DNA of 49,035 nucleotides. It comes from Coriobacteriia bacterium. GTDB lineage: Bacteria; Actinomycetota; Coriobacteriia; Anaerosomatales; PALSA-660. The number at the start of each line of letters is the position of its first letter. The first letter of the stretch is position 1. Below the pieces are notes generated by a model. The model saw only the letters and a program-made list of their open reading frames with translations. It was not told the origin of the DNA and did no database searches. Shown here piece by piece: positions 1 to 49,035 of this stretch. The position numbers and the translations under genes are program-made. The stretch spans positions 1 through 49,035 of the forward strand of contig JAHEXP010000006.1 in assembly GCA_023252055.1 (NCBI GenBank), written 5' to 3'.

Positions 1-285
1 CGCGACCATCACGAGCACCGCCGCGGATAGTCCGTCCACGAGCAGGCCGAACTCCACGCTCACGCCGCCGACGACCATCCAGGGGAACGTCGCGTGCACG
101 ACCGGTTCTCCGCCGGCGCCTACGGCCGCCACCAGTAGCGCGACCGACGCGATCAGCGACCCCGCAAGTGAGCCGATCGCGACCCAGGCGCCGGGCTCGC
201 CGATGCGGCGGCCGAACACGGCGAGGAACACCGCGGCCAGAGCCGGCAGGCCGGGAACGAGGGCGGCTATGAGCGTCGGGGACAT
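1..285 (-). CDS. nuoL: NADH-quinone oxidoreductase subunit L, N-terminal part (runs off the window)
   Basis: Manual translation from ATG at 285 gives MSPTLIAALVPGLPALAAVFLAVFGRR...FPWMVVGGVSVEFGLLVDGLSAAVLVMVA, a typical NuoL N-terminus. It directly follows nuoK. Confidence 0.85.
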   Translation of the reverse strand, partial: MSPTLIAALVPGLPALAAVFLAVFGRRIGEPGAWVAIGSLAGSLIASVALLVAAVGAGGEPVVHATFPWMVVGGVSVEFGLLVDGLSAAVLVMVA

Positions 286-288
286 CGA

Positions 289-597
289 CTAGCCCCTCAA
301 CAGGTCGATGTCGTCGGTGGTGGCGTCGCCATGGCGGCGGAAGTACAGCATCACGATCGCCAGGCCCATCCCCACCTCGGCGGCGCCGATGACGATGAGG
401 AACGTCGCCAGCGCCATCCCCTGCAGGCCGCCGTCGGGCATCGTCCGCCCCACGGCGAGGAACGTCAGCACGACCGCCGACGTCATGAGCTCGAGGCACA
501 TCAGCGCCTGAATGAGACTGCGGCGTGTGAGGAAGCCGAGCGTGGCGATCAGGAAGACCACCGCGCCCAGAACGATGAAGTACAGCGGAGGAACCAT
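289..597 (-). CDS. nuoK: NADH-quinone oxidoreductase subunit K
   Basis: ~102 aa with 3 TM segments, LMCLELM and GAAEVGMGLAIV motifs; position in the operon. Confidence 0.92.
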   Translation of the reverse strand: MVPPLYFIVLGAVVFLIATLGFLTRRSLIQALMCLELMTSAVVLTFLAVGRTMPDGGLQGMALATFLIVIGAAEVGMGLAIVMLYFRRHGDATTDDIDLLRG

Positions 598-599
598 GC

Positions 600-1091
600 T
601 CACTCCGCCTCCCTTGCCAGGTAGATCGCGCCCACGAGCGCCGCGAGCAAGACGACGGAGGCGAGTTCGAATGGCGCCGCATACGGCCCCATGAGCGCGA
701 TCGCCAGGTCGCGCGTGCTCGCCGCCGGCGTAACCGTCGTCGGCAGCGTCGCCACCATCCGCATCAGCGCGTCGAGGAGCGGCGCTGAGACCGCCACCAC
801 CGCTGCGGCCGCGTAGAGCGTCTGCCTCTGCAACAGCGTGCGGTAATCGGCCACCTTCGGCCGTGTGAGCATCACCACGAACACGAGCACCACGGTCACC
901 GCACCCGCAGGCAGGAAGAGCTGCAGCAGCGCGAGGAACGTGGCGTCCAGCAGTGCGTAGAGCGCGGAGAACGAGCACAGCGCCAGGAGAAGGAAGAGCA
1001 CGCTGCGCACGAAATCACGGCTCACGAGCATCGCCACGGAGCTGGCCACGATCACGCCCGCCACAGCGAAGAAGACCACGAGCCCGGTCAT
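600..1091 (-). CDS. nuoJ: NADH-quinone oxidoreductase subunit J
   Basis: C-terminal part of ORF 600..2930 from MTGLVVFF; hydrophobic; LDATFLALLQL..AGAVTVVLVFVVML and PFELASVVLLAALVGAI motifs. Confidence 0.9.
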   Translation of the reverse strand: MTGLVVFFAVAGVIVASSVAMLVSRDFVRSVLFLLLALCSFSALYALLDATFLALLQLFLPAGAVTVVLVFVVMLTRPKVADYRTLLQRQTLYAAAAVVAVSAPLLDALMRMVATLPTTVTPAASTRDLAIALMGPYAAPFELASVVLLAALVGAIYLAREAE

Positions 1092-1510
1092 GGGCGGTCC
1101 ACCTCGCCTTCGTGCGTGCAGGCACCGTCCTCGATGAGGTGGTAGATGAGAGCGCCCTTGTCGCGCGTTGCCCGCTCGTAGTCCTGCGTGAAATAGAGGG
1201 CGTCGAACGGGCAGTTCTCCACGCACAACCCGCAGTACGTGCAGCGGCCGCTGTTCACGACGAACTCCACCGCCCGCTTCGGGTCGTCCGGGTCTTTCAC
1301 GAGCTTCAGCACGCGGTCGGGGCAGCCGACGATGCAGGTGTTGCATGCGCGGCATGCCGGAGCGCCCTCTTCGTTCACGTGCATCGCGATGAACGTCCGC
1401 GAGTTCGCCGGCGGGTTCTTGTGCTCGAACGGGTAGAGCTCGGTGACCGGACGCCCCAGCGCGTGGCGGAGGGTGATCCCCAGTCCCTTGAGAAGTCCCG
1501 ATCCGAACAT
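1088..1510 (-). CDS. nuoI: NADH-quinone oxidoreductase subunit I (2x[4Fe-4S])
   Basis: GLGITLRH...VTELYP; CRACNTCIVGCP and CTYCGLCVENCP ferredoxin motifs; GGAGG RBS. Confidence 0.93.
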   Translation of the reverse strand: MFGSGLLKGLGITLRHALGRPVTELYPFEHKNPPANSRTFIAMHVNEEGAPACRACNTCIVGCPDRVLKLVKDPDDPKRAVEFVVNSGRCTYCGLCVENCPFDALYFTQDYERATRDKGALIYHLIEDGACTHEGEVDRP

Positions 1511-1525
1511 GGTCACCCTCCTTTC

Positions 1526-2497
1526 CTAGTAGATGCCGGGCAGCGCGAGTGCGAGCGCCGCGACCGCCATGATGTTGACGAGCGCGATCGGGAGCAACCA
1601 CTTCCACGAGAGGCTCATGAGCGAGTCCACGCGCAGGCGCGGGAACGTGCCACGGAACCACATCGTCATCGTCATGCACGCGACGATCTTCAGCAGCAAC
1701 CAGAGCGGCGAGGCCGGCAGGAACGGCATGTTCCAGCCGCCCAGGAACAGCGCCGACACGAGGTAGGACCCGGTGAAGAGCACGGAGTACTCCGCCAGCT
1801 GCACGAAGCCGAACTTCATCCCGGAGTACTCGGTCTGGTAGCCGGCCACGAGTTCGGACTCCGCTTCCGGCAAGTCGAACGGCGTACGGTTCATCTCGGC
1901 CAGCACGGCGATCCCGAAGATAGCGAACCCCAGCGGCTCTTTGAAGATGTACCAGACGCCCGCCTGCGCGTTGATGATGTCGGTCAGCCGCATGGAGCCT
2001 GCCGCCACCACCACGCCGAGCGCGGCCAGCAGCATCGGGATCTCGTAGCTGATGAGCTGCGCGGCCGCGCGCAACGCGCCGATGAGCGTGAACTTGCTCG
2101 CGCACGACCAGCCGATCACCGCGAACCCCAGCGGCAGCAGCGTCTGGAACGCGAAGATGTAGAAGAGGCCATGGTTCATGTCGAGCAGCCCGAAGCCCGG
2201 CGCGAACATGAGGGCCGCCATCGCCGCGATCGCCGGCACCACCACCATCAGCGGCCCGATCTGGAACAACCACGGGTCGGCAGAATCCGGGACGATGTCC
2301 TCCTTCGAGATCATCTTCACCATGTCCGCGGGCAGCTGCAGCAGGCCGTGGAATCCGTGATGCAGCGGACCGCGCCTGCGCTGCAGGTGGCCGATGAACT
2401 TGCGCTCCCACCACACGCCCATGACGGTCACCACGGCGATGAGCAGCAGCAGGCCGACGAGCCACAGCAGCGCGTGTATCCACATCGCCGCGCTCAC
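1526..2497 (-). CDS. nuoH: NADH-quinone oxidoreductase subunit H
   Basis: ERKFIGHLQRRRGP, GLLQLPADMVKMISKED, AEMNRTPFDLPEAESELVAGYQTEYSG and PRLRVD motifs; GTG overlaps the nuoD stop. Confidence 0.95.
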   Translation of the reverse strand: MSAAMWIHALLWLVGLLLLIAVVTVMGVWWERKFIGHLQRRRGPLHHGFHGLLQLPADMVKMISKEDIVPDSADPWLFQIGPLMVVVPAIAAMAALMFAPGFGLLDMNHGLFYIFAFQTLLPLGFAVIGWSCASKFTLIGALRAAAQLISYEIPMLLAALGVVVAAGSMRLTDIINAQAGVWYIFKEPLGFAIFGIAVLAEMNRTPFDLPEAESELVAGYQTEYSGMKFGFVQLAEYSVLFTGSYLVSALFLGGWNMPFLPASPLWLLLKIVACMTMTMWFRGTFPRLRVDSLMSLSWKWLLPIALVNIMAVAALALALPGIY

Positions 2498-3624
2498 CGG
2501 TCGATCTCCCCCATCGAGGTGTCGATGCCGCCGAAGATGACGAGCATGTCCGCCAGCAGGTGGTTCGGCAGCATGTGCGGCATGGCCGACAGGTTGTAGA
2601 AGATCGGCGACCGCACCCGGAACCGCAGAGGCTTGGTGGTGCCGTCCGAGGCAACGAGCACGCCGAGCTCCCCGCGCGGGGACTCGGTGCGAACGCAGAC
2701 GTCGCCCACGGGCGGCTTGAGCGCACGCGACACCTTGGCCCTGACGTCGCCGCCCGGCATGCCGTCGATGATCTGGACGCACATGCGCGCTGACTCGCGG
2801 ATCTCAGCCAGGCGCACCCGGCAACGAGCCAGGGAGTCGCCGACATCGTCGGTGCACACACGGAAGTCGAGCCGGTCGTACACGCCGTAGGGGACGTCCT
2901 TGCGCAGGTCGCGCTCGGAGCCCGATGCACGCAGCGCCGGACCGGTGACCCCCCACTCGACCAACTGCTCGGCAGAGAAGACCCCGATGCCCTTCATGCG
3001 CGACTGGACGATCTCGTTGCCCACCAGCAGCGCCTCGTACTCGTCGACCTCGACGGGAAAGTCGCGCTCGAGGAAGTCGCGCATCTCTTTCAGCATCGCG
3101 GAATCGATGTCGGTGTGGACGCCGCCGAGGCGCATCCAGTTGGGCATCACGCGCGCACCGGTCACCGCCTCGTAGAAGTCGAAGATGCGCTCGCGGGCGA
3201 CCCACGCGTAGATGAACGGCGTGCCGAGCGCACCGATGTCCATCGTCACGCCGGCGTACCAGATGAGATGGCTCGTGATGCGGTTCATCTCCACGAGCAG
3301 CGTGCGCAGCCACTCCGCGCGCTCCGGCACCTCGATGCCGGCAAGACGCTCGACCGCGCGGCAGTACGCCCACTCGTTGCTGAACTGCGCGACGTAGTCG
3401 AGCCGGTCGGTGAGCACGATGTCCTGCTGCCACGTGCGGCTCTCCGCGAGCTTCTCGATGCCGCGGTGCAGGTAGCCGATGACCGGCTTCGCGCTCACGA
3501 TCGTCTCGCCCGAGATCTCGCACATCATGTGCAGCACGCCGTGAGTGGACGGATGCTGCGGGCCCACGTTGAGCAACATCGTCTCGGTCGAGCCTTCGAC
3601 GCCTTTGCGCGGGAAGTTCACCAC
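2494..3624 (-). CDS. nuoD: NADH-quinone oxidoreductase subunit D
   Basis: LNVGPQHPSTHGVL, GYLHRGIEK, DRLDY, ESPRGE and terminal GEIDR; lacks the CxxC NiFe ligands of group 4 hydrogenases. Confidence 0.95.
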   Translation of the reverse strand: MVNFPRKGVEGSTETMLLNVGPQHPSTHGVLHMMCEISGETIVSAKPVIGYLHRGIEKLAESRTWQQDIVLTDRLDYVAQFSNEWAYCRAVERLAGIEVPERAEWLRTLLVEMNRITSHLIWYAGVTMDIGALGTPFIYAWVARERIFDFYEAVTGARVMPNWMRLGGVHTDIDSAMLKEMRDFLERDFPVEVDEYEALLVGNEIVQSRMKGIGVFSAEQLVEWGVTGPALRASGSERDLRKDVPYGVYDRLDFRVCTDDVGDSLARCRVRLAEIRESARMCVQIIDGMPGGDVRAKVSRALKPPVGDVCVRTESPRGELGVLVASDGTTKPLRFRVRSPIFYNLSAMPHMLPNHLLADMLVIFGGIDTSMGEIDR

Positions 3625-4043
3625 GTGCGCTCCTCGAGTTCGAAGGAGCGCCGCAGCGGGTGGATCGTGGAGGAGTCGGGCTGCAGGATCCGGGTCATGT
3701 CGGGGTTGCCCTCGAACACCACGCCGAAGAGGTCGAATACTTCGCGCTCGCCCCACTCCGCGGGCGGGAAGACGCCCGCAAGAGACTCCGCGCGCAGGCT
3801 CTCGTTCGGGCACGACGTGCGCAAGGTGAACTGGGTGGATGGCGTGTCCACGAGAACGAGGACGAGCTCGACGGCCTCGCCGCGGTCGATCGCGGTGATG
3901 TCGAAGAATCGCGCTCCGGTCGCGTGAAGGTCGGCCGCGCACGCGCGCCATGCATCGCGCGCCACGTCCGCGCGCGGGTCGAACCCGGACTCGTCGAGCA
4001 CGGCCCCGTGGCGCGCCAGCACGGCGCGGACCTCCGGCGTCAC
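3618..4043 (-). CDS. nuoC: NADH-quinone oxidoreductase subunit C (short)
   Basis: DITAID...[31 protein letters not shown] motif. Confidence 0.9.
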
Positions 4044-4687
4044 AGCTCGTCCTCCGGAGCGCTCTCGGCATCGCCCAGCGGCGTCACAGGCGGCGAGTCC
4101 CGCTCCGGCTGCACCCACACCGCCCCAGCTTCGAGAGCGTCGTACTCGCCGAGCAGCTCCAGCGGCCACTCCTCGGGGAGCACCGGCGGCACGTACATCG
4201 GCTTTCGTGAGCTGCCGATCGTGCTGGTCTCGCTGATGAGCTTCTTGAGCTGGAGGCACCCGTACAGCAGCGCTTCGGGCCGCGGCGGGCACCCGGGGAT
4301 GTAGATGTCGACCGGCAGGATCGTCTCCGCGCCCGGGAGCACGTTGTAGGAGTCGACGAAGGTGCCTCCCGATATCGCGCAGCTGCCCATGGCGATGACC
4401 CATCGGGGCTCCGCCATCTGGTTGTAGACGCGCTGGACGATCGGGGCCATCTTCTTCGTGATCGGCCCAGGCACGATCATCACGTCCGCCTGGCGCGGCG
4501 AGGACCGGAACATGATGCCGAACCGGTCGAAGTCGTAGCGGGCGGCGCCGGTGGTCATCATCTCGAGTGAGCAGCAGGCGATGCCGGCGTTGACCGGCCA
4601 CATGCTGCGGCTGCGCCCCCACCGCAGGAGCTTGTCGAGCGTGGTGGTGATGAACCCGGGCTGCTCGGCGTCGTCGACTACACCCAC
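4040..4687 (-). CDS. nuoB: NADH-quinone oxidoreductase subunit B
   Basis: [29 protein letters not shown] and [10 protein letters not shown] motifs. Confidence 0.95.
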
Positions 4688-5037
4688 CTGAGCACCCCCT
4701 TGCGCCACGCGTACACGAGTCCCACGACGAGTATCGCGACGAAGATCGCCATCTCCCCGTATCCGGCCCATCCGATCTGCCGGAGCACGAGGCCCCACGG
4801 GTACAGGAACGCGGTCTCGACGTCGAAGATGAGGAAGACGATCGCAATGGCGTAGTACTGCACGCGGAACGGAGCGCGAGGGACACCCACCGGCTCGTGT
4901 CCGCACTCGTAGGTGGCGTTCTTCAGCGGGTTTGGGCGCTTGGGCGCCAGCAGCGCCACGACCCCGTAGAGCGCGAGCACGAAGAGCACGCCCGTGACGC
5001 ACGCCAGGGCGGCAACGAGTACGCTATCCGCATACAC
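4678..5037 (-). CDS. nuoA: NADH-quinone oxidoreductase subunit A
   Basis: 119 aa; [26 protein letters not shown] and [10 protein letters not shown] motifs. Confidence 0.95.
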
Positions 5038-5145
5038 GTGCGCTCACCCCCTCGTCTTCATGCATCGCGTGACCGGCGCTTTCGGTTGAGATTCGACTCC
5101 CGAGGCCGATTCCCTGCTCGCCGTTGCCTTGGAGCCCCCTGTACA

Positions 5146-5172
5146 CGAAGGGCCCCGCTGCGGGGCCCTTCG
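5146..5172. terminator. GC-rich hairpin, probable terminator of the zinc-ribbon gene upstream of nuoA
   Basis: CGAAGGGCCCCGC-T-GCGGGGCCCTTCG, perfect 13-bp inverted repeat ~40 nt after the stop at 5210. Confidence 0.65.
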
Positions 5173-5209
5173 ACGTGACAGATCGATTCTGCGCTCCCGC
5201 ACGGCTGCG

Positions 5210-5836
5210 CTAGAACAGCTTCACGAGCCATTTCCCGTCCTGCTTGACCAACGAGAGCGTCTCGTTGCGCAGGGCGTACTTCCCGGTCTTGGCGTCCAGG
5301 ATCGACTCGGTGAGCTGAACCGTCGCGACGTTCGGGTTCTTCGGATCGACCGTCACCTTCGTCACGGCGATGTCTTTCAGCAGATCGACGCCCTTGTTGG
5401 CGACCTTGGTGTCGGCCGCCTGCTTCTCGAACGTGGCCTGGTCGGTCGCGGTGAGGCTGGCGTGGGTCATGTTGTTCAGCATGCCGCGGGCGTCGTAGAC
5501 CGCGTACGCCTGCATGACGCGCAGCGCCGCTCCCTCCGGCGTGTTGGCGCCGGTGTTGAAGACGGAGAAGACGACCCAGCCGCTGACCGCGACGACCACT
5601 GCGACGACGGCGAGCAGCGCCGGCACCTGCCACGCGGGACGGCCTGCAGAAGTGGGCCGCTGCGCTGAAGCCGCTGGCACCGCCGGGACGGCCGGCGACG
5701 CTGCCGGCGCGGCGGGGGCGGAGGCGCGCTTGCGCGGGGCCGCGACCGACTTCCGGGTGGGGACGACGCGCGTCTCGCACGACGGGCACACGGTGGCGCC
5801 GGGCTGCAGGTCGGCGCCGCATTTCGCGCATTGCAT
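5210..5836 (-). CDS. Zinc-ribbon single-pass membrane protein with extracellular domain
   Basis: MQCAKC-x10-CPSC ribbon, Pro/Ala linker, one TM helix, and a C-terminal alpha/beta domain ending LVKQDGKWLV (NTF2-like pattern). Start taken at ATG 5836. Confidence 0.75.
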   Translation of the reverse strand: MQCAKCGADLQPGATVCPSCETRVVPTRKSVAAPRKRASAPAAPAASPAVPAVPAASAQRPTSAGRPAWQVPALLAVVAVVVAVSGWVVFSVFNTGANTPEGAALRVMQAYAVYDARGMLNNMTHASLTATDQATFEKQAADTKVANKGVDLLKDIAVTKVTVDPKNPNVATVQLTESILDAKTGKYALRNETLSLVKQDGKWLVKLF

Positions 5837-5880
5837 GGCGCGGGTTCCTCTCGTGACACACGGGGCTGCGAACGCCGCGA

Positions 5881-5890
5881 AGTATAGCAC
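5881..5890 (-). promoter_or_regulatory. Extended -10 element (TGCTATACT) for the zinc-ribbon gene
   Basis: Minus strand reads GTGCTATACT ~45 nt upstream of the ATG at 5836. Confidence 0.5.
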
Positions 5891-5943
5891 CGGGCACGGA
5901 GCATGAGCGCGCCGGGCGGCCGGGAGCCGCCGTTCATCGCGCC

Positions 5944-6474
5944 TCAGGCGACCGGTGGTCCCGTCGGATCGGCCGACACTCCATGACCTCGAAGGTCGTT
6001 CGTCAGCACACCCGTCACGCGACCCTCACTCGGGTCGGCATCGGCGACGCGCCGGCCGTCAGGGAGCACTGCGTCGGGCGCGATCTCGAGCAGAGGCGTG
6101 ACGACGAAGTCACGCTCGAGCATCCGCGGGTGCGGGACGGTCAGCTCCGGTTCATCGATCCATTCGTCGCCGAAGCTCAGGATGTCGAGGTCCAGCGGGC
6201 GCGGCCCGTTTCGCGGCCCGACGATGCGACCGGCCTCAGCCTCGAGCGCTTTCAAAGCAGCGAGCAAGCCCGCGGCAGACAGGTCCACATCCAGGGCCGC
6301 GACCGCGTTCGCGAAGGGGGGCTGGTCCGTGATGCCCCACGGTTCGGTCTCGTAGGCGGATGACACCGTGGCCACGTGCACCCCCGGAGTGGCATCGAGC
6401 GCATCCAGGGCGCGAGCAAGGGAGGCGAGCCGGTCCCCAAGGTTGGCTCCGAGACCGATGTAGACGCGCGTCAT
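5944..6474 (-). CDS. folK: 2-amino-4-hydroxy-6-hydroxymethyldihydropteridine diphosphokinase
   Basis: YIGLGANLGDR, SSAYETEPWG, GPRPLDLDIL and VPHPRMLERDFV motifs. Confidence 0.95.
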   Translation of the reverse strand: MTRVYIGLGANLGDRLASLARALDALDATPGVHVATVSSAYETEPWGITDQPPFANAVAALDVDLSAAGLLAALKALEAEAGRIVGPRNGPRPLDLDILSFGDEWIDEPELTVPHPRMLERDFVVTPLLEIAPDAVLPDGRRVADADPSEGRVTGVLTNDLRGHGVSADPTGPPVA

Positions 6475-6482
6475 GCGGCCGT

Positions 6483-7295
6483 TCAGCCCCTCAGGAGCAG
6501 GAACGCAGCAGCCATGATCGCCACGAGCACGACCGCGATGCCGGCCACCGCGACGCCGGCAGGCGTGCCGCCGCCGGCCAAGTGCTCGAGGCGCCGGTTG
6601 TCGGACAGACCGGGATCGGCGGACGTGACGGGGCTCGGGACCTGCGCGGGATGGAAGCCGGCTCCACCCGCCTGGGAGATCGCCGCTCGGACCTCGGCAC
6701 TGGCGCCCGGAGCCGACCACGCGTAGGTCACGCCGGCAGGCGGAGTCCCGTACAGGACGTCGCGCGCCTTGGGCCCCTGCGACTCCGGCACCGTGACCGC
6801 GAAGAGCTTCCGTGAAGTCAGTCCCGCATTCGGCGGCAGGAAGTTGACCGTATCGCGGGGGTCGTACGGCTCCCACCCGCAGTCCACGCCCTCCGACTCC
6901 AAGGCCCGGACGACATCCTCGAGCCCCAGCGTGTCCCCGGGCGACTCCTGGGTCGCCACGACAGTCCACGGCTCGTCGATCGGCTTCCTGTCCTCTGTCT
7001 CGGCGCGCTCGTGACCCATGACCGCCGCCTCAGCGCGCCGCAGCGCCTCCGGATCTTCGACGTCGTCCTCGAACGAGGCGCCCTCCCGGGCATCGAGTGC
7101 TTCCAGGAGTCCGGGGAGGCCGCCGGTCATGAAGCCGACGAGGGCGGAGCCGGCTGCGGGCGTCACATGTTCAAGCGGCGATGTGCCGGTACGTGCCTCG
7201 TCGCCGGACGCGCTGTCGTCGGCCGGTGCCTCTGCCCCGCCGTCGGCCGCTGCATGCTCAGGTCCACCCGACCAGAAACCGTCCTCGTCGTTCAT
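6483..7295 (-). CDS. Hypothetical protein: acidic N-terminus, DUF2007-like domain, C-terminal TM anchor
   Basis: ATGA overlap with the folP stop; the segment WTVVAT...ALESEGVDC...VTVPESQGPKARDVL resembles DUF2007; hydrophobic C-terminus. Confidence 0.6.
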   Translation of the reverse strand: MNDEDGFWSGGPEHAAADGGAEAPADDSASGDEARTGTSPLEHVTPAAGSALVGFMTGGLPGLLEALDAREGASFEDDVEDPEALRRAEAAVMGHERAETEDRKPIDEPWTVVATQESPGDTLGLEDVVRALESEGVDCGWEPYDPRDTVNFLPPNAGLTSRKLFAVTVPESQGPKARDVLYGTPPAGVTYAWSAPGASAEVRAAISQAGGAGFHPAQVPSPVTSADPGLSDNRRLEHLAGGGTPAGVAVAGIAVVLVAIMAAAFLLLRG

Positions 7296-8158
7296 CGCGC
7301 CCGCCCCTCCCCCTCGATCGCTTCCTGCAGCGCCAGCGCCTGGACCGTCTCGGCTACGTCGTGGACCCGTACCACCCGCGCGCCTCTGAGGACCGCATCG
7401 AGTGCCACGGCAACGCTCCCGGCCATGCGGTCGCGCGGCTCGGTGACACCCGTGATCTCACCGATGAACCTCTTGCGCGATGCGCCGACGAGCACCGGGT
7501 ACCCGAGCGCGGTCAACACGTCCAAACTCCGCAGCAGCTCGAGGTTGTGCGCGGTGGTCTTGCCGAAGCCGATGCCCGGGTCGAGGACGATGCGCTCGGC
7601 CTCTACGCCCGCGGCGCGCAACGCCGCCGCCTGCCCGGCGAGGTACGCGCTGACCTCTGCGACCACGTCGTCGTACACCGGCTCGGTCTGCATGGTCTTC
7701 GGCTCGCCCAGCATGTGCATGACGACGAGTCCGGCGTCCGTCCGCGCGGCGAGCCGCACCATGTCGGGATCGCGGAACCCGGAGACGTCGTTGACGATCG
7801 CCGCCCCAGCTGCGAGCGCTCCCTCAGCCACCGCCGCGTGCCGCGTGTCGACCGAGACGCACAGCCCTCGTCCGGCGAGTGCGGCCACCACGGGAACGAC
7901 GCGTGCGAATTCCACGTCGAGCGCAACCGCGTCCGAACCCGGTCGCGTCGACTCCCCGCCCACGTCGATGATCGCGGCGCCATCGGCAGCCATGCGAACC
8001 CCGGCCGCGACCGCGTCATCCACGTCACAGTGCGCGCCGCCATCGGAGAACGAGTCGGGCGTGACATTCAGGATGCCCATGACCGCCGCGCGCGACAGGT
8101 CGAGTGCGAACGGTCCGCAGCGCCACAGGAGCGGCTGCTCCGCCGACTGCCGCTGCAC
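7292..8158 (-). CDS. folP: Dihydropteroate synthase
   Basis: MGILNVTPDSFSDGG, DVGGESTRPG, LDPGIGFGKT, GASRKRF and RVHDV motifs. Confidence 0.96.
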   Translation of the reverse strand: MQRQSAEQPLLWRCGPFALDLSRAAVMGILNVTPDSFSDGGAHCDVDDAVAAGVRMAADGAAIIDVGGESTRPGSDAVALDVEFARVVPVVAALAGRGLCVSVDTRHAAVAEGALAAGAAIVNDVSGFRDPDMVRLAARTDAGLVVMHMLGEPKTMQTEPVYDDVVAEVSAYLAGQAAALRAAGVEAERIVLDPGIGFGKTTAHNLELLRSLDVLTALGYPVLVGASRKRFIGEITGVTEPRDRMAGSVAVALDAVLRGARVVRVHDVAETVQALALQEAIEGEGRAR

Positions 8159-8727
8159 TAGCGGCTCCCGCCCTTGATGAGCGACATCGCCTCGGCGCGC
8201 GTGGCCGCCTGCGTGCGGAATATCCCGCGGACCGCGGAGGTCGTGGTGATGGCGCCCGGCTTCTGGACCCCGCGCATCGACATGCACAGGTGCTCCGCCT
8301 CGATGACCACGATCACGCCCTGCGGCGCGAGATGCTGCACGATCGTGTCGGCCACCTGCGAGGTGAGCCGCTCCTGGACCTGCGGGCGCTTGGCGAACAC
8401 GTCAACCACGCGTGCGAGCTTCGAGAGTCCGCAGATGCGGCCGTTCGCCCCGGGGATGTACGCGACGTGGGCGCGGCCCACGAACGGGAGCAGGTGGTGT
8501 TCGCACACCGAGTACAGCGGGATGTCGCGGACGAGCACCATCTCCTGGTGGCCTTCGTCGAACGTCACGCAGAAGTGCTCGCCCGCGTCCGCATCGAGCC
8601 CCGCGAAGATCTCCTCGTACATCTTGGCGACGCGCTCGGGCGTGCCGAGCAGCCCTTCGCGCGTGAGGTCCTCGCCGACGCCTTCGAGGATGAGCCTGAC
8701 GCCGGCCTCGATCTTCGCCTTGTCCAT
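8158..8727 (-). CDS. folE: GTP cyclohydrolase I
   Basis: [37 protein letters not shown] and HLCMSMRG motifs. Confidence 0.97.
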
Positions 8728-8821
8728 GTGCATCCGCCTCGCCGTTGGATCGCGCGCCATAAGCCGTCTCTCCGTGCGAGCCAAGTATGCCGCAAAGGCG
8801 GGGCGCGAAGATGCCGCGCAG

Positions 8822-9754
8822 CTACTTGATCATCCCGAAGGTGCGTCCGATGGAGATCACGGCGGGGCCGAGGATGACCAGCATGGTGGCCGGCAGTATG
8901 CACAGGATCGTCGGGAACACCATCTGGACCGGGGCCTTCTGCGCCTTCTCCTCCGCCCGAGCCCGTCGCTTCTTGCGCAGCTCCGACGCCTGAGAGCGCA
9001 GGATCCCGCTGATGGATACGCCGAAGACGTCGGCCTGTACCATTGCGACGATGAACGCATCCAGTTCGGGAACCTCGGTCCGCTCGCCCATGTGCCGGAA
9101 CGCGTCGCGCCGGGAGACCCCCGCCTGTACCTCGCGAAGCATCCGGGCGAACTCGCGTGCCAGAGGACCACTCGTATTGCGCACCAGCTTCCCCAAGGCC
9201 ATGTCGAAACCAAGACCGGCCTGCACGCTGATCGTCAACATGTCGAGCATGTCGGGCAGCGCGAGCTGGATGCGCGCTTTCCGCTGTGCGATGACCTGGG
9301 ACAACCAGATGCCGGGCGCCAGCGCCCCGAGCGCCGCTGCTCCGGCCGTCATGAGGATCGATATCGAGGTCACTCCGCTGCGCGAGATGGCGAAGCCGAC
9401 GGCTGCGACGGACAGGCACACGAGCCCGACGACGAGGCGCAGCGCGGTCACTCCTTCCGGTGTCAGGCCTCCCGGTTCCCCGGCGAGTTCGAGGCGGTGC
9501 TGAGTGGCAGCGCGCGCGTTCGCCGGCACAAGGCGCCGGATGATCGAGGCGGCAGACGCCAACGACGGCCCCATGACACGCGTGCGGAACGGCTGCAGTT
9601 GGGGCTCCGCAACCGATATCTGGTTGGACTCCCACTCGGTGATCGTGCGCAGCGCGCGGGTCACCTGACGCTCTTCCGAGAACAGCAGCAGCAGGAGCAC
9701 CGCGGCGAGCAGCGCCACCGAGGCGAAGACGAGCAGCGAGATCAGGGTGTCCAT
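8822..9754 (-). CDS. tadC: Tad pilus inner-membrane platform protein TadC (T2SS-F family)
   Basis: [19 protein letters not shown]...[20 protein letters not shown] pattern; last gene of the Tad locus. Confidence 0.9.
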
Positions 9755-9758
9755 CGCG

Positions 9759-11738
9759 TCACACCTCCACGTTGACGATGCCGCGAAGCCAGACCATGCC
9801 CACGACGAGCATCGCGACCGCACCTGCGGCGGCATATCGGCCAACGGGCGCCGAGAGCAGGATCACGAAGTACTCGCGGTCGACGAGCCAGATCGCGGCG
9901 CCCTCCAGGAAGGGCAGTACGCACAGGATGATCGCGGACAACCGCCCCTCGGAGGTGAGCGAGCGCACCTGACGCCTCAGAGCCGTTCTCTCACGGATGG
10001 TCTCGGCTACCAGATCGAGGACTTCCGCCAGGTTCCCGCCCACCTCGCGCTGGATGTTGATCGCTGTCACGGCCCACTTGAAGTCCTCACTTCGGACGCG
10101 ATCAGCCATCTTGGATAGCGCCTCTTCAAGCGAGAGCCCCAGCCGGGCCTCGGTGACGACGCGCTCGAACTCCGGCCCCGCGGGCGCACCGATCTCCTTC
10201 GCCACGATGCCCGCGGCCTGCATGAGACCCCACCCGGCCCGCAACGAACCCGCGAGCAGGTTCAGCACGTCGGGAAGCTGAGACTGGAACGCTTCCGTCC
10301 GTCGCGTGGCACGGTTCTCAAGGAGAAGGACCGGGCCGAGCGAGACGAGGAAGACGACGAAGAGCGTGGCGATCCACTGGTGAGTGAACAGTTGCGTGAG
10401 CAGACCCGCCACCAACACGAGCCCTGCGTGGAGCGCCATATACTCGGCGGGGCGCAGCGGAAGTCCGGCGCGCTCCAGCGCTCCGCGGATCGTCGCGTCG
10501 AAGCCGCCTTTGGAGGCGACCGTCGCCGCCACGGCGAGCAGGCGGCCCCGCGCTCCGTCCGGATCGACATACTCGCGGTCCGTGGGATTCGTGGTTCCTG
10601 CCCTGCTCTGCTCGTAATACTCGAGGTGTTCCAGCGCATTGGCCTTGGGCCTCATCGCGAACAGCACGAATGCCGCAAGCGCGCCGGCCGCCGCGAACAC
10701 CGCGAGTCCGATCAGGAGCGGCCAACCGCCCCAGGGGAGCGCGGCGGCCGCGCTCACGGCCGCGACCGCCTGGTCGGCGTCGGGGTTGCCGATCACGGTC
10801 GCGAGCGTCGCGCGACGATCCCGCCCCGTGACGGTGAGGTCGATCTCAAGGTCGTGCGCGGGCGGCCTCAGGCTCTGGAAGGTCACCTCGTAGGGGCGGG
10901 TGATCTGCTTCGCGATATCGGCGAAGACCTTCGCCAGTCCGCCGCTGTCACCCACCTCGATGAGTGTCCCCGAGCGGGCCAGCGACCGCAACGCCGCTGA
11001 ATCGGCGCCGAGCGACGCGATCGCGACAGCGTACACGTGCGCGTCGGCACCGCTCACCGCCTGTGTTGCCGAACTCAGCGTGTTGCCGCTCGCGCTGTCG
11101 CCGCCGTCGGACAACAACACCACGACCTTCTCGCGGTCAGCCTCACTCCCGAACGACCGCGCTGCGAGAACCACCGCATCGTAGAGCGCCGTGGATCCGC
11201 CCGCCGCAAGGCCGTCGATCGCGGAGTCCAGAGCGCGGGCGTCACTGGTGAACGTGGAGGCCACGCCAGGTGCCCCCGCGAAGTTGATGAGCGCGACCCG
11301 GTCGCTTGCTTCCAGGGACCCAGCGAACGCCTTGGCCGCGGCCTTCGCGTCGGCGATGGGGGTGCCCTCCATACTGCCGCTCGTGTCGATGACGAGAACC
11401 ACATCCAGCGGCCTGCGAGAAGTCGCCAGCGGATGCGCCGTCACCCCGCCCACGACCACGCCGTTCTCGCGGACGGTGAAGTCCTTCGAGGCCAGCGCCG
11501 ACGAAAGCATGTCGACCGGCATCACGAGGTGGAGCGTGACCTGAGGCCACTTCGCCAAGCTGGTCGATTGCAGAGCGATCGTCCCGTCCCCCGCAAGGGC
11601 TCCGTGAGCGGGCGCGACGCCTGCGAACGAGAGCGCTGCGACGAGCACGACGCACGCCGCCACACCTCGCCAGATGCGGGCGTGCGTCCGCACGCGGTCC
11701 GGCGCTCGGAAGAAGGGGTGTTCGCGAGGAAGCAACAT
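9759..11738 (-). CDS. tadB: VWA domain-TadB fusion protein
   Basis: Signal/TM segment, VWA MIDAS motif (DTSGS...GSTALYD...LSDG), then the TadB domain (QLPDVLNLLAGSLRAG, QREVGGNLAEVL, SEGRLSA). Confidence 0.88.
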   Translation of the reverse strand: MLLPREHPFFRAPDRVRTHARIWRGVAACVVLVAALSFAGVAPAHGALAGDGTIALQSTSLAKWPQVTLHLVMPVDMLSSALASKDFTVRENGVVVGGVTAHPLATSRRPLDVVLVIDTSGSMEGTPIADAKAAAKAFAGSLEASDRVALINFAGAPGVASTFTSDARALDSAIDGLAAGGSTALYDAVVLAARSFGSEADREKVVVLLSDGGDSASGNTLSSATQAVSGADAHVYAVAIASLGADSAALRSLARSGTLIEVGDSGGLAKVFADIAKQITRPYEVTFQSLRPPAHDLEIDLTVTGRDRRATLATVIGNPDADQAVAAVSAAAALPWGGWPLLIGLAVFAAAGALAAFVLFAMRPKANALEHLEYYEQSRAGTTNPTDREYVDPDGARGRLLAVAATVASKGGFDATIRGALERAGLPLRPAEYMALHAGLVLVAGLLTQLFTHQWIATLFVVFLVSLGPVLLLENRATRRTEAFQSQLPDVLNLLAGSLRAGWGLMQAAGIVAKEIGAPAGPEFERVVTEARLGLSLEEALSKMADRVRSEDFKWAVTAINIQREVGGNLAEVLDLVAETIRERTALRRQVRSLTSEGRLSAIILCVLPFLEGAAIWLVDREYFVILLSAPVGRYAAAGAVAMLVVGMVWLRGIVNVEV

Positions 11739-11743
11739 GTCGC

Positions 11744-13105
11744 TCAGCTCCGCGCCGGAGCTTCGTAGGCGAACATCTCGCCAGGCAGCTGGATCCCGGC
11801 ATCCTCCAGCCGGTGGGAACACTTCGGCCGTACGCCGGTCGACTTGATGCGCCCGCGAGAGCGGCCGCCCTCGTCCACACCCATTCCGAAATCGAAGGCG
11901 AAGACGTCCTCGAGCACGATCGTGTCCCCTTCCATCCCCTGCACCTCCGACACGTGCGTGATCCTGCGCGTGCCGTCCCTCAGGCGGGAGAGGTGGACCA
12001 TCAAGTCGATCGCGGACGAGGTCTGCTCACGGATCGCGCGCACGGGCAGTTCGAAACCGCTCATGAGCACCATCGTCTCGAGGCGCGCCAGCGCGTCCCG
12101 CGGAGAGTTCGCGTGGATCGTGGAGAGCGAGCCGTCGTGGCCCGTGTTCATCGCCTGCAGCATGTCCAGCGCCTCGGAACCGCGGACCTCACCGACGATG
12201 ATGCGGTCGGGGCGCATGCGCAGAGAGTTGCGGACGAGGTCGCGGATGGTGATCTCGCCTTTGCCCTCGATGTTGGACGGGCGCGACTCGAGCCGCAGCA
12301 CATGGTCCTGGTTCAACTGCAATTCGGCGGCGTCCTCGATCGTGACGACGCGCTCGTCTGAGGGCACGAAGCCGGAGACTACGTTGAGCAGCGTGGTCTT
12401 GCCCGAACCCGTGCCGCCGGAGATCAGGATGTTCAGGCGCCCGCGTACCGCCGCGTCGAGAAGCATCGCGACCTTCTCATCCAGCGTTCCGAACGAGATC
12501 AGGTCGTTGACGGTCAACGGGTCCTTGCTGAACTTGCGGATCGTGAGCATCGGACCGTTGATCGCGAGCGGGTGCACGATGGCGTTGACGCGTGACCCGT
12601 CTGGCAGACGCGCATCGACCATCGGAACGGACTCGTCCACGCGCCGGCCGACCTGGCCGACGATCTTGTCGATGATGCGACGCAGGTGCGCCTCGTCCAG
12701 GAACGAGCGGTCGGCGGGGTAGATGCGGCCGCCACGCTCGACGTAGATCGTCTCAGGGTTGTTCACCATGATCTCGGTGACTTCCGGGTCGTGCAGGAAG
12801 ACCTCGATCGGGCCGTAGCCGACGATGTTGTCGATAACGTCGGTGACGATCTCCTGGCGATCGGCGGCCGACAGCGGCGTGGACTCGTCGGCGAGCAGCG
12901 TGCGAAGCCGCAATTCGATCTCGCGGCGCATGGCCTTCTCGTCACCATCGAGCAGTGACAACTGCGGGCCGATCGTCTCGACCAGCACGTAGTGCATGCG
13001 GCGCTTGATCTCGCTCGTGTCGCGGTCAGCGGGCGGCAGCTGAGCGCCCGGGGCCTGGCCCGCCACAGTGGCGGAGCTCGCGGCCAATCTCTCTCGAAGC
13101 GACAT
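11744..13105 (-). CDS. tadA: Tad pilus assembly ATPase TadA/CpaF
   Basis: DARLPDGSRVNA, Walker A GGTGSGKTT, TIEDAAEL, LRMRPDRIIVGEVRG and MNTGHDGS motifs. Confidence 0.95.
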   Translation of the reverse strand: MSLRERLAASSATVAGQAPGAQLPPADRDTSEIKRRMHYVLVETIGPQLSLLDGDEKAMRREIELRLRTLLADESTPLSAADRQEIVTDVIDNIVGYGPIEVFLHDPEVTEIMVNNPETIYVERGGRIYPADRSFLDEAHLRRIIDKIVGQVGRRVDESVPMVDARLPDGSRVNAIVHPLAINGPMLTIRKFSKDPLTVNDLISFGTLDEKVAMLLDAAVRGRLNILISGGTGSGKTTLLNVVSGFVPSDERVVTIEDAAELQLNQDHVLRLESRPSNIEGKGEITIRDLVRNSLRMRPDRIIVGEVRGSEALDMLQAMNTGHDGSLSTIHANSPRDALARLETMVLMSGFELPVRAIREQTSSAIDLMVHLSRLRDGTRRITHVSEVQGMEGDTIVLEDVFAFDFGMGVDEGGRSRGRIKSTGVRPKCSHRLEDAGIQLPGEMFAYEAPARS

Positions 13106-13131
13106 GGCGGACGACCCCCTTGAGCGATCGG

Positions 13132-14283
13132 CTACGCGGAAGCGACTTCGCGAACGAGACCGACGATGGCGCGCGCCACGCCGGAGCGCGGCGCGTCGAG
13201 CACGACGGGCACGCCTCGGTTGACGGACCGGGGCACGATGCGATCGGACGGGATGCGAGCCACGAGTCGGTCGGCCATGGCCTTCTCGATCTCGTGAGGC
13301 TCGAGCCACACCTTGCTGTCAGCACGGTTGAGCACGAGCCGCACCGAGCCGTCCAGCCCGAGTTGGTGGAGCTTCGCGAGCGAGACCTTTGTGTTCTTCA
13401 CACTCGGGATGTCGAGCGTGGCGACTGCGAGAACGACGTCGCTGTGCTCGAGCGCCGTGAGCACCACATCGGAGAGCGATGCCGGCGTGTCGATGACGAC
13501 GTAGTCGGCCATCGTCTTGAGCATCGTGATGATCTGCGCGACGCGGTTCATCGTCACCGACTCCGCCTCCTCGGGGCGCACCGGCGCGAGAAGCGCGGAG
13601 AGCCCCGACGAGTGCTTGACCAGGAAGCCGGCGAGCATCTGTGGATCGAGGCGGTCGAACGCCTGAGCGGCGTCGTAGATGGTGCGTTCCGGGGGAAGTT
13701 GCAGCATCACCGAGACGTCGCCGAACTCGAGATCGAGATCGAGCAGGACCGTCTTCTTGCCGAGGTCGTGCGCGAGGGCGGCGGCGATGTTGGTGGACAG
13801 CACGCTCTTGCCCACGCCCCCCTTCGTGGAGAAGACGGTGATGACCGTCGCCGAATGTGGCGGCTCCGCGGGCGTCTCTACACGATTCCCCTGCGGCTCC
13901 CGCCTCCGCGAGATCGCAGCGGAGGCCGCGATGACAGACTCCGCCATGGTCGCGACTCCGTCGGCAGGCATGAACACGTCGCGGACGCCCGCTTTGAGCG
14001 CAGCCCGCAGCAGCGCCGCATCCGGATCCTCCGCCACGAGCACGACCACCGTGTCCGAATCGCGACGCTGCATCAGCGTCGCAAGGGCGACGCCCTCCAC
14101 GGGTTCGATGGGCGGGCACACGACGACCACGGTCGGGCTGGAGGCGTCGATCGTGTCGCGGGCGTCCTCCAGCGACTCGGCCATCTGGATCTGAAGGGAT
14201 GGGTCCAGGCCCAGCTCCGCAGCCAGCTGCTGTCCGGTGTCGCCCTCCGACCCGGCGATGATGACGAGTGGCACGCCCACCAC
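13132..14283 (-). CDS. cpaE: TadZ/CpaE: receiver-like domain plus MinD-type ATPase
   Basis: Deviant Walker A STKGGVGKS, LLDLDLEFGD and VVIDTP; N-terminal REC-like region (ALLRAALKAGVRDVF). Confidence 0.88.
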   Translation of the reverse strand: MVGVPLVIIAGSEGDTGQQLAAELGLDPSLQIQMAESLEDARDTIDASSPTVVVVCPPIEPVEGVALATLMQRRDSDTVVVLVAEDPDAALLRAALKAGVRDVFMPADGVATMAESVIAASAAISRRREPQGNRVETPAEPPHSATVITVFSTKGGVGKSVLSTNIAAALAHDLGKKTVLLDLDLEFGDVSVMLQLPPERTIYDAAQAFDRLDPQMLAGFLVKHSSGLSALLAPVRPEEAESVTMNRVAQIITMLKTMADYVVIDTPASLSDVVLTALEHSDVVLAVATLDIPSVKNTKVSLAKLHQLGLDGSVRLVLNRADSKVWLEPHEIEKAMADRLVARIPSDRIVPRSVNRGVPVVLDAPRSGVARAIVGLVREVASA

Positions 14284-15027
14284 CTACTTCATCACCGTGG
14301 CGGCGGTCTGTCCCGAGCCGGGCTGTGCGGACGAGGCCGTCGTGGACAGCAGCGCGAGCCACACGCCACCCGTCTCAGCCACGAACACGAGCTTCTCGGC
14401 GTCCGCGGGTGAGACCGCGAGCGTCACCGTCTCCTGGCCGGAAGTCTGGGCGGAAGTCCCGATCCCGGCCGATGATCCCTCTTCTGCGGCGCCTGCCCCG
14501 GTGTTGCGGTCGACGGCGAGCACACGCACGCCGCCGAGCACGATCCTGGTGCGCTCGTCGCCGGCCGACTTTCCCGGCAGGGTACCGAGCACGGCAACGC
14601 GATCGCCGGCCTTCAGCAGCTGCGCCAGGCCGCGGGACTCGTTGACCGGCACGGTCACAGCAACGAAGTCCTTGGGGACGGCGAAGGCGAGGCCCGCATC
14701 ACTCGGGTACTGGAAGCGCGCCGACGTGATCAATTCACCTTTGGTCACCGGCACCGCGAGCACCATGTCCGTCAGCGCCCGAAGTGACGAGACCGCGCCC
14801 TTCGGCACATAGCGCTGCGGGACCTTCATCATCTCGACCAGGCCGGACGACAACAAGGTATTGGCGTCAGCACCGCGTGGGACATCTTGCGTCGCGACCA
14901 GGACATCGGTCATGACGCTACCGGCTTCCGCCTGCAACTGCACGCCCGCGAGGTACCTGTACGTACCGAAAGCGGCGATGCCCCCGAGCACCACCGCTAT
15001 GACGACCAGCACCACCTTGGACTTCAT
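14284..15027 (-). CDS. cpaB: Flp pilus assembly protein CpaB/RcpC
   Basis: N-terminal TM, SAF domain (VLVATQDVPRG), LKAGDRV, VRVLAVD and VTLAVSPADAEKL. Confidence 0.88.
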   Translation of the reverse strand: MKSKVVLVVIAVVLGGIAAFGTYRYLAGVQLQAEAGSVMTDVLVATQDVPRGADANTLLSSGLVEMMKVPQRYVPKGAVSSLRALTDMVLAVPVTKGELITSARFQYPSDAGLAFAVPKDFVAVTVPVNESRGLAQLLKAGDRVAVLGTLPGKSAGDERTRIVLGGVRVLAVDRNTGAGAAEEGSSAGIGTSAQTSGQETVTLAVSPADAEKLVFVAETGGVWLALLSTTASSAQPGSGQTAATVMK

Positions 15028-15073
15028 CCGGCCCCCCTCTCGTGCTCTCCTCATTCAACGCCCCCGGCGGAAC

Positions 15074-15106
15074 CGGCGGGGCGCCCGGAAGACGGACGCC
15101 CCGCCG
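15074..15106 (-). terminator. Stem-loop after the flp pilin genes (partial terminator or mRNA stabiliser)
   Basis: Minus strand CGGCGGGGCGUCCG-UCUUC-CGGGCGCCCCGCCG; the single mismatch becomes a G:U pair only on the transcribed strand. Confidence 0.6.
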
Positions 15107-15124
15107 CGGTCCGCACCCGGAATG

Positions 15125-15298
15125 CTAGGGCAGCATGCCGGCGACTTTGGTGAGCGTGGCGGCGAGGTTCTGTCCGAGCGCCCCGACCGCGCCGATGATC
15201 GCCACGGCGATGAGCGCCACGAGGATCCCGTACTCGACGGCGGTCGCGCCCTCGTCGCCCCGCGACGCCGGACGCAAACGCATCCAGACCTTGGACAT
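15125..15298 (-). CDS. flp: Flp family type IVb pilin (copy 2)
   Basis: MSKVWMRLRPASRGDEG|ATAVEYGILVALIAVAIIGAV; AGGAGG RBS. Confidence 0.92.
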   Translation of the reverse strand: MSKVWMRLRPASRGDEGATAVEYGILVALIAVAIIGAVGALGQNLAATLTKVAGMLP

Positions 15299-15330
15299 CG
15301 GACCCCTCCTTGCTCGCCCGCACCACGCCG

Positions 15331-15510
15331 TTACTTCAGAGGCGCGCTGTTTGCGACAGTGTTGAACAGATTGGAGAGGTTCCCGCCAAGCAGTGTCACG
15401 GCACCAATGATCGCGACGGCGATGAGAGCGACCATGATCCCGTACTCGACGGCGGTCGCGCCCTCGTCGCTGGCACTCCACATGTGGAGCTGAGTCATCA
15501 GACGAAGCAT
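15331..15510 (-). CDS. flp: Flp family type IVb pilin (copy 1)
   Basis: MLRLMTQLHMWSASDEG|ATAVEYGIMVALIAVAIIGAV; GGAGG RBS. Confidence 0.92.
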   Translation of the reverse strand: MLRLMTQLHMWSASDEGATAVEYGIMVALIAVAIIGAVTLLGGNLSNLFNTVANSAPLK

Positions 15511-15675
15511 TCGATTCACCCCCCTCCGGGGTTCCCCCGTGGCGCGCCGCCCCCCAAGAGCGTTCGCGGCGACACCGTCCTCCCGTGCGGTCGAAGCTCG
15601 CAAGTCCCCGTTTGTGGATCCAACGGTACACGCCCTCGCATGCACCTGTGGGCTGACGCCGGGACGATTCTCGGC

Positions 15676-15693
15676 CTCATCCTCTGGTATGAC
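15676..15693. promoter_or_regulatory. Putative response-regulator operator upstream of the flp-cpaB-tadZABC unit
   Basis: CTCATCCTCTGGTATGAC, an imperfect TCAT-N8-ATGA palindrome; 17/18 identical to 17523-17540. Confidence 0.6.
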
Positions 15694-15724
15694 GACCGGC
15701 CTTTGGCTGGCCTGACACGCGGAT

Positions 15725-16924
15725 CTAGTCGACCAGGACGGAGCGACGCAGCTCGATCTTGCCGATCTTGAGGAGGAGGTCACGCAGCTGCGCGGGATCG
15801 CTGGTTTGCAGCGCCACGCCGCCGAGGTTCTTCCCGTCCGATCCGTTGTTGTAGACCTGCACCAGGTCCTGGTTGAACTTGAAGTCCGCGCCGGCCGTGC
15901 CGTACTGGCCCCCGGTGGGCTCGTTGGTGAGCGTGACGCTGTCGATCCGGATGCCCGCGGCCCCCGCGCGCCGCGCGGCGTCGTTGGTGAGACTGCGGTG
16001 CGAGGACGGGTTCGGCATGCCGTCGCTGACGAACACGATCACCTTGTCCGACCCGCTGGACCCTGATGCCGAGAGCTGGCTGACCGCCCAGTCGATACCC
16101 GATTCGGGATAGGTGTTGCCCCCCGCGAAGTCCTTCCCGGCGATCTGGTATGCCGTGGTTACCGCCGCAGGGAGCACTGCTGGGTTGGCGTAGTTGAGCG
16201 CCGTGAGAGAGAGTCGGAGTTGCTTCACGGCACCGTGGTGCGAATCCGTGTCGCCGACTGCATTCACCTTGCGCGGGTCGCCGAGCGCCCGGTTGTCCCC
16301 AAGGTAGGTGGTGCTCTTCAGGCCCTCGCTGAAGGCCACGAAACCGACCTTGTCGCCTTGGATGGAGACCTGGTTGATAAGGCTCATGAGCGCCTGATCT
16401 GCGCTTGTGGCCTGCGCCCACTCCTCGATGAAGGAGCCGGAGGCGTCCTGGACGACGATGACCTCCAACGGCCTCCTGTTCGAGGTGATGTTGGCTTGGG
16501 CGACCGCTCGCGCGACCGCCGTGACGGATCGCACTCCGAACACCCGGGCGAAGAATGTCGGCACCTGAAGGCTGACGGTCACCGTCGCCTTCCCCGGATC
16601 GCTCGCCCCACCGTCTTCGAAGTCGGTCGTCGCCTCGGGGAGGTTGCGCGTCACGTAGTCCCCGGCGGCGACCCGCGCGCCGGGCATGTCGTCGGGGAGT
16701 CGAGAGGCAGCGGCGAGCGCGGCGGCGTCGGCCGCGGTCTGTGTCTGCGCGCGTCTCACCAGGTAGTAGCCGACGTCGACGGCGAGTGCCGCGATCCCGA
16801 GCAGAACCACGAGCGTGAGGGCGACGGTGACGGCCACGGCACCCGAGTCGGTGGACCCCCACGGGCTTCCCGCCGTAAGTCTGCACTCACGCGTCTCACG
16901 CGGGGCATCAACCGGTCTCTTCAT
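15725..16924 (-). CDS. tadG: TadG-like pseudopilin with C-terminal VWA domain
   Basis: SGAVAVTVALTLVVLLGIAALAVDVG...QTAADAAALAAA Tad motif; VWA MIDAS QDASGS...GNT...FVSDG. Confidence 0.85.
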   Translation of the reverse strand: MKRPVDAPRETRECRLTAGSPWGSTDSGAVAVTVALTLVVLLGIAALAVDVGYYLVRRAQTQTAADAAALAAASRLPDDMPGARVAAGDYVTRNLPEATTDFEDGGASDPGKATVTVSLQVPTFFARVFGVRSVTAVARAVAQANITSNRRPLEVIVVQDASGSFIEEWAQATSADQALMSLINQVSIQGDKVGFVAFSEGLKSTTYLGDNRALGDPRKVNAVGDTDSHHGAVKQLRLSLTALNYANPAVLPAAVTTAYQIAGKDFAGGNTYPESGIDWAVSQLSASGSSGSDKVIVFVSDGMPNPSSHRSLTNDAARRAGAAGIRIDSVTLTNEPTGGQYGTAGADFKFNQDLVQVYNNGSDGKNLGGVALQTSDPAQLRDLLLKIGKIELRRSVLVD

Positions 16925-16991
16925 CGCGATTCCCCCTGACTGGCGCATCGACAACGTGCCCCCCGCGGGGGCGCGCACGGTGACGGCGCAG

Positions 16992-17381
16992 TTACTCCAT
17001 CTTCATCTCGGCTGCCGCCGTGATCGCATCCGGCAGCACGAACATCGGCAACGGGATCAGTGCGGTTCGCGGGTATGACACCGTCACCCTGGCGGAATCC
17101 GTCGACTTCACGATGGTCACCGTCAGGGAGGCCGGGATCAGCCCGGGGGAAGCGTTGATGGTGCGCTGACGGACCTCGGCGTCGTTCTTGCCGATCGACG
17201 CCGCACGAGCGCCCTCGCGCGCGGCGGTGACGACCTCGTTGTACTCGAAGAAGGTGTAGCTGAACTGGATGATGCCGAATAGCAGGGCGACGAGCAGCGA
17301 TGCGACGAGTGCGAACTCGACCGCCGCGGCTCCGGCGTCGCCACCGTGCCGGCCCCCATCCAACATAGAGCGACGAAGCAT
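16992..17381 (-). CDS. tadE: TadE-like pseudopilin
   Basis: GAAAVEFALV..LLFGIIQF...AAREGARAAS motif. Confidence 0.9.
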   Translation of the reverse strand: MLRRSMLDGGRHGGDAGAAAVEFALVASLLVALLFGIIQFSYTFFEYNEVVTAAREGARAASIGKNDAEVRQRTINASPGLIPASLTVTIVKSTDSARVTVSYPRTALIPLPMFVLPDAITAAAEMKME

Positions 17382-17522
17382 CCTGCTCACCCTCCAGGCG
17401 GTACAGCTCGCGCCGCCACCCCCGTGCCGGCGCGCTGCGAAACGCTTCGCGTGCCCTTGTATGATTCTCCCTTGGCGCGCGCTTCGCGACCGCCTCGCGG
17501 TTGATTCAGGGGGTGAATACGG

Positions 17523-17540
17523 CTCATCCCCTGGTATGAC
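17523..17540. promoter_or_regulatory. Putative response-regulator operator upstream of tadE-tadG
   Basis: CTCATCCCCTGGTATGAC; adjacent to a second palindrome, ATTCA-N5-TGAAT, at 17504-17518. Confidence 0.6.
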
Positions 17541-17608
17541 TCACACGCGCGGGGGCGCGTATCCGGAGGCCGACGGTCGATGTGTCCCCCGGCGCGGGAC
17601 GTGCGCGG

Positions 17609-18271
17609 CTACCCCTCGCGAGACGGAGCCGACACCAGCCCCTTGGCCATGGCGTGGATGATCGCCTGCGTGCGGTCGGGCTGACCGAGTTTGGCCAGGA
17701 CGTGACTGACGTGCGTCTTCACGGTGGGATCGCTGATCCACAGCCTCGCCGCGATCTCGCGGTTCGTCAGTCCTTGAGCCATGAGCTCCAGAACCTCGTG
17801 CTCCCGCGGGGACAACGTGCCGCGGGGAGTCTCCACGGCGTGGCGCGGACCATCGAGCACCCGCTGGGCCACACCTCCATCCAGAACCGTCTGCCCGCTC
17901 GCAACGCCGCGTATTGCCGCGACCAGCGCCTCGGGCGCGACGTCTTTCATCATGTAGCTGGCCGCCCCTGCGGACAGGGCCCCGAAGACGTCCTCGTCGT
18001 CCGAAAAACTCGAGAGCACCACGATCCGCAGGTCCGGCGCGGTCCCGCTGAGGTGCCGACACACCTCAACGCCGCTCATATCCGGCATGCGCATATCGAG
18101 CACGAGCACGTCCGGCGCCAGCGACTCCGCCAGTTCGATCGCCTCGACGCCCCCGGCCGCCTCACCGACGACGTCGATCCCCGCCTCCTCGAGCACGGCC
18201 CGCAGCGCGACGCGCACCAGTTCGTGATCGTCCGCCAGGAGCACCCGCATGGCCTGCCCGTCTGTCAGCAC
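17609..18271 (-). CDS. NarL/LuxR-family DNA-binding response regulator
   Basis: REC domain (LADDH, VLDMRMP, YMMKD) plus LuxR HTH (LSPREHEVL..GLTNREIA..TVKTHVSHVLAKLG). Confidence 0.93.
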   Translation of the reverse strand: MLTDGQAMRVLLADDHELVRVALRAVLEEAGIDVVGEAAGGVEAIELAESLAPDVLVLDMRMPDMSGVEVCRHLSGTAPDLRIVVLSSFSDDEDVFGALSAGAASYMMKDVAPEALVAAIRGVASGQTVLDGGVAQRVLDGPRHAVETPRGTLSPREHEVLELMAQGLTNREIAARLWISDPTVKTHVSHVLAKLGQPDRTQAIIHAMAKGLVSAPSREG

Positions 18272-19524
18272 GGTACCGTCGCCTCCACGGTCGTTCCCCG
18301 GTCACTGCTGCTCACGGTGAGCAGGCCTCCCTGGGACTCCACACGCTCACGCATGCTCCGCAGGCCGATGCACTCGTCGTTCGCGCACCGCGCGACCGCC
18401 GACCCCACGTCGAACCCGTGTCCATCATCATCGACGACCAGACGTGCCTCCGACGTGCCGTACTGGAGCATCACGACCACCCGGTGCGCCTTCGCGTGCT
18501 TTGCCACGTTCGAGACCGCCTCTTGCACGACGCGATACAGGCTGGCCTCCACGCCCGGCGGGAGCGGCCGCTCGCGTCCCTCGGTGTAGACGCGGACCGA
18601 CAGGCCACGCGCCTCGCCGATCTCGGTGGCGCGCTGGCTGATGGCGCCGACGAGACCCAACGTGTTGAGGCTGACGGGGCGAAGGTCGTAGATGTAGCGG
18701 CGGAGTTCGCTCAAGCTGCGGACGAGCACGGTCTGCATGTGTCCGAGACGGCGCTCGACCTCCGCGGGGTGCGTCGCGATGCGCTTTCTGCATACGTCGA
18801 GTTCCAGCGACACGCTGAACAGCGACTGGGACAGGCCGTCGTGCATCTCTTTGGCGATGCGGCCCCGGTCATCGGAGAGCAACGCATAGTGCGCCTGCGC
18901 GTTGAGCCGCGAGTTCTCGATAGCGGAACCCGCCAGCGCGCCGAGGATGGCCAGCAACGCAACCTGATCATGGCTGAACCGCCGCGAACTCGGATTCATG
19001 ACGGTGAGCACGCCGATCGCGCGTCCCTTGGTCTTGACCGGCACCGTCATGACCCACGTGGAGTCGGCGATCGCCGCCACAGGGCTGCGCTGCTCCGCGG
19101 CGGAACGCGCGACGTCTCCGATGCGCTCCCGCCACCACTCCTCGGGATACTGGTCGCGCCGCCCACGTACGAACACGGCACCGTCGTCGATCGTGAATTC
19201 GCTGCCGAGGTCATTGAACAGACAGAGAACCGCCTTGTCGGTCTCGATAAGACGCTTGGTCTCGTCGACGACGGTGTTGAGGATCTCGGGGATCGTCTTC
19301 GTGGACGAGATCGCCTCGGCGACCTCGTTCAGTGAGTCGATCAACCGTTCCTGACGACGCACCGAGCGGTCCCAGGGACGCCAGGAACCGAAGAGCGGTC
19401 TGGGCGATGGGGTCCGCTCGCGCTCGGCGACCGGTGCGCGTTCGAGTGCGGGCTCACGCAATCCCGCCGACTCGCGCGCCTGCGCGAGCGGCTCTTGGAT
19501 CCCCAAGGCCGTGTCGTCCGCCAT
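18265..19524 (-). CDS. Soluble GAF-domain sensor histidine kinase (HisKA_3)
   Basis: GAF domain (VPVKTKGRAIGVLTV..RFSHDQ), H-box RIAKEMHDGLSQ, QEAVSNVAKHA and DDGHGF; no TM segment. Confidence 0.92.
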   Translation of the reverse strand: MADDTALGIQEPLAQARESAGLREPALERAPVAERERTPSPRPLFGSWRPWDRSVRRQERLIDSLNEVAEAISSTKTIPEILNTVVDETKRLIETDKAVLCLFNDLGSEFTIDDGAVFVRGRRDQYPEEWWRERIGDVARSAAEQRSPVAAIADSTWVMTVPVKTKGRAIGVLTVMNPSSRRFSHDQVALLAILGALAGSAIENSRLNAQAHYALLSDDRGRIAKEMHDGLSQSLFSVSLELDVCRKRIATHPAEVERRLGHMQTVLVRSLSELRRYIYDLRPVSLNTLGLVGAISQRATEIGEARGLSVRVYTEGRERPLPPGVEASLYRVVQEAVSNVAKHAKAHRVVVMLQYGTSEARLVVDDDGHGFDVGSAVARCANDECIGLRSMRERVESQGGLLTVSSSDRGTTVEATVPC

Positions 19525-19624
19525 CCCGCCTCCCCGCGGTCAAGCTACCGCGTCGCCCCCGCGACCCGGTCCCTCCGCGCATGACTCTACTCCTAACGCT
19601 GATTCCATGTATGCCCAAAGAGAA

Positions 19625-19646
19625 AGGCCCCGGTCTCCCGGGGCCT
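19625..19646 (-). terminator. Intrinsic terminator after ftsH
   Basis: Minus strand AGGCCCCGG-GAGA-CCGGGGCCT followed by TTCTCTTT. Confidence 0.75.
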
Positions 19647-19701
19647 CTTCACGCGGTCTTCGTGCCGGCCGCGGGCCGCTGATGCGGCGCGGGACAGCGA
19701 T

Positions 19702-21687
<1,986 letters not shown>

Positions 21688-21731
21688 AAGGGAAGACCTC
21701 CTTCTCGGCGCGTCGTGTCCGAGTGCGGCCG

Positions 21732-22274
21732 TCAGTCCTGGTAGGCCGACGGACGCAGCACGCCGATGTAGGGCAGGTTGCGGTAGCGCTCTGCGAAATC
21801 CAGTCCAAAGCCCACGACGAACTCATCGGGGACGGAGAAGCCGATGTACTTGCATGAGATGGGTACCCGCTGCTTGCCTTCTTTGCTCAGCAGCGTGACC
21901 ACCTCGAGGCTGGCTGGCTTGCGGCTCGCCAGGTTCTTGAGCAGGTACTTGAGGGTGAGGCCTGTGTCGAGGATGTCCTCGATCACCAGAACGTGGCGGC
22001 CCTCGATCTGCTCGTCGAGGTCCTTCAGTATCCGGACCACGCCGGATGACTTCGTGGACGAGCCGTAGCTCGAGACCGCCATGAAGTCGATCTCCACCGG
22101 CACGGTGATCTGGCGAGCGAGGTCGGCCATGAACAGTGCGGCGCCGCGCAGCACCGCCACGAGCAGGATGCGCTCGCCGGCGTAGTCGCGGCTGATCTCC
22201 GCGCCAAGCTCGGCGATGCGCTGCCGGATCTCATCCTCCGAGACGATGATGGACTCGATATCGGGGTGGATCAC
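21732..22274 (-). CDS. hpt: Hypoxanthine phosphoribosyltransferase
   Basis: [18 protein letters not shown] loop and [17 protein letters not shown]; lies between tilS and ftsH. Confidence 0.96.
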
Positions 22275-23683
22275 GTGATCGTCCCTTCCGGGTTCGTTGG
22301 CTCCCACATCAGGCGCACCGTCCGCGATGTCCGCGGGCCGACGCGGTAGTCTTCACTGCTCTTCACACCGGCGAGCCACACGATACGCTCTCCGTCCCGG
22401 ACGACGGGGACCTGCGAACGCACCCGAGCCGGCACCTTCGCGTCGATGAGGATGTCGGAGACCTTGCGGGTCCCCTGCATCCCGAACGGGCGCATCCGGT
22501 CGCCGGGGCCGACAGGACCGACCGTGAGCGGACCGGTCAGCGCTTCGGCGTCGACGAGCGCGGTCGAAGGGTCGTGGGACGGGGCCTCATCGCCGCCCGC
22601 ATGAGCGGTGAGCCGCCCGATCCCATCGAAGTCGACCGATCCCGGGACCGGGAGCTCGACGGACGCGACGCGCCCTGCCGACTCCGCTTCCCGGGAAATG
22701 ATGAGTCTACCGTACTCGGCGAACGCCCGCAGCCCGTCGGGGAGGTCTCTGGCGAACGGTCCCGGCGCCAGGCCGTCGCAGACCGCCTCGACGTGGTCGA
22801 ATTCGATGCGCGACGCCTCCGGGAACGCGCCGCGGAGCGCGCCGCGCACGACCCGGCGTTGCAGCGCGCGCGGAAGGGCGGCGAGAGGTCCTCTGTCCAA
22901 AGAGAGCTCGTCGCCCGACCAGCGAGCACCGGTGCGCGCAGCCTCTCGCGCGAGATCGTCGAGCAGCGCGTCCTCGTCCCCCAGAAGCGTCAGGGTGCGC
23001 GCGATCGCTTCGTCGAAGCGGGGGTTGATACCGCGCAACAGCGGCATGAGCTCCGCACGGACGCGGGCGCGCAACCGTGCGGTGTCGAGGTTCGTCGCGT
23101 CCTCGCGCCACGGCTGGCCGAGCCCCTGGAGATAGGACACCACGTCCACGCGCGTGCAGTCGAGCAGCGGACGCACCACCCGGCCGCGCCGGTAGCGGGG
23201 CGACACGAGGCCCCCGGCGCCGGCGCCCTGCGCGAGGCGCATGAGAGTCGTCTCCGCCCGGTCGTCCAGCGTGTGGGCGGTGGCGATGCGGCCGATCTCA
23301 GGTGACACGCCGGCCCCGGCGCAGCGGGCATCGAGTTCGAGGTCCGCTTCCCGGTACCTGACGCGGCGCCCGGCGTCCTCCAGATTCAGCCCGTGCTGGT
23401 CGGCATAGGCTGCGACATCGATCGAGACGCGGCTGCAGCACACCGCCAACTCGTCGCACAGCGCCTCGACGAAGGCGGCGTCACCGTCGGATGCGGCCCC
23501 GCGCAACATGTGGTCGATGTGCAGTACCGACGGCGTGATGTCGCCGAACGCGCCGGCGGCGGCCGCGCGGAGCAGTGCGACGGAGTCCGCGCCGCCCGAG
23601 ACCATCAGCACGACAGGAGCGCCCGCCGCGAACAGTCCGTGCCGCCGCGTCGTGTCCCGCGCGATGTCGAGGAGTCCACTCAT
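22271..23683 (-). CDS. tilS: tRNA(Ile)-lysidine synthetase
   Basis: SGGADS PP-loop, HIDHMLR, TAHTLDDRAET, RPLL and WREDATN; C-terminal GTRKVSDILIDAKVP. Confidence 0.95.
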   Translation of the reverse strand: MSGLLDIARDTTRRHGLFAAGAPVVLMVSGGADSVALLRAAAAGAFGDITPSVLHIDHMLRGAASDGDAAFVEALCDELAVCCSRVSIDVAAYADQHGLNLEDAGRRVRYREADLELDARCAGAGVSPEIGRIATAHTLDDRAETTLMRLAQGAGAGGLVSPRYRRGRVVRPLLDCTRVDVVSYLQGLGQPWREDATNLDTARLRARVRAELMPLLRGINPRFDEAIARTLTLLGDEDALLDDLAREAARTGARWSGDELSLDRGPLAALPRALQRRVVRGALRGAFPEASRIEFDHVEAVCDGLAPGPFARDLPDGLRAFAEYGRLIISREAESAGRVASVELPVPGSVDFDGIGRLTAHAGGDEAPSHDPSTALVDAEALTGPLTVGPVGPGDRMRPFGMQGTRKVSDILIDAKVPARVRSQVPVVRDGERIVWLAGVKSSEDYRVGPRTSRTVRLMWEPTNPEGTIT

Positions 23684-23690
23684 GCGTCAC

Positions 23691-23696
23691 AGGGTA
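23691..23696 (-). promoter_or_regulatory. -10 element (TACCCT) of a probably leaderless tilS transcript
   Basis: TANNNT hexamer 7 nt upstream of the ATG, with no Shine-Dalgarno sequence. Confidence 0.45.
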
Positions 23697-23804
23697 GCGC
23701 GTCGCGGGCGTCCGGCACGGCGATCTGCCCGGTTTGACCTGCGGCCTGTGCGGCCCGAAGATTGAGAGACCTGAAGACGAGGCAGCCGCGAAGGAGCGCC
23801 ACCC

Positions 23805-25076
23805 ATGCAGGCAGTCGACCCCCGGACGCTGGATCCGGCGCACCCTCGCCGGGTCGTGATCGTCGGCGGGGGGTACGCGGGCCTCACCGTCGCGGTCACG
23901 CTCGCGCATCGGGCGCGCGCCGGCGACGGCATCGAGATCGTGCTCGTCGACCCACGCCCGTACCAGCAGGCGCTGTCCGAGCTCGACCTGGTTGCGGCGG
24001 GCACCCCCCGCCCCCAATTCGCGGAACTCTGGTACGCGGACGTGCTCCGCGGACTTCCGATCAAGGTGGTGCACGACCGTCTCGAGAACGTCTGCACCGC
24101 CGAGCAGTGCGTCGAGGCCGGGCCGCGCGGGGGCCCCGTCGTCCGCATCCCCTACTGGCGGCTCGTCCTGGCCACCGGCGCGATCCCCTTCGTACCTCCG
24201 GTCCCGGGCCTGCGCGAGCGGGCGATCACGATGTGGTCGGTGGACGACGCGCTCGCCCTGCAGCGCTCCATCGAGGAGCAGTTCCGACACGCGGTGACGA
24301 TCTGCGACGCCGCCGAGCGCGCCTGTGCGCTGGCGGTCACCGTCGTCGGCGGCGGCGCCACCGGCGTCGAGATCGTCGGAACGATCGCGAAGCGGCTTCC
24401 GCGAATGATCGCGCGCGCGGGCCACGACCCGGCGGAGCTCACCGTCACATTGATCGAGGGACGACCGGACATCCTCTACGACCTCCCGGAGATCCAGCGC
24501 GTCCGCGCACGCCAGCGTCTCGAGAAGATGGGAGTCCACGTCCTTCTCGGACGGAACCTCCAGAGCGTCGACGCGACGACCGCCTACCTCGAAGGTGACG
24601 TGGCGGTGCCGTCGCCGGTGCTGGTGTGGTGCGGCGGTGCCCATGCCGACCCCGACGCCGTGCAGTGGGGGCTGGTTTCCGACAACTCGGGACGCCTCGT
24701 CTGCGACGAGAACCTGAAGGCGCAGGGGCACGACGCGATCTACGTGGTCGGTGACGTTGCGGCTTTCCGCGACCCTTCGAGCGCGCGCGTCCTGCCGATG
24801 CTCGCCCAGTTCGCGATCCGCGAGGCCGAGCACGCCGCCGACGCGGTGCTGCGCGAAGTGCGGGGTGGGCCCACTCGCCCCTTCGTCCCGAACATGCACG
24901 GCGAGTTCGTCAGTGTCGGACCCGGATGGGGCGTCGGCTGGATGTTCCACATGAACATCTGGGGCTGGCCGGCGATCGTCATGAAGCGCGTCACGTACAT
25001 CATGTACTGGGTGCAGGTCGGCAGCTTCCGGCTCGCGTGGAAGCGCACGGTGCAGATGCTGCGGATGCGGCACTAG
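23805..25076 (+). CDS. Type II NADH dehydrogenase-like FAD-dependent oxidoreductase
   Basis: Two Rossmann motifs (GGGYAG and GGGATGVE), LVLATGA, IYVVGD, AQFAIRE, and an amphipathic C-terminus. Confidence 0.8.
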   Translation: MQAVDPRTLDPAHPRRVVIVGGGYAGLTVAVTLAHRARAGDGIEIVLVDPRPYQQALSELDLVAAGTPRPQFAELWYADVLRGLPIKVVHDRLENVCTAEQCVEAGPRGGPVVRIPYWRLVLATGAIPFVPPVPGLRERAITMWSVDDALALQRSIEEQFRHAVTICDAAERACALAVTVVGGGATGVEIVGTIAKRLPRMIARAGHDPAELTVTLIEGRPDILYDLPEIQRVRARQRLEKMGVHVLLGRNLQSVDATTAYLEGDVAVPSPVLVWCGGAHADPDAVQWGLVSDNSGRLVCDENLKAQGHDAIYVVGDVAAFRDPSSARVLPMLAQFAIREAEHAADAVLREVRGGPTRPFVPNMHGEFVSVGPGWGVGWMFHMNIWGWPAIVMKRVTYIMYWVQVGSFRLAWKRTVQMLRMRH

Positions 25077-25125
25077 GTCGTGCAGCGGCCCGCATCGCCG
25101 AGGGCTGTTTCGGAAGCATACGAGA

Positions 25126-25155
25126 AACGGGCCGGTCCACGTGGACCGGCCCGTT
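25126..25155. terminator. Perfect 30-bp palindrome between convergent genes (bidirectional terminator)
   Basis: AACGGGCCGGTCCAC|GTGGACCGGCCCGTT, between the stops at 25076 (+) and 25183 (-). Confidence 0.75.
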
Positions 25156-25182
25156 CTCGGTTACGCGAGTCGTTCTGTCTTC

Positions 25183-25953
25183 CTACGCCTCGCCGAGATA
25201 CGTCTTGCGGACCTTCTCGTCGTGCAGGAGCTCCTTGCCCGGGCCCTGCAGCACGACGCTGCCGGTCTCGAGCACGTAGCCACGATCGGCGATCGCGAGT
25301 GCCATCGCCGCGTTCTGCTCGACGAGCAGGATCGTGATACCGGCCTTGTTGAGCGTCTCGATCGTCTCGAAGATCGTTTCGACGACGACAGGGGCGAGGC
25401 CCATGGAGGGCTCGTCGAGCATCAGCAGCTTCGGGTCCGCCATCATGCCGCGGCCCATCGCGAGCATCTGCTGCTCGCCGCCGGAGAGCGTGCCGCCCTT
25501 CTGCGCGCGACGCTCCCTCAGGCGCGGGAACAGCTCGTAGACGAGCTCCAGTGTGGACTTCACGCCCTCGGGGTCCTTCGTGCGCAGGAACGCGCCCATC
25601 CCGAGGTTCTCCTCGACCGTCATCCGCGGGAAGATGCGGCGGCCTTCGGGGACCTGGACGACGCGCTTGGCGGCGACGTCGTGGACCTTCATGCCGGAGA
25701 TCTTCTCACCCATGAACGTGATCTCGCCGACCTTGGGCGCCAGCAACCCGGAGATCGTCTTGAGCGTCGTCGACTTGCCGGCGCCGTTCGCCCCGATGAG
25801 GGTGACGATCTCGCCTTCACGGACGTCGACCGAGATGCCCTTGAGCGCCTCGATCGCGCCGTAGAACGTGTGCACGTTCTTCAACTGCAGCACGAGCGCG
25901 CCCGATCCGGTGACCGGGGCGACCATGGCGGTTGTGCTTGTGGTGTCGCTCAT
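25183..25953 (-). CDS. livF: Branched-chain amino acid ABC transporter ATPase LivF
   Basis: GANGAGKST, VPEGRRIF, LSGGEQQMLA, LDEPSMGLAP and LLVEQN. Confidence 0.93.
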   Translation of the reverse strand: MSDTTSTTAMVAPVTGSGALVLQLKNVHTFYGAIEALKGISVDVREGEIVTLIGANGAGKSTTLKTISGLLAPKVGEITFMGEKISGMKVHDVAAKRVVQVPEGRRIFPRMTVEENLGMGAFLRTKDPEGVKSTLELVYELFPRLRERRAQKGGTLSGGEQQMLAMGRGMMADPKLLMLDEPSMGLAPVVVETIFETIETLNKAGITILLVEQNAAMALAIADRGYVLETGSVVLQGPGKELLHDEKVRKTYLGEA

Positions 25954-25963
25954 CTGTTCCACC

Positions 25964-26746
25964 TCACGCCTGGGCCAACATGGCCTCGGCGCCCTTGCCC
26001 AGGTACGCCTCGATGACCTTCGGGTCCTTCTGGATCTCCGCCGGCAGGCCCTCGGCGATCTTCTCGCCGAAGTCGAGCACGTAGATGCGGTCAGCAATGT
26101 CCATGACGACCTTCATGTCGTGCTCGATGAGGAACACGGTGACGCCGCTCTCACGGATGCGTCCGATGAGTCGGGTCAGGTCGGCGGACTCCTGCGGGTT
26201 CATGCCTGCAGCAGGCTCGTCGAGCAGCAGCAGCTTGGGCTCGGTCGCCAGAGCTCGCGCGATCTCGAGACGGCGCTGCTGGCCGTAGGGCAGGTTCACC
26301 GCAAGCTCGTTGGCCTTGTCGGCCAGCCCGACGAAGCGCAGGTACTTGAGCGCCTCGTCCTCGGTCCGCTGCTCCTCGGCCTTGAACTTCTTCGTGCGCA
26401 GGATGGCCTGCAGCGGGCCCGCCTGACTGCGGCTGTGACGGCCGACCATGACGTTCTCGAGCGTCGTCATGTTGGCGAACAGCCGGATGTTCTGGAACGT
26501 ACGGGCCACGCCCATCGCGCAGATCTCGTGCGGCTTATGGCCTGCGACATCGGTGCCGTCGAACGACAGCTTGCCCTCGGTCGCCTGGTAGATGCCGGTC
26601 ATGATGTTGAAGAACGTCGTCTTGCCGGCACCGTTCGGGCCGATGAGGGCGACGATCTCGCCCTCTTCGATGTGCAGGTCGATGTCGCCGAGGGCGCGCA
26701 GGCCTCCGAACATCATCGTGACTTTCTCAGCTGAGAGTACGGACAT
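25964..26746 (-). CDS. livG: Branched-chain amino acid ABC transporter ATPase LivG
   Basis: GPNGAGKTT, ARTFQNIRLF, LPYGQQRRLEIARAL, LDEPAAGMN and IEHDM. Confidence 0.93.
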   Translation of the reverse strand: MSVLSAEKVTMMFGGLRALGDIDLHIEEGEIVALIGPNGAGKTTFFNIMTGIYQATEGKLSFDGTDVAGHKPHEICAMGVARTFQNIRLFANMTTLENVMVGRHSRSQAGPLQAILRTKKFKAEEQRTEDEALKYLRFVGLADKANELAVNLPYGQQRRLEIARALATEPKLLLLDEPAAGMNPQESADLTRLIGRIRESGVTVFLIEHDMKVVMDIADRIYVLDFGEKIAEGLPAEIQKDPKVIEAYLGKGAEAMLAQA

Positions 26747-26760
26747 GTCTTCGCTCCCCT

Positions 26761-27960
26761 CTACACATCGTCGGGTTCGGTATTGGCCCGGTTCTCTACA
26801 TCCCATTCCTGCATGTCTTCCTCGGCCAGGATGCGACCGTCCTCCGGCAGGAGCTCCCTGGCCCTACGCGAGCTTGGGATGATGCCCTGGGGCCGGACCG
26901 CCATCATCACGACCATGAGAAGGCCGAAGACGAGGAAGCGGTAGTTCGACATGAGGGACTGCATCTCGGCGGGCATCTTCAGGACACCGGCGACCGCGAG
27001 GCCCTGGATGAGGTCCGGCACGCCCTTGATGAGCAGCGCGCCCGCGATGACGCCCTTGATCGACCCCATGCCGCCGATGACGATGATGCAGACGACGAAC
27101 ACGGACTCCATGAACGTGAACGATTCAGGGCTGATGAACTGCTGCACGTAGGCGAAGGTGACGCCTGCGATACCGCCGGACAGCGCGCCCAGCGAGAACG
27201 CCCACAGCTTCTGGGTGCGGATGTTGATGCCGCACGCTTCGGCAGCGACCTCGTTCTCGCGCATCGCGACCCACGCGCGTCCCAGCCGCGAGTCGTCGAG
27301 GCGGCGGATCACGAAGATCGCGCCGAGGACGAGCATGACCACGATGACGTACCAGTACATGTTCGGGCCGAACTGGAAGAACCCGAGCGGCGTCTGGAAC
27401 CGGATGTTGTCCTGGAGCCACTGGGCGCCGAACGGAAGCGCCATGACCTGGTTGCCGTACGGCAGGCCCGAGGCGCCGTTGGAGAGCCCGAACAGGTTGT
27501 TGTTCAGACAGATGCGAACGATCTCCCCGAAGCCCAACGTCACGATGGCGAGGTAGTCGCCGCGCAGGCGCAGGACCGGGAAGCCGAGTGCGACGCCGGT
27601 GAGCGCTCCTGCGAGCGCCGCCGGTATCAACATCAGGAAGTAGGTCGCTCCACCGGTCCAGTGCGATACCGCCTGGCCGATGATCACGCCCGCGTACCCG
27701 CCCATCGCGTAGAACGCGATGTAGCCGAGGTCGAGCAGTCCCGCATACCCGACGACGATGTTGAGGCCCAAGGCCAGCAGCACCCAGATGCCCACGATGA
27801 CGAAGATGCGGACGATGAACTCCCAGCCGGTCGCGGACTGCACGAGGACGGGGACGAGCACGAGCACCGCCGCCAGGATCGAATACGCCACGATCGTCTT
27901 CGGCGGAAGCTTCTTGCGAGTCGGCGTCGGCATCACGGCCGCTGCTTTCGTGTCAGCCAT
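26761..27960 (-). CDS. livM: Branched-chain amino acid ABC transporter permease LivM
   Basis: GLNIVVGYAGLLDLGY, LRLRGDYLAIVTLGFGEI and SRLGRAWVAMRENE. Confidence 0.93.
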   Translation of the reverse strand: MADTKAAAVMPTPTRKKLPPKTIVAYSILAAVLVLVPVLVQSATGWEFIVRIFVIVGIWVLLALGLNIVVGYAGLLDLGYIAFYAMGGYAGVIIGQAVSHWTGGATYFLMLIPAALAGALTGVALGFPVLRLRGDYLAIVTLGFGEIVRICLNNNLFGLSNGASGLPYGNQVMALPFGAQWLQDNIRFQTPLGFFQFGPNMYWYVIVVMLVLGAIFVIRRLDDSRLGRAWVAMRENEVAAEACGINIRTQKLWAFSLGALSGGIAGVTFAYVQQFISPESFTFMESVFVVCIIVIGGMGSIKGVIAGALLIKGVPDLIQGLAVAGVLKMPAEMQSLMSNYRFLVFGLLMVVMMAVRPQGIIPSSRRARELLPEDGRILAEEDMQEWDVENRANTEPDDV

Positions 27961-27962
27961 GA

Positions 27963-28940
27963 CTACACCTTCTCCGCGACGGCTTCGCCGAGCAGACCGC
28001 CCGGTCGGAAGATCAGGACAAGAACGAGCACGATGAACGCGATGACGTCCTTGTAACCGGTCTCAAGGAAACCGCCCGCCAAGGACTCGACGATGCCGAG
28101 GAGGAAGCCTCCCAGCATCGCGCCGCGCAGGTTGCCGATACCGCCGACGACCGCTGCGGTGAACGACTTGATGCCCGGGATGAAGCCCATGTTGTACTTC
28201 ACCGAGCCGTAGTACATGCCGTTGAAGACGCCGGCGACAGCACCGAGGGCAGGGCCGATGAAGAAGGCCAGCGCGATGACGCTGTTGATGTCGACACCCA
28301 TGAGGCCGGCTGCCTCACGGTCCTGGGAAGTCGCTCGCATCGCACGACCGATGCGCGTGCGGGCGACGAAGGTGTCAAGGAAGAGGAGCAGGAGCAGCGA
28401 CGTCACCACGATGAACACCTGCATGGTGGTGATCTCCACCCCGCCGAACTTGAGCAGCGTGTGCGACGTGACGAAAGCGGTGCCGTCGGCCCGCGAGTAC
28501 GGAAGCTGCTTGCTGCTGACCCACAGGAGGACGGCGTTCTGCAGGAAGATCGAGACGCCGATGGCGGAGATCAGCGGTGCGAGGCGCGGTGCATGCCGCA
28601 GCGGGCGGTACGCGAACCGCTCGATGAGCACACCAAGGAGGCCGACGATCACCGCCGAGATGAGGAACGTGGCGGCCATGAGGGCCACGAAGCCGAGCAT
28701 GCCGCTGTTGAAGAACGTCTGGGCCGGCTTCATGAACGCGAGCGGTCCGGTGGCGACGGCGCCGTCGGACAGGACCTTCAAGACGCCGAGACCGACGTAA
28801 CCGCCGGCCATGAACAACTCGCTGTGCGCGAAGTTGATCATCAGCAGGATGCCGTAGACGAGGGTGTAGCCGAGTGCGACGAGCGCATACAGCCCACCCA
28901 AGGTGATTCCGTTGATGAGCTGTGAGAGGAGGTAACTCAA
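27963..28940 (-). CDS. livH: Branched-chain amino acid ABC transporter permease LivH
   Basis: QLINGITLGGLYALVALGYTLVYG..INFAH and KSFTAAVVGGIG; TTG start inferred. Confidence 0.92.
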   Translation of the reverse strand: MSYLLSQLINGITLGGLYALVALGYTLVYGILLMINFAHSELFMAGGYVGLGVLKVLSDGAVATGPLAFMKPAQTFFNSGMLGFVALMAATFLISAVIVGLLGVLIERFAYRPLRHAPRLAPLISAIGVSIFLQNAVLLWVSSKQLPYSRADGTAFVTSHTLLKFGGVEITTMQVFIVVTSLLLLLFLDTFVARTRIGRAMRATSQDREAAGLMGVDINSVIALAFFIGPALGAVAGVFNGMYYGSVKYNMGFIPGIKSFTAAVVGGIGNLRGAMLGGFLLGIVESLAGGFLETGYKDVIAFIVLVLVLIFRPGGLLGEAVAEKV

Positions 28941-29020
28941 GGTGAACGCTCCCGGTCGACTGGGGGCCGCGCGACGGCGAAGTGGCGGGACCCGGCGGGT
29001 CGCACGATGTGGGCAGCGGC

Positions 29021-29049
29021 CCGGGCGGACGCTTTGCGCGTCCGCCCGG
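29021..29049. terminator. Stem-loop between livK and livH
   Basis: CCGGGCGGACGC-N5-GCGTCCGCCCGG, 12-bp perfect stem; this position after a binding-protein gene is typical. Confidence 0.6.
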
Positions 29050-29102
29050 ACCTTGCTCATACCCTGACTAGGCAGGGTGGATTCGTGCTGTACAGCGGAT
29101 CC

Positions 29103-30308
29103 CTACTTGGAGACGGGAGCCCAAGCGCCATCGGCACCGACGGTGTAGACGGTGATCGCCTTGTTCGTGGTGTCGCCGTGGGCATCGAAGGAAACGGTGC
29201 CGGAAACGCCCTCGAAGTTGGTCTTCGCCACAGCGGCGATGATGGCCTTCTTGCCCTCGGTGGTCGTGACCTTGTCCGCACCCATGGACTTGGCGACCGA
29301 GACGATGGCCTTGATGATCGCGTTGGCGGCGTCGAAGGAGTACGCGTCGTACGCGGCGATCTCATCGCTGGGGTACGCGGCCTTGTAGGCGGCGATAAAG
29401 TCCTGGCCCTTGGGCATCTGAGCGGTGGGGAGGCCGACGGACGTCGCGAGGTCGCCCTTGGCGATCGCGGCACCGGCGAGCTTGATGTACTCGGGGTCGA
29501 ACAGACCGTCGCCGCCCATGAGCGGGACGTTCACGCCACCCTCCTTGAGCTGCTTGGAGAGCAGAGCGCCGGAGTTGTAGATACCGCCGTAGTAGACGAT
29601 ATCGATGCCGGCGGCCTTGATCTTGGTGACGAGGGACTTGAAGTCGGTGTCCTTGTCGGAGGTCTTCTCGCGACCGGCAACCGCGCCGCCGTCAGCGGCG
29701 AACTGCTTGCCCCACTCGTCGGCAAGGCCGACGCCGTACGGGGTCGAGTCGTCGACCACGAAAGCCTTCTTGAAGCCACCGGTCTTGAACGCGTAGTCCG
29801 CGCCGGCCGGGCCCTGGACCGCGTCGTTGGCGCAGACGCGGAAGTAGTTCGTCATGCCCATCTGGGTGAGGTCGACGGCGGTGTTGGCCGGCGAGACCTG
29901 CACGATGTTGGCCTGGTTGTAGATCTTGACCGCGACGCGGGTGACGCCGGAGTTCAGGTGACCCATGACGCCGACGAGGGTCGGGTTCGACGCGAACTGG
30001 GTCGCGACGTTGCCGCCGGTGGTCGGATCGCCCTTGTCGTCGCCCTCAACGCTGGCGATCGTCAGGCCGAGATCCTTGACTTCCTGCGAAGCGTTGGCCT
30101 GCGTGATGGCGAGGTTCGCACCACGGACCATGCCCTTACCAAGAGCGACTGCACCGTCGGTCAGCGGAGCGCCGATACCGATGGTGACCTTGACGGCGCC
30201 CGTGGCGCCGCCACCTGCTGAAGAACCACTCCCGCCGCAACCTGTGACGACCAGCGCCACAGCGGCGAGGAGGGCCACGATGGCCATATACTTCCTAGCC
30301 TTGCCCAT
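29103..30308 (-). CDS. livK: Branched-chain amino acid ABC transporter substrate-binding lipoprotein (LivK/LivJ family)
   Basis: Lipobox LVVTG|C; IGIGAPLT, DDKGDP, GHLNSG, YFRVCAND, YGVGLA and GGDG motifs. Confidence 0.9.
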   Translation of the reverse strand: MGKARKYMAIVALLAAVALVVTGCGGSGSSAGGGATGAVKVTIGIGAPLTDGAVALGKGMVRGANLAITQANASQEVKDLGLTIASVEGDDKGDPTTGGNVATQFASNPTLVGVMGHLNSGVTRVAVKIYNQANIVQVSPANTAVDLTQMGMTNYFRVCANDAVQGPAGADYAFKTGGFKKAFVVDDSTPYGVGLADEWGKQFAADGGAVAGREKTSDKDTDFKSLVTKIKAAGIDIVYYGGIYNSGALLSKQLKEGGVNVPLMGGDGLFDPEYIKLAGAAIAKGDLATSVGLPTAQMPKGQDFIAAYKAAYPSDEIAAYDAYSFDAANAIIKAIVSVAKSMGADKVTTTEGKKAIIAAVAKTNFEGVSGTVSFDAHGDTTNKAITVYTVGADGAWAPVSK

Positions 30309-30509
30309 TGTCATCCCTTTCCTCCGACTCGACTGCCTGATCATCTGGCCGGGGTATGCGTGACTCTCCCTGAATACTCCCGGCCTCAGGATTACGAGAG
30401 TGTAACAGAGCGGTACATGCGCAAACAACACGGATGAGGTGGGGTTCGCCCCCGCCGAAACCACGCATTTCCTGCATGTTTCGTCCCCGCGGACATCGCG
30501 GATCGCCGT

Positions 30510-30926
30510 CTATATGTAGTAGATCGCTTCCCGGCTCGCGTCGAGGCGGTCCTGACGGGACGCGAGGTCCGCCAAAGTGACGGAAGCGAGCAGGCCGTCG
30601 AGCGAACGGGCGACGTCCGCCCACATGTCGGAAACGACGGTGCCACTCGTGCGCGGGACGTCCATGGCCGAACCCTCGAGCGCCTGGACGACATCCGCCA
30701 CCGAGACCGAGCCTGCGGGCCGAGCCAGCGTGCAGCCTCCGCCAGCGCCCCGGCGGCAATCGAGCAGACCCCCTTGGGCCAGCGCGGTGAACTGCTGCTC
30801 GAGGAACCGGCGCGGCAGCGACAGGGAGTCCGCGAGCTCGCCGGCGGCCACAGCCGTGCCGGGGGGGCGCTGCGCCAGCGCCACGAGCCCGCGAAGCGCG
30901 TAGTCCAGCCGCTGGGAGACCCTCAT
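30510..30926 (-). CDS. Rrf2-family transcriptional regulator, CymR-like
   Basis: RLDYALRGL, FLEQ and RGAGGG wHTH motifs; no C-terminal Fe-S Cys triad; ends EAIYYI; ATGA-coupled to cysK. Confidence 0.88.
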   Translation of the reverse strand: MRVSQRLDYALRGLVALAQRPPGTAVAAGELADSLSLPRRFLEQQFTALAQGGLLDCRRGAGGGCTLARPAGSVSVADVVQALEGSAMDVPRTSGTVVSDMWADVARSLDGLLASVTLADLASRQDRLDASREAIYYI

Positions 30927-31882
30927 TGCCCGTAGCCTTCCCACAGCGGCGTCGAGAGGTAGCGCTCGCCGGTGGACGGCGCGACGGTCACGATCGCCTT
31001 GCCGGCCGCCTCGGGACGCGCGGCCAGCCGGAGTGCGGCCACAAGGTTCGCGCCGGACGAGATGCCGACGAAGATGCCCTCCTCAGCGGCCAGGCGCCGC
31101 GCTGCCGCGATGGCGGTGGGCGCGTCGACGCGCTCGACGCCGTCGAGTACGGAGAGATCGAGCGTCTTCGGGATGAAGTTCGCACCGATGCCCTGGATCC
31201 CGTGGGGCCCCGGGGTGAGGGGCTCACCCGCCAAAGCCTGGCCGATGATCGGAGACTCGGCTGGCTCGACGGCGATGGCGAGCGCGCCGGGCCGGATCTC
31301 TTTCAGGAATCGGCCGCCGCCGCTGATCGTCCCGCCGGTCCCCACTCCCGCGACGAACGCGAAGAGCTGCTCGTCGCCCAGCGCGGCATGGATCTCCGGG
31401 CCCGTCGTCGCGAAGTGGACCGCCGGGTTCGCCGGGTTGTCGAACTGCCCGGGCACAAAGGCGTCCGGGATCGTCGCCGCAATCTCGTCGGCCTTCGCGA
31501 CCGCGCCCTTCATGCCGAGCGCCCTGTCGGTCAGCACGAGCTCCGCCCCGAACGCCGCGAGAAGCTTGCGACGCTCCACCGACATCGACTCGGGCATCGT
31601 CAGGATGACCCGGTACCCGCGCGTGGCGCCGACGAGCGCCAAGGCGATACCGGTGTTGCCGCTGGTGGGCTCGACGATCACCGACTTCCCGCGCGTGATG
31701 AGGCCACGCTGCTCGGCGTCGTCGATCATCGCCTTGCCGATGCGGTCCTTGACGGAGCCGCCCGGGTTGCGCGACTCGAGCTTGATGTAGATCCGGCCCG
31801 GCAGGCCCTCGCCAAGATGGTCGAGGCGGACGAGATGCGTGCCGCCGATGGTGTCGAGAACGTTCGGAATGGGTGTGCTCAT
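30923..31882 (-). CDS. cysK: Cysteine synthase A (O-acetylserine sulfhydrylase)
   Basis: NPGGSVKDR (PLP Lys), EPTSGNTG, GVGTGGT, PHGIQGIGA and GERYLST. Confidence 0.96.
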   Translation of the reverse strand: MSTPIPNVLDTIGGTHLVRLDHLGEGLPGRIYIKLESRNPGGSVKDRIGKAMIDDAEQRGLITRGKSVIVEPTSGNTGIALALVGATRGYRVILTMPESMSVERRKLLAAFGAELVLTDRALGMKGAVAKADEIAATIPDAFVPGQFDNPANPAVHFATTGPEIHAALGDEQLFAFVAGVGTGGTISGGGRFLKEIRPGALAIAVEPAESPIIGQALAGEPLTPGPHGIQGIGANFIPKTLDLSVLDGVERVDAPTAIAAARRLAAEEGIFVGISSGANLVAALRLAARPEAAGKAIVTVAPSTGERYLSTPLWEGYGQ

Positions 31883-32047
31883 GGGTGGACCTCCGTGGTG
31901 CCGCTTCGGGGCCGCGCACGCCGGCCATGGCAGGAGTCTACCCTCGCGTGGCACCGGATTCACGCACTATTAGCATGCGCTTCATGCGATTCGCAGTTGC
32001 ACGGTGCGATACGGTACGCTGCATCGGTCGGAAGAAGGGGTTGCAGC

Positions 32048-32323
32048 GTGAACCTGTGGTTCTGGGGGTGGCTCATAGCGGCGGTCGCGATCGCTCTCGT
32101 CAGCGCGGTCATGCGCGACCGCGCCTCGGCGCCCTTCGCACTCGGTGCTGGTGTCGCAGCGGCCATGGATGCCGCGGGGCTCACCCCGTCCGCACAGTGG
32201 ATCGCCTTCGTGGGCGTCTCGGCTGCGGTCTTCATCGTGTTCAACCAAAGGCGCCACCGACGCCGTCACGATCGCCGCGGCCTCGGCCGTCACGGTGAGA
32301 GGCCCCCGCTCGACGAGTCGTGA
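32048..32323 (+). CDS. Small membrane protein resembling the N-terminal TM part of NfeD-like proteins
   Basis: GTG after AAGAAGGGG; WFWGWLIAAVA...PFALGAGVAAA...QWIAFVGVS followed by an Arg-rich tail; no OB-fold. Confidence 0.55.
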   Translation: MNLWFWGWLIAAVAIALVSAVMRDRASAPFALGAGVAAAMDAAGLTPSAQWIAFVGVSAAVFIVFNQRRHRRRHDRRGLGRHGERPPLDES

Positions 32324-32390
32324 CGCGATGTCGGCGCGGGCCGGGCGATCGCACGTGCTAGGTGCGCGCTCGCCGAGCCGCCCGGACGCT

Positions 32391-33056
32391 CTATCCCAGC
32401 GTCACGAACACCTCGCCGCCGCGAACGGCCACCGCGTACGTCTTCACGTCGGCGTTCGGGTGATCGGTCGTGCCGTCGCGCACGTCGTATCGCCAGCCGT
32501 GCCACGGACACATCAACGCGTAGCCGTCGAGGTAACCGTCCGCCAGCGGCGCGAAGGCGTGACGGCATACGTTCGACAGCGCGAAGAAGCGGCCGCCCAC
32601 ACGTGCGAGCGCAATGTCGCGCTTCCCGAGTTTCAGATGGCGGACCTCGCCGTCGCGCATGTCGCTCTCGGCCGCAACGCGAACGTCGACCGGGCCCTCG
32701 GGTGCCTCGACGACGCCGTGGAGGCTCGACCCGTCCTCGATGTCGGTGCGGATGAAGAGCCCGCACCAGCACTTCCGCATCGCTGCGAACTGCTCGACAT
32801 TGACCGCGATGCAGGGACACACGATCGCTGCATCCTGCTTCGGATCACCGGTGCGGAGGCGACACGGGCAGTAGATATCGCCGGTCTCGTCGAGGATCCC
32901 GATCTCCGCCTCGAGCGTCTCCGTGACGAACGCTTCATCGGTGTTGAACTTGTAGCCGAGCCGCTCGACGTACGGCGTCATGAACGTCTTCAGGTCGCCG
33001 ATCGTCACGTCCGGCCCGAAGCGGCGGCGGACCGGTTCCGGTTCGCCCACGGTCAC
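32391..33056 (-). CDS. Ferredoxin:thioredoxin reductase catalytic domain fused to a Rieske [2Fe-2S] domain
   Basis: FTR motifs YCPCR, VCPC and KCWCGLF, then Rieske CRH-x16-CPWH; single ORF; GTGA overlap with the glutaredoxin stop. Confidence 0.88.
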   Translation of the reverse strand: MTVGEPEPVRRRFGPDVTIGDLKTFMTPYVERLGYKFNTDEAFVTETLEAEIGILDETGDIYCPCRLRTGDPKQDAAIVCPCIAVNVEQFAAMRKCWCGLFIRTDIEDGSSLHGVVEAPEGPVDVRVAAESDMRDGEVRHLKLGKRDIALARVGGRFFALSNVCRHAFAPLADGYLDGYALMCPWHGWRYDVRDGTTDHPNADVKTYAVAVRGGEVFVTLG

Positions 33057-33301
33057 AGTCCAGCCAAACGGGAGATGCCCGCCTTGTCGAAGCCGACGAC
33101 GACGTCGTCTCCGGCGACGATGACCGGGAACGACGTACCGCCCGAGAGGCGCTTGACCTCTTCGATCGCGTCGGTGCGCTCCTGCCCGGTGAGCTTGTCG
33201 ACCTCGAGGACGTCGTAAGCCACGCCGCTATCGTCGAGGAACTTGCGCGCCTGGTGGCAGTACGGGCAGGTGGAGAGTGCGAACACCTTGATCGCTGGCA
33301 T
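33053..33301 (-). CDS. Glutaredoxin (NrdH/YruB-like)
   Basis: 82 aa; STCPYC active site, SFPVI cis-Pro loop and VVGFD. Confidence 0.9.
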   Translation of the reverse strand: MPAIKVFALSTCPYCHQARKFLDDSGVAYDVLEVDKLTGQERTDAIEEVKRLSGGTSFPVIVAGDDVVVGFDKAGISRLAGL

Positions 33302-33416
33302 GCTGCGGCTCCCGTTCATCGTGGTCGCTGTCGTGTGCGGGCGGGACGCCGTCTCACCGTCCCGCTGTGGTGTATGTTCCCAGGGACGGTGGCGCCGGGT
33401 CCAGGAACCGGGAGCG

Positions 33417-34007
33417 ATGACAAAGATCAGCGCGAAGAGGAGTTCGGCGGCCGCTGTGCCGGCCCGTCCCGCGGCGGTGCCGGGTGCTGCAGCTGCGCCG
33501 GTCAGAAGCGGTCCTCCTGCCCCCGTCCTCACCGCGGTCCTTGTCGTCTTCGTGCTGGTGGTGGGACTCGGCGGTTGGCTGCTGTACGGCGCGCTGAACC
33601 GCCCGCTGGCCACTCCGGCCGACCCGGCTCAGCTGAGGGCCCTGGACGCCCGCCTCCTCGAGATCGAGAACGCCGCGCGTCCCATCGCGACCCAGTTCAC
33701 CTCCGAGACGGCGACGTCGGCGATCGACATCGGCGCCTATCGCGCGCGGGCCGCCGCACTCCGGGATCTCGTCGATTCGACGAACGATCTAGCGGCCACC
33801 AGCCCGGATGCCCTTGAGATCCGCGACCTGATCCTCACGGGCGGGTCGCAGATCGCAGCGGGCATCGCGGACGCTCTCGATGCGGCGGCCAGCGACCAAG
33901 CCTCCGCCACACTGACCGCCGCGACCCGCGTCGACGAGGGACTGTCGAATCTCGCGGCGGCGCGGGCGAAACTCGACCTGCTTCTGGGCCGGACCAAGCC
34001 CGCATAG
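33417..34007 (+). CDS. Hypothetical membrane-anchored helical protein
   Basis: GGAG RBS before MTKISAK; basic/Ala-Pro N-terminus, one TM helix, Ala-rich helical ectodomain. Confidence 0.6.
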   Translation: MTKISAKRSSAAAVPARPAAVPGAAAAPVRSGPPAPVLTAVLVVFVLVVGLGGWLLYGALNRPLATPADPAQLRALDARLLEIENAARPIATQFTSETATSAIDIGAYRARAAALRDLVDSTNDLAATSPDALEIRDLILTGGSQIAAGIADALDAAASDQASATLTAATRVDEGLSNLAAARAKLDLLLGRTKPA

Positions 34008-34063
34008 CCGCGCCGTGCCCGCAGCGCCCCACGCCCTTCCGCCCCGGGTATAGACTCTCGACC

Positions 34064-34888
34064 ATGCGAAGAAGGCGGCGCGTCCTGTATATCGTCCTGT
34101 GGATCCTCACTATCGCGGTGGTCGCGGTGGTGGGCCTTCGACTGCTCACGCCTCGCGCGGTCGCTCCGGCGCGCGTCGCGGACCCGGCCGCCGCCAAGGC
34201 CGCCGGAGAAGCGGTCCTCGCCTCTCACGATGCGACGACACTGATCGTGGTCGCGCATCCCGATGACATCGAGTGGTGGGCCGGCGGCACGGCGGCTCTG
34301 CTCGCCCAACGCGGACGCGTCGTCCTCGTCGTCGGGACGTCCGGCGAGCGCGGCGACGGCGGGCTCGTGCCGGGCCTCGGAGCGGTCCGCGAACGCCTGC
34401 AGCGCGAGGGCGGCGCCGTCCTCGGCTACTCGGAGGTCATCTTCCTTCAGCATCCCGACGGCGGGCTCGGGCAGGCGACCGCGTTCCCATCGGAGGTCGC
34501 GAGCGCGATCGCCGCGGCTCGACCCGCGCGGATCATCACGTTCGATGTGGCCAAGGAGGCCGCAGGCTACCACCACGTCGACCACGAGGCCGCAGGGCGC
34601 GTCACCGCCGCAGCCGCGGAGGCGGTCGGCGGAGTGGAACTGCTCCTGATGCACACGAGCGCACCCGACACGATCATCGACTACGCGTCGGTCAAAGATG
34701 AGAAGGCCCGGGCGTTCGCGATCCTCACCAGTTATCACGACCTCACGCCGGTCGTCGGGCCGCTGAGTAACTGGTTCGGCTCGCTGGTGGGCGGACGAAC
34801 GATCACGTACGGCTCGAAGGCCTCGTACCCCGAGGTGGGTATCGAATACGGCGAGGTCTTCCGCCGCGTCGTCATCCCCGCGAAGTGA
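34064..34888 (+). CDS. PIG-L/LmbE-family deacetylase with N-terminal membrane anchor
   Basis: VAHPDD, TSGERG, HPDGGL and YHHVDH metal-binding motifs; RRRRR plus TM at the N-terminus; TAGACT 7 nt upstream of the ATG. Confidence 0.85.
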   Translation: MRRRRRVLYIVLWILTIAVVAVVGLRLLTPRAVAPARVADPAAAKAAGEAVLASHDATTLIVVAHPDDIEWWAGGTAALLAQRGRVVLVVGTSGERGDGGLVPGLGAVRERLQREGGAVLGYSEVIFLQHPDGGLGQATAFPSEVASAIAAARPARIITFDVAKEAAGYHHVDHEAAGRVTAAAAEAVGGVELLLMHTSAPDTIIDYASVKDEKARAFAILTSYHDLTPVVGPLSNWFGSLVGGRTITYGSKASYPEVGIEYGEVFRRVVIPAK

Positions 34889-34922
34889 AGGCATCAGGTA
34901 CCCGACGGAAGGTTGCTCCACG

Positions 34923-35777
34923 ATGTGCCAGTTCTGCGTGCAGCACGGCGACGGCAAGGCGTGGTACCTCGAGGCGAGCACCTACGCATACGACCTCGAC
35001 AGCGACCTGAAGCGCCGTGACTACCTCGTCGACTTCGTCCAGGACTTCGGGAAGAACCGCGAGTTCGCGCTGACCAACCTGAAGCGTCTGGAGCGGTTGC
35101 CCGCCCCGCTGCGCGATCTTGGCCGCAGCATCGCCACCCGGAACATGAAGGTCTCGCACTTCGGCCAGCCGGTCCCCATCGAGGAGTGCGAGCAGATCTT
35201 CGACCTCGCCACATCCGTTGTGCGCATCCCCTGCCCATGCCGCTACGAGTCCGGCTCCAAGGACGAGGGCTACTGTCTCGCCATCACGACGAAGCCGATC
35301 GACCGCTATCTCGACGAAGCGTTCAAAGACTACGAGGTGGGACCGGACACGACGAAGTTCCAGCGGCTGACGAAAGCGGAGGCGCTCGCCCTGTTGCGGC
35401 GGGCCGAGGACGAAGGGCTCATGCACTCCGTGTGGACCTTCGTGACTCCGTTCGTCGGCGCGATCTGCAACTGCAGCCTCGAGGCGGGCTGCATGGCGAT
35501 GCGCATCACGGTGGAGCACGAGACGCCGATCATGTTCAAGGGCCACCACATCGCGCACGCGGACCTCGACGCGTGCACGGGGTGCGCCGAGTGTGTCGAA
35601 CGCTGCCCGTTCGAGGCGATCGCGATCGGTCCGGGCCACAAGCGGGCGATCGTCGATGCCGAGAAGTGCTACGGCTGCGGCGTGTGTCGCTCCGCTTGCG
35701 AATACGACGCGCTGGCCCTCCAGGACCGGCCGGCTCCCGCGCCCGGGATCCTCACCAGCGCACGCGCGACCGCCTGA
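34923..35777 (+). CDS. Cys-rich Fe-S protein with C-terminal 2x[4Fe-4S] ferredoxin domain
   Basis: MCQFCVQHG, CPCR..YC and ICNC..GC motifs, then CTGCAECVERCP and CYGCGVCRSAC. Confidence 0.85.
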   Translation: MCQFCVQHGDGKAWYLEASTYAYDLDSDLKRRDYLVDFVQDFGKNREFALTNLKRLERLPAPLRDLGRSIATRNMKVSHFGQPVPIEECEQIFDLATSVVRIPCPCRYESGSKDEGYCLAITTKPIDRYLDEAFKDYEVGPDTTKFQRLTKAEALALLRRAEDEGLMHSVWTFVTPFVGAICNCSLEAGCMAMRITVEHETPIMFKGHHIAHADLDACTGCAECVERCPFEAIAIGPGHKRAIVDAEKCYGCGVCRSACEYDALALQDRPAPAPGILTSARATA

Positions 35778-35786
35778 CCGACCGCA

Positions 35787-38282
35787 TCAGCGTGGGCGCT
35801 CGAGCTCCAGCCTGACCGCACCCGGCGACAGGCGGCACAGCAGGTCCGCCGTCGCGGGATGGCAGGTGAGGAACACCACTTGCCGGCGCGTCGCGAGGTC
35901 CGCGATCGCGGCGGCGGCCGGCTCGAGCCGGTCCGGGCTGAAGTCGACGAGGATGTCGTCCATCAGCACGGGCAGGCCGCGCCCCGCGTCGCCAAGTTGC
36001 TCGATGAGGCCGAGGCGCAGCGCCAGATAGAGCTGTTCGGCGGTTCCCCGCGACAACTTGCCCGGCGAGGTCGCCGCCGAAGAAGCGTCGAAGACCTCGA
36101 TGGCGTCCTTGCCGAGCGGCACCGCGATGCGCTCGTAGCGTCCGTTCGTCATCTCCGCGAACGCCGCTTCGGCACGCTTCACGACCTCGGGCTGCCGATC
36201 GCGCTCGTAGCGCTCCTGGGCAAGCGACAGGAGTCTGGCGGCGACCGCCAGAACAGCGTAATCGCGCACGCCGTCAGCGATCCGCTCACCGACCGTCTCC
36301 TCCTCGAGGCGCAACTCGGACAGAGCGCTCTCGCGGTGCTCCGCCCCGAGGGAGGTGCGCAGCTCGGTGGCCTCCCGGGACAAGCGGTCGAACTCGTCGG
36401 AGGCGTCGCGCGCACAGCCGCGCGCCTCCGTCTCGAGCATGCGTGCGGCCTCGATGTCCCCATCTGTCACGCCCAGCGCGCGCAGGGCGGTGCTCGCGGC
36501 CTCGCTGGCGGCACCCGCCCTGCCGCGGTCATCTGCCGCGGTCAGCGATAGACGCTCCGCCGTGGCCAGCGCGTCCATTCGCACGGCCGCCGCCGCCCGT
36601 GCGTCCGCGACCTTGGCCGCCGCCCTTGTCATGAGTTCCGGTATCCGGTCCAGGCGCGTCTCGGTCGCGGGCTCGCCAAGAAGCGGACCGGCGACTGCGG
36701 CCACACGCTGCGCATAGGCCTCCGCGCTGTCACGGTCGGCTCCGACCTCGGCATGCAGGGCCGACCTCTCCCCGTCCGCCTTGCGAACCTCGCGTGCGGC
36801 CTGGTACCTCAGGTCGATCGCACGCGGCTCCTCCGAGCCGTCGCCGAGTCCGCGCGCGCGAACCCATTCAGACCAAGCGCCCACAGCGGACGCCAACCCG
36901 GCTTCGGCGGCGGCGAGTTCGCCGTCCACCGCGGGCATCCGGGATGCCGGGGCGCCCGTCGCGAGTCCGGTCGCCACACTCGTGATGAGCGAGAGGACGA
37001 CGCCGACAGCCGCGAGGAGGCCGGCGAAGACCGCCAGTACGGTCTGCCCCAGAACCAGACCGGCGACGAGGCCGGCGACACCGAGCCCGGCGACCGCGAA
37101 CCCGGGTATGGCCCACGGGCGGTTGCGGCCTGCGGCGCTGGAGGCACCGGTCGGATCCTCGGCACGAAGGCGCTCCCGCGCTTCCACCGCGGCCTCGACC
37201 CTGGTCCGTGCTTTGGTGAGGGCCTCTCGGTGGACGTCGATCTCGGCGGCGACTCCGGCGTCGGCGGCGGCGGCCAGCGCCGACGCCTCGCTCCAACCGG
37301 TATCGTCCAAAGCCGCACGCAGCCGAACGTCGACGGCGGCTGTCTTGGACTGGCCAGAGGAGAGCGACGCCATGCGCTCCCGGAAGCCCGAGAGCTCCGC
37401 GAACAGGGCATCGACGATGTCGGCCGCGGCCAACGCGGCCTCGTCCGCTCCCGCAGTGGCGGCCTTCTCACGCGCAGCTGAGGCCTCGGTCTCGATCCGC
37501 TCCGCGTCCTGCGTCAGCAACGTGGCCTCGCTCGTGAGGCGCGCCGCGTCCGCAACGGCGCGCGATCCGCGCTCGGCGGTCACCTGGGTATCGTTGCGCC
37601 GCGCGCGGGCGGCCTCCACGGCGCGCTCGAGTTCCTCGAGACGGGAGCCGTCGATGCGCAGCGTCTCAGTCTCGGCCTCGAGTGTCCGGATCTGGACTCG
37701 CAGCTCCTCGCGCCGCGCCTTCGCTCGGTTGAGCGCCGGAGTGGAGGCGCGCTTCGCCCACAACGCGTCCATCGCGGCTTCCAGCTTGCTGCGAACATCG
37801 ATCGGGCTCACCGTGAGCCCGGCTCCCGCAGCGTACAAACGTGCGATGAGGTCGTCGTCCTTGCCCTTGAGTTCCTCGATCTGCTGCATCTCTGCGAGAC
37901 CGAAACCGAACACGACCCGGTACGCGAGCCGGCTGACGCCGGCCGTGAGCTCTCCGACGAGGCCGTCGCGCTGGCGACCGCTCAACGTCCGTACGGTGAC
38001 GGGCCCGCCGTGCACGCCCTCGCGGCGCTCGACGACCCACTCGCCGTCGTCGTCAGCGAAGACGAGTCTGCCCTCGCGAGCGCCCGCCTCCGAGAGGTAC
38101 GGGGCCTCCTTGGCGTCCGCCCGCGTGGGAAATCCGTAGAGCACGTGGCGGACGAGCGCCATGAGCGAACTCTTGCCGGCCTCGTTCGGGCCGTGCACCA
38201 CGGTGAGGCCCGGCGCAAGGTCCCCGAGCATGCGGCCGTCGATCTTGCCGAACCTTCCCGCCTCGACGCGGACGAGTCTCAT
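35787..38282 (-). CDS. YhaN-like SMC/Rad50-type ATPase with internal TM hairpin
   Basis: Walker A GPNEAGKSS, long coiled coil, signature LSRGTAEQLYLALRL, Walker B MDDILVDF and LTCH. Confidence 0.88.
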   Translation of the reverse strand: MRLVRVEAGRFGKIDGRMLGDLAPGLTVVHGPNEAGKSSLMALVRHVLYGFPTRADAKEAPYLSEAGAREGRLVFADDDGEWVVERREGVHGGPVTVRTLSGRQRDGLVGELTAGVSRLAYRVVFGFGLAEMQQIEELKGKDDDLIARLYAAGAGLTVSPIDVRSKLEAAMDALWAKRASTPALNRAKARREELRVQIRTLEAETETLRIDGSRLEELERAVEAARARRNDTQVTAERGSRAVADAARLTSEATLLTQDAERIETEASAAREKAATAGADEAALAAADIVDALFAELSGFRERMASLSSGQSKTAAVDVRLRAALDDTGWSEASALAAAADAGVAAEIDVHREALTKARTRVEAAVEARERLRAEDPTGASSAAGRNRPWAIPGFAVAGLGVAGLVAGLVLGQTVLAVFAGLLAAVGVVLSLITSVATGLATGAPASRMPAVDGELAAAEAGLASAVGAWSEWVRARGLGDGSEEPRAIDLRYQAAREVRKADGERSALHAEVGADRDSAEAYAQRVAAVAGPLLGEPATETRLDRIPELMTRAAAKVADARAAAAVRMDALATAERLSLTAADDRGRAGAASEAASTALRALGVTDGDIEAARMLETEARGCARDASDEFDRLSREATELRTSLGAEHRESALSELRLEEETVGERIADGVRDYAVLAVAARLLSLAQERYERDRQPEVVKRAEAAFAEMTNGRYERIAVPLGKDAIEVFDASSAATSPGKLSRGTAEQLYLALRLGLIEQLGDAGRGLPVLMDDILVDFSPDRLEPAAAAIADLATRRQVVFLTCHPATADLLCRLSPGAVRLELERPR

Positions 38283-39526
38283 CACAGCTCGCCCTCCAAT
38301 CTGTCGAGGCACACGTCGCGTGCTCGTTCCACCAGCCCCGACACGCTCATGTCCGCCGGGTCGAGCGCGCCCAAGGAACCCTCGATCGGGCCCAGAGCCT
38401 CTGCGACGAGCCGCTCCATGAGGGAGGGATCCGTGAGGAGTTCGTCCGTGAGCCGTACGAGGTCGCCGGCGAAGTCCTGGGCGTCACGGAGTGCGGCGAT
38501 GTCCAGCGCGGCCGAGGTCCGGTCGCGCACACGGTCCACCCAGACCCAAGGCGCCGCGGCGAGTTGCTCGTCGCGCAGGTCGCGCACGAGGTCCTCGAGC
38601 ACCGTGCCGCGCACGAGCGGCGCGTGCGCTTCGGTGCGACCGGTGAGGTCGAGGCGGACTATCGCGGGCCTGTCCTCGGCCCTCGATCGAGCGCCGTCGC
38701 ACGCACCACGCATGGCCTCGCGGATATCGTCCAGCCCGGAGGCGGAGGACACATCGAGGGCGAGCCGTTCCCACACGATCGATGCGGTGGGCATGAAGCG
38801 CATCTCGGCATGCCCACCTGCGATCTCCACCAGGTAGCACCCGCGGACGCCGTCCTCTTTGGGGCTGCGGCCCTGAGGACACCCGGCATACACGATCGCC
38901 GGCGTTTCCGAGAGCACCTCGGGCTTGTGGATGTGACCGAGCGCCCAGTAGTCCATGCGCGCGGCTCGCAGATCCTCCATCGAAGCCGGCGCATAGTTGG
39001 CGACGCCTTCACGCCCGCCGACGTTCGTATGCAGGACACCGATGGCCACGCCGCCTGTGTCCGCTCGGGCGAAACCCTTCGCGAGATCGCGGGTCTCGGC
39101 AGCGCGCTCGTAGCCGCGGCCGTACAGCGTGCACAGGAGCTCGCCGTCGCGCTCCACGGGGATCGCCTCGACGTCGCGAGTTGAGAAGTAGTGCACGGAA
39201 GGCGGCAGCGCCAGTCCGGCCGACCAGCCGTCCGCGGGATCGTGGTTGCCCCGAGCGATGAACACCGGCACGCCCGCCTCCGACAGGCGGACGGCCTGCC
39301 TCTGGAAGAAGAGCTGCGCGGCCATGCTGCGGCTGTTGTCGTAGACGTCACCGGCGATGAGCAGGAAGTCGACGGCTTCTTCGATGCACAGCGTGGCGAT
39401 GCGCTCGAACGCCTCGAGAGTGGAAGCGACGAGCGCCGCACGGACGCGCGGATCCGACGCATCGACGCCCGCGAACGGAGCGTCGAGGTGCAGGTCGGCG
39501 GCGTGGATGAATCTCACAGGTCGCAT
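38282..39526 (-). CDS. YhaO-like Mre11/SbcD metallophosphoesterase (DNA repair exonuclease)
   Basis: HAADLHLD, AGDVYD, GNHD, LH and ALGHIH..GCPQGR motifs; true start at ATG 39526 within the long ORF 38282..41752. Confidence 0.9.
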   Translation of the reverse strand: MRPVRFIHAADLHLDAPFAGVDASDPRVRAALVASTLEAFERIATLCIEEAVDFLLIAGDVYDNSRSMAAQLFFQRQAVRLSEAGVPVFIARGNHDPADGWSAGLALPPSVHYFSTRDVEAIPVERDGELLCTLYGRGYERAAETRDLAKGFARADTGGVAIGVLHTNVGGREGVANYAPASMEDLRAARMDYWALGHIHKPEVLSETPAIVYAGCPQGRSPKEDGVRGCYLVEIAGGHAEMRFMPTASIVWERLALDVSSASGLDDIREAMRGACDGARSRAEDRPAIVRLDLTGRTEAHAPLVRGTVLEDLVRDLRDEQLAAAPWVWVDRVRDRTSAALDIAALRDAQDFAGDLVRLTDELLTDPSLMERLVAEALGPIEGSLGALDPADMSVSGLVERARDVCLDRLEGEL

Positions 39527-39600
39527 CCGGGGCCCCTCGCAAGGATGTGCGTGACGTCGAGCAGGCCCATCGTATCGCAGGGGTGTGACAGCGGCCCGGT

Positions 39601-40476
39601 CTACCGCGACGAGTTCTTGTGCAGGTCCTCGCGTGTCTCGTAGACGACACCCATCGTCCCCGGGCCCACGTGCAGTCCGATGGCGGGGCCGATCTGCTGG
39701 ATGCGAGGTCTGCGCCCGATACGCTCGCCCAGCAGTTTGGCCAGAACCTCCGCCTCGGGAGCGGCGAGGATGTGGTGGACGACGATGTCCGCGAGGCCGT
39801 GGGCCTCGGCGTCGGAGGCGACCATATCGGCTATCGTCTCGATGGCGCGGCGCTGCGTGCGGACCGAGCGCACGGTCGACGTCACGCCGTCGATGACGGT
39901 GAGTATCGGACGCACCTGCAACAAGGTCCCGAGTAGAGCCCGCGCGTTGCCGATCCGGCCGCCCATCCGCAGGTACTCCAGCGATGCAGGGGCGAACAGC
40001 CACCTCGTGCGCGAAGTGGTCTCCTGCGCTGCGGCCACCGCTTCCTCGAGGGTGCCACCCGCATCCGCCACGCGCGCGGCGGCGAGCACGGCGAACCCCT
40101 CCTCCATGCAGTTGGACAGCGAATCGACCACCGCGATCCCCCCGGAGGGGTGCCGCGCCAAGATCTGGTCGCGGGCCATGAGAGCGGTCTCGTACGTACC
40201 GCTCATCTTGGACGAGAGCAGGACGGCCACGACCTCGTCGCCCGCCGCCACCGGCTCCTCGAGCGCCTGGATCATCGATGCCACCGAAGGCTGGGACGAG
40301 GTGGGGAACTCCGAAGCGGCCAGCATCGCCTGGTAGAACTGCTCGGGGTCGATCTCGTCCTCGGTGCGCGTCACTCCGTCGAGTGTCGCGGAGAGTTGCA
40401 CGACACGTACGCCGAGGGCCTGGGCCTCGTCGGCGGGGATGTAGCTCGTCGAATCCGTGATGACGCGGACCGCCAT
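39601..40476 (-). CDS. DegV family fatty-acid-binding protein
   Basis: ITDSTS, PTSSQPS, SSKMSGTY, VDSLS, LEYLRMGGRIG and HVGPG. Confidence 0.93.
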   Translation of the reverse strand: MAVRVITDSTSYIPADEAQALGVRVVQLSATLDGVTRTEDEIDPEQFYQAMLAASEFPTSSQPSVASMIQALEEPVAAGDEVVAVLLSSKMSGTYETALMARDQILARHPSGGIAVVDSLSNCMEEGFAVLAAARVADAGGTLEEAVAAAQETTSRTRWLFAPASLEYLRMGGRIGNARALLGTLLQVRPILTVIDGVTSTVRSVRTQRRAIETIADMVASDAEAHGLADIVVHHILAAPEAEVLAKLLGERIGRRPRIQQIGPAIGLHVGPGTMGVVYETREDLHKNSSR

Positions 40477-40654
40477 GGGTGCGGCTCCTCCATCGTGTGG
40501 CCGACCGTGCTCCGGCATCGTACCGCAGCACGCTGCGCGCATGAACGTGCGACATGCCCGCGACTCGTGCGTGCGCGGGCGACGGGTATACGATAGTGGC
40601 AGCGGAGTATGCAGCCGCGGTCTGGAGCCGGACACCGAGCCACGAGGAGTGCGC

Positions 40655-41986
40655 ATGGAGCGGACGAGGACGATCATCATGGGAGCGGCGGGGCGCGACT
40701 TCCACAACTTCCAGGTGGTGTTCCGTGACGATCCGGACGTGGAAGTGGTCGCCTTCACGGCCACGCAGATACCCGGCATCGATTCGCGCACCTATCCCGC
40801 CTCGCTCGCCGGCCCTCTGTACCCCGAGGGGATCCCCATCCATCCGGAGTCGGAGCTTTCGCGCCTCATCGCCGACCTCGAGGTCCAGCAGGTCGTCTTC
40901 GCGTACTCGGACGTCGCGCACGTCGACGTCATGCACAAGGCCTCCACCGTGCTCGCAGCCGGCGCCGACTTCTCGCTCCTGGGTCCGGACCGCACGATGA
41001 TCTCGTCCGACAAGCCGGTCATCTCGATCTGCGCGGTGCGCACCGGGGTGGGCAAGTCGGGGATCTCCCGCTACATCTGGCAGCTGCTGCGCGAGCACGG
41101 GCTGCGCGCGGTCGACATCCGCCACCCGATGCCATACCGCGACCTGACTGCGATGCGCGTCGAGCGCTACGGCTCGATGGAGGACCTCGACCGGCTGAGA
41201 GTCACCGTCGAGGAGCGTGAGGAGTACGAACCGTTCATCGATGCCGGCGGCGTGGTCATGGCCGGCGTCGACTACGCCGACATCCTGCTCGCGGCCGAGG
41301 AGGAAGCCGACGTCATCATCTGGGACGGCGGCAACAACGACATGCCGTTCATCCGGCCCGACCTCGAGATCGTCGCCCTCGATCCGCACCGGCCGGGCCA
41401 CGAGAGGCTCTACCACCCGGGCGAGGCGAACTTCCTGCGCGCCGACGTACTCGTCGTGACCAAGGTCGACACCGCGGACCCGAGCAGCGTCGCCGAACTC
41501 CACGCGACAGCGGCCCGGTTCAACCCCGGCGCGACCGTGGTCGAGACAGACTCGGTGGTACGCGTGGTCGGGGGAGACTCCCGAATAGCGGGCAAGAAGG
41601 TCCTCGTCATAGAGGACGGTCCCACCGTGACGCACGGTGGGATGGCCTACGGCGCGGGAGTGATCGCGGCCAGGCGCGCCGGCGCCGAGATCGTCGATCC
41701 CAGGCCGTTTGCGAAGGGCTCCCTGCGCGACACGTTCGCCGCCTGGACCCATCTGAGCGAAGTGCTCCCCGCGATGGGCTATTCGCCCGAGCAGCTCGCG
41801 GACCTCGCCGCCACCATCGCCGCCGTTCCGTGTGACGCGGTCGTGATCGCAACACCCATCGACCTCGCCCGCCTCATCGACATCGAGCAGGAGGCGGTCC
41901 GCGTCACCTACGAGGTGGAGGACCGCGGCGCGCCGACGCTGCGCTCGATCGTGGAGACGTTCCTACGTGACGGGAACCTCGTGTGA
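40655..41986 (+). CDS. COG2403 P-loop protein (often annotated cyclic 2,3-diphosphoglycerate synthetase/GTPase); probable arginine synthetase ArcE
   Basis: IIMGAAGRDFHNF, AVRTGVGKS, RHPMPY, EEREEYEP, WDGGNND, EDGPT.THGGM and LPAMGY; coupled to carbamate kinase. Confidence 0.75.
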   Translation: MERTRTIIMGAAGRDFHNFQVVFRDDPDVEVVAFTATQIPGIDSRTYPASLAGPLYPEGIPIHPESELSRLIADLEVQQVVFAYSDVAHVDVMHKASTVLAAGADFSLLGPDRTMISSDKPVISICAVRTGVGKSGISRYIWQLLREHGLRAVDIRHPMPYRDLTAMRVERYGSMEDLDRLRVTVEEREEYEPFIDAGGVVMAGVDYADILLAAEEEADVIIWDGGNNDMPFIRPDLEIVALDPHRPGHERLYHPGEANFLRADVLVVTKVDTADPSSVAELHATAARFNPGATVVETDSVVRVVGGDSRIAGKKVLVIEDGPTVTHGGMAYGAGVIAARRAGAEIVDPRPFAKGSLRDTFAAWTHLSEVLPAMGYSPEQLADLAATIAAVPCDAVVIATPIDLARLIDIEQEAVRVTYEVEDRGAPTLRSIVETFLRDGNLV

Positions 41987-42975
41987 CCGAGGCGGCCCAT
42001 CCCGCGGCAGCGCCCGCGCCCCGCTCCTCCTCCGTACCGATGACCCTCGTCGTCGCACTCGGCGGCAACGCGATGCTGCGGCGCAGCGACGACGGCACGA
42101 TCGAGACCCAGCTCGCCCGCTCCGACGAGGCGATGGCGCACATCGCCCGGCTCGTCGGCACCGGTGCGCATGTGGCGGTGACGCACGGCAACGGGCCGGT
42201 GGTCGGCAACATCGTCATCCGAAATGAAGCAGCCCGCGAACTCGTGACGCCCATGCCGCTCTATATCGCCGGCGCCGACTCCGAAGGCGGGCTCGGCTTC
42301 ATGCTGCAGCTCTCGCTCGCCAACGCGTTGTGGATGCGCGGCGACGAGAGCCCTGTGGTCACCCTGGTAACGGAGACGGTGGTCTCTGCCGACGACCCGG
42401 CCTTCGAGCGTCCGACCAAACCCATCGGCCCCTACTACACCGACGAGCAGGCCGACGCACTGCGCGCGAGCGAGCCGGCGTGGTCGTTCACCAGCGTCCC
42501 GGGCAGCGGGTGGCGGCGCGTCGTCGCCTCTCCGAAGCCGCTGCGCATCGTCCAGGCGCCGGTGATCGGGCGCCTGCTCGCGACCGGCACCGTGACGATA
42601 GCGGCCGGCGGCGGCGGTGTTCCGGTCTGTGAGGCCGCCGACGGGCAGTTGCATGGCATCGATGCGGTGATCGACAAGGACTGGGCGAGCGCCATGCTCG
42701 CCACGCAGATCGAAGCCGACGCGCTCGTCATCCTGATGGAGTCTGACCGCGTATACGCGGGCTGGGGCACCCCCGGGCAGCGTGCGATCGAGCACCTGAC
42801 CGCCCAAGGCGCAGGTGACCTGCTCGAGAGCGGTGCCCTTGAAGAAGGAAGCATCGGCCCCAAGGTCGCCGCGAGCGCATGGTTCGCGGCGACGACCGGA
42901 CGCCACGCGGTCATGTGCCGCGTCGAAGACCTCGATGACGCACTCGCGGGGCGGGCGGGCACCCGGATCGGGTGA
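41983..42975 (+). CDS. arcC: Carbamate kinase
   Basis: VALGGNA, THGNGPVVG, PTKPIGPYY, GWRRVVASPKP, GGGGVPV, AVIDKD and GSIGPKV. Confidence 0.93.
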   Translation: MTEAAHPAAAPAPRSSSVPMTLVVALGGNAMLRRSDDGTIETQLARSDEAMAHIARLVGTGAHVAVTHGNGPVVGNIVIRNEAARELVTPMPLYIAGADSEGGLGFMLQLSLANALWMRGDESPVVTLVTETVVSADDPAFERPTKPIGPYYTDEQADALRASEPAWSFTSVPGSGWRRVVASPKPLRIVQAPVIGRLLATGTVTIAAGGGGVPVCEAADGQLHGIDAVIDKDWASAMLATQIEADALVILMESDRVYAGWGTPGQRAIEHLTAQGAGDLLESGALEEGSIGPKVAASAWFAATTGRHAVMCRVEDLDDALAGRAGTRIG

Positions 42976-43023
42976 CCCGCCGCGCCCCGCGGCGATGTGC
43001 ACGTAACTTCGAAGCGTGCGCAG

Positions 43024-43323
43024 CTAGACGAGGGACTTCATGATCTCGTCGAACTGCTCCTTGGTGATCTCACCGGTGGCGAAGCGCTTGCGGGCGATGC
43101 CCACGGCCTCGTCCTCGGCGGGGGCCGACGGAGCTGCCCCCGGCATCATGTCGTGGTGCATCCCGTGCATGACCATGCCGCGGCGGTGCATCCGTCGCAC
43201 CATGACGACGATCAGCACGACGATCGCGACGACGAACACCAGCTTCAGCAGCCCGAAGAGCAGCAGAGCGAGTCCGCCGCCGCCCATGCCGCCGAAACCG
43301 TGATAGAACGCGAGTCCACGCAT
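43024..43323 (-). CDS. SHOCT domain membrane protein
   Basis: Gly-rich start, one TM helix, His/Met-rich linker, and C-terminal ARKRFATGEITKEQFDEI. Confidence 0.85.
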   Translation of the reverse strand: MRGLAFYHGFGGMGGGGLALLLFGLLKLVFVVAIVVLIVVMVRRMHRRGMVMHGMHHDMMPGAAPSAPAEDEAVGIARKRFATGEITKEQFDEIMKSLV

Positions 43324-43680
43324 ATCCGACACTCCTTGATCGCAGGCGGTCTTACCTTCGAACACTATCAAGCAACCGGCGCGCCGTCGCACGCTCGGGA
43401 GCTGCGGAGATGTCGTGTAGGCCGCCCGGAGGTGAAGCCGGGTTCGCCGAATCCTGCGCCTCGGCCGCCAAGACGCCGACACCGCTGGTCGGACACAGCC
43501 TCCCACCTGCGACGTTACCGAAAATGGCACCGCTCTCGCTCCCCCATGCCCCGGCTGCCGCCGGCGCTCACCAAGAGCGAGTACATCCAACGCACGATCC
43601 GGCGGACCAGCACGCACCGCTCGGAAGCGTCCACGGAGGCGCTTCTGCCGGCGCGTACCGTACCCGGCGAAAGGCACCGT

Positions 43681-44379
43681 GTGAAGGTACCCGTCGCGTC
43701 CCGCACATTCGCCAGGATCCCCTGGCGCGCGAGCCTCGCAGCGCTCGCATCGGCACTCGTCGCCGTCCTCGGCCTGTTCCCGACGACCGCGCACGCCATC
43801 ACTCGGGCCAAGGTCCTCGACCGGGCACACCATTGGGTGGCGAAGAAGGTCACGTACAGCCAGAACTCCACGTTCGCCGGCTACCGCCGCGACTGCTCGG
43901 GGTTCGTCTCGATGGCGTGGAAGCTCGGCCGCAGTTACACCTCTCGCACGATCCACGCGGTCGCCGTTCGCATCCCGCTGGCGAAGATGCAACCGGGCGA
44001 CGCGGTCCACACACCCGGGCACGTCGCCATCTTCGTGAAATGGGCGAACAAGGCGCACAGCCGGTACGTCGCGATGGAGGAGTCCACGTGGGGACGTCCG
44101 GCGCTCAAGCACGCGCGGCCGCTGGGCCGCGGGGCCAAGGGCCTGCGCTACCGCCATATCGCGAAGGCGAAGCCGCAGCTGGTGGCGCCCCCGCTCACCG
44201 GCGTCTCCCCGATCGCCGCCGGCACCGTCGCGCCCTCGGGGAACGCGACAGCCGCCGCCTCGGTGCTTGCCACCCAGGCGACGGCCGCGTTTCTGTCAAC
44301 GGACGCCGCGCCGACCCTCTTTGTCGCGTCCGCGTCACAGCCTTTGGGGCTGCTCGCCCTGGTGCCTGCCGCCTACTGA
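43681..44379 (+). CDS. Secreted NlpC/P60-like cell-wall hydrolase
   Basis: Signal peptide ending TAHA|; YSQ, YRRDCSGFVSMAW (catalytic Cys) and PGDA..GHVAIF (His); Ala/Thr-rich tail. Confidence 0.78.
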   Translation: MKVPVASRTFARIPWRASLAALASALVAVLGLFPTTAHAITRAKVLDRAHHWVAKKVTYSQNSTFAGYRRDCSGFVSMAWKLGRSYTSRTIHAVAVRIPLAKMQPGDAVHTPGHVAIFVKWANKAHSRYVAMEESTWGRPALKHARPLGRGAKGLRYRHIAKAKPQLVAPPLTGVSPIAAGTVAPSGNATAAASVLATQATAAFLSTDAAPTLFVASASQPLGLLALVPAAY

Positions 44380-45650
44380 ACGGCGGAGTGGTCCTCGATC
44401 CAGGTATCGACCTTGAGCGACCCGTCCTGGATGACCGGGTACTTCGGCGGTGGGTAGTCGTCGAGGCGCTGGTCGTAGGTGTAGGTGCGGTTGCGGAAGC
44501 CGGCAGTGGCGTTGCCGTTGCTGTCGACGACCACGAAACCGCCGTTCGCGTCGTAGTAGGTCTCCGAGCCGGTGATCGTGATGTTGTTGCGGAAGACGCC
44601 CTGCTTCGTGTCGGCGTAGATGCGGCCGCTCTGCGACAGCATCGCGGCGGTCAGCGACATGTCCTGGGGGACGCTCGCATACCAGCAGGGGACGATGATG
44701 TTGCCGTGGGCGATGAGCCCGCCGGTAACCGTCGAGTTCATGGTGCTCGGGCCGTAGTTGTTGGGGATGTAGATGTCCTTGTCGCTGACGATCGTAAGAG
44801 GCACGGAGTGCGAGCCCGACACCCACACGCTGTCCGAGAAATAGAAGGCGCCCGAAGTGGGGACGGCCATCGTGCGCACCGGCGTGGTGACGAGAACGCC
44901 GGTCGTCGTGCCGCCCGTGATCTTGTCGATCGTCACGTTGGCGCCGTTGACCGTCACCCGGTAGCCGTAGGCACCGGAGGCCGGGAAGTACGAGTTGTTG
45001 CCCTTGGCGGACAGCATGATCGTGTCCATGTCCGCGAGCACCTGGTTGAAGTCCACGGCGGCCTGGTGCTGCAGAGCGCCCTGATCCATGACGCCGGTGT
45101 TCGACACGGTGCCCGCGGCGGTGACTTTGCCGGTGATGTGGCCCGCGTTGATGATGTTCGAGTTGCAGCGGACCTGACCGTTGATGAGCGCCGCCGAACC
45201 GATCCGGATGTCCGCGTTCGACAGGAACATGTAGTCGGCGAAGGAGGGGAACCTGATCGTCGCGGCGATCGTCACGGTGCCGTCGCCGGCAGCGCCCGTC
45301 GAGTACAGGGTCAGGGGCTTCCCGTTGGCCGCGGGTTGGGCGGTGACGCGGTAGCTCTCGCCGTTACCGATGGACACGACGCCGGTGTCGGGCGCAGTCA
45401 GGTAGTAGCCGTACTGCGACTTCAGCTGGAACAGGTAGGCGTTGATCCCGGCGTCCGCGACGTGCATGGCCCGGACGCGCGACGTCCTGATCATCGTCGA
45501 CTGTGTCTGGTACCCGACCATGAGCATCAGGGTCGTGGCGAGCACGAACAGGATGCTCGTCGTGGCGATGACCGTCATGAAGGCGGACCCGGCATCGCTT
45601 CTCAGCGGCGCCGCGGTACCCGCGTTATGAGAGCGAGTTGAACAGCGCAC
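44373..45650 (-). CDS. PilX-like minor pilin / assembly protein with beta-rich C-terminal domain
   Basis: DAG|SAFMTVIA hydrophobic helix lacking Glu5, and RAMHVADAGI PilX N-terminal motif; start uncertain. Confidence 0.7.
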   Translation of the reverse strand: MRCSTRSHNAGTAAPLRSDAGSAFMTVIATTSILFVLATTLMLMVGYQTQSTMIRTSRVRAMHVADAGINAYLFQLKSQYGYYLTAPDTGVVSIGNGESYRVTAQPAANGKPLTLYSTGAAGDGTVTIAATIRFPSFADYMFLSNADIRIGSAALINGQVRCNSNIINAGHITGKVTAAGTVSNTGVMDQGALQHQAAVDFNQVLADMDTIMLSAKGNNSYFPASGAYGYRVTVNGANVTIDKITGGTTTGVLVTTPVRTMAVPTSGAFYFSDSVWVSGSHSVPLTIVSDKDIYIPNNYGPSTMNSTVTGGLIAHGNIIVPCWYASVPQDMSLTAAMLSQSGRIYADTKQGVFRNNITITGSETYYDANGGFVVVDSNGNATAGFRNRTYTYDQRLDDYPPPKYPVIQDGSLKVDTWIEDHSAVQ

Positions 45651-46251
45651 GGATCTTCACCCTTGTCGTGAACTCCACCGAGACCTGACCGTTCTGTGCG
45701 GGCCGCGAGGCCGAGAGCCGGATGCCTATCGCGCTGACATCGGGCGGGTTCGGATGCGACACCGGCGTGTTCGGGCTCCCGTTGTCGAAGTACGTGAAGA
45801 CGACCGCACTCGCCGTGGTCAGGTTCACCACGCGCTGGGCGGGGCCGTCCACGTAGCCGTACGGGTAGACCTGATTGACCGGCAGGGCCTGGGCCCGGTA
45901 CAGGTCGGAACCGTCGACGTAGTAGGTGATGCGCTCCGGGCGGCCATCGCGGTCGAGATCCGCGTAGAACGTGCAGGTCGTCTCGGTGGCTACCGCGACC
46001 GCGCCGCCGTCGGTGGTGACCTCCTGGGCCTGCCGCATCTCGCGGACCATCGTGTCCATTGCGCGCTGCGCTTCGGACGTGGCCTCGGACTGCGCGGAGA
46101 TCGAGCTGTAGTTGCCCGAGAGGGTTATGAAGACGAGGTACGCAGCGGAAAGAACGATCGGCAGGATCGCCGTGGCCACCAGCAACTCGGTCAGGCTGAA
46201 GCCGCGGTCGTCGTGCCGCGCGCGCATCCTGCGAGTGAGAGCTGTGATCAC
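45625..46251 (-). CDS. Type IV prepilin-like protein (PilW-like)
   Basis: DRG|FSLTELLVA cleavage/methylation motif and MVREMRQA helix. Confidence 0.85.
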   Translation of the reverse strand: MITALTRRMRARHDDRGFSLTELLVATAILPIVLSAAYLVFITLSGNYSSISAQSEATSEAQRAMDTMVREMRQAQEVTTDGGAVAVATETTCTFYADLDRDGRPERITYYVDGSDLYRAQALPVNQVYPYGYVDGPAQRVVNLTTASAVVFTYFDNGSPNTPVSHPNPPDVSAIGIRLSASRPAQNGQVSVEFTTRVKIRALFNSLS

Positions 46252-46258
46252 GTCGGGC

Positions 46259-47728
46259 CTACGATTTCTGCGAGACTTGGACTTCAGCGGTCTGACCGGC
46301 GTTCACGATCACGGTCGCGGTGCTCGCCGCCTTCGTGTAGCACTTGACCTGATAGCTTCCGGGAACGAGCCCCGAGAGGTTCAAGACACCATTCGATGCG
46401 GACCAGAGGTCGTTGCGGTAGTAGCCGCTGGGGCCACTGACGATCACGCGGATCGATGCCGTGTGTCCGTACTTGTCGAGCGTGGTGATCCTCATGTTCC
46501 CCGTGGTCACGACCGGGCTCAGGAAGAAGTCGAGCGTGTCGTGATCCCCGTCGTACATGTAGGTCGTCTTGACCTGGGACACCCAGCCGGACTTGTCGAC
46601 GGTCGCGTTGTAGCTGCCGGCGGTCATGCCGGTGAATGCGATCTCGCCGTTGGTGCCGACGGTCCCGGTCTGCAGCGGCGTCGAGTTGCCGTCGCGCCGG
46701 ATGGTGACGGTCGCGCCGGACAGCGCCGTCGCGTTGGTGTCGTAGACGCGGACCTGCAGGCCCACGCCAAGAAGCGGGGCGATGGCGACGGGAACGACGG
46801 GCTCGGCGGCACCGGCGCTGACGGTCACTGCCGCTGTTGCGGGCGGGTAACCGTCCTTGGCGATGGTGGCCGAGTAGTCCGCATACAGCAGCTGGCTGAA
46901 GATCACGTCGCCGTTGGCGTTGGTGAGCAGTGCGGGGAGCGTCATGCCGTCGGCGCGGCGCAGGGTCACTGTGGCGCCCGAGAGGGCCGCGCCGGATGTG
47001 TCCGTCACGTGGAACGTCGCCTGCGCCGGCTGCTGCACGTAGGCGATGATCGTCGTGACCGAGTCGGCGGCGATGTTGACGCTCGACATCGTGGAGGTGT
47101 CGACGACGCAGCCGGCAGGAGGCGTGACCGACAGCGCCACATTCCCAAGGGCGACCTGACCGAAGAATCCTTCGCCGGCGGCGTCCGAGAGGACGGAACG
47201 TGAGGAACCGTCGGCAGCAACGATCGCAACCGAGGCGTCGGTGACCGGGTCGCCGTTCTCCCGGTAGCGCAACTTCACGACGAGGTCGCCGCTCGTGACG
47301 ATGTCGCTCTTGCCGTAGATCATCGTGGTGACAGCGACCTCACCCGGGATCGGGTCGTGCCATGCAACGTGAACGGTGAGCTTCTTGTATGCGGCGCGCC
47401 CGGTGGAGGTGCGGACCCAGGTGCATTCCGACGTGACGGTGAAGCTGCCGTCTTGCTCAGGAGTAGGGATGTCGCCGGCCGGATCGCCGTAGACGCCGTT
47501 GCTGTAGTGGAGGCCGACGCGGTCGTAGTCGAGGCTGCGCGCGTACTCGATCTTCTCGTTCGCGAGGTTCGCCGCCTCGTCCCGGGCGCGGGCCATGCGG
47601 CTGGACGTGACGGAACCGCCGAGGAGACCCGCGAGCGACGTCAGACATACGAACAAAACCGATGAGGCCACCATCACCTCACCAAGCGTCATGCCGCTGT
47701 CCGTGTGACTCGTCTGGAAGATCCTCAT
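46259..47728 (-). CDS. Type IV prepilin-like protein (PilV-like) with repeated carboxypeptidase-regulatory-like beta domains
   Basis: DSG|MTLGEVMVA; ANEKIEYARSLDY; KKLTVHVAW; repeats of LSGATVT...TNGE..F..L..G.Y.ATV.K.G. Confidence 0.78.
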   Translation of the reverse strand: MRIFQTSHTDSGMTLGEVMVASSVLFVCLTSLAGLLGGSVTSSRMARARDEAANLANEKIEYARSLDYDRVGLHYSNGVYGDPAGDIPTPEQDGSFTVTSECTWVRTSTGRAAYKKLTVHVAWHDPIPGEVAVTTMIYGKSDIVTSGDLVVKLRYRENGDPVTDASVAIVAADGSSRSVLSDAAGEGFFGQVALGNVALSVTPPAGCVVDTSTMSSVNIAADSVTTIIAYVQQPAQATFHVTDTSGAALSGATVTLRRADGMTLPALLTNANGDVIFSQLLYADYSATIAKDGYPPATAAVTVSAGAAEPVVPVAIAPLLGVGLQVRVYDTNATALSGATVTIRRDGNSTPLQTGTVGTNGEIAFTGMTAGSYNATVDKSGWVSQVKTTYMYDGDHDTLDFFLSPVVTTGNMRITTLDKYGHTASIRVIVSGPSGYYRNDLWSASNGVLNLSGLVPGSYQVKCYTKAASTATVIVNAGQTAEVQVSQKS

Positions 47729-47905
47729 CGTCCCCTGCCCGCTACATGCGCGCTTTGCAGCACGCTTCCCCCACGCCCTACACAGGTATGTCGGCACGTT
47801 CGCGCACCCACACAAGCACCGATTTTCGAGGCGGCGCCGAGCGGCCGCTCGTCCGCGGACCCGCATCCTCTTCGCGGCCGCACAGACACCTGAGCCCGCG
47901 ACGCC

Positions 47906-47939
47906 AGGCGGCCCGCCGGGTGTTCCCGACGGGCCGCCT
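47906..47939 (-). terminator. Stem-loop downstream of the multicopper oxidase
   Basis: Minus strand AGGCGGCCCGUCGGG-AACA-CCCGGCGGGCCGCCU, 15-bp stem with one G:U pair. Confidence 0.65.
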
Positions 47940-47991
47940 TCCCCGAGCTACGCGCGAGCCCCAGACACGGGTCCGCGCGATGGAACCGTGT

Positions 47992-49035
47992 CTACTTCGT
48001 GGTGGCGGTGATCGCCGCCGACACCGTCGAGCCGGCCGCGTTCACCGCAGCGACGCGTACGTAGTACTTCTTGGTGCGCGACAGTCCGGTGATGTTGTAG
48101 GAAGTGGCGCTGGCGGTCGTGGTCTTGGTCGTCCATGGGCCGTTCGACCCGGTCGCATACTGGACTTGGATCGACGTCCTCGTAGCGCCGCTGGTCGGCA
48201 GCGTCCAGCCGATGTTCAGCGTGCCCGAACCGGCGGTCACCAAGTGAACGCTCGTGACCGCCATCGGGAGCTGGCCTGCGCTCTTGGCCGTAACGACGTT
48301 GGACCACACCGAGAACGCCGAGGCGCTCTCCGCACGCACCCGGTAGTAATAGGTGGTGGATGCCGCAACGGTGGTGTCGGTGAATCCGGTCGACGTACCG
48401 GACGTCAGGAACGTCCACACGTTCGTGGCGAAGGTCGGATCGGTGGAGCGCTGCGTGAACATGTCGGCCGCGGCAGGAGACGTGGCGTTGTTCTTCCACT
48501 TCAGCACGATCTGAGGCGCGTTCACGCTCGCCGCCGATGGCGTTGCCGCGAGCCCGGTGGGTGCGGTGGGCGACGCCTGGAAGTCCACGGCGCGCATCAT
48601 GTCGTTCTCTTCGTGGCCCAGCAGGTGGCAGTGCCACACGTACTCCCAGCCGAAGTTGGCGAGGACGTTCGTCATGGTGATCGGGTTGCCGGTCGTCGGA
48701 TCGGTGACCGTGAGCGTCGCTCCGAGAGGCTGGGTCGGGTCGAGCGGACGGACGCTGTCGCCGATCTTGAACGGCAGGGTGGGAGCGACCGGCCGCATCG
48801 CGACGATGCAGTCCTCGAGCGGGTTCATGCGGACTGTCTCTTTCCAGCCGAGTTCGTTGGGCTCCGGCGGCTTGACCGCGCCGTCCCAACCCACGCGGTT
48901 GATGACCTGGACGTTGAACAGGTGGAAGTGGATCCAGTGTGTGTCCACGCCGTTGTGCGTGATCTTCCAGATCTGCGTGCCGTCACCCAGCGTGACCGGG
49001 CCCACCGCGCCGGAGTCCTTGAGCGTCTCGGTGAC
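47992..49035 (-). CDS. Multicopper oxidase-family protein, C-terminal part, with two fibronectin type III domains (5' end outside the window)
   Basis: Copper motifs HWIHFH and WHCHLLGHEENDMM; FN3 patterns PTGLAA..LKW..YYYRVRA and IGW..YYVRVAAVN. Confidence 0.88.
   Translation of the reverse strand, partial: VTETLKDSGAVGPVTLGDGTQIWKITHNGVDTHWIHFHLFNVQVINRVGWDGAVKPPEPNELGWKETVRMNPLEDCIVAMRPVAPTLPFKIGDSVRPLDPTQPLGATLTVTDPTTGNPITMTNVLANFGWEYVWHCHLLGHEENDMMRAVDFQASPTAPTGLAATPSAASVNAPQIVLKWKNNATSPAAADMFTQRSTDPTFATNVWTFLTSGTSTGFTDTTVAASTTYYYRVRAESASAFSVWSNVVTAKSAGQLPMAVTSVHLVTAGSGTLNIGWTLPTSGATRTSIQVQYATGSNGPWTTKTTTASATSYNITGLSRTKKYYVRVAAVNAAGSTVSAAITATTK

Follow-up and report, generated by a model that had tools for sequence, protein, structure and literature searches.

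Our analysis of a 49,035-nucleotide stretch of DNA from a Coriobacteriia bacterium (the window) centers on two overlapping genes, one for a glutaredoxin-like protein (the redoxin) and one for a protein in which a domain resembling the catalytic chain of ferredoxin:thioredoxin reductase (FTR) is fused to a Rieske [2Fe-2S] domain. We consider it reasonably likely that the two genes constitute a single operon for an iron-sulfur disulfide reductase system of the FTR/FDR type (FDR, ferredoxin disulfide reductase), in which the Rieske centre would feed the FTR-like site and, from there, the redoxin. The fusion protein itself is best read as an FDR-like [4Fe-4S] disulfide reductase in which a Rieske centre replaces rubredoxin.

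A first-pass annotation of this DNA had described one open reading frame of 221 residues with the motifs CPC, CPC and CWC followed by a full Rieske motif, coupled through a GTGA overlap to a CPYC glutaredoxin, and both observations are confirmed by profile searches and by reading of the motifs (Table 1). The frame is uninterrupted, and its product matches the Pfam families FeThRed_B (E 3.4e-17; 62.9 bits, cut-off 22; 64.6 bits in the genome search) and Rieske (E 1.6e-19; 70 bits, cut-off 20.3). The FTR-like motifs read C63-P-C65, C80-P-C82 and C96-W-C98, and the Rieske motif is complete, with 16 residues between C164-R-H166 and C183-P-W-H186. The upstream gene product matches Pfam Glutaredoxin (E 1.1e-14; 54.7 bits, cut-off 22.9), and the TGA stop of its gene shares the GTGA with the GTG start of the fusion gene. 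An alternative GTG two codons downstream would yield a 219-residue form, which is the one held in the protein database (P0003); as judged from the reading frames, the redoxin and fusion genes are tightly coupled whichever GTG is used. The same 4-nt overlap, taken with the first possible start, is present in 22 of 38 extracted relatives. The fusion protein is modeled by AlphaFold2 with a mean pLDDT of 94.1 and a pTM of 0.85.

Table 1. Features of the gene pair and its flanks, in positions of the window
Feature	Position	Strand	Basis or remark
FTR-like::Rieske fusion gene	32391..33056	-	ORF; 221 aa + stop; GTG start
FeThRed_B (FTR catalytic / FDR-like) domain, residues 22-108	32733..32993	-	Pfam
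FeThRed_B motifs CPC; CPC; CWC	32862..32870; 32811..32819; 32763..32771	-	
Rieske [2Fe-2S] domain, residues 125-207	32436..32684	-	Pfam
Rieske ligand motifs C164-R-H166; C183-P-W-H186	32559..32567; 32499..32510	-	
Glutaredoxin-like gene	33053..33301	-	82 aa; C12-P-Y-C15, codons 33257..33268
GTGA overlap of redoxin stop and fusion start codons	33053..33056	-	Sequence reading
Terminator-like hairpin with T-rich tail	32250..32264	-	About 130 nt past the fusion-gene stop; 1 site against 0.5 expected in shuffles
16-nt upstream element GGGAACATACACCACA	33366..33381	-	65-80 nt before the redoxin start

Could the fusion be an artefact of assembly or gene calling? Such an origin, which the first-pass annotation had suggested should betray itself by split genes in relatives, is extremely improbable. 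The window holds one unbroken frame, full-length single fusion frames occur in 52 genome loci, and the fusion is present in 129 of the 142 genomes searched within the same order (24 families), several of which are single-contig genomes; the artefact is thereby refuted. A few relatives are contig-end fragments or frameshifted (G191, G243, G163). Among 158 searched genomes from other orders of the class, the fusion was not found in any. All of the 120 best database homologues contain both FeThRed_B and Rieske domains. An alignment of 120 sequences, which excludes P0003 (identical to the window protein) and two 197-residue forms (P0016, P0119), shows no variation at the six FTR cysteines, at W97 or at the four Rieske ligands. 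Gene linkage is strict as well: a survey of gene neighbourhoods, as had been suggested, shows that a redoxin gene immediately precedes the fusion gene in all 52 loci fetched, with the motif CPYC in 37 and CPHC in one of the 38 homologues extracted. Clustering of open reading frames from the 52 loci revealed no partner other than the redoxin that is conserved beside the fusion gene. Other neighbours in these loci, named from sequence reading, include transporters and cobalamin adenosyltransferase-like, MBL hydrolase-like and SPFH/NfeD-like genes.

The catalytic domain combines features of FTR with a layout that is known from FDR. All six cysteines align with those of the catalytic chain of plant and cyanobacterial FTR (1dj7, 2puk, 2pu9), at weak sequence similarity (E 0.002-0.006). 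Because C63, C65, C80, C82, C96, W97 and C98 map to C55, C57, C74, C76, C85, H86 and C87 of Synechocystis FTRc (1dj7), the earlier statement that CWC stands where FTR has CHC is correct, with W97 aligning to H86. The mechanism is presumably that of FTR, with a [4Fe-4S] cluster next to the disulfide. There are clear departures, however: FTR has the essential His86 in its third motif whereas the fusion protein has Trp97, 13 residues, rather than the 8 of Synechocystis FTRc, separate the second motif from the third, and the partner of FTR is thioredoxin, whereas that of the fusion protein would be a glutaredoxin-like protein. FTR proper is reduced by a [2Fe-2S] plant-type ferredoxin and reduces thioredoxins f and m. 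A search for its variable subunit (Pfam FeThRed_A) found none in five genomes, of which four have a completeness of 92-100%, and did find a match in Synechococcus, which served as control.

Methanosarcina acetivorans FDR (4tpu, the chains of which are deposited as 'Rubredoxin') likewise has two CPC motifs and an aromatic residue in the third motif (CYC; CWC in the fusion protein), and it is likewise a single polypeptide with a second, C-terminal iron centre and no variable subunit. Its structure aligns with the FTR-like domain over 98 residues (Z 9.8, rmsd 2.9 Å; VIA-align). The two proteins differ in that the C-terminal module is a rubredoxin in FDR and a Rieske [2Fe-2S] domain of about 100 residues in the window protein. 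The rubredoxin centre of Methanosarcina FDR has reportedly been proposed to act as a relay from ferredoxin, and the enzyme is said to reduce a glutaredoxin-like protein. Rubredoxin-type tails also occur in 10 of 12 FeThRed_B loci fetched from other Actinomycetota. In a tree of catalytic domains (35 rows, including 14 of the 120 fusion sequences and 8 of the 12 FDR loci), a 100/100 branch parts the CWC proteins from the eight actinobacterial rubredoxin-type FDRs. The literature yielded no description of a Rieske domain joined to an FTR or FDR, with the proviso that surveys of FTR-like proteins and their supplements may list Rieske-linked forms. This agrees with the first-pass annotation, which knew of no characterised FTR-Rieske fusion; the nearest characterised relative is the rubredoxin-fused Methanosarcina enzyme.

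What does the FTR-like domain act on? The glutaredoxin-like protein is very probably its partner, as had been supposed from gene coupling, and this is now backed by the adjacency of the two genes in every fetched locus, by a solved fusion and by a model of the complex. The solved fusion, 7pwe from Desulfotalea psychrophila (titled glutaredoxin/ferredoxin disulfide reductase fusion), combines in a single polypeptide the two families that adjacent genes encode in the window. The redoxin profile aligns to its residues 5-83 (E 3.1e-16), and the FTR-like domain matches residues 84-187 by structure (Z 11.2, rmsd 3.1 Å, 101 aligned; VIA-align) and residues 76-177 by sequence (E 1e-08). It differs from the window protein in that the redoxin is fused, the third motif is CYC and neither a Rieske nor a rubredoxin domain follows; no paper on this entry was found. 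Prediction of a complex between redoxin and fusion protein gave a score of 0.72, as compared to 0.01 for the best of three controls. The score of 0.72 may stem from the resemblance to solved FTR-thioredoxin complexes and to 7pwe and not from a signal of the pair itself. Of 80 solved complexes, 58 attain the mark for this score, as do 2 of 110 mismatched pairs. Contacts agreed between runs to at least 83%, with a partner pLDDT of at least 86. The lowest expected error in the model links C65 with C12 of the redoxin and with loop residues 57-59, and the modeled redoxin interface contains no Rieske residue.

The redoxin has the CPYC active site and the Glutaredoxin profile match of a class I glutaredoxin. 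Its best solved relatives are 3ic4, 3nzn and 5cax, entries named only 'Glutaredoxin', together with the glutaredoxin part of 7pwe. In all 16 NCBIfam matches it stays below the curated cut-off, so that the Grx3, GRX_euk, NrdH, mycoredoxin and YruB equivalogs are not reached; the best match is the YruB family, with 53.1 bits against a cut-off of 88.55. Conceivably, the substrate of the FTR-like site is not, or not only, this redoxin but a small-molecule disulfide, persulfide or polysulfide, the redoxin being a helper or one client among others. Along these lines, the pair lies just upstream of cysteine synthase and Rrf2 regulator genes in 16 of the 52 loci, and 0.8 kb away on the opposite strand there is a gene of the PIG-L deacetylase family, which includes enzymes of low-molecular-weight thiols. 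Yet the CysK/Rrf2 linkage is confined to those 16 loci whereas the redoxin gene is the sole universally linked one, and both the architecture of 7pwe and the predicted C65-C12 contact favour the redoxin. We therefore regard this alternative as unlikely.

A further indication that the FTR-like domain acts on the redoxin comes from two genomes of one genus (L085, L086). In their fusion genes, an in-frame TGA is located exactly at the position of C65, which is equivalent to C57 of Synechocystis, and the open frame and its similarity extend for about 150 more codons past it. SelB scores above cut-off in both genomes. The two genes have in common a hairpin 13 nt downstream of the TGA, and over this hairpin they encode GVYAED where GDPKED is otherwise conserved; the folding energy of the hairpin is no better than that of shuffled sequences (z -0.07 and -0.64). 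The TGA probably specifies selenocysteine at the position of the nucleophilic cysteine, and such a replacement supports an action of the FTR-like domain on the redoxin. Another candidate for an internal TGA, in G263, was rejected, as the stop lies upstream of the gene and not within it.

The CWC subfamily is also found unfused. On metagenome contigs, a CWC-type FTR-like gene adjoins separate Rieske genes and a CPWC redoxin gene in the order Rieske, glutaredoxin-like, FTR-like, Rieske; we found no publication on this four-gene cassette. Its FTR-like domain is 40-46% identical to that of the fusion protein (E 1e-21 to 1e-32) and forms one 100/100 clade with it. As in the window, the glutaredoxin-like gene is directly upstream and a Rieske module directly downstream of the FTR-like gene. 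In the cassette, however, the downstream Rieske module is a gene of its own, the redoxin motif is CPWC, and a second Rieske gene with the motif CxHxGC...CPCH precedes the redoxin gene; no such second Rieske gene was found upstream of the window redoxin gene. Is the fusion derived from the cassette? In a tree of Rieske domains, the 'free' rows of which were chosen by similarity to the query, the fused domain belongs to neither of the two cassette Rieske groups (branch support 97/87), and descent from the cassette is therefore not demonstrated. The tree of catalytic domains does not resolve the order of fused and split forms, and BLAST scores of the fused Rieske domain are tied between cassette Rieske A and Rieske B.

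The fused Rieske domain is, by sequence and by predicted fold, of the low-potential ferredoxin type. Its best sequence matches are the Rieske ferredoxins of dioxygenases (E 1.7e-14), and its fold resembles theirs over 95-97 residues (Z 14-15, rmsd 1.7-2.1 Å; Z 15.1, rmsd 1.9 Å and 97 aligned for 2qpz). With the CarAc (1vck), NDO (2qpz), TodB (3dqy) and BphA3 (2e4p) ferredoxins it has in common the motif CxH-x16-CxxH at 26-32% identity, and like them it is without the extra, disulfide-forming cysteine pair that bc1-type proteins carry in their cluster loops. The dioxygenase ferredoxins operate between a flavoprotein reductase and an oxygenase, whereas the domain in the window is joined to a disulfide reductase. 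The genomes searched yielded neither an oxygenase nor another Rieske protein, and in G000, G003 and G021 no Rieske domain other than the fused one was found.

How might a Rieske centre promote disulfide reduction? Rieske ferredoxins have potentials near -150 mV and CPYC redoxins of about -200 to -250 mV, and the active-site couple of FTR lies well below that of Rieske centres. Reduction would therefore be uphill, unless the centre is unusually low in potential or the reaction is pulled from downstream. Alternatively, electrons may flow in reverse: the redoxin dithiol or the thiol pool would supply them to the FTR-like site, which would hand them to a Rieske centre of comparatively positive potential, and an acceptor would take them from there, such that the system makes disulfides or senses the thiol state. 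Besides the potentials, this would accord with Y190, nearly invariant among the 120 sequences, which occupies what we take to be the position of the tyrosine that raises the potential of bc1-type Rieske proteins, with the upstream Rieske gene of the split cassette, the motif of which is typical of higher-potential proteins, and with the finding that no gene for a low-potential donor is conserved beside the pair in the 52 loci. Set against this, the fused domain is without the cysteine pair and resembles the low-potential ferredoxins, every characterised relative of FTR and FDR is to our knowledge a reductase, and the probable selenocysteine sits at the nucleophile position, as is typical of reductive thiol enzymes. 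The organisms moreover appear to be anaerobes with a reducing cytoplasm, judging from a groundwater metagenome source and from the lack of other Rieske proteins. Taken together, reverse flow or sensing seems unlikely to us, and the argument of the first-pass annotation that the Rieske centre is too positive and that the module may accordingly run oxidatively is weakened by the low-potential type of the domain.

A broader proposal may be considered at this point. The CWC branch as a whole, whether Rieske-fused or Rieske-flanked, might be a distinct class of thiol/disulfide proteins that exchange single electrons with a mid-potential Rieske centre and not with a low-potential ferredoxin. We give this proposal a small chance only. 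If it were true, protein dithiols would be coupled to a Rieske carrier, unlike in any known thioredoxin or glutaredoxin system, and the outcome could be disulfide formation or redox sensing. The cassette with two Rieske proteins might then split the two electrons of a dithiol between a higher- and a lower-potential centre.

Does the Rieske domain carry electrons at all? It might instead be a structural substitute for the variable subunit of FTR, or a dimerisation module, with ferredoxin feeding the [4Fe-4S] cluster directly; the failure to find the variable subunit in five genomes and a pTM suggestive of fixed two-domain packing would be in keeping with such a role. We nevertheless hold this to be very unlikely: the four ligands, which a purely structural domain would not need, are invariant, and the association of this FTR subfamily with Rieske proteins recurs in split as well as in fused form. 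A role of the Rieske domain as a built-in relay, in contrast, fits the invariance of its ligands.

The flanks of the gene pair offer some hints at its expression. Downstream, the terminator-like hairpin could possibly mark the end of a two-gene transcript, a weak suggestion given how readily such sites arise in shuffled sequence. Upstream, the element GGGAACATACACCACA, which occurs once in the window, is almost unchanged in the window and three close relatives (L002, L003, L004) out of nine upstream regions aligned, and possibly represents a promoter or an operator. A scan for sigma-70-type promoters returned no site, and a search of positions 30000..36000 against Rfam returned no match at E up to 0.1. 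Sequencing runs, one of them of RNA from the same sample, contain only fragmentary DNA contigs and a single 61-nt piece of an RNA contig at about 90% identity, which probably stems from a relative. A cysteine-rich protein encoded in the window at 34923..35777, with two [4Fe-4S] motifs, was compared with the neighbour of an FDR gene (L099) and dismissed, as only the ferredoxin motifs align.

Returning to the preferred reading of an FDR-like reductase with a Rieske relay, we envision the following path of electrons. An external one-electron donor, most likely a ferredoxin or a flavoprotein in these anaerobes, would reduce the C-terminal Rieske centre held by C164, H166, C183 and H186. From there, single electrons would move on to the FTR-like domain at the N-terminus, where a [4Fe-4S] cluster (C63, C80, C82, C96) would lie next to the redox-active pair C65/C98. 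C65 would then attack the C12-C15 disulfide of the redoxin, giving a transient mixed disulfide that is resolved with the second electron, and the reduced redoxin would in turn reduce its cellular targets. On this path, the Rieske domain would thus fill the place that the rubredoxin has in the Methanosarcina enzyme. Contrary to what had been imagined from the fusion, the module is not self-contained, because none of its parts can draw electrons from a metabolite and its neighbourhood holds no conserved donor gene: neither a reductase nor a ferredoxin gene is conserved next to the pair in the 52 loci, and the Reductase_C domain, which marks the usual reductase of Rieske ferredoxins, was not found in any of five genomes. 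On another contig of the genome, TrxB (above cut-off) and thioredoxin are found together. We propose that the Rieske-fused system works beside this normal pair of NADPH thioredoxin reductase and thioredoxin.

The gene pair belongs to a wider Rieske-linked branch of FTR-like proteins, on which we found no study in the literature. The fusion proteins are named after their Rieske part in source databases (such as 'nitrite reductase/ring-hydroxylating ferredoxin subunit' or 'Rieske 2Fe-2S domain-containing protein'), and this naming masks their probable function. With an occurrence in 129 of 142 genomes, the pair is close to a core feature of an order of uncultured subsurface Actinomycetota. Electrons are known to enter the thioredoxin and glutaredoxin network either from NAD(P)H via flavoenzymes or from low-potential ferredoxin via FTR, FDR or flavin enzymes. 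A disulfide reductase connected to a Rieske centre would open a further route for electrons to protein thiols, and it raises the thermodynamic question of how such a centre drives disulfide reduction, or whether the flow is reversed.

A single open reading frame in the window joins two domains that Pfam recognizes far above its curated cut-offs, namely an FTR-like catalytic domain (FeThRed_B, residues 22-108, E = 3.4e-17) and a Rieske domain (residues 125-207, E = 1.6e-19). As the first-pass annotation had claimed, the motifs CPC, CPC and CWC (C63-P-C65, C80-P-C82, C96-W-C98) are followed in the same frame by a complete Rieske motif, CRH-x16-CPWH (C164-R-H166, 16 residues, C183-P-W-H186). In HMMER comparisons with solved structures, the six FTR-type cysteines align with C55, C57, C74, C76, C85 and C87 of Synechocystis FTR, and W97 aligns with its His86, in keeping with the earlier remark that CWC stands where FTR has CHC; the non-photosynthetic relatives of known structure, 7pwe and 4tpu (the rubredoxin-fused FDR of Methanosarcina acetivorans), instead have Tyr at this position. 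Judged by its sequence, the protein can be placed in the FTR superfamily, being neither a plant FTR proper nor a rubredoxin-type FDR. No solved chain spans both halves of its AlphaFold2 model (mean pLDDT 94.1, pTM 0.85), the query-normalized TM-score in a structure search being at most 0.40.

Is the fusion genuine? A sequencing artefact, which the first-pass annotation had considered, is excluded by recurrence: reference genomes hold complete or almost complete copies at 52 loci, and the architecture check proposed earlier returned both Pfam domains in all of the best 120 (197-234 residues) of 626 homologues (E ≤ 0.001, among 5.8 billion proteins). Of 301 genomes searched from the class (142 from the window's order, 158 from other orders), the fusion was found in 129 of the 142, across 24 families and with a few of the matches fragments or frameshifted, and in none of the 158; several of the 13 genomes of the order without a match are incomplete. 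The records of the 52 loci are nearly all titled uncultured Coriobacteriia or other Actinomycetota, with a few Eubacteriales or an unclassified metagenome assembly. The family is compact, because among 50%-identity representatives, where six proteins reach E ≤ 1e-30, just two clusters of the full-length fusion (P0123, P0124) and a number of fragments precede plain Rieske proteins. All six FTR cysteines, W97 and the four Rieske ligands are invariant in an alignment of 120 homologues, which omits P0003 (identical to the window's protein) and the 197-residue forms P0016 and P0119.

In the suggested neighbourhood survey, run by tblastn with the window's proteins, all 52 of the 52 loci have the redoxin gene immediately before the fusion gene. 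In the window, the redoxin's stop codon shares bases with the GTG at which the fusion ORF starts, so that the reported GTGA overlap with a CPYC glutaredoxin gene was correct. Among redoxin ORFs extracted by script (38 of the 52 loci, with 13 missed and one spurious extraction), the active site is CPYC in 37 and CPHC in one, and the stop codon overlaps the first possible fusion start by 4 nt in 22. The redoxin falls below every curated NCBIfam cut-off, its top match being the YruB family (53.1 bits versus 88.55). The unit is this gene pair; ORF clustering across the 52 loci yielded no third conserved partner gene, only transport and housekeeping genes. Downstream, genes for a cysteine synthase and an Rrf2 regulator occur in 16 loci, including the window's, and an ABC substrate-binding protein gene in 27. 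A terminator-like hairpin lies about 130 nt past the fusion gene, and on the 5' side of the redoxin gene a 16-nt element, GGGAACATACACCACA, single-copy in the window, is kept in three close relatives within a spacer that has otherwise diverged.

Coordinates of the module and of neighbouring features in the window
Feature	Position	Strand	Remarks
Branched-chain amino acid ABC transporter operon	25183..30464		after Rrf2 gene
Rrf2-family regulator gene	30510..30944	-	overlaps cysteine synthase-like gene
Cysteine synthase-like PLP enzyme gene	30923..31963	-	downstream of module
Small hydrophobic ORF	32090..32323	+	convergent with fusion gene
Fusion ORF	32391..33056	-	221 residues
Glutaredoxin-fold (redoxin) gene	33053..33301	-	82 residues, C12-P-Y-C15; upstream of fusion gene
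16-nt element	33366..33381	-	upstream of redoxin gene
PIG-L family deacetylase gene	34064..34888		adjoins Cys-rich protein gene
Cys-rich protein gene	34923..35777	+	284 residues
ATPase and phosphoesterase genes	35787..41752	-	overlapping

Several other features of these genomes deserve mention. The small hydrophobic ORF has no Pfam family, has a counterpart at this position in 8 of 52 loci (tblastn) and resembles the N-terminal membrane part of NfeD-like proteins sited there in other relatives. The Cys-rich protein, 71-76% identical in four close relatives (L002-L004, L006), has an N-terminal CQFC, more CxC motifs and two C-terminal [4Fe-4S] ferredoxin motifs, the ferredoxin part alone having a Pfam family. 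The overlapping genes encode an 841-residue AAA_27/SMC-like ATPase and a 1156-residue calcineurin-like phosphoesterase-domain protein, and look like an SbcCD-like pair with an unusually long nuclease subunit. A second glutaredoxin-fold gene of the window's genome (84 residues, WCGDC motif; 1480..1734 (+) of contig C10, locus L084) is convergent with a gene for a 367-residue membrane protein that, on our own reading, has the look of an ACR3-type arsenite carrier.

What might the FTR-like domain do? Four lines of evidence support the prediction that it is an active disulfide reductase with the redoxin as substrate. In two genomes of one genus (loci L085, G165:C13, and L086, G185:C9), an in-frame TGA falls precisely at the position of C65 in the first CPC, the equivalent of FTR Cys57, the exposed nucleophile. 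Past the TGA the frame keeps a high similarity as far as the end of the gene, and 13 nt 3' of the TGA both loci have the hairpin ACCGGCGUGUACGCCG, of unexceptional folding energy, over which GVYAED replaces the otherwise conserved GDPKED. Because in-frame TGA and shared hairpin are accompanied by SelB, above cut-off in both genomes, the fusion probably exists as a selenocysteine enzyme in this one genus; Cys/Sec exchange is a classic sign of a redox-active residue. Both families also occur in one chain in 7pwe of Desulfotalea psychrophila, titled a glutaredoxin/ferredoxin disulfide reductase fusion protein, of which the redoxin profile matches residues 5-83 (E = 3.1e-16) and the FTR-like domain residues 84-187 (Z 11.2, rmsd 3.1 Å, 101 aligned). 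Complex prediction for fusion and redoxin with both alignments gave a score of 0.72, against 0.01 for the best of three controls; 58 of 80 solved complexes, but only 2 of 110 mismatched pairs, attained the mark for this score. Runs agreed in at least 83% of contacts, with a pLDDT of 86 or more for the partner. The contacts predicted with most confidence link C65 to redoxin C12 and to loop 57-59, and the predicted interface is confined to enzyme residues 43-116, leaving the Rieske domain free. Because solved FTR-thioredoxin complexes and 7pwe exist, the score may partly be likeness to these and not independent evidence.

The remaining line of evidence comes from other Actinomycetota (L088-L099), in which rubredoxin-tailed FDR genes (CYC) are common; a simple motif scan places a redoxin gene with CGWC or CGHC immediately before the FDR gene in 3 of 12 fetched loci. 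FeThRed_B matched in 45 of 301 genomes, and 20 of the 46 matches listed contain one in-frame TGA; the ORF of one locus, L095, ends just past the CY of its third motif, suggesting that Sec takes the place of the second redox Cys.

How might electrons reach the disulfide? The top sequence matches of the fused Rieske domain are Rieske ferredoxins (carbazole, naphthalene, toluene and biphenyl dioxygenases; E = 1.7e-14 to 1e-7), and the C-terminal half of the model superposes on dioxygenase Rieske ferredoxins (Z 14-15, rmsd 1.7-2.1 Å). Bc1-type Rieske proteins have an extra Cys pair in the cluster loops; because the fused domain lacks it, the domain is, by this sequence criterion, of the low-potential type. 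The thermodynamic objection raised in the first-pass annotation, that Rieske clusters are usually more positive than thiol/disulfide couples, is thereby softened and stands in part, because CPYC redoxins have potentials below the Rieske value of about -150 mV. The fused domain stands without its customary partners: no other Rieske domain turned up in the window's genome (75% complete) or in two relatives whose genomes are essentially complete, and neither a Reductase_C-type ferredoxin reductase nor the FTR variable subunit was found in any of the five genomes searched. Because the window's genome also encodes an ordinary thioredoxin reductase, its gene next to one for a thioredoxin, the module would be a supplementary system.

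Two stand-alone CWC proteins, used to scan metagenomes, yielded 14 loci: one fusion accompanied by a CPYC redoxin (L101), one isolated gene in AT-rich DNA (L100) and 12 of a split type (L102-L113). In the latter, a Rieske gene lies downstream in 9 of 12 (the other three contigs end too early), a CPWC redoxin gene upstream in 10 of 11 with room (all except L108), and a further upstream Rieske gene, CxHxGC...CPCH, in 9 of 9 with room. The upstream Rieske motif includes a bc1-like Cys pair, and the downstream protein has CGHxxAPL...CPLH and a 20-30-residue insertion. The split CWC proteins share 40-46% identity with the catalytic domain encoded in the window, and fused and split forms make one 100/100 clade apart from rubredoxin-type FDRs. 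The idea that the fusion is a condensed form of this four-gene cassette stays conjectural, the fused Rieske domain falling outside both cassette Rieske groups (support 97/87) in a tree whose other rows were picked by query similarity. What holds is a link between the CWC branch and Rieske modules that occurs in two distinct gene arrangements.

The first-pass annotation knew of no characterized FTR-Rieske fusion, and our literature search, which did not cover three central papers, likewise found no published description of an FTR/FDR-Rieske fusion. The pair is best read as an FDR-like disulfide reductase with a predicted [4Fe-4S] cluster, in which a Rieske ferredoxin domain would replace the rubredoxin centre as electron entry and the fusion enzyme would reduce its own glutaredoxin-like carrier.
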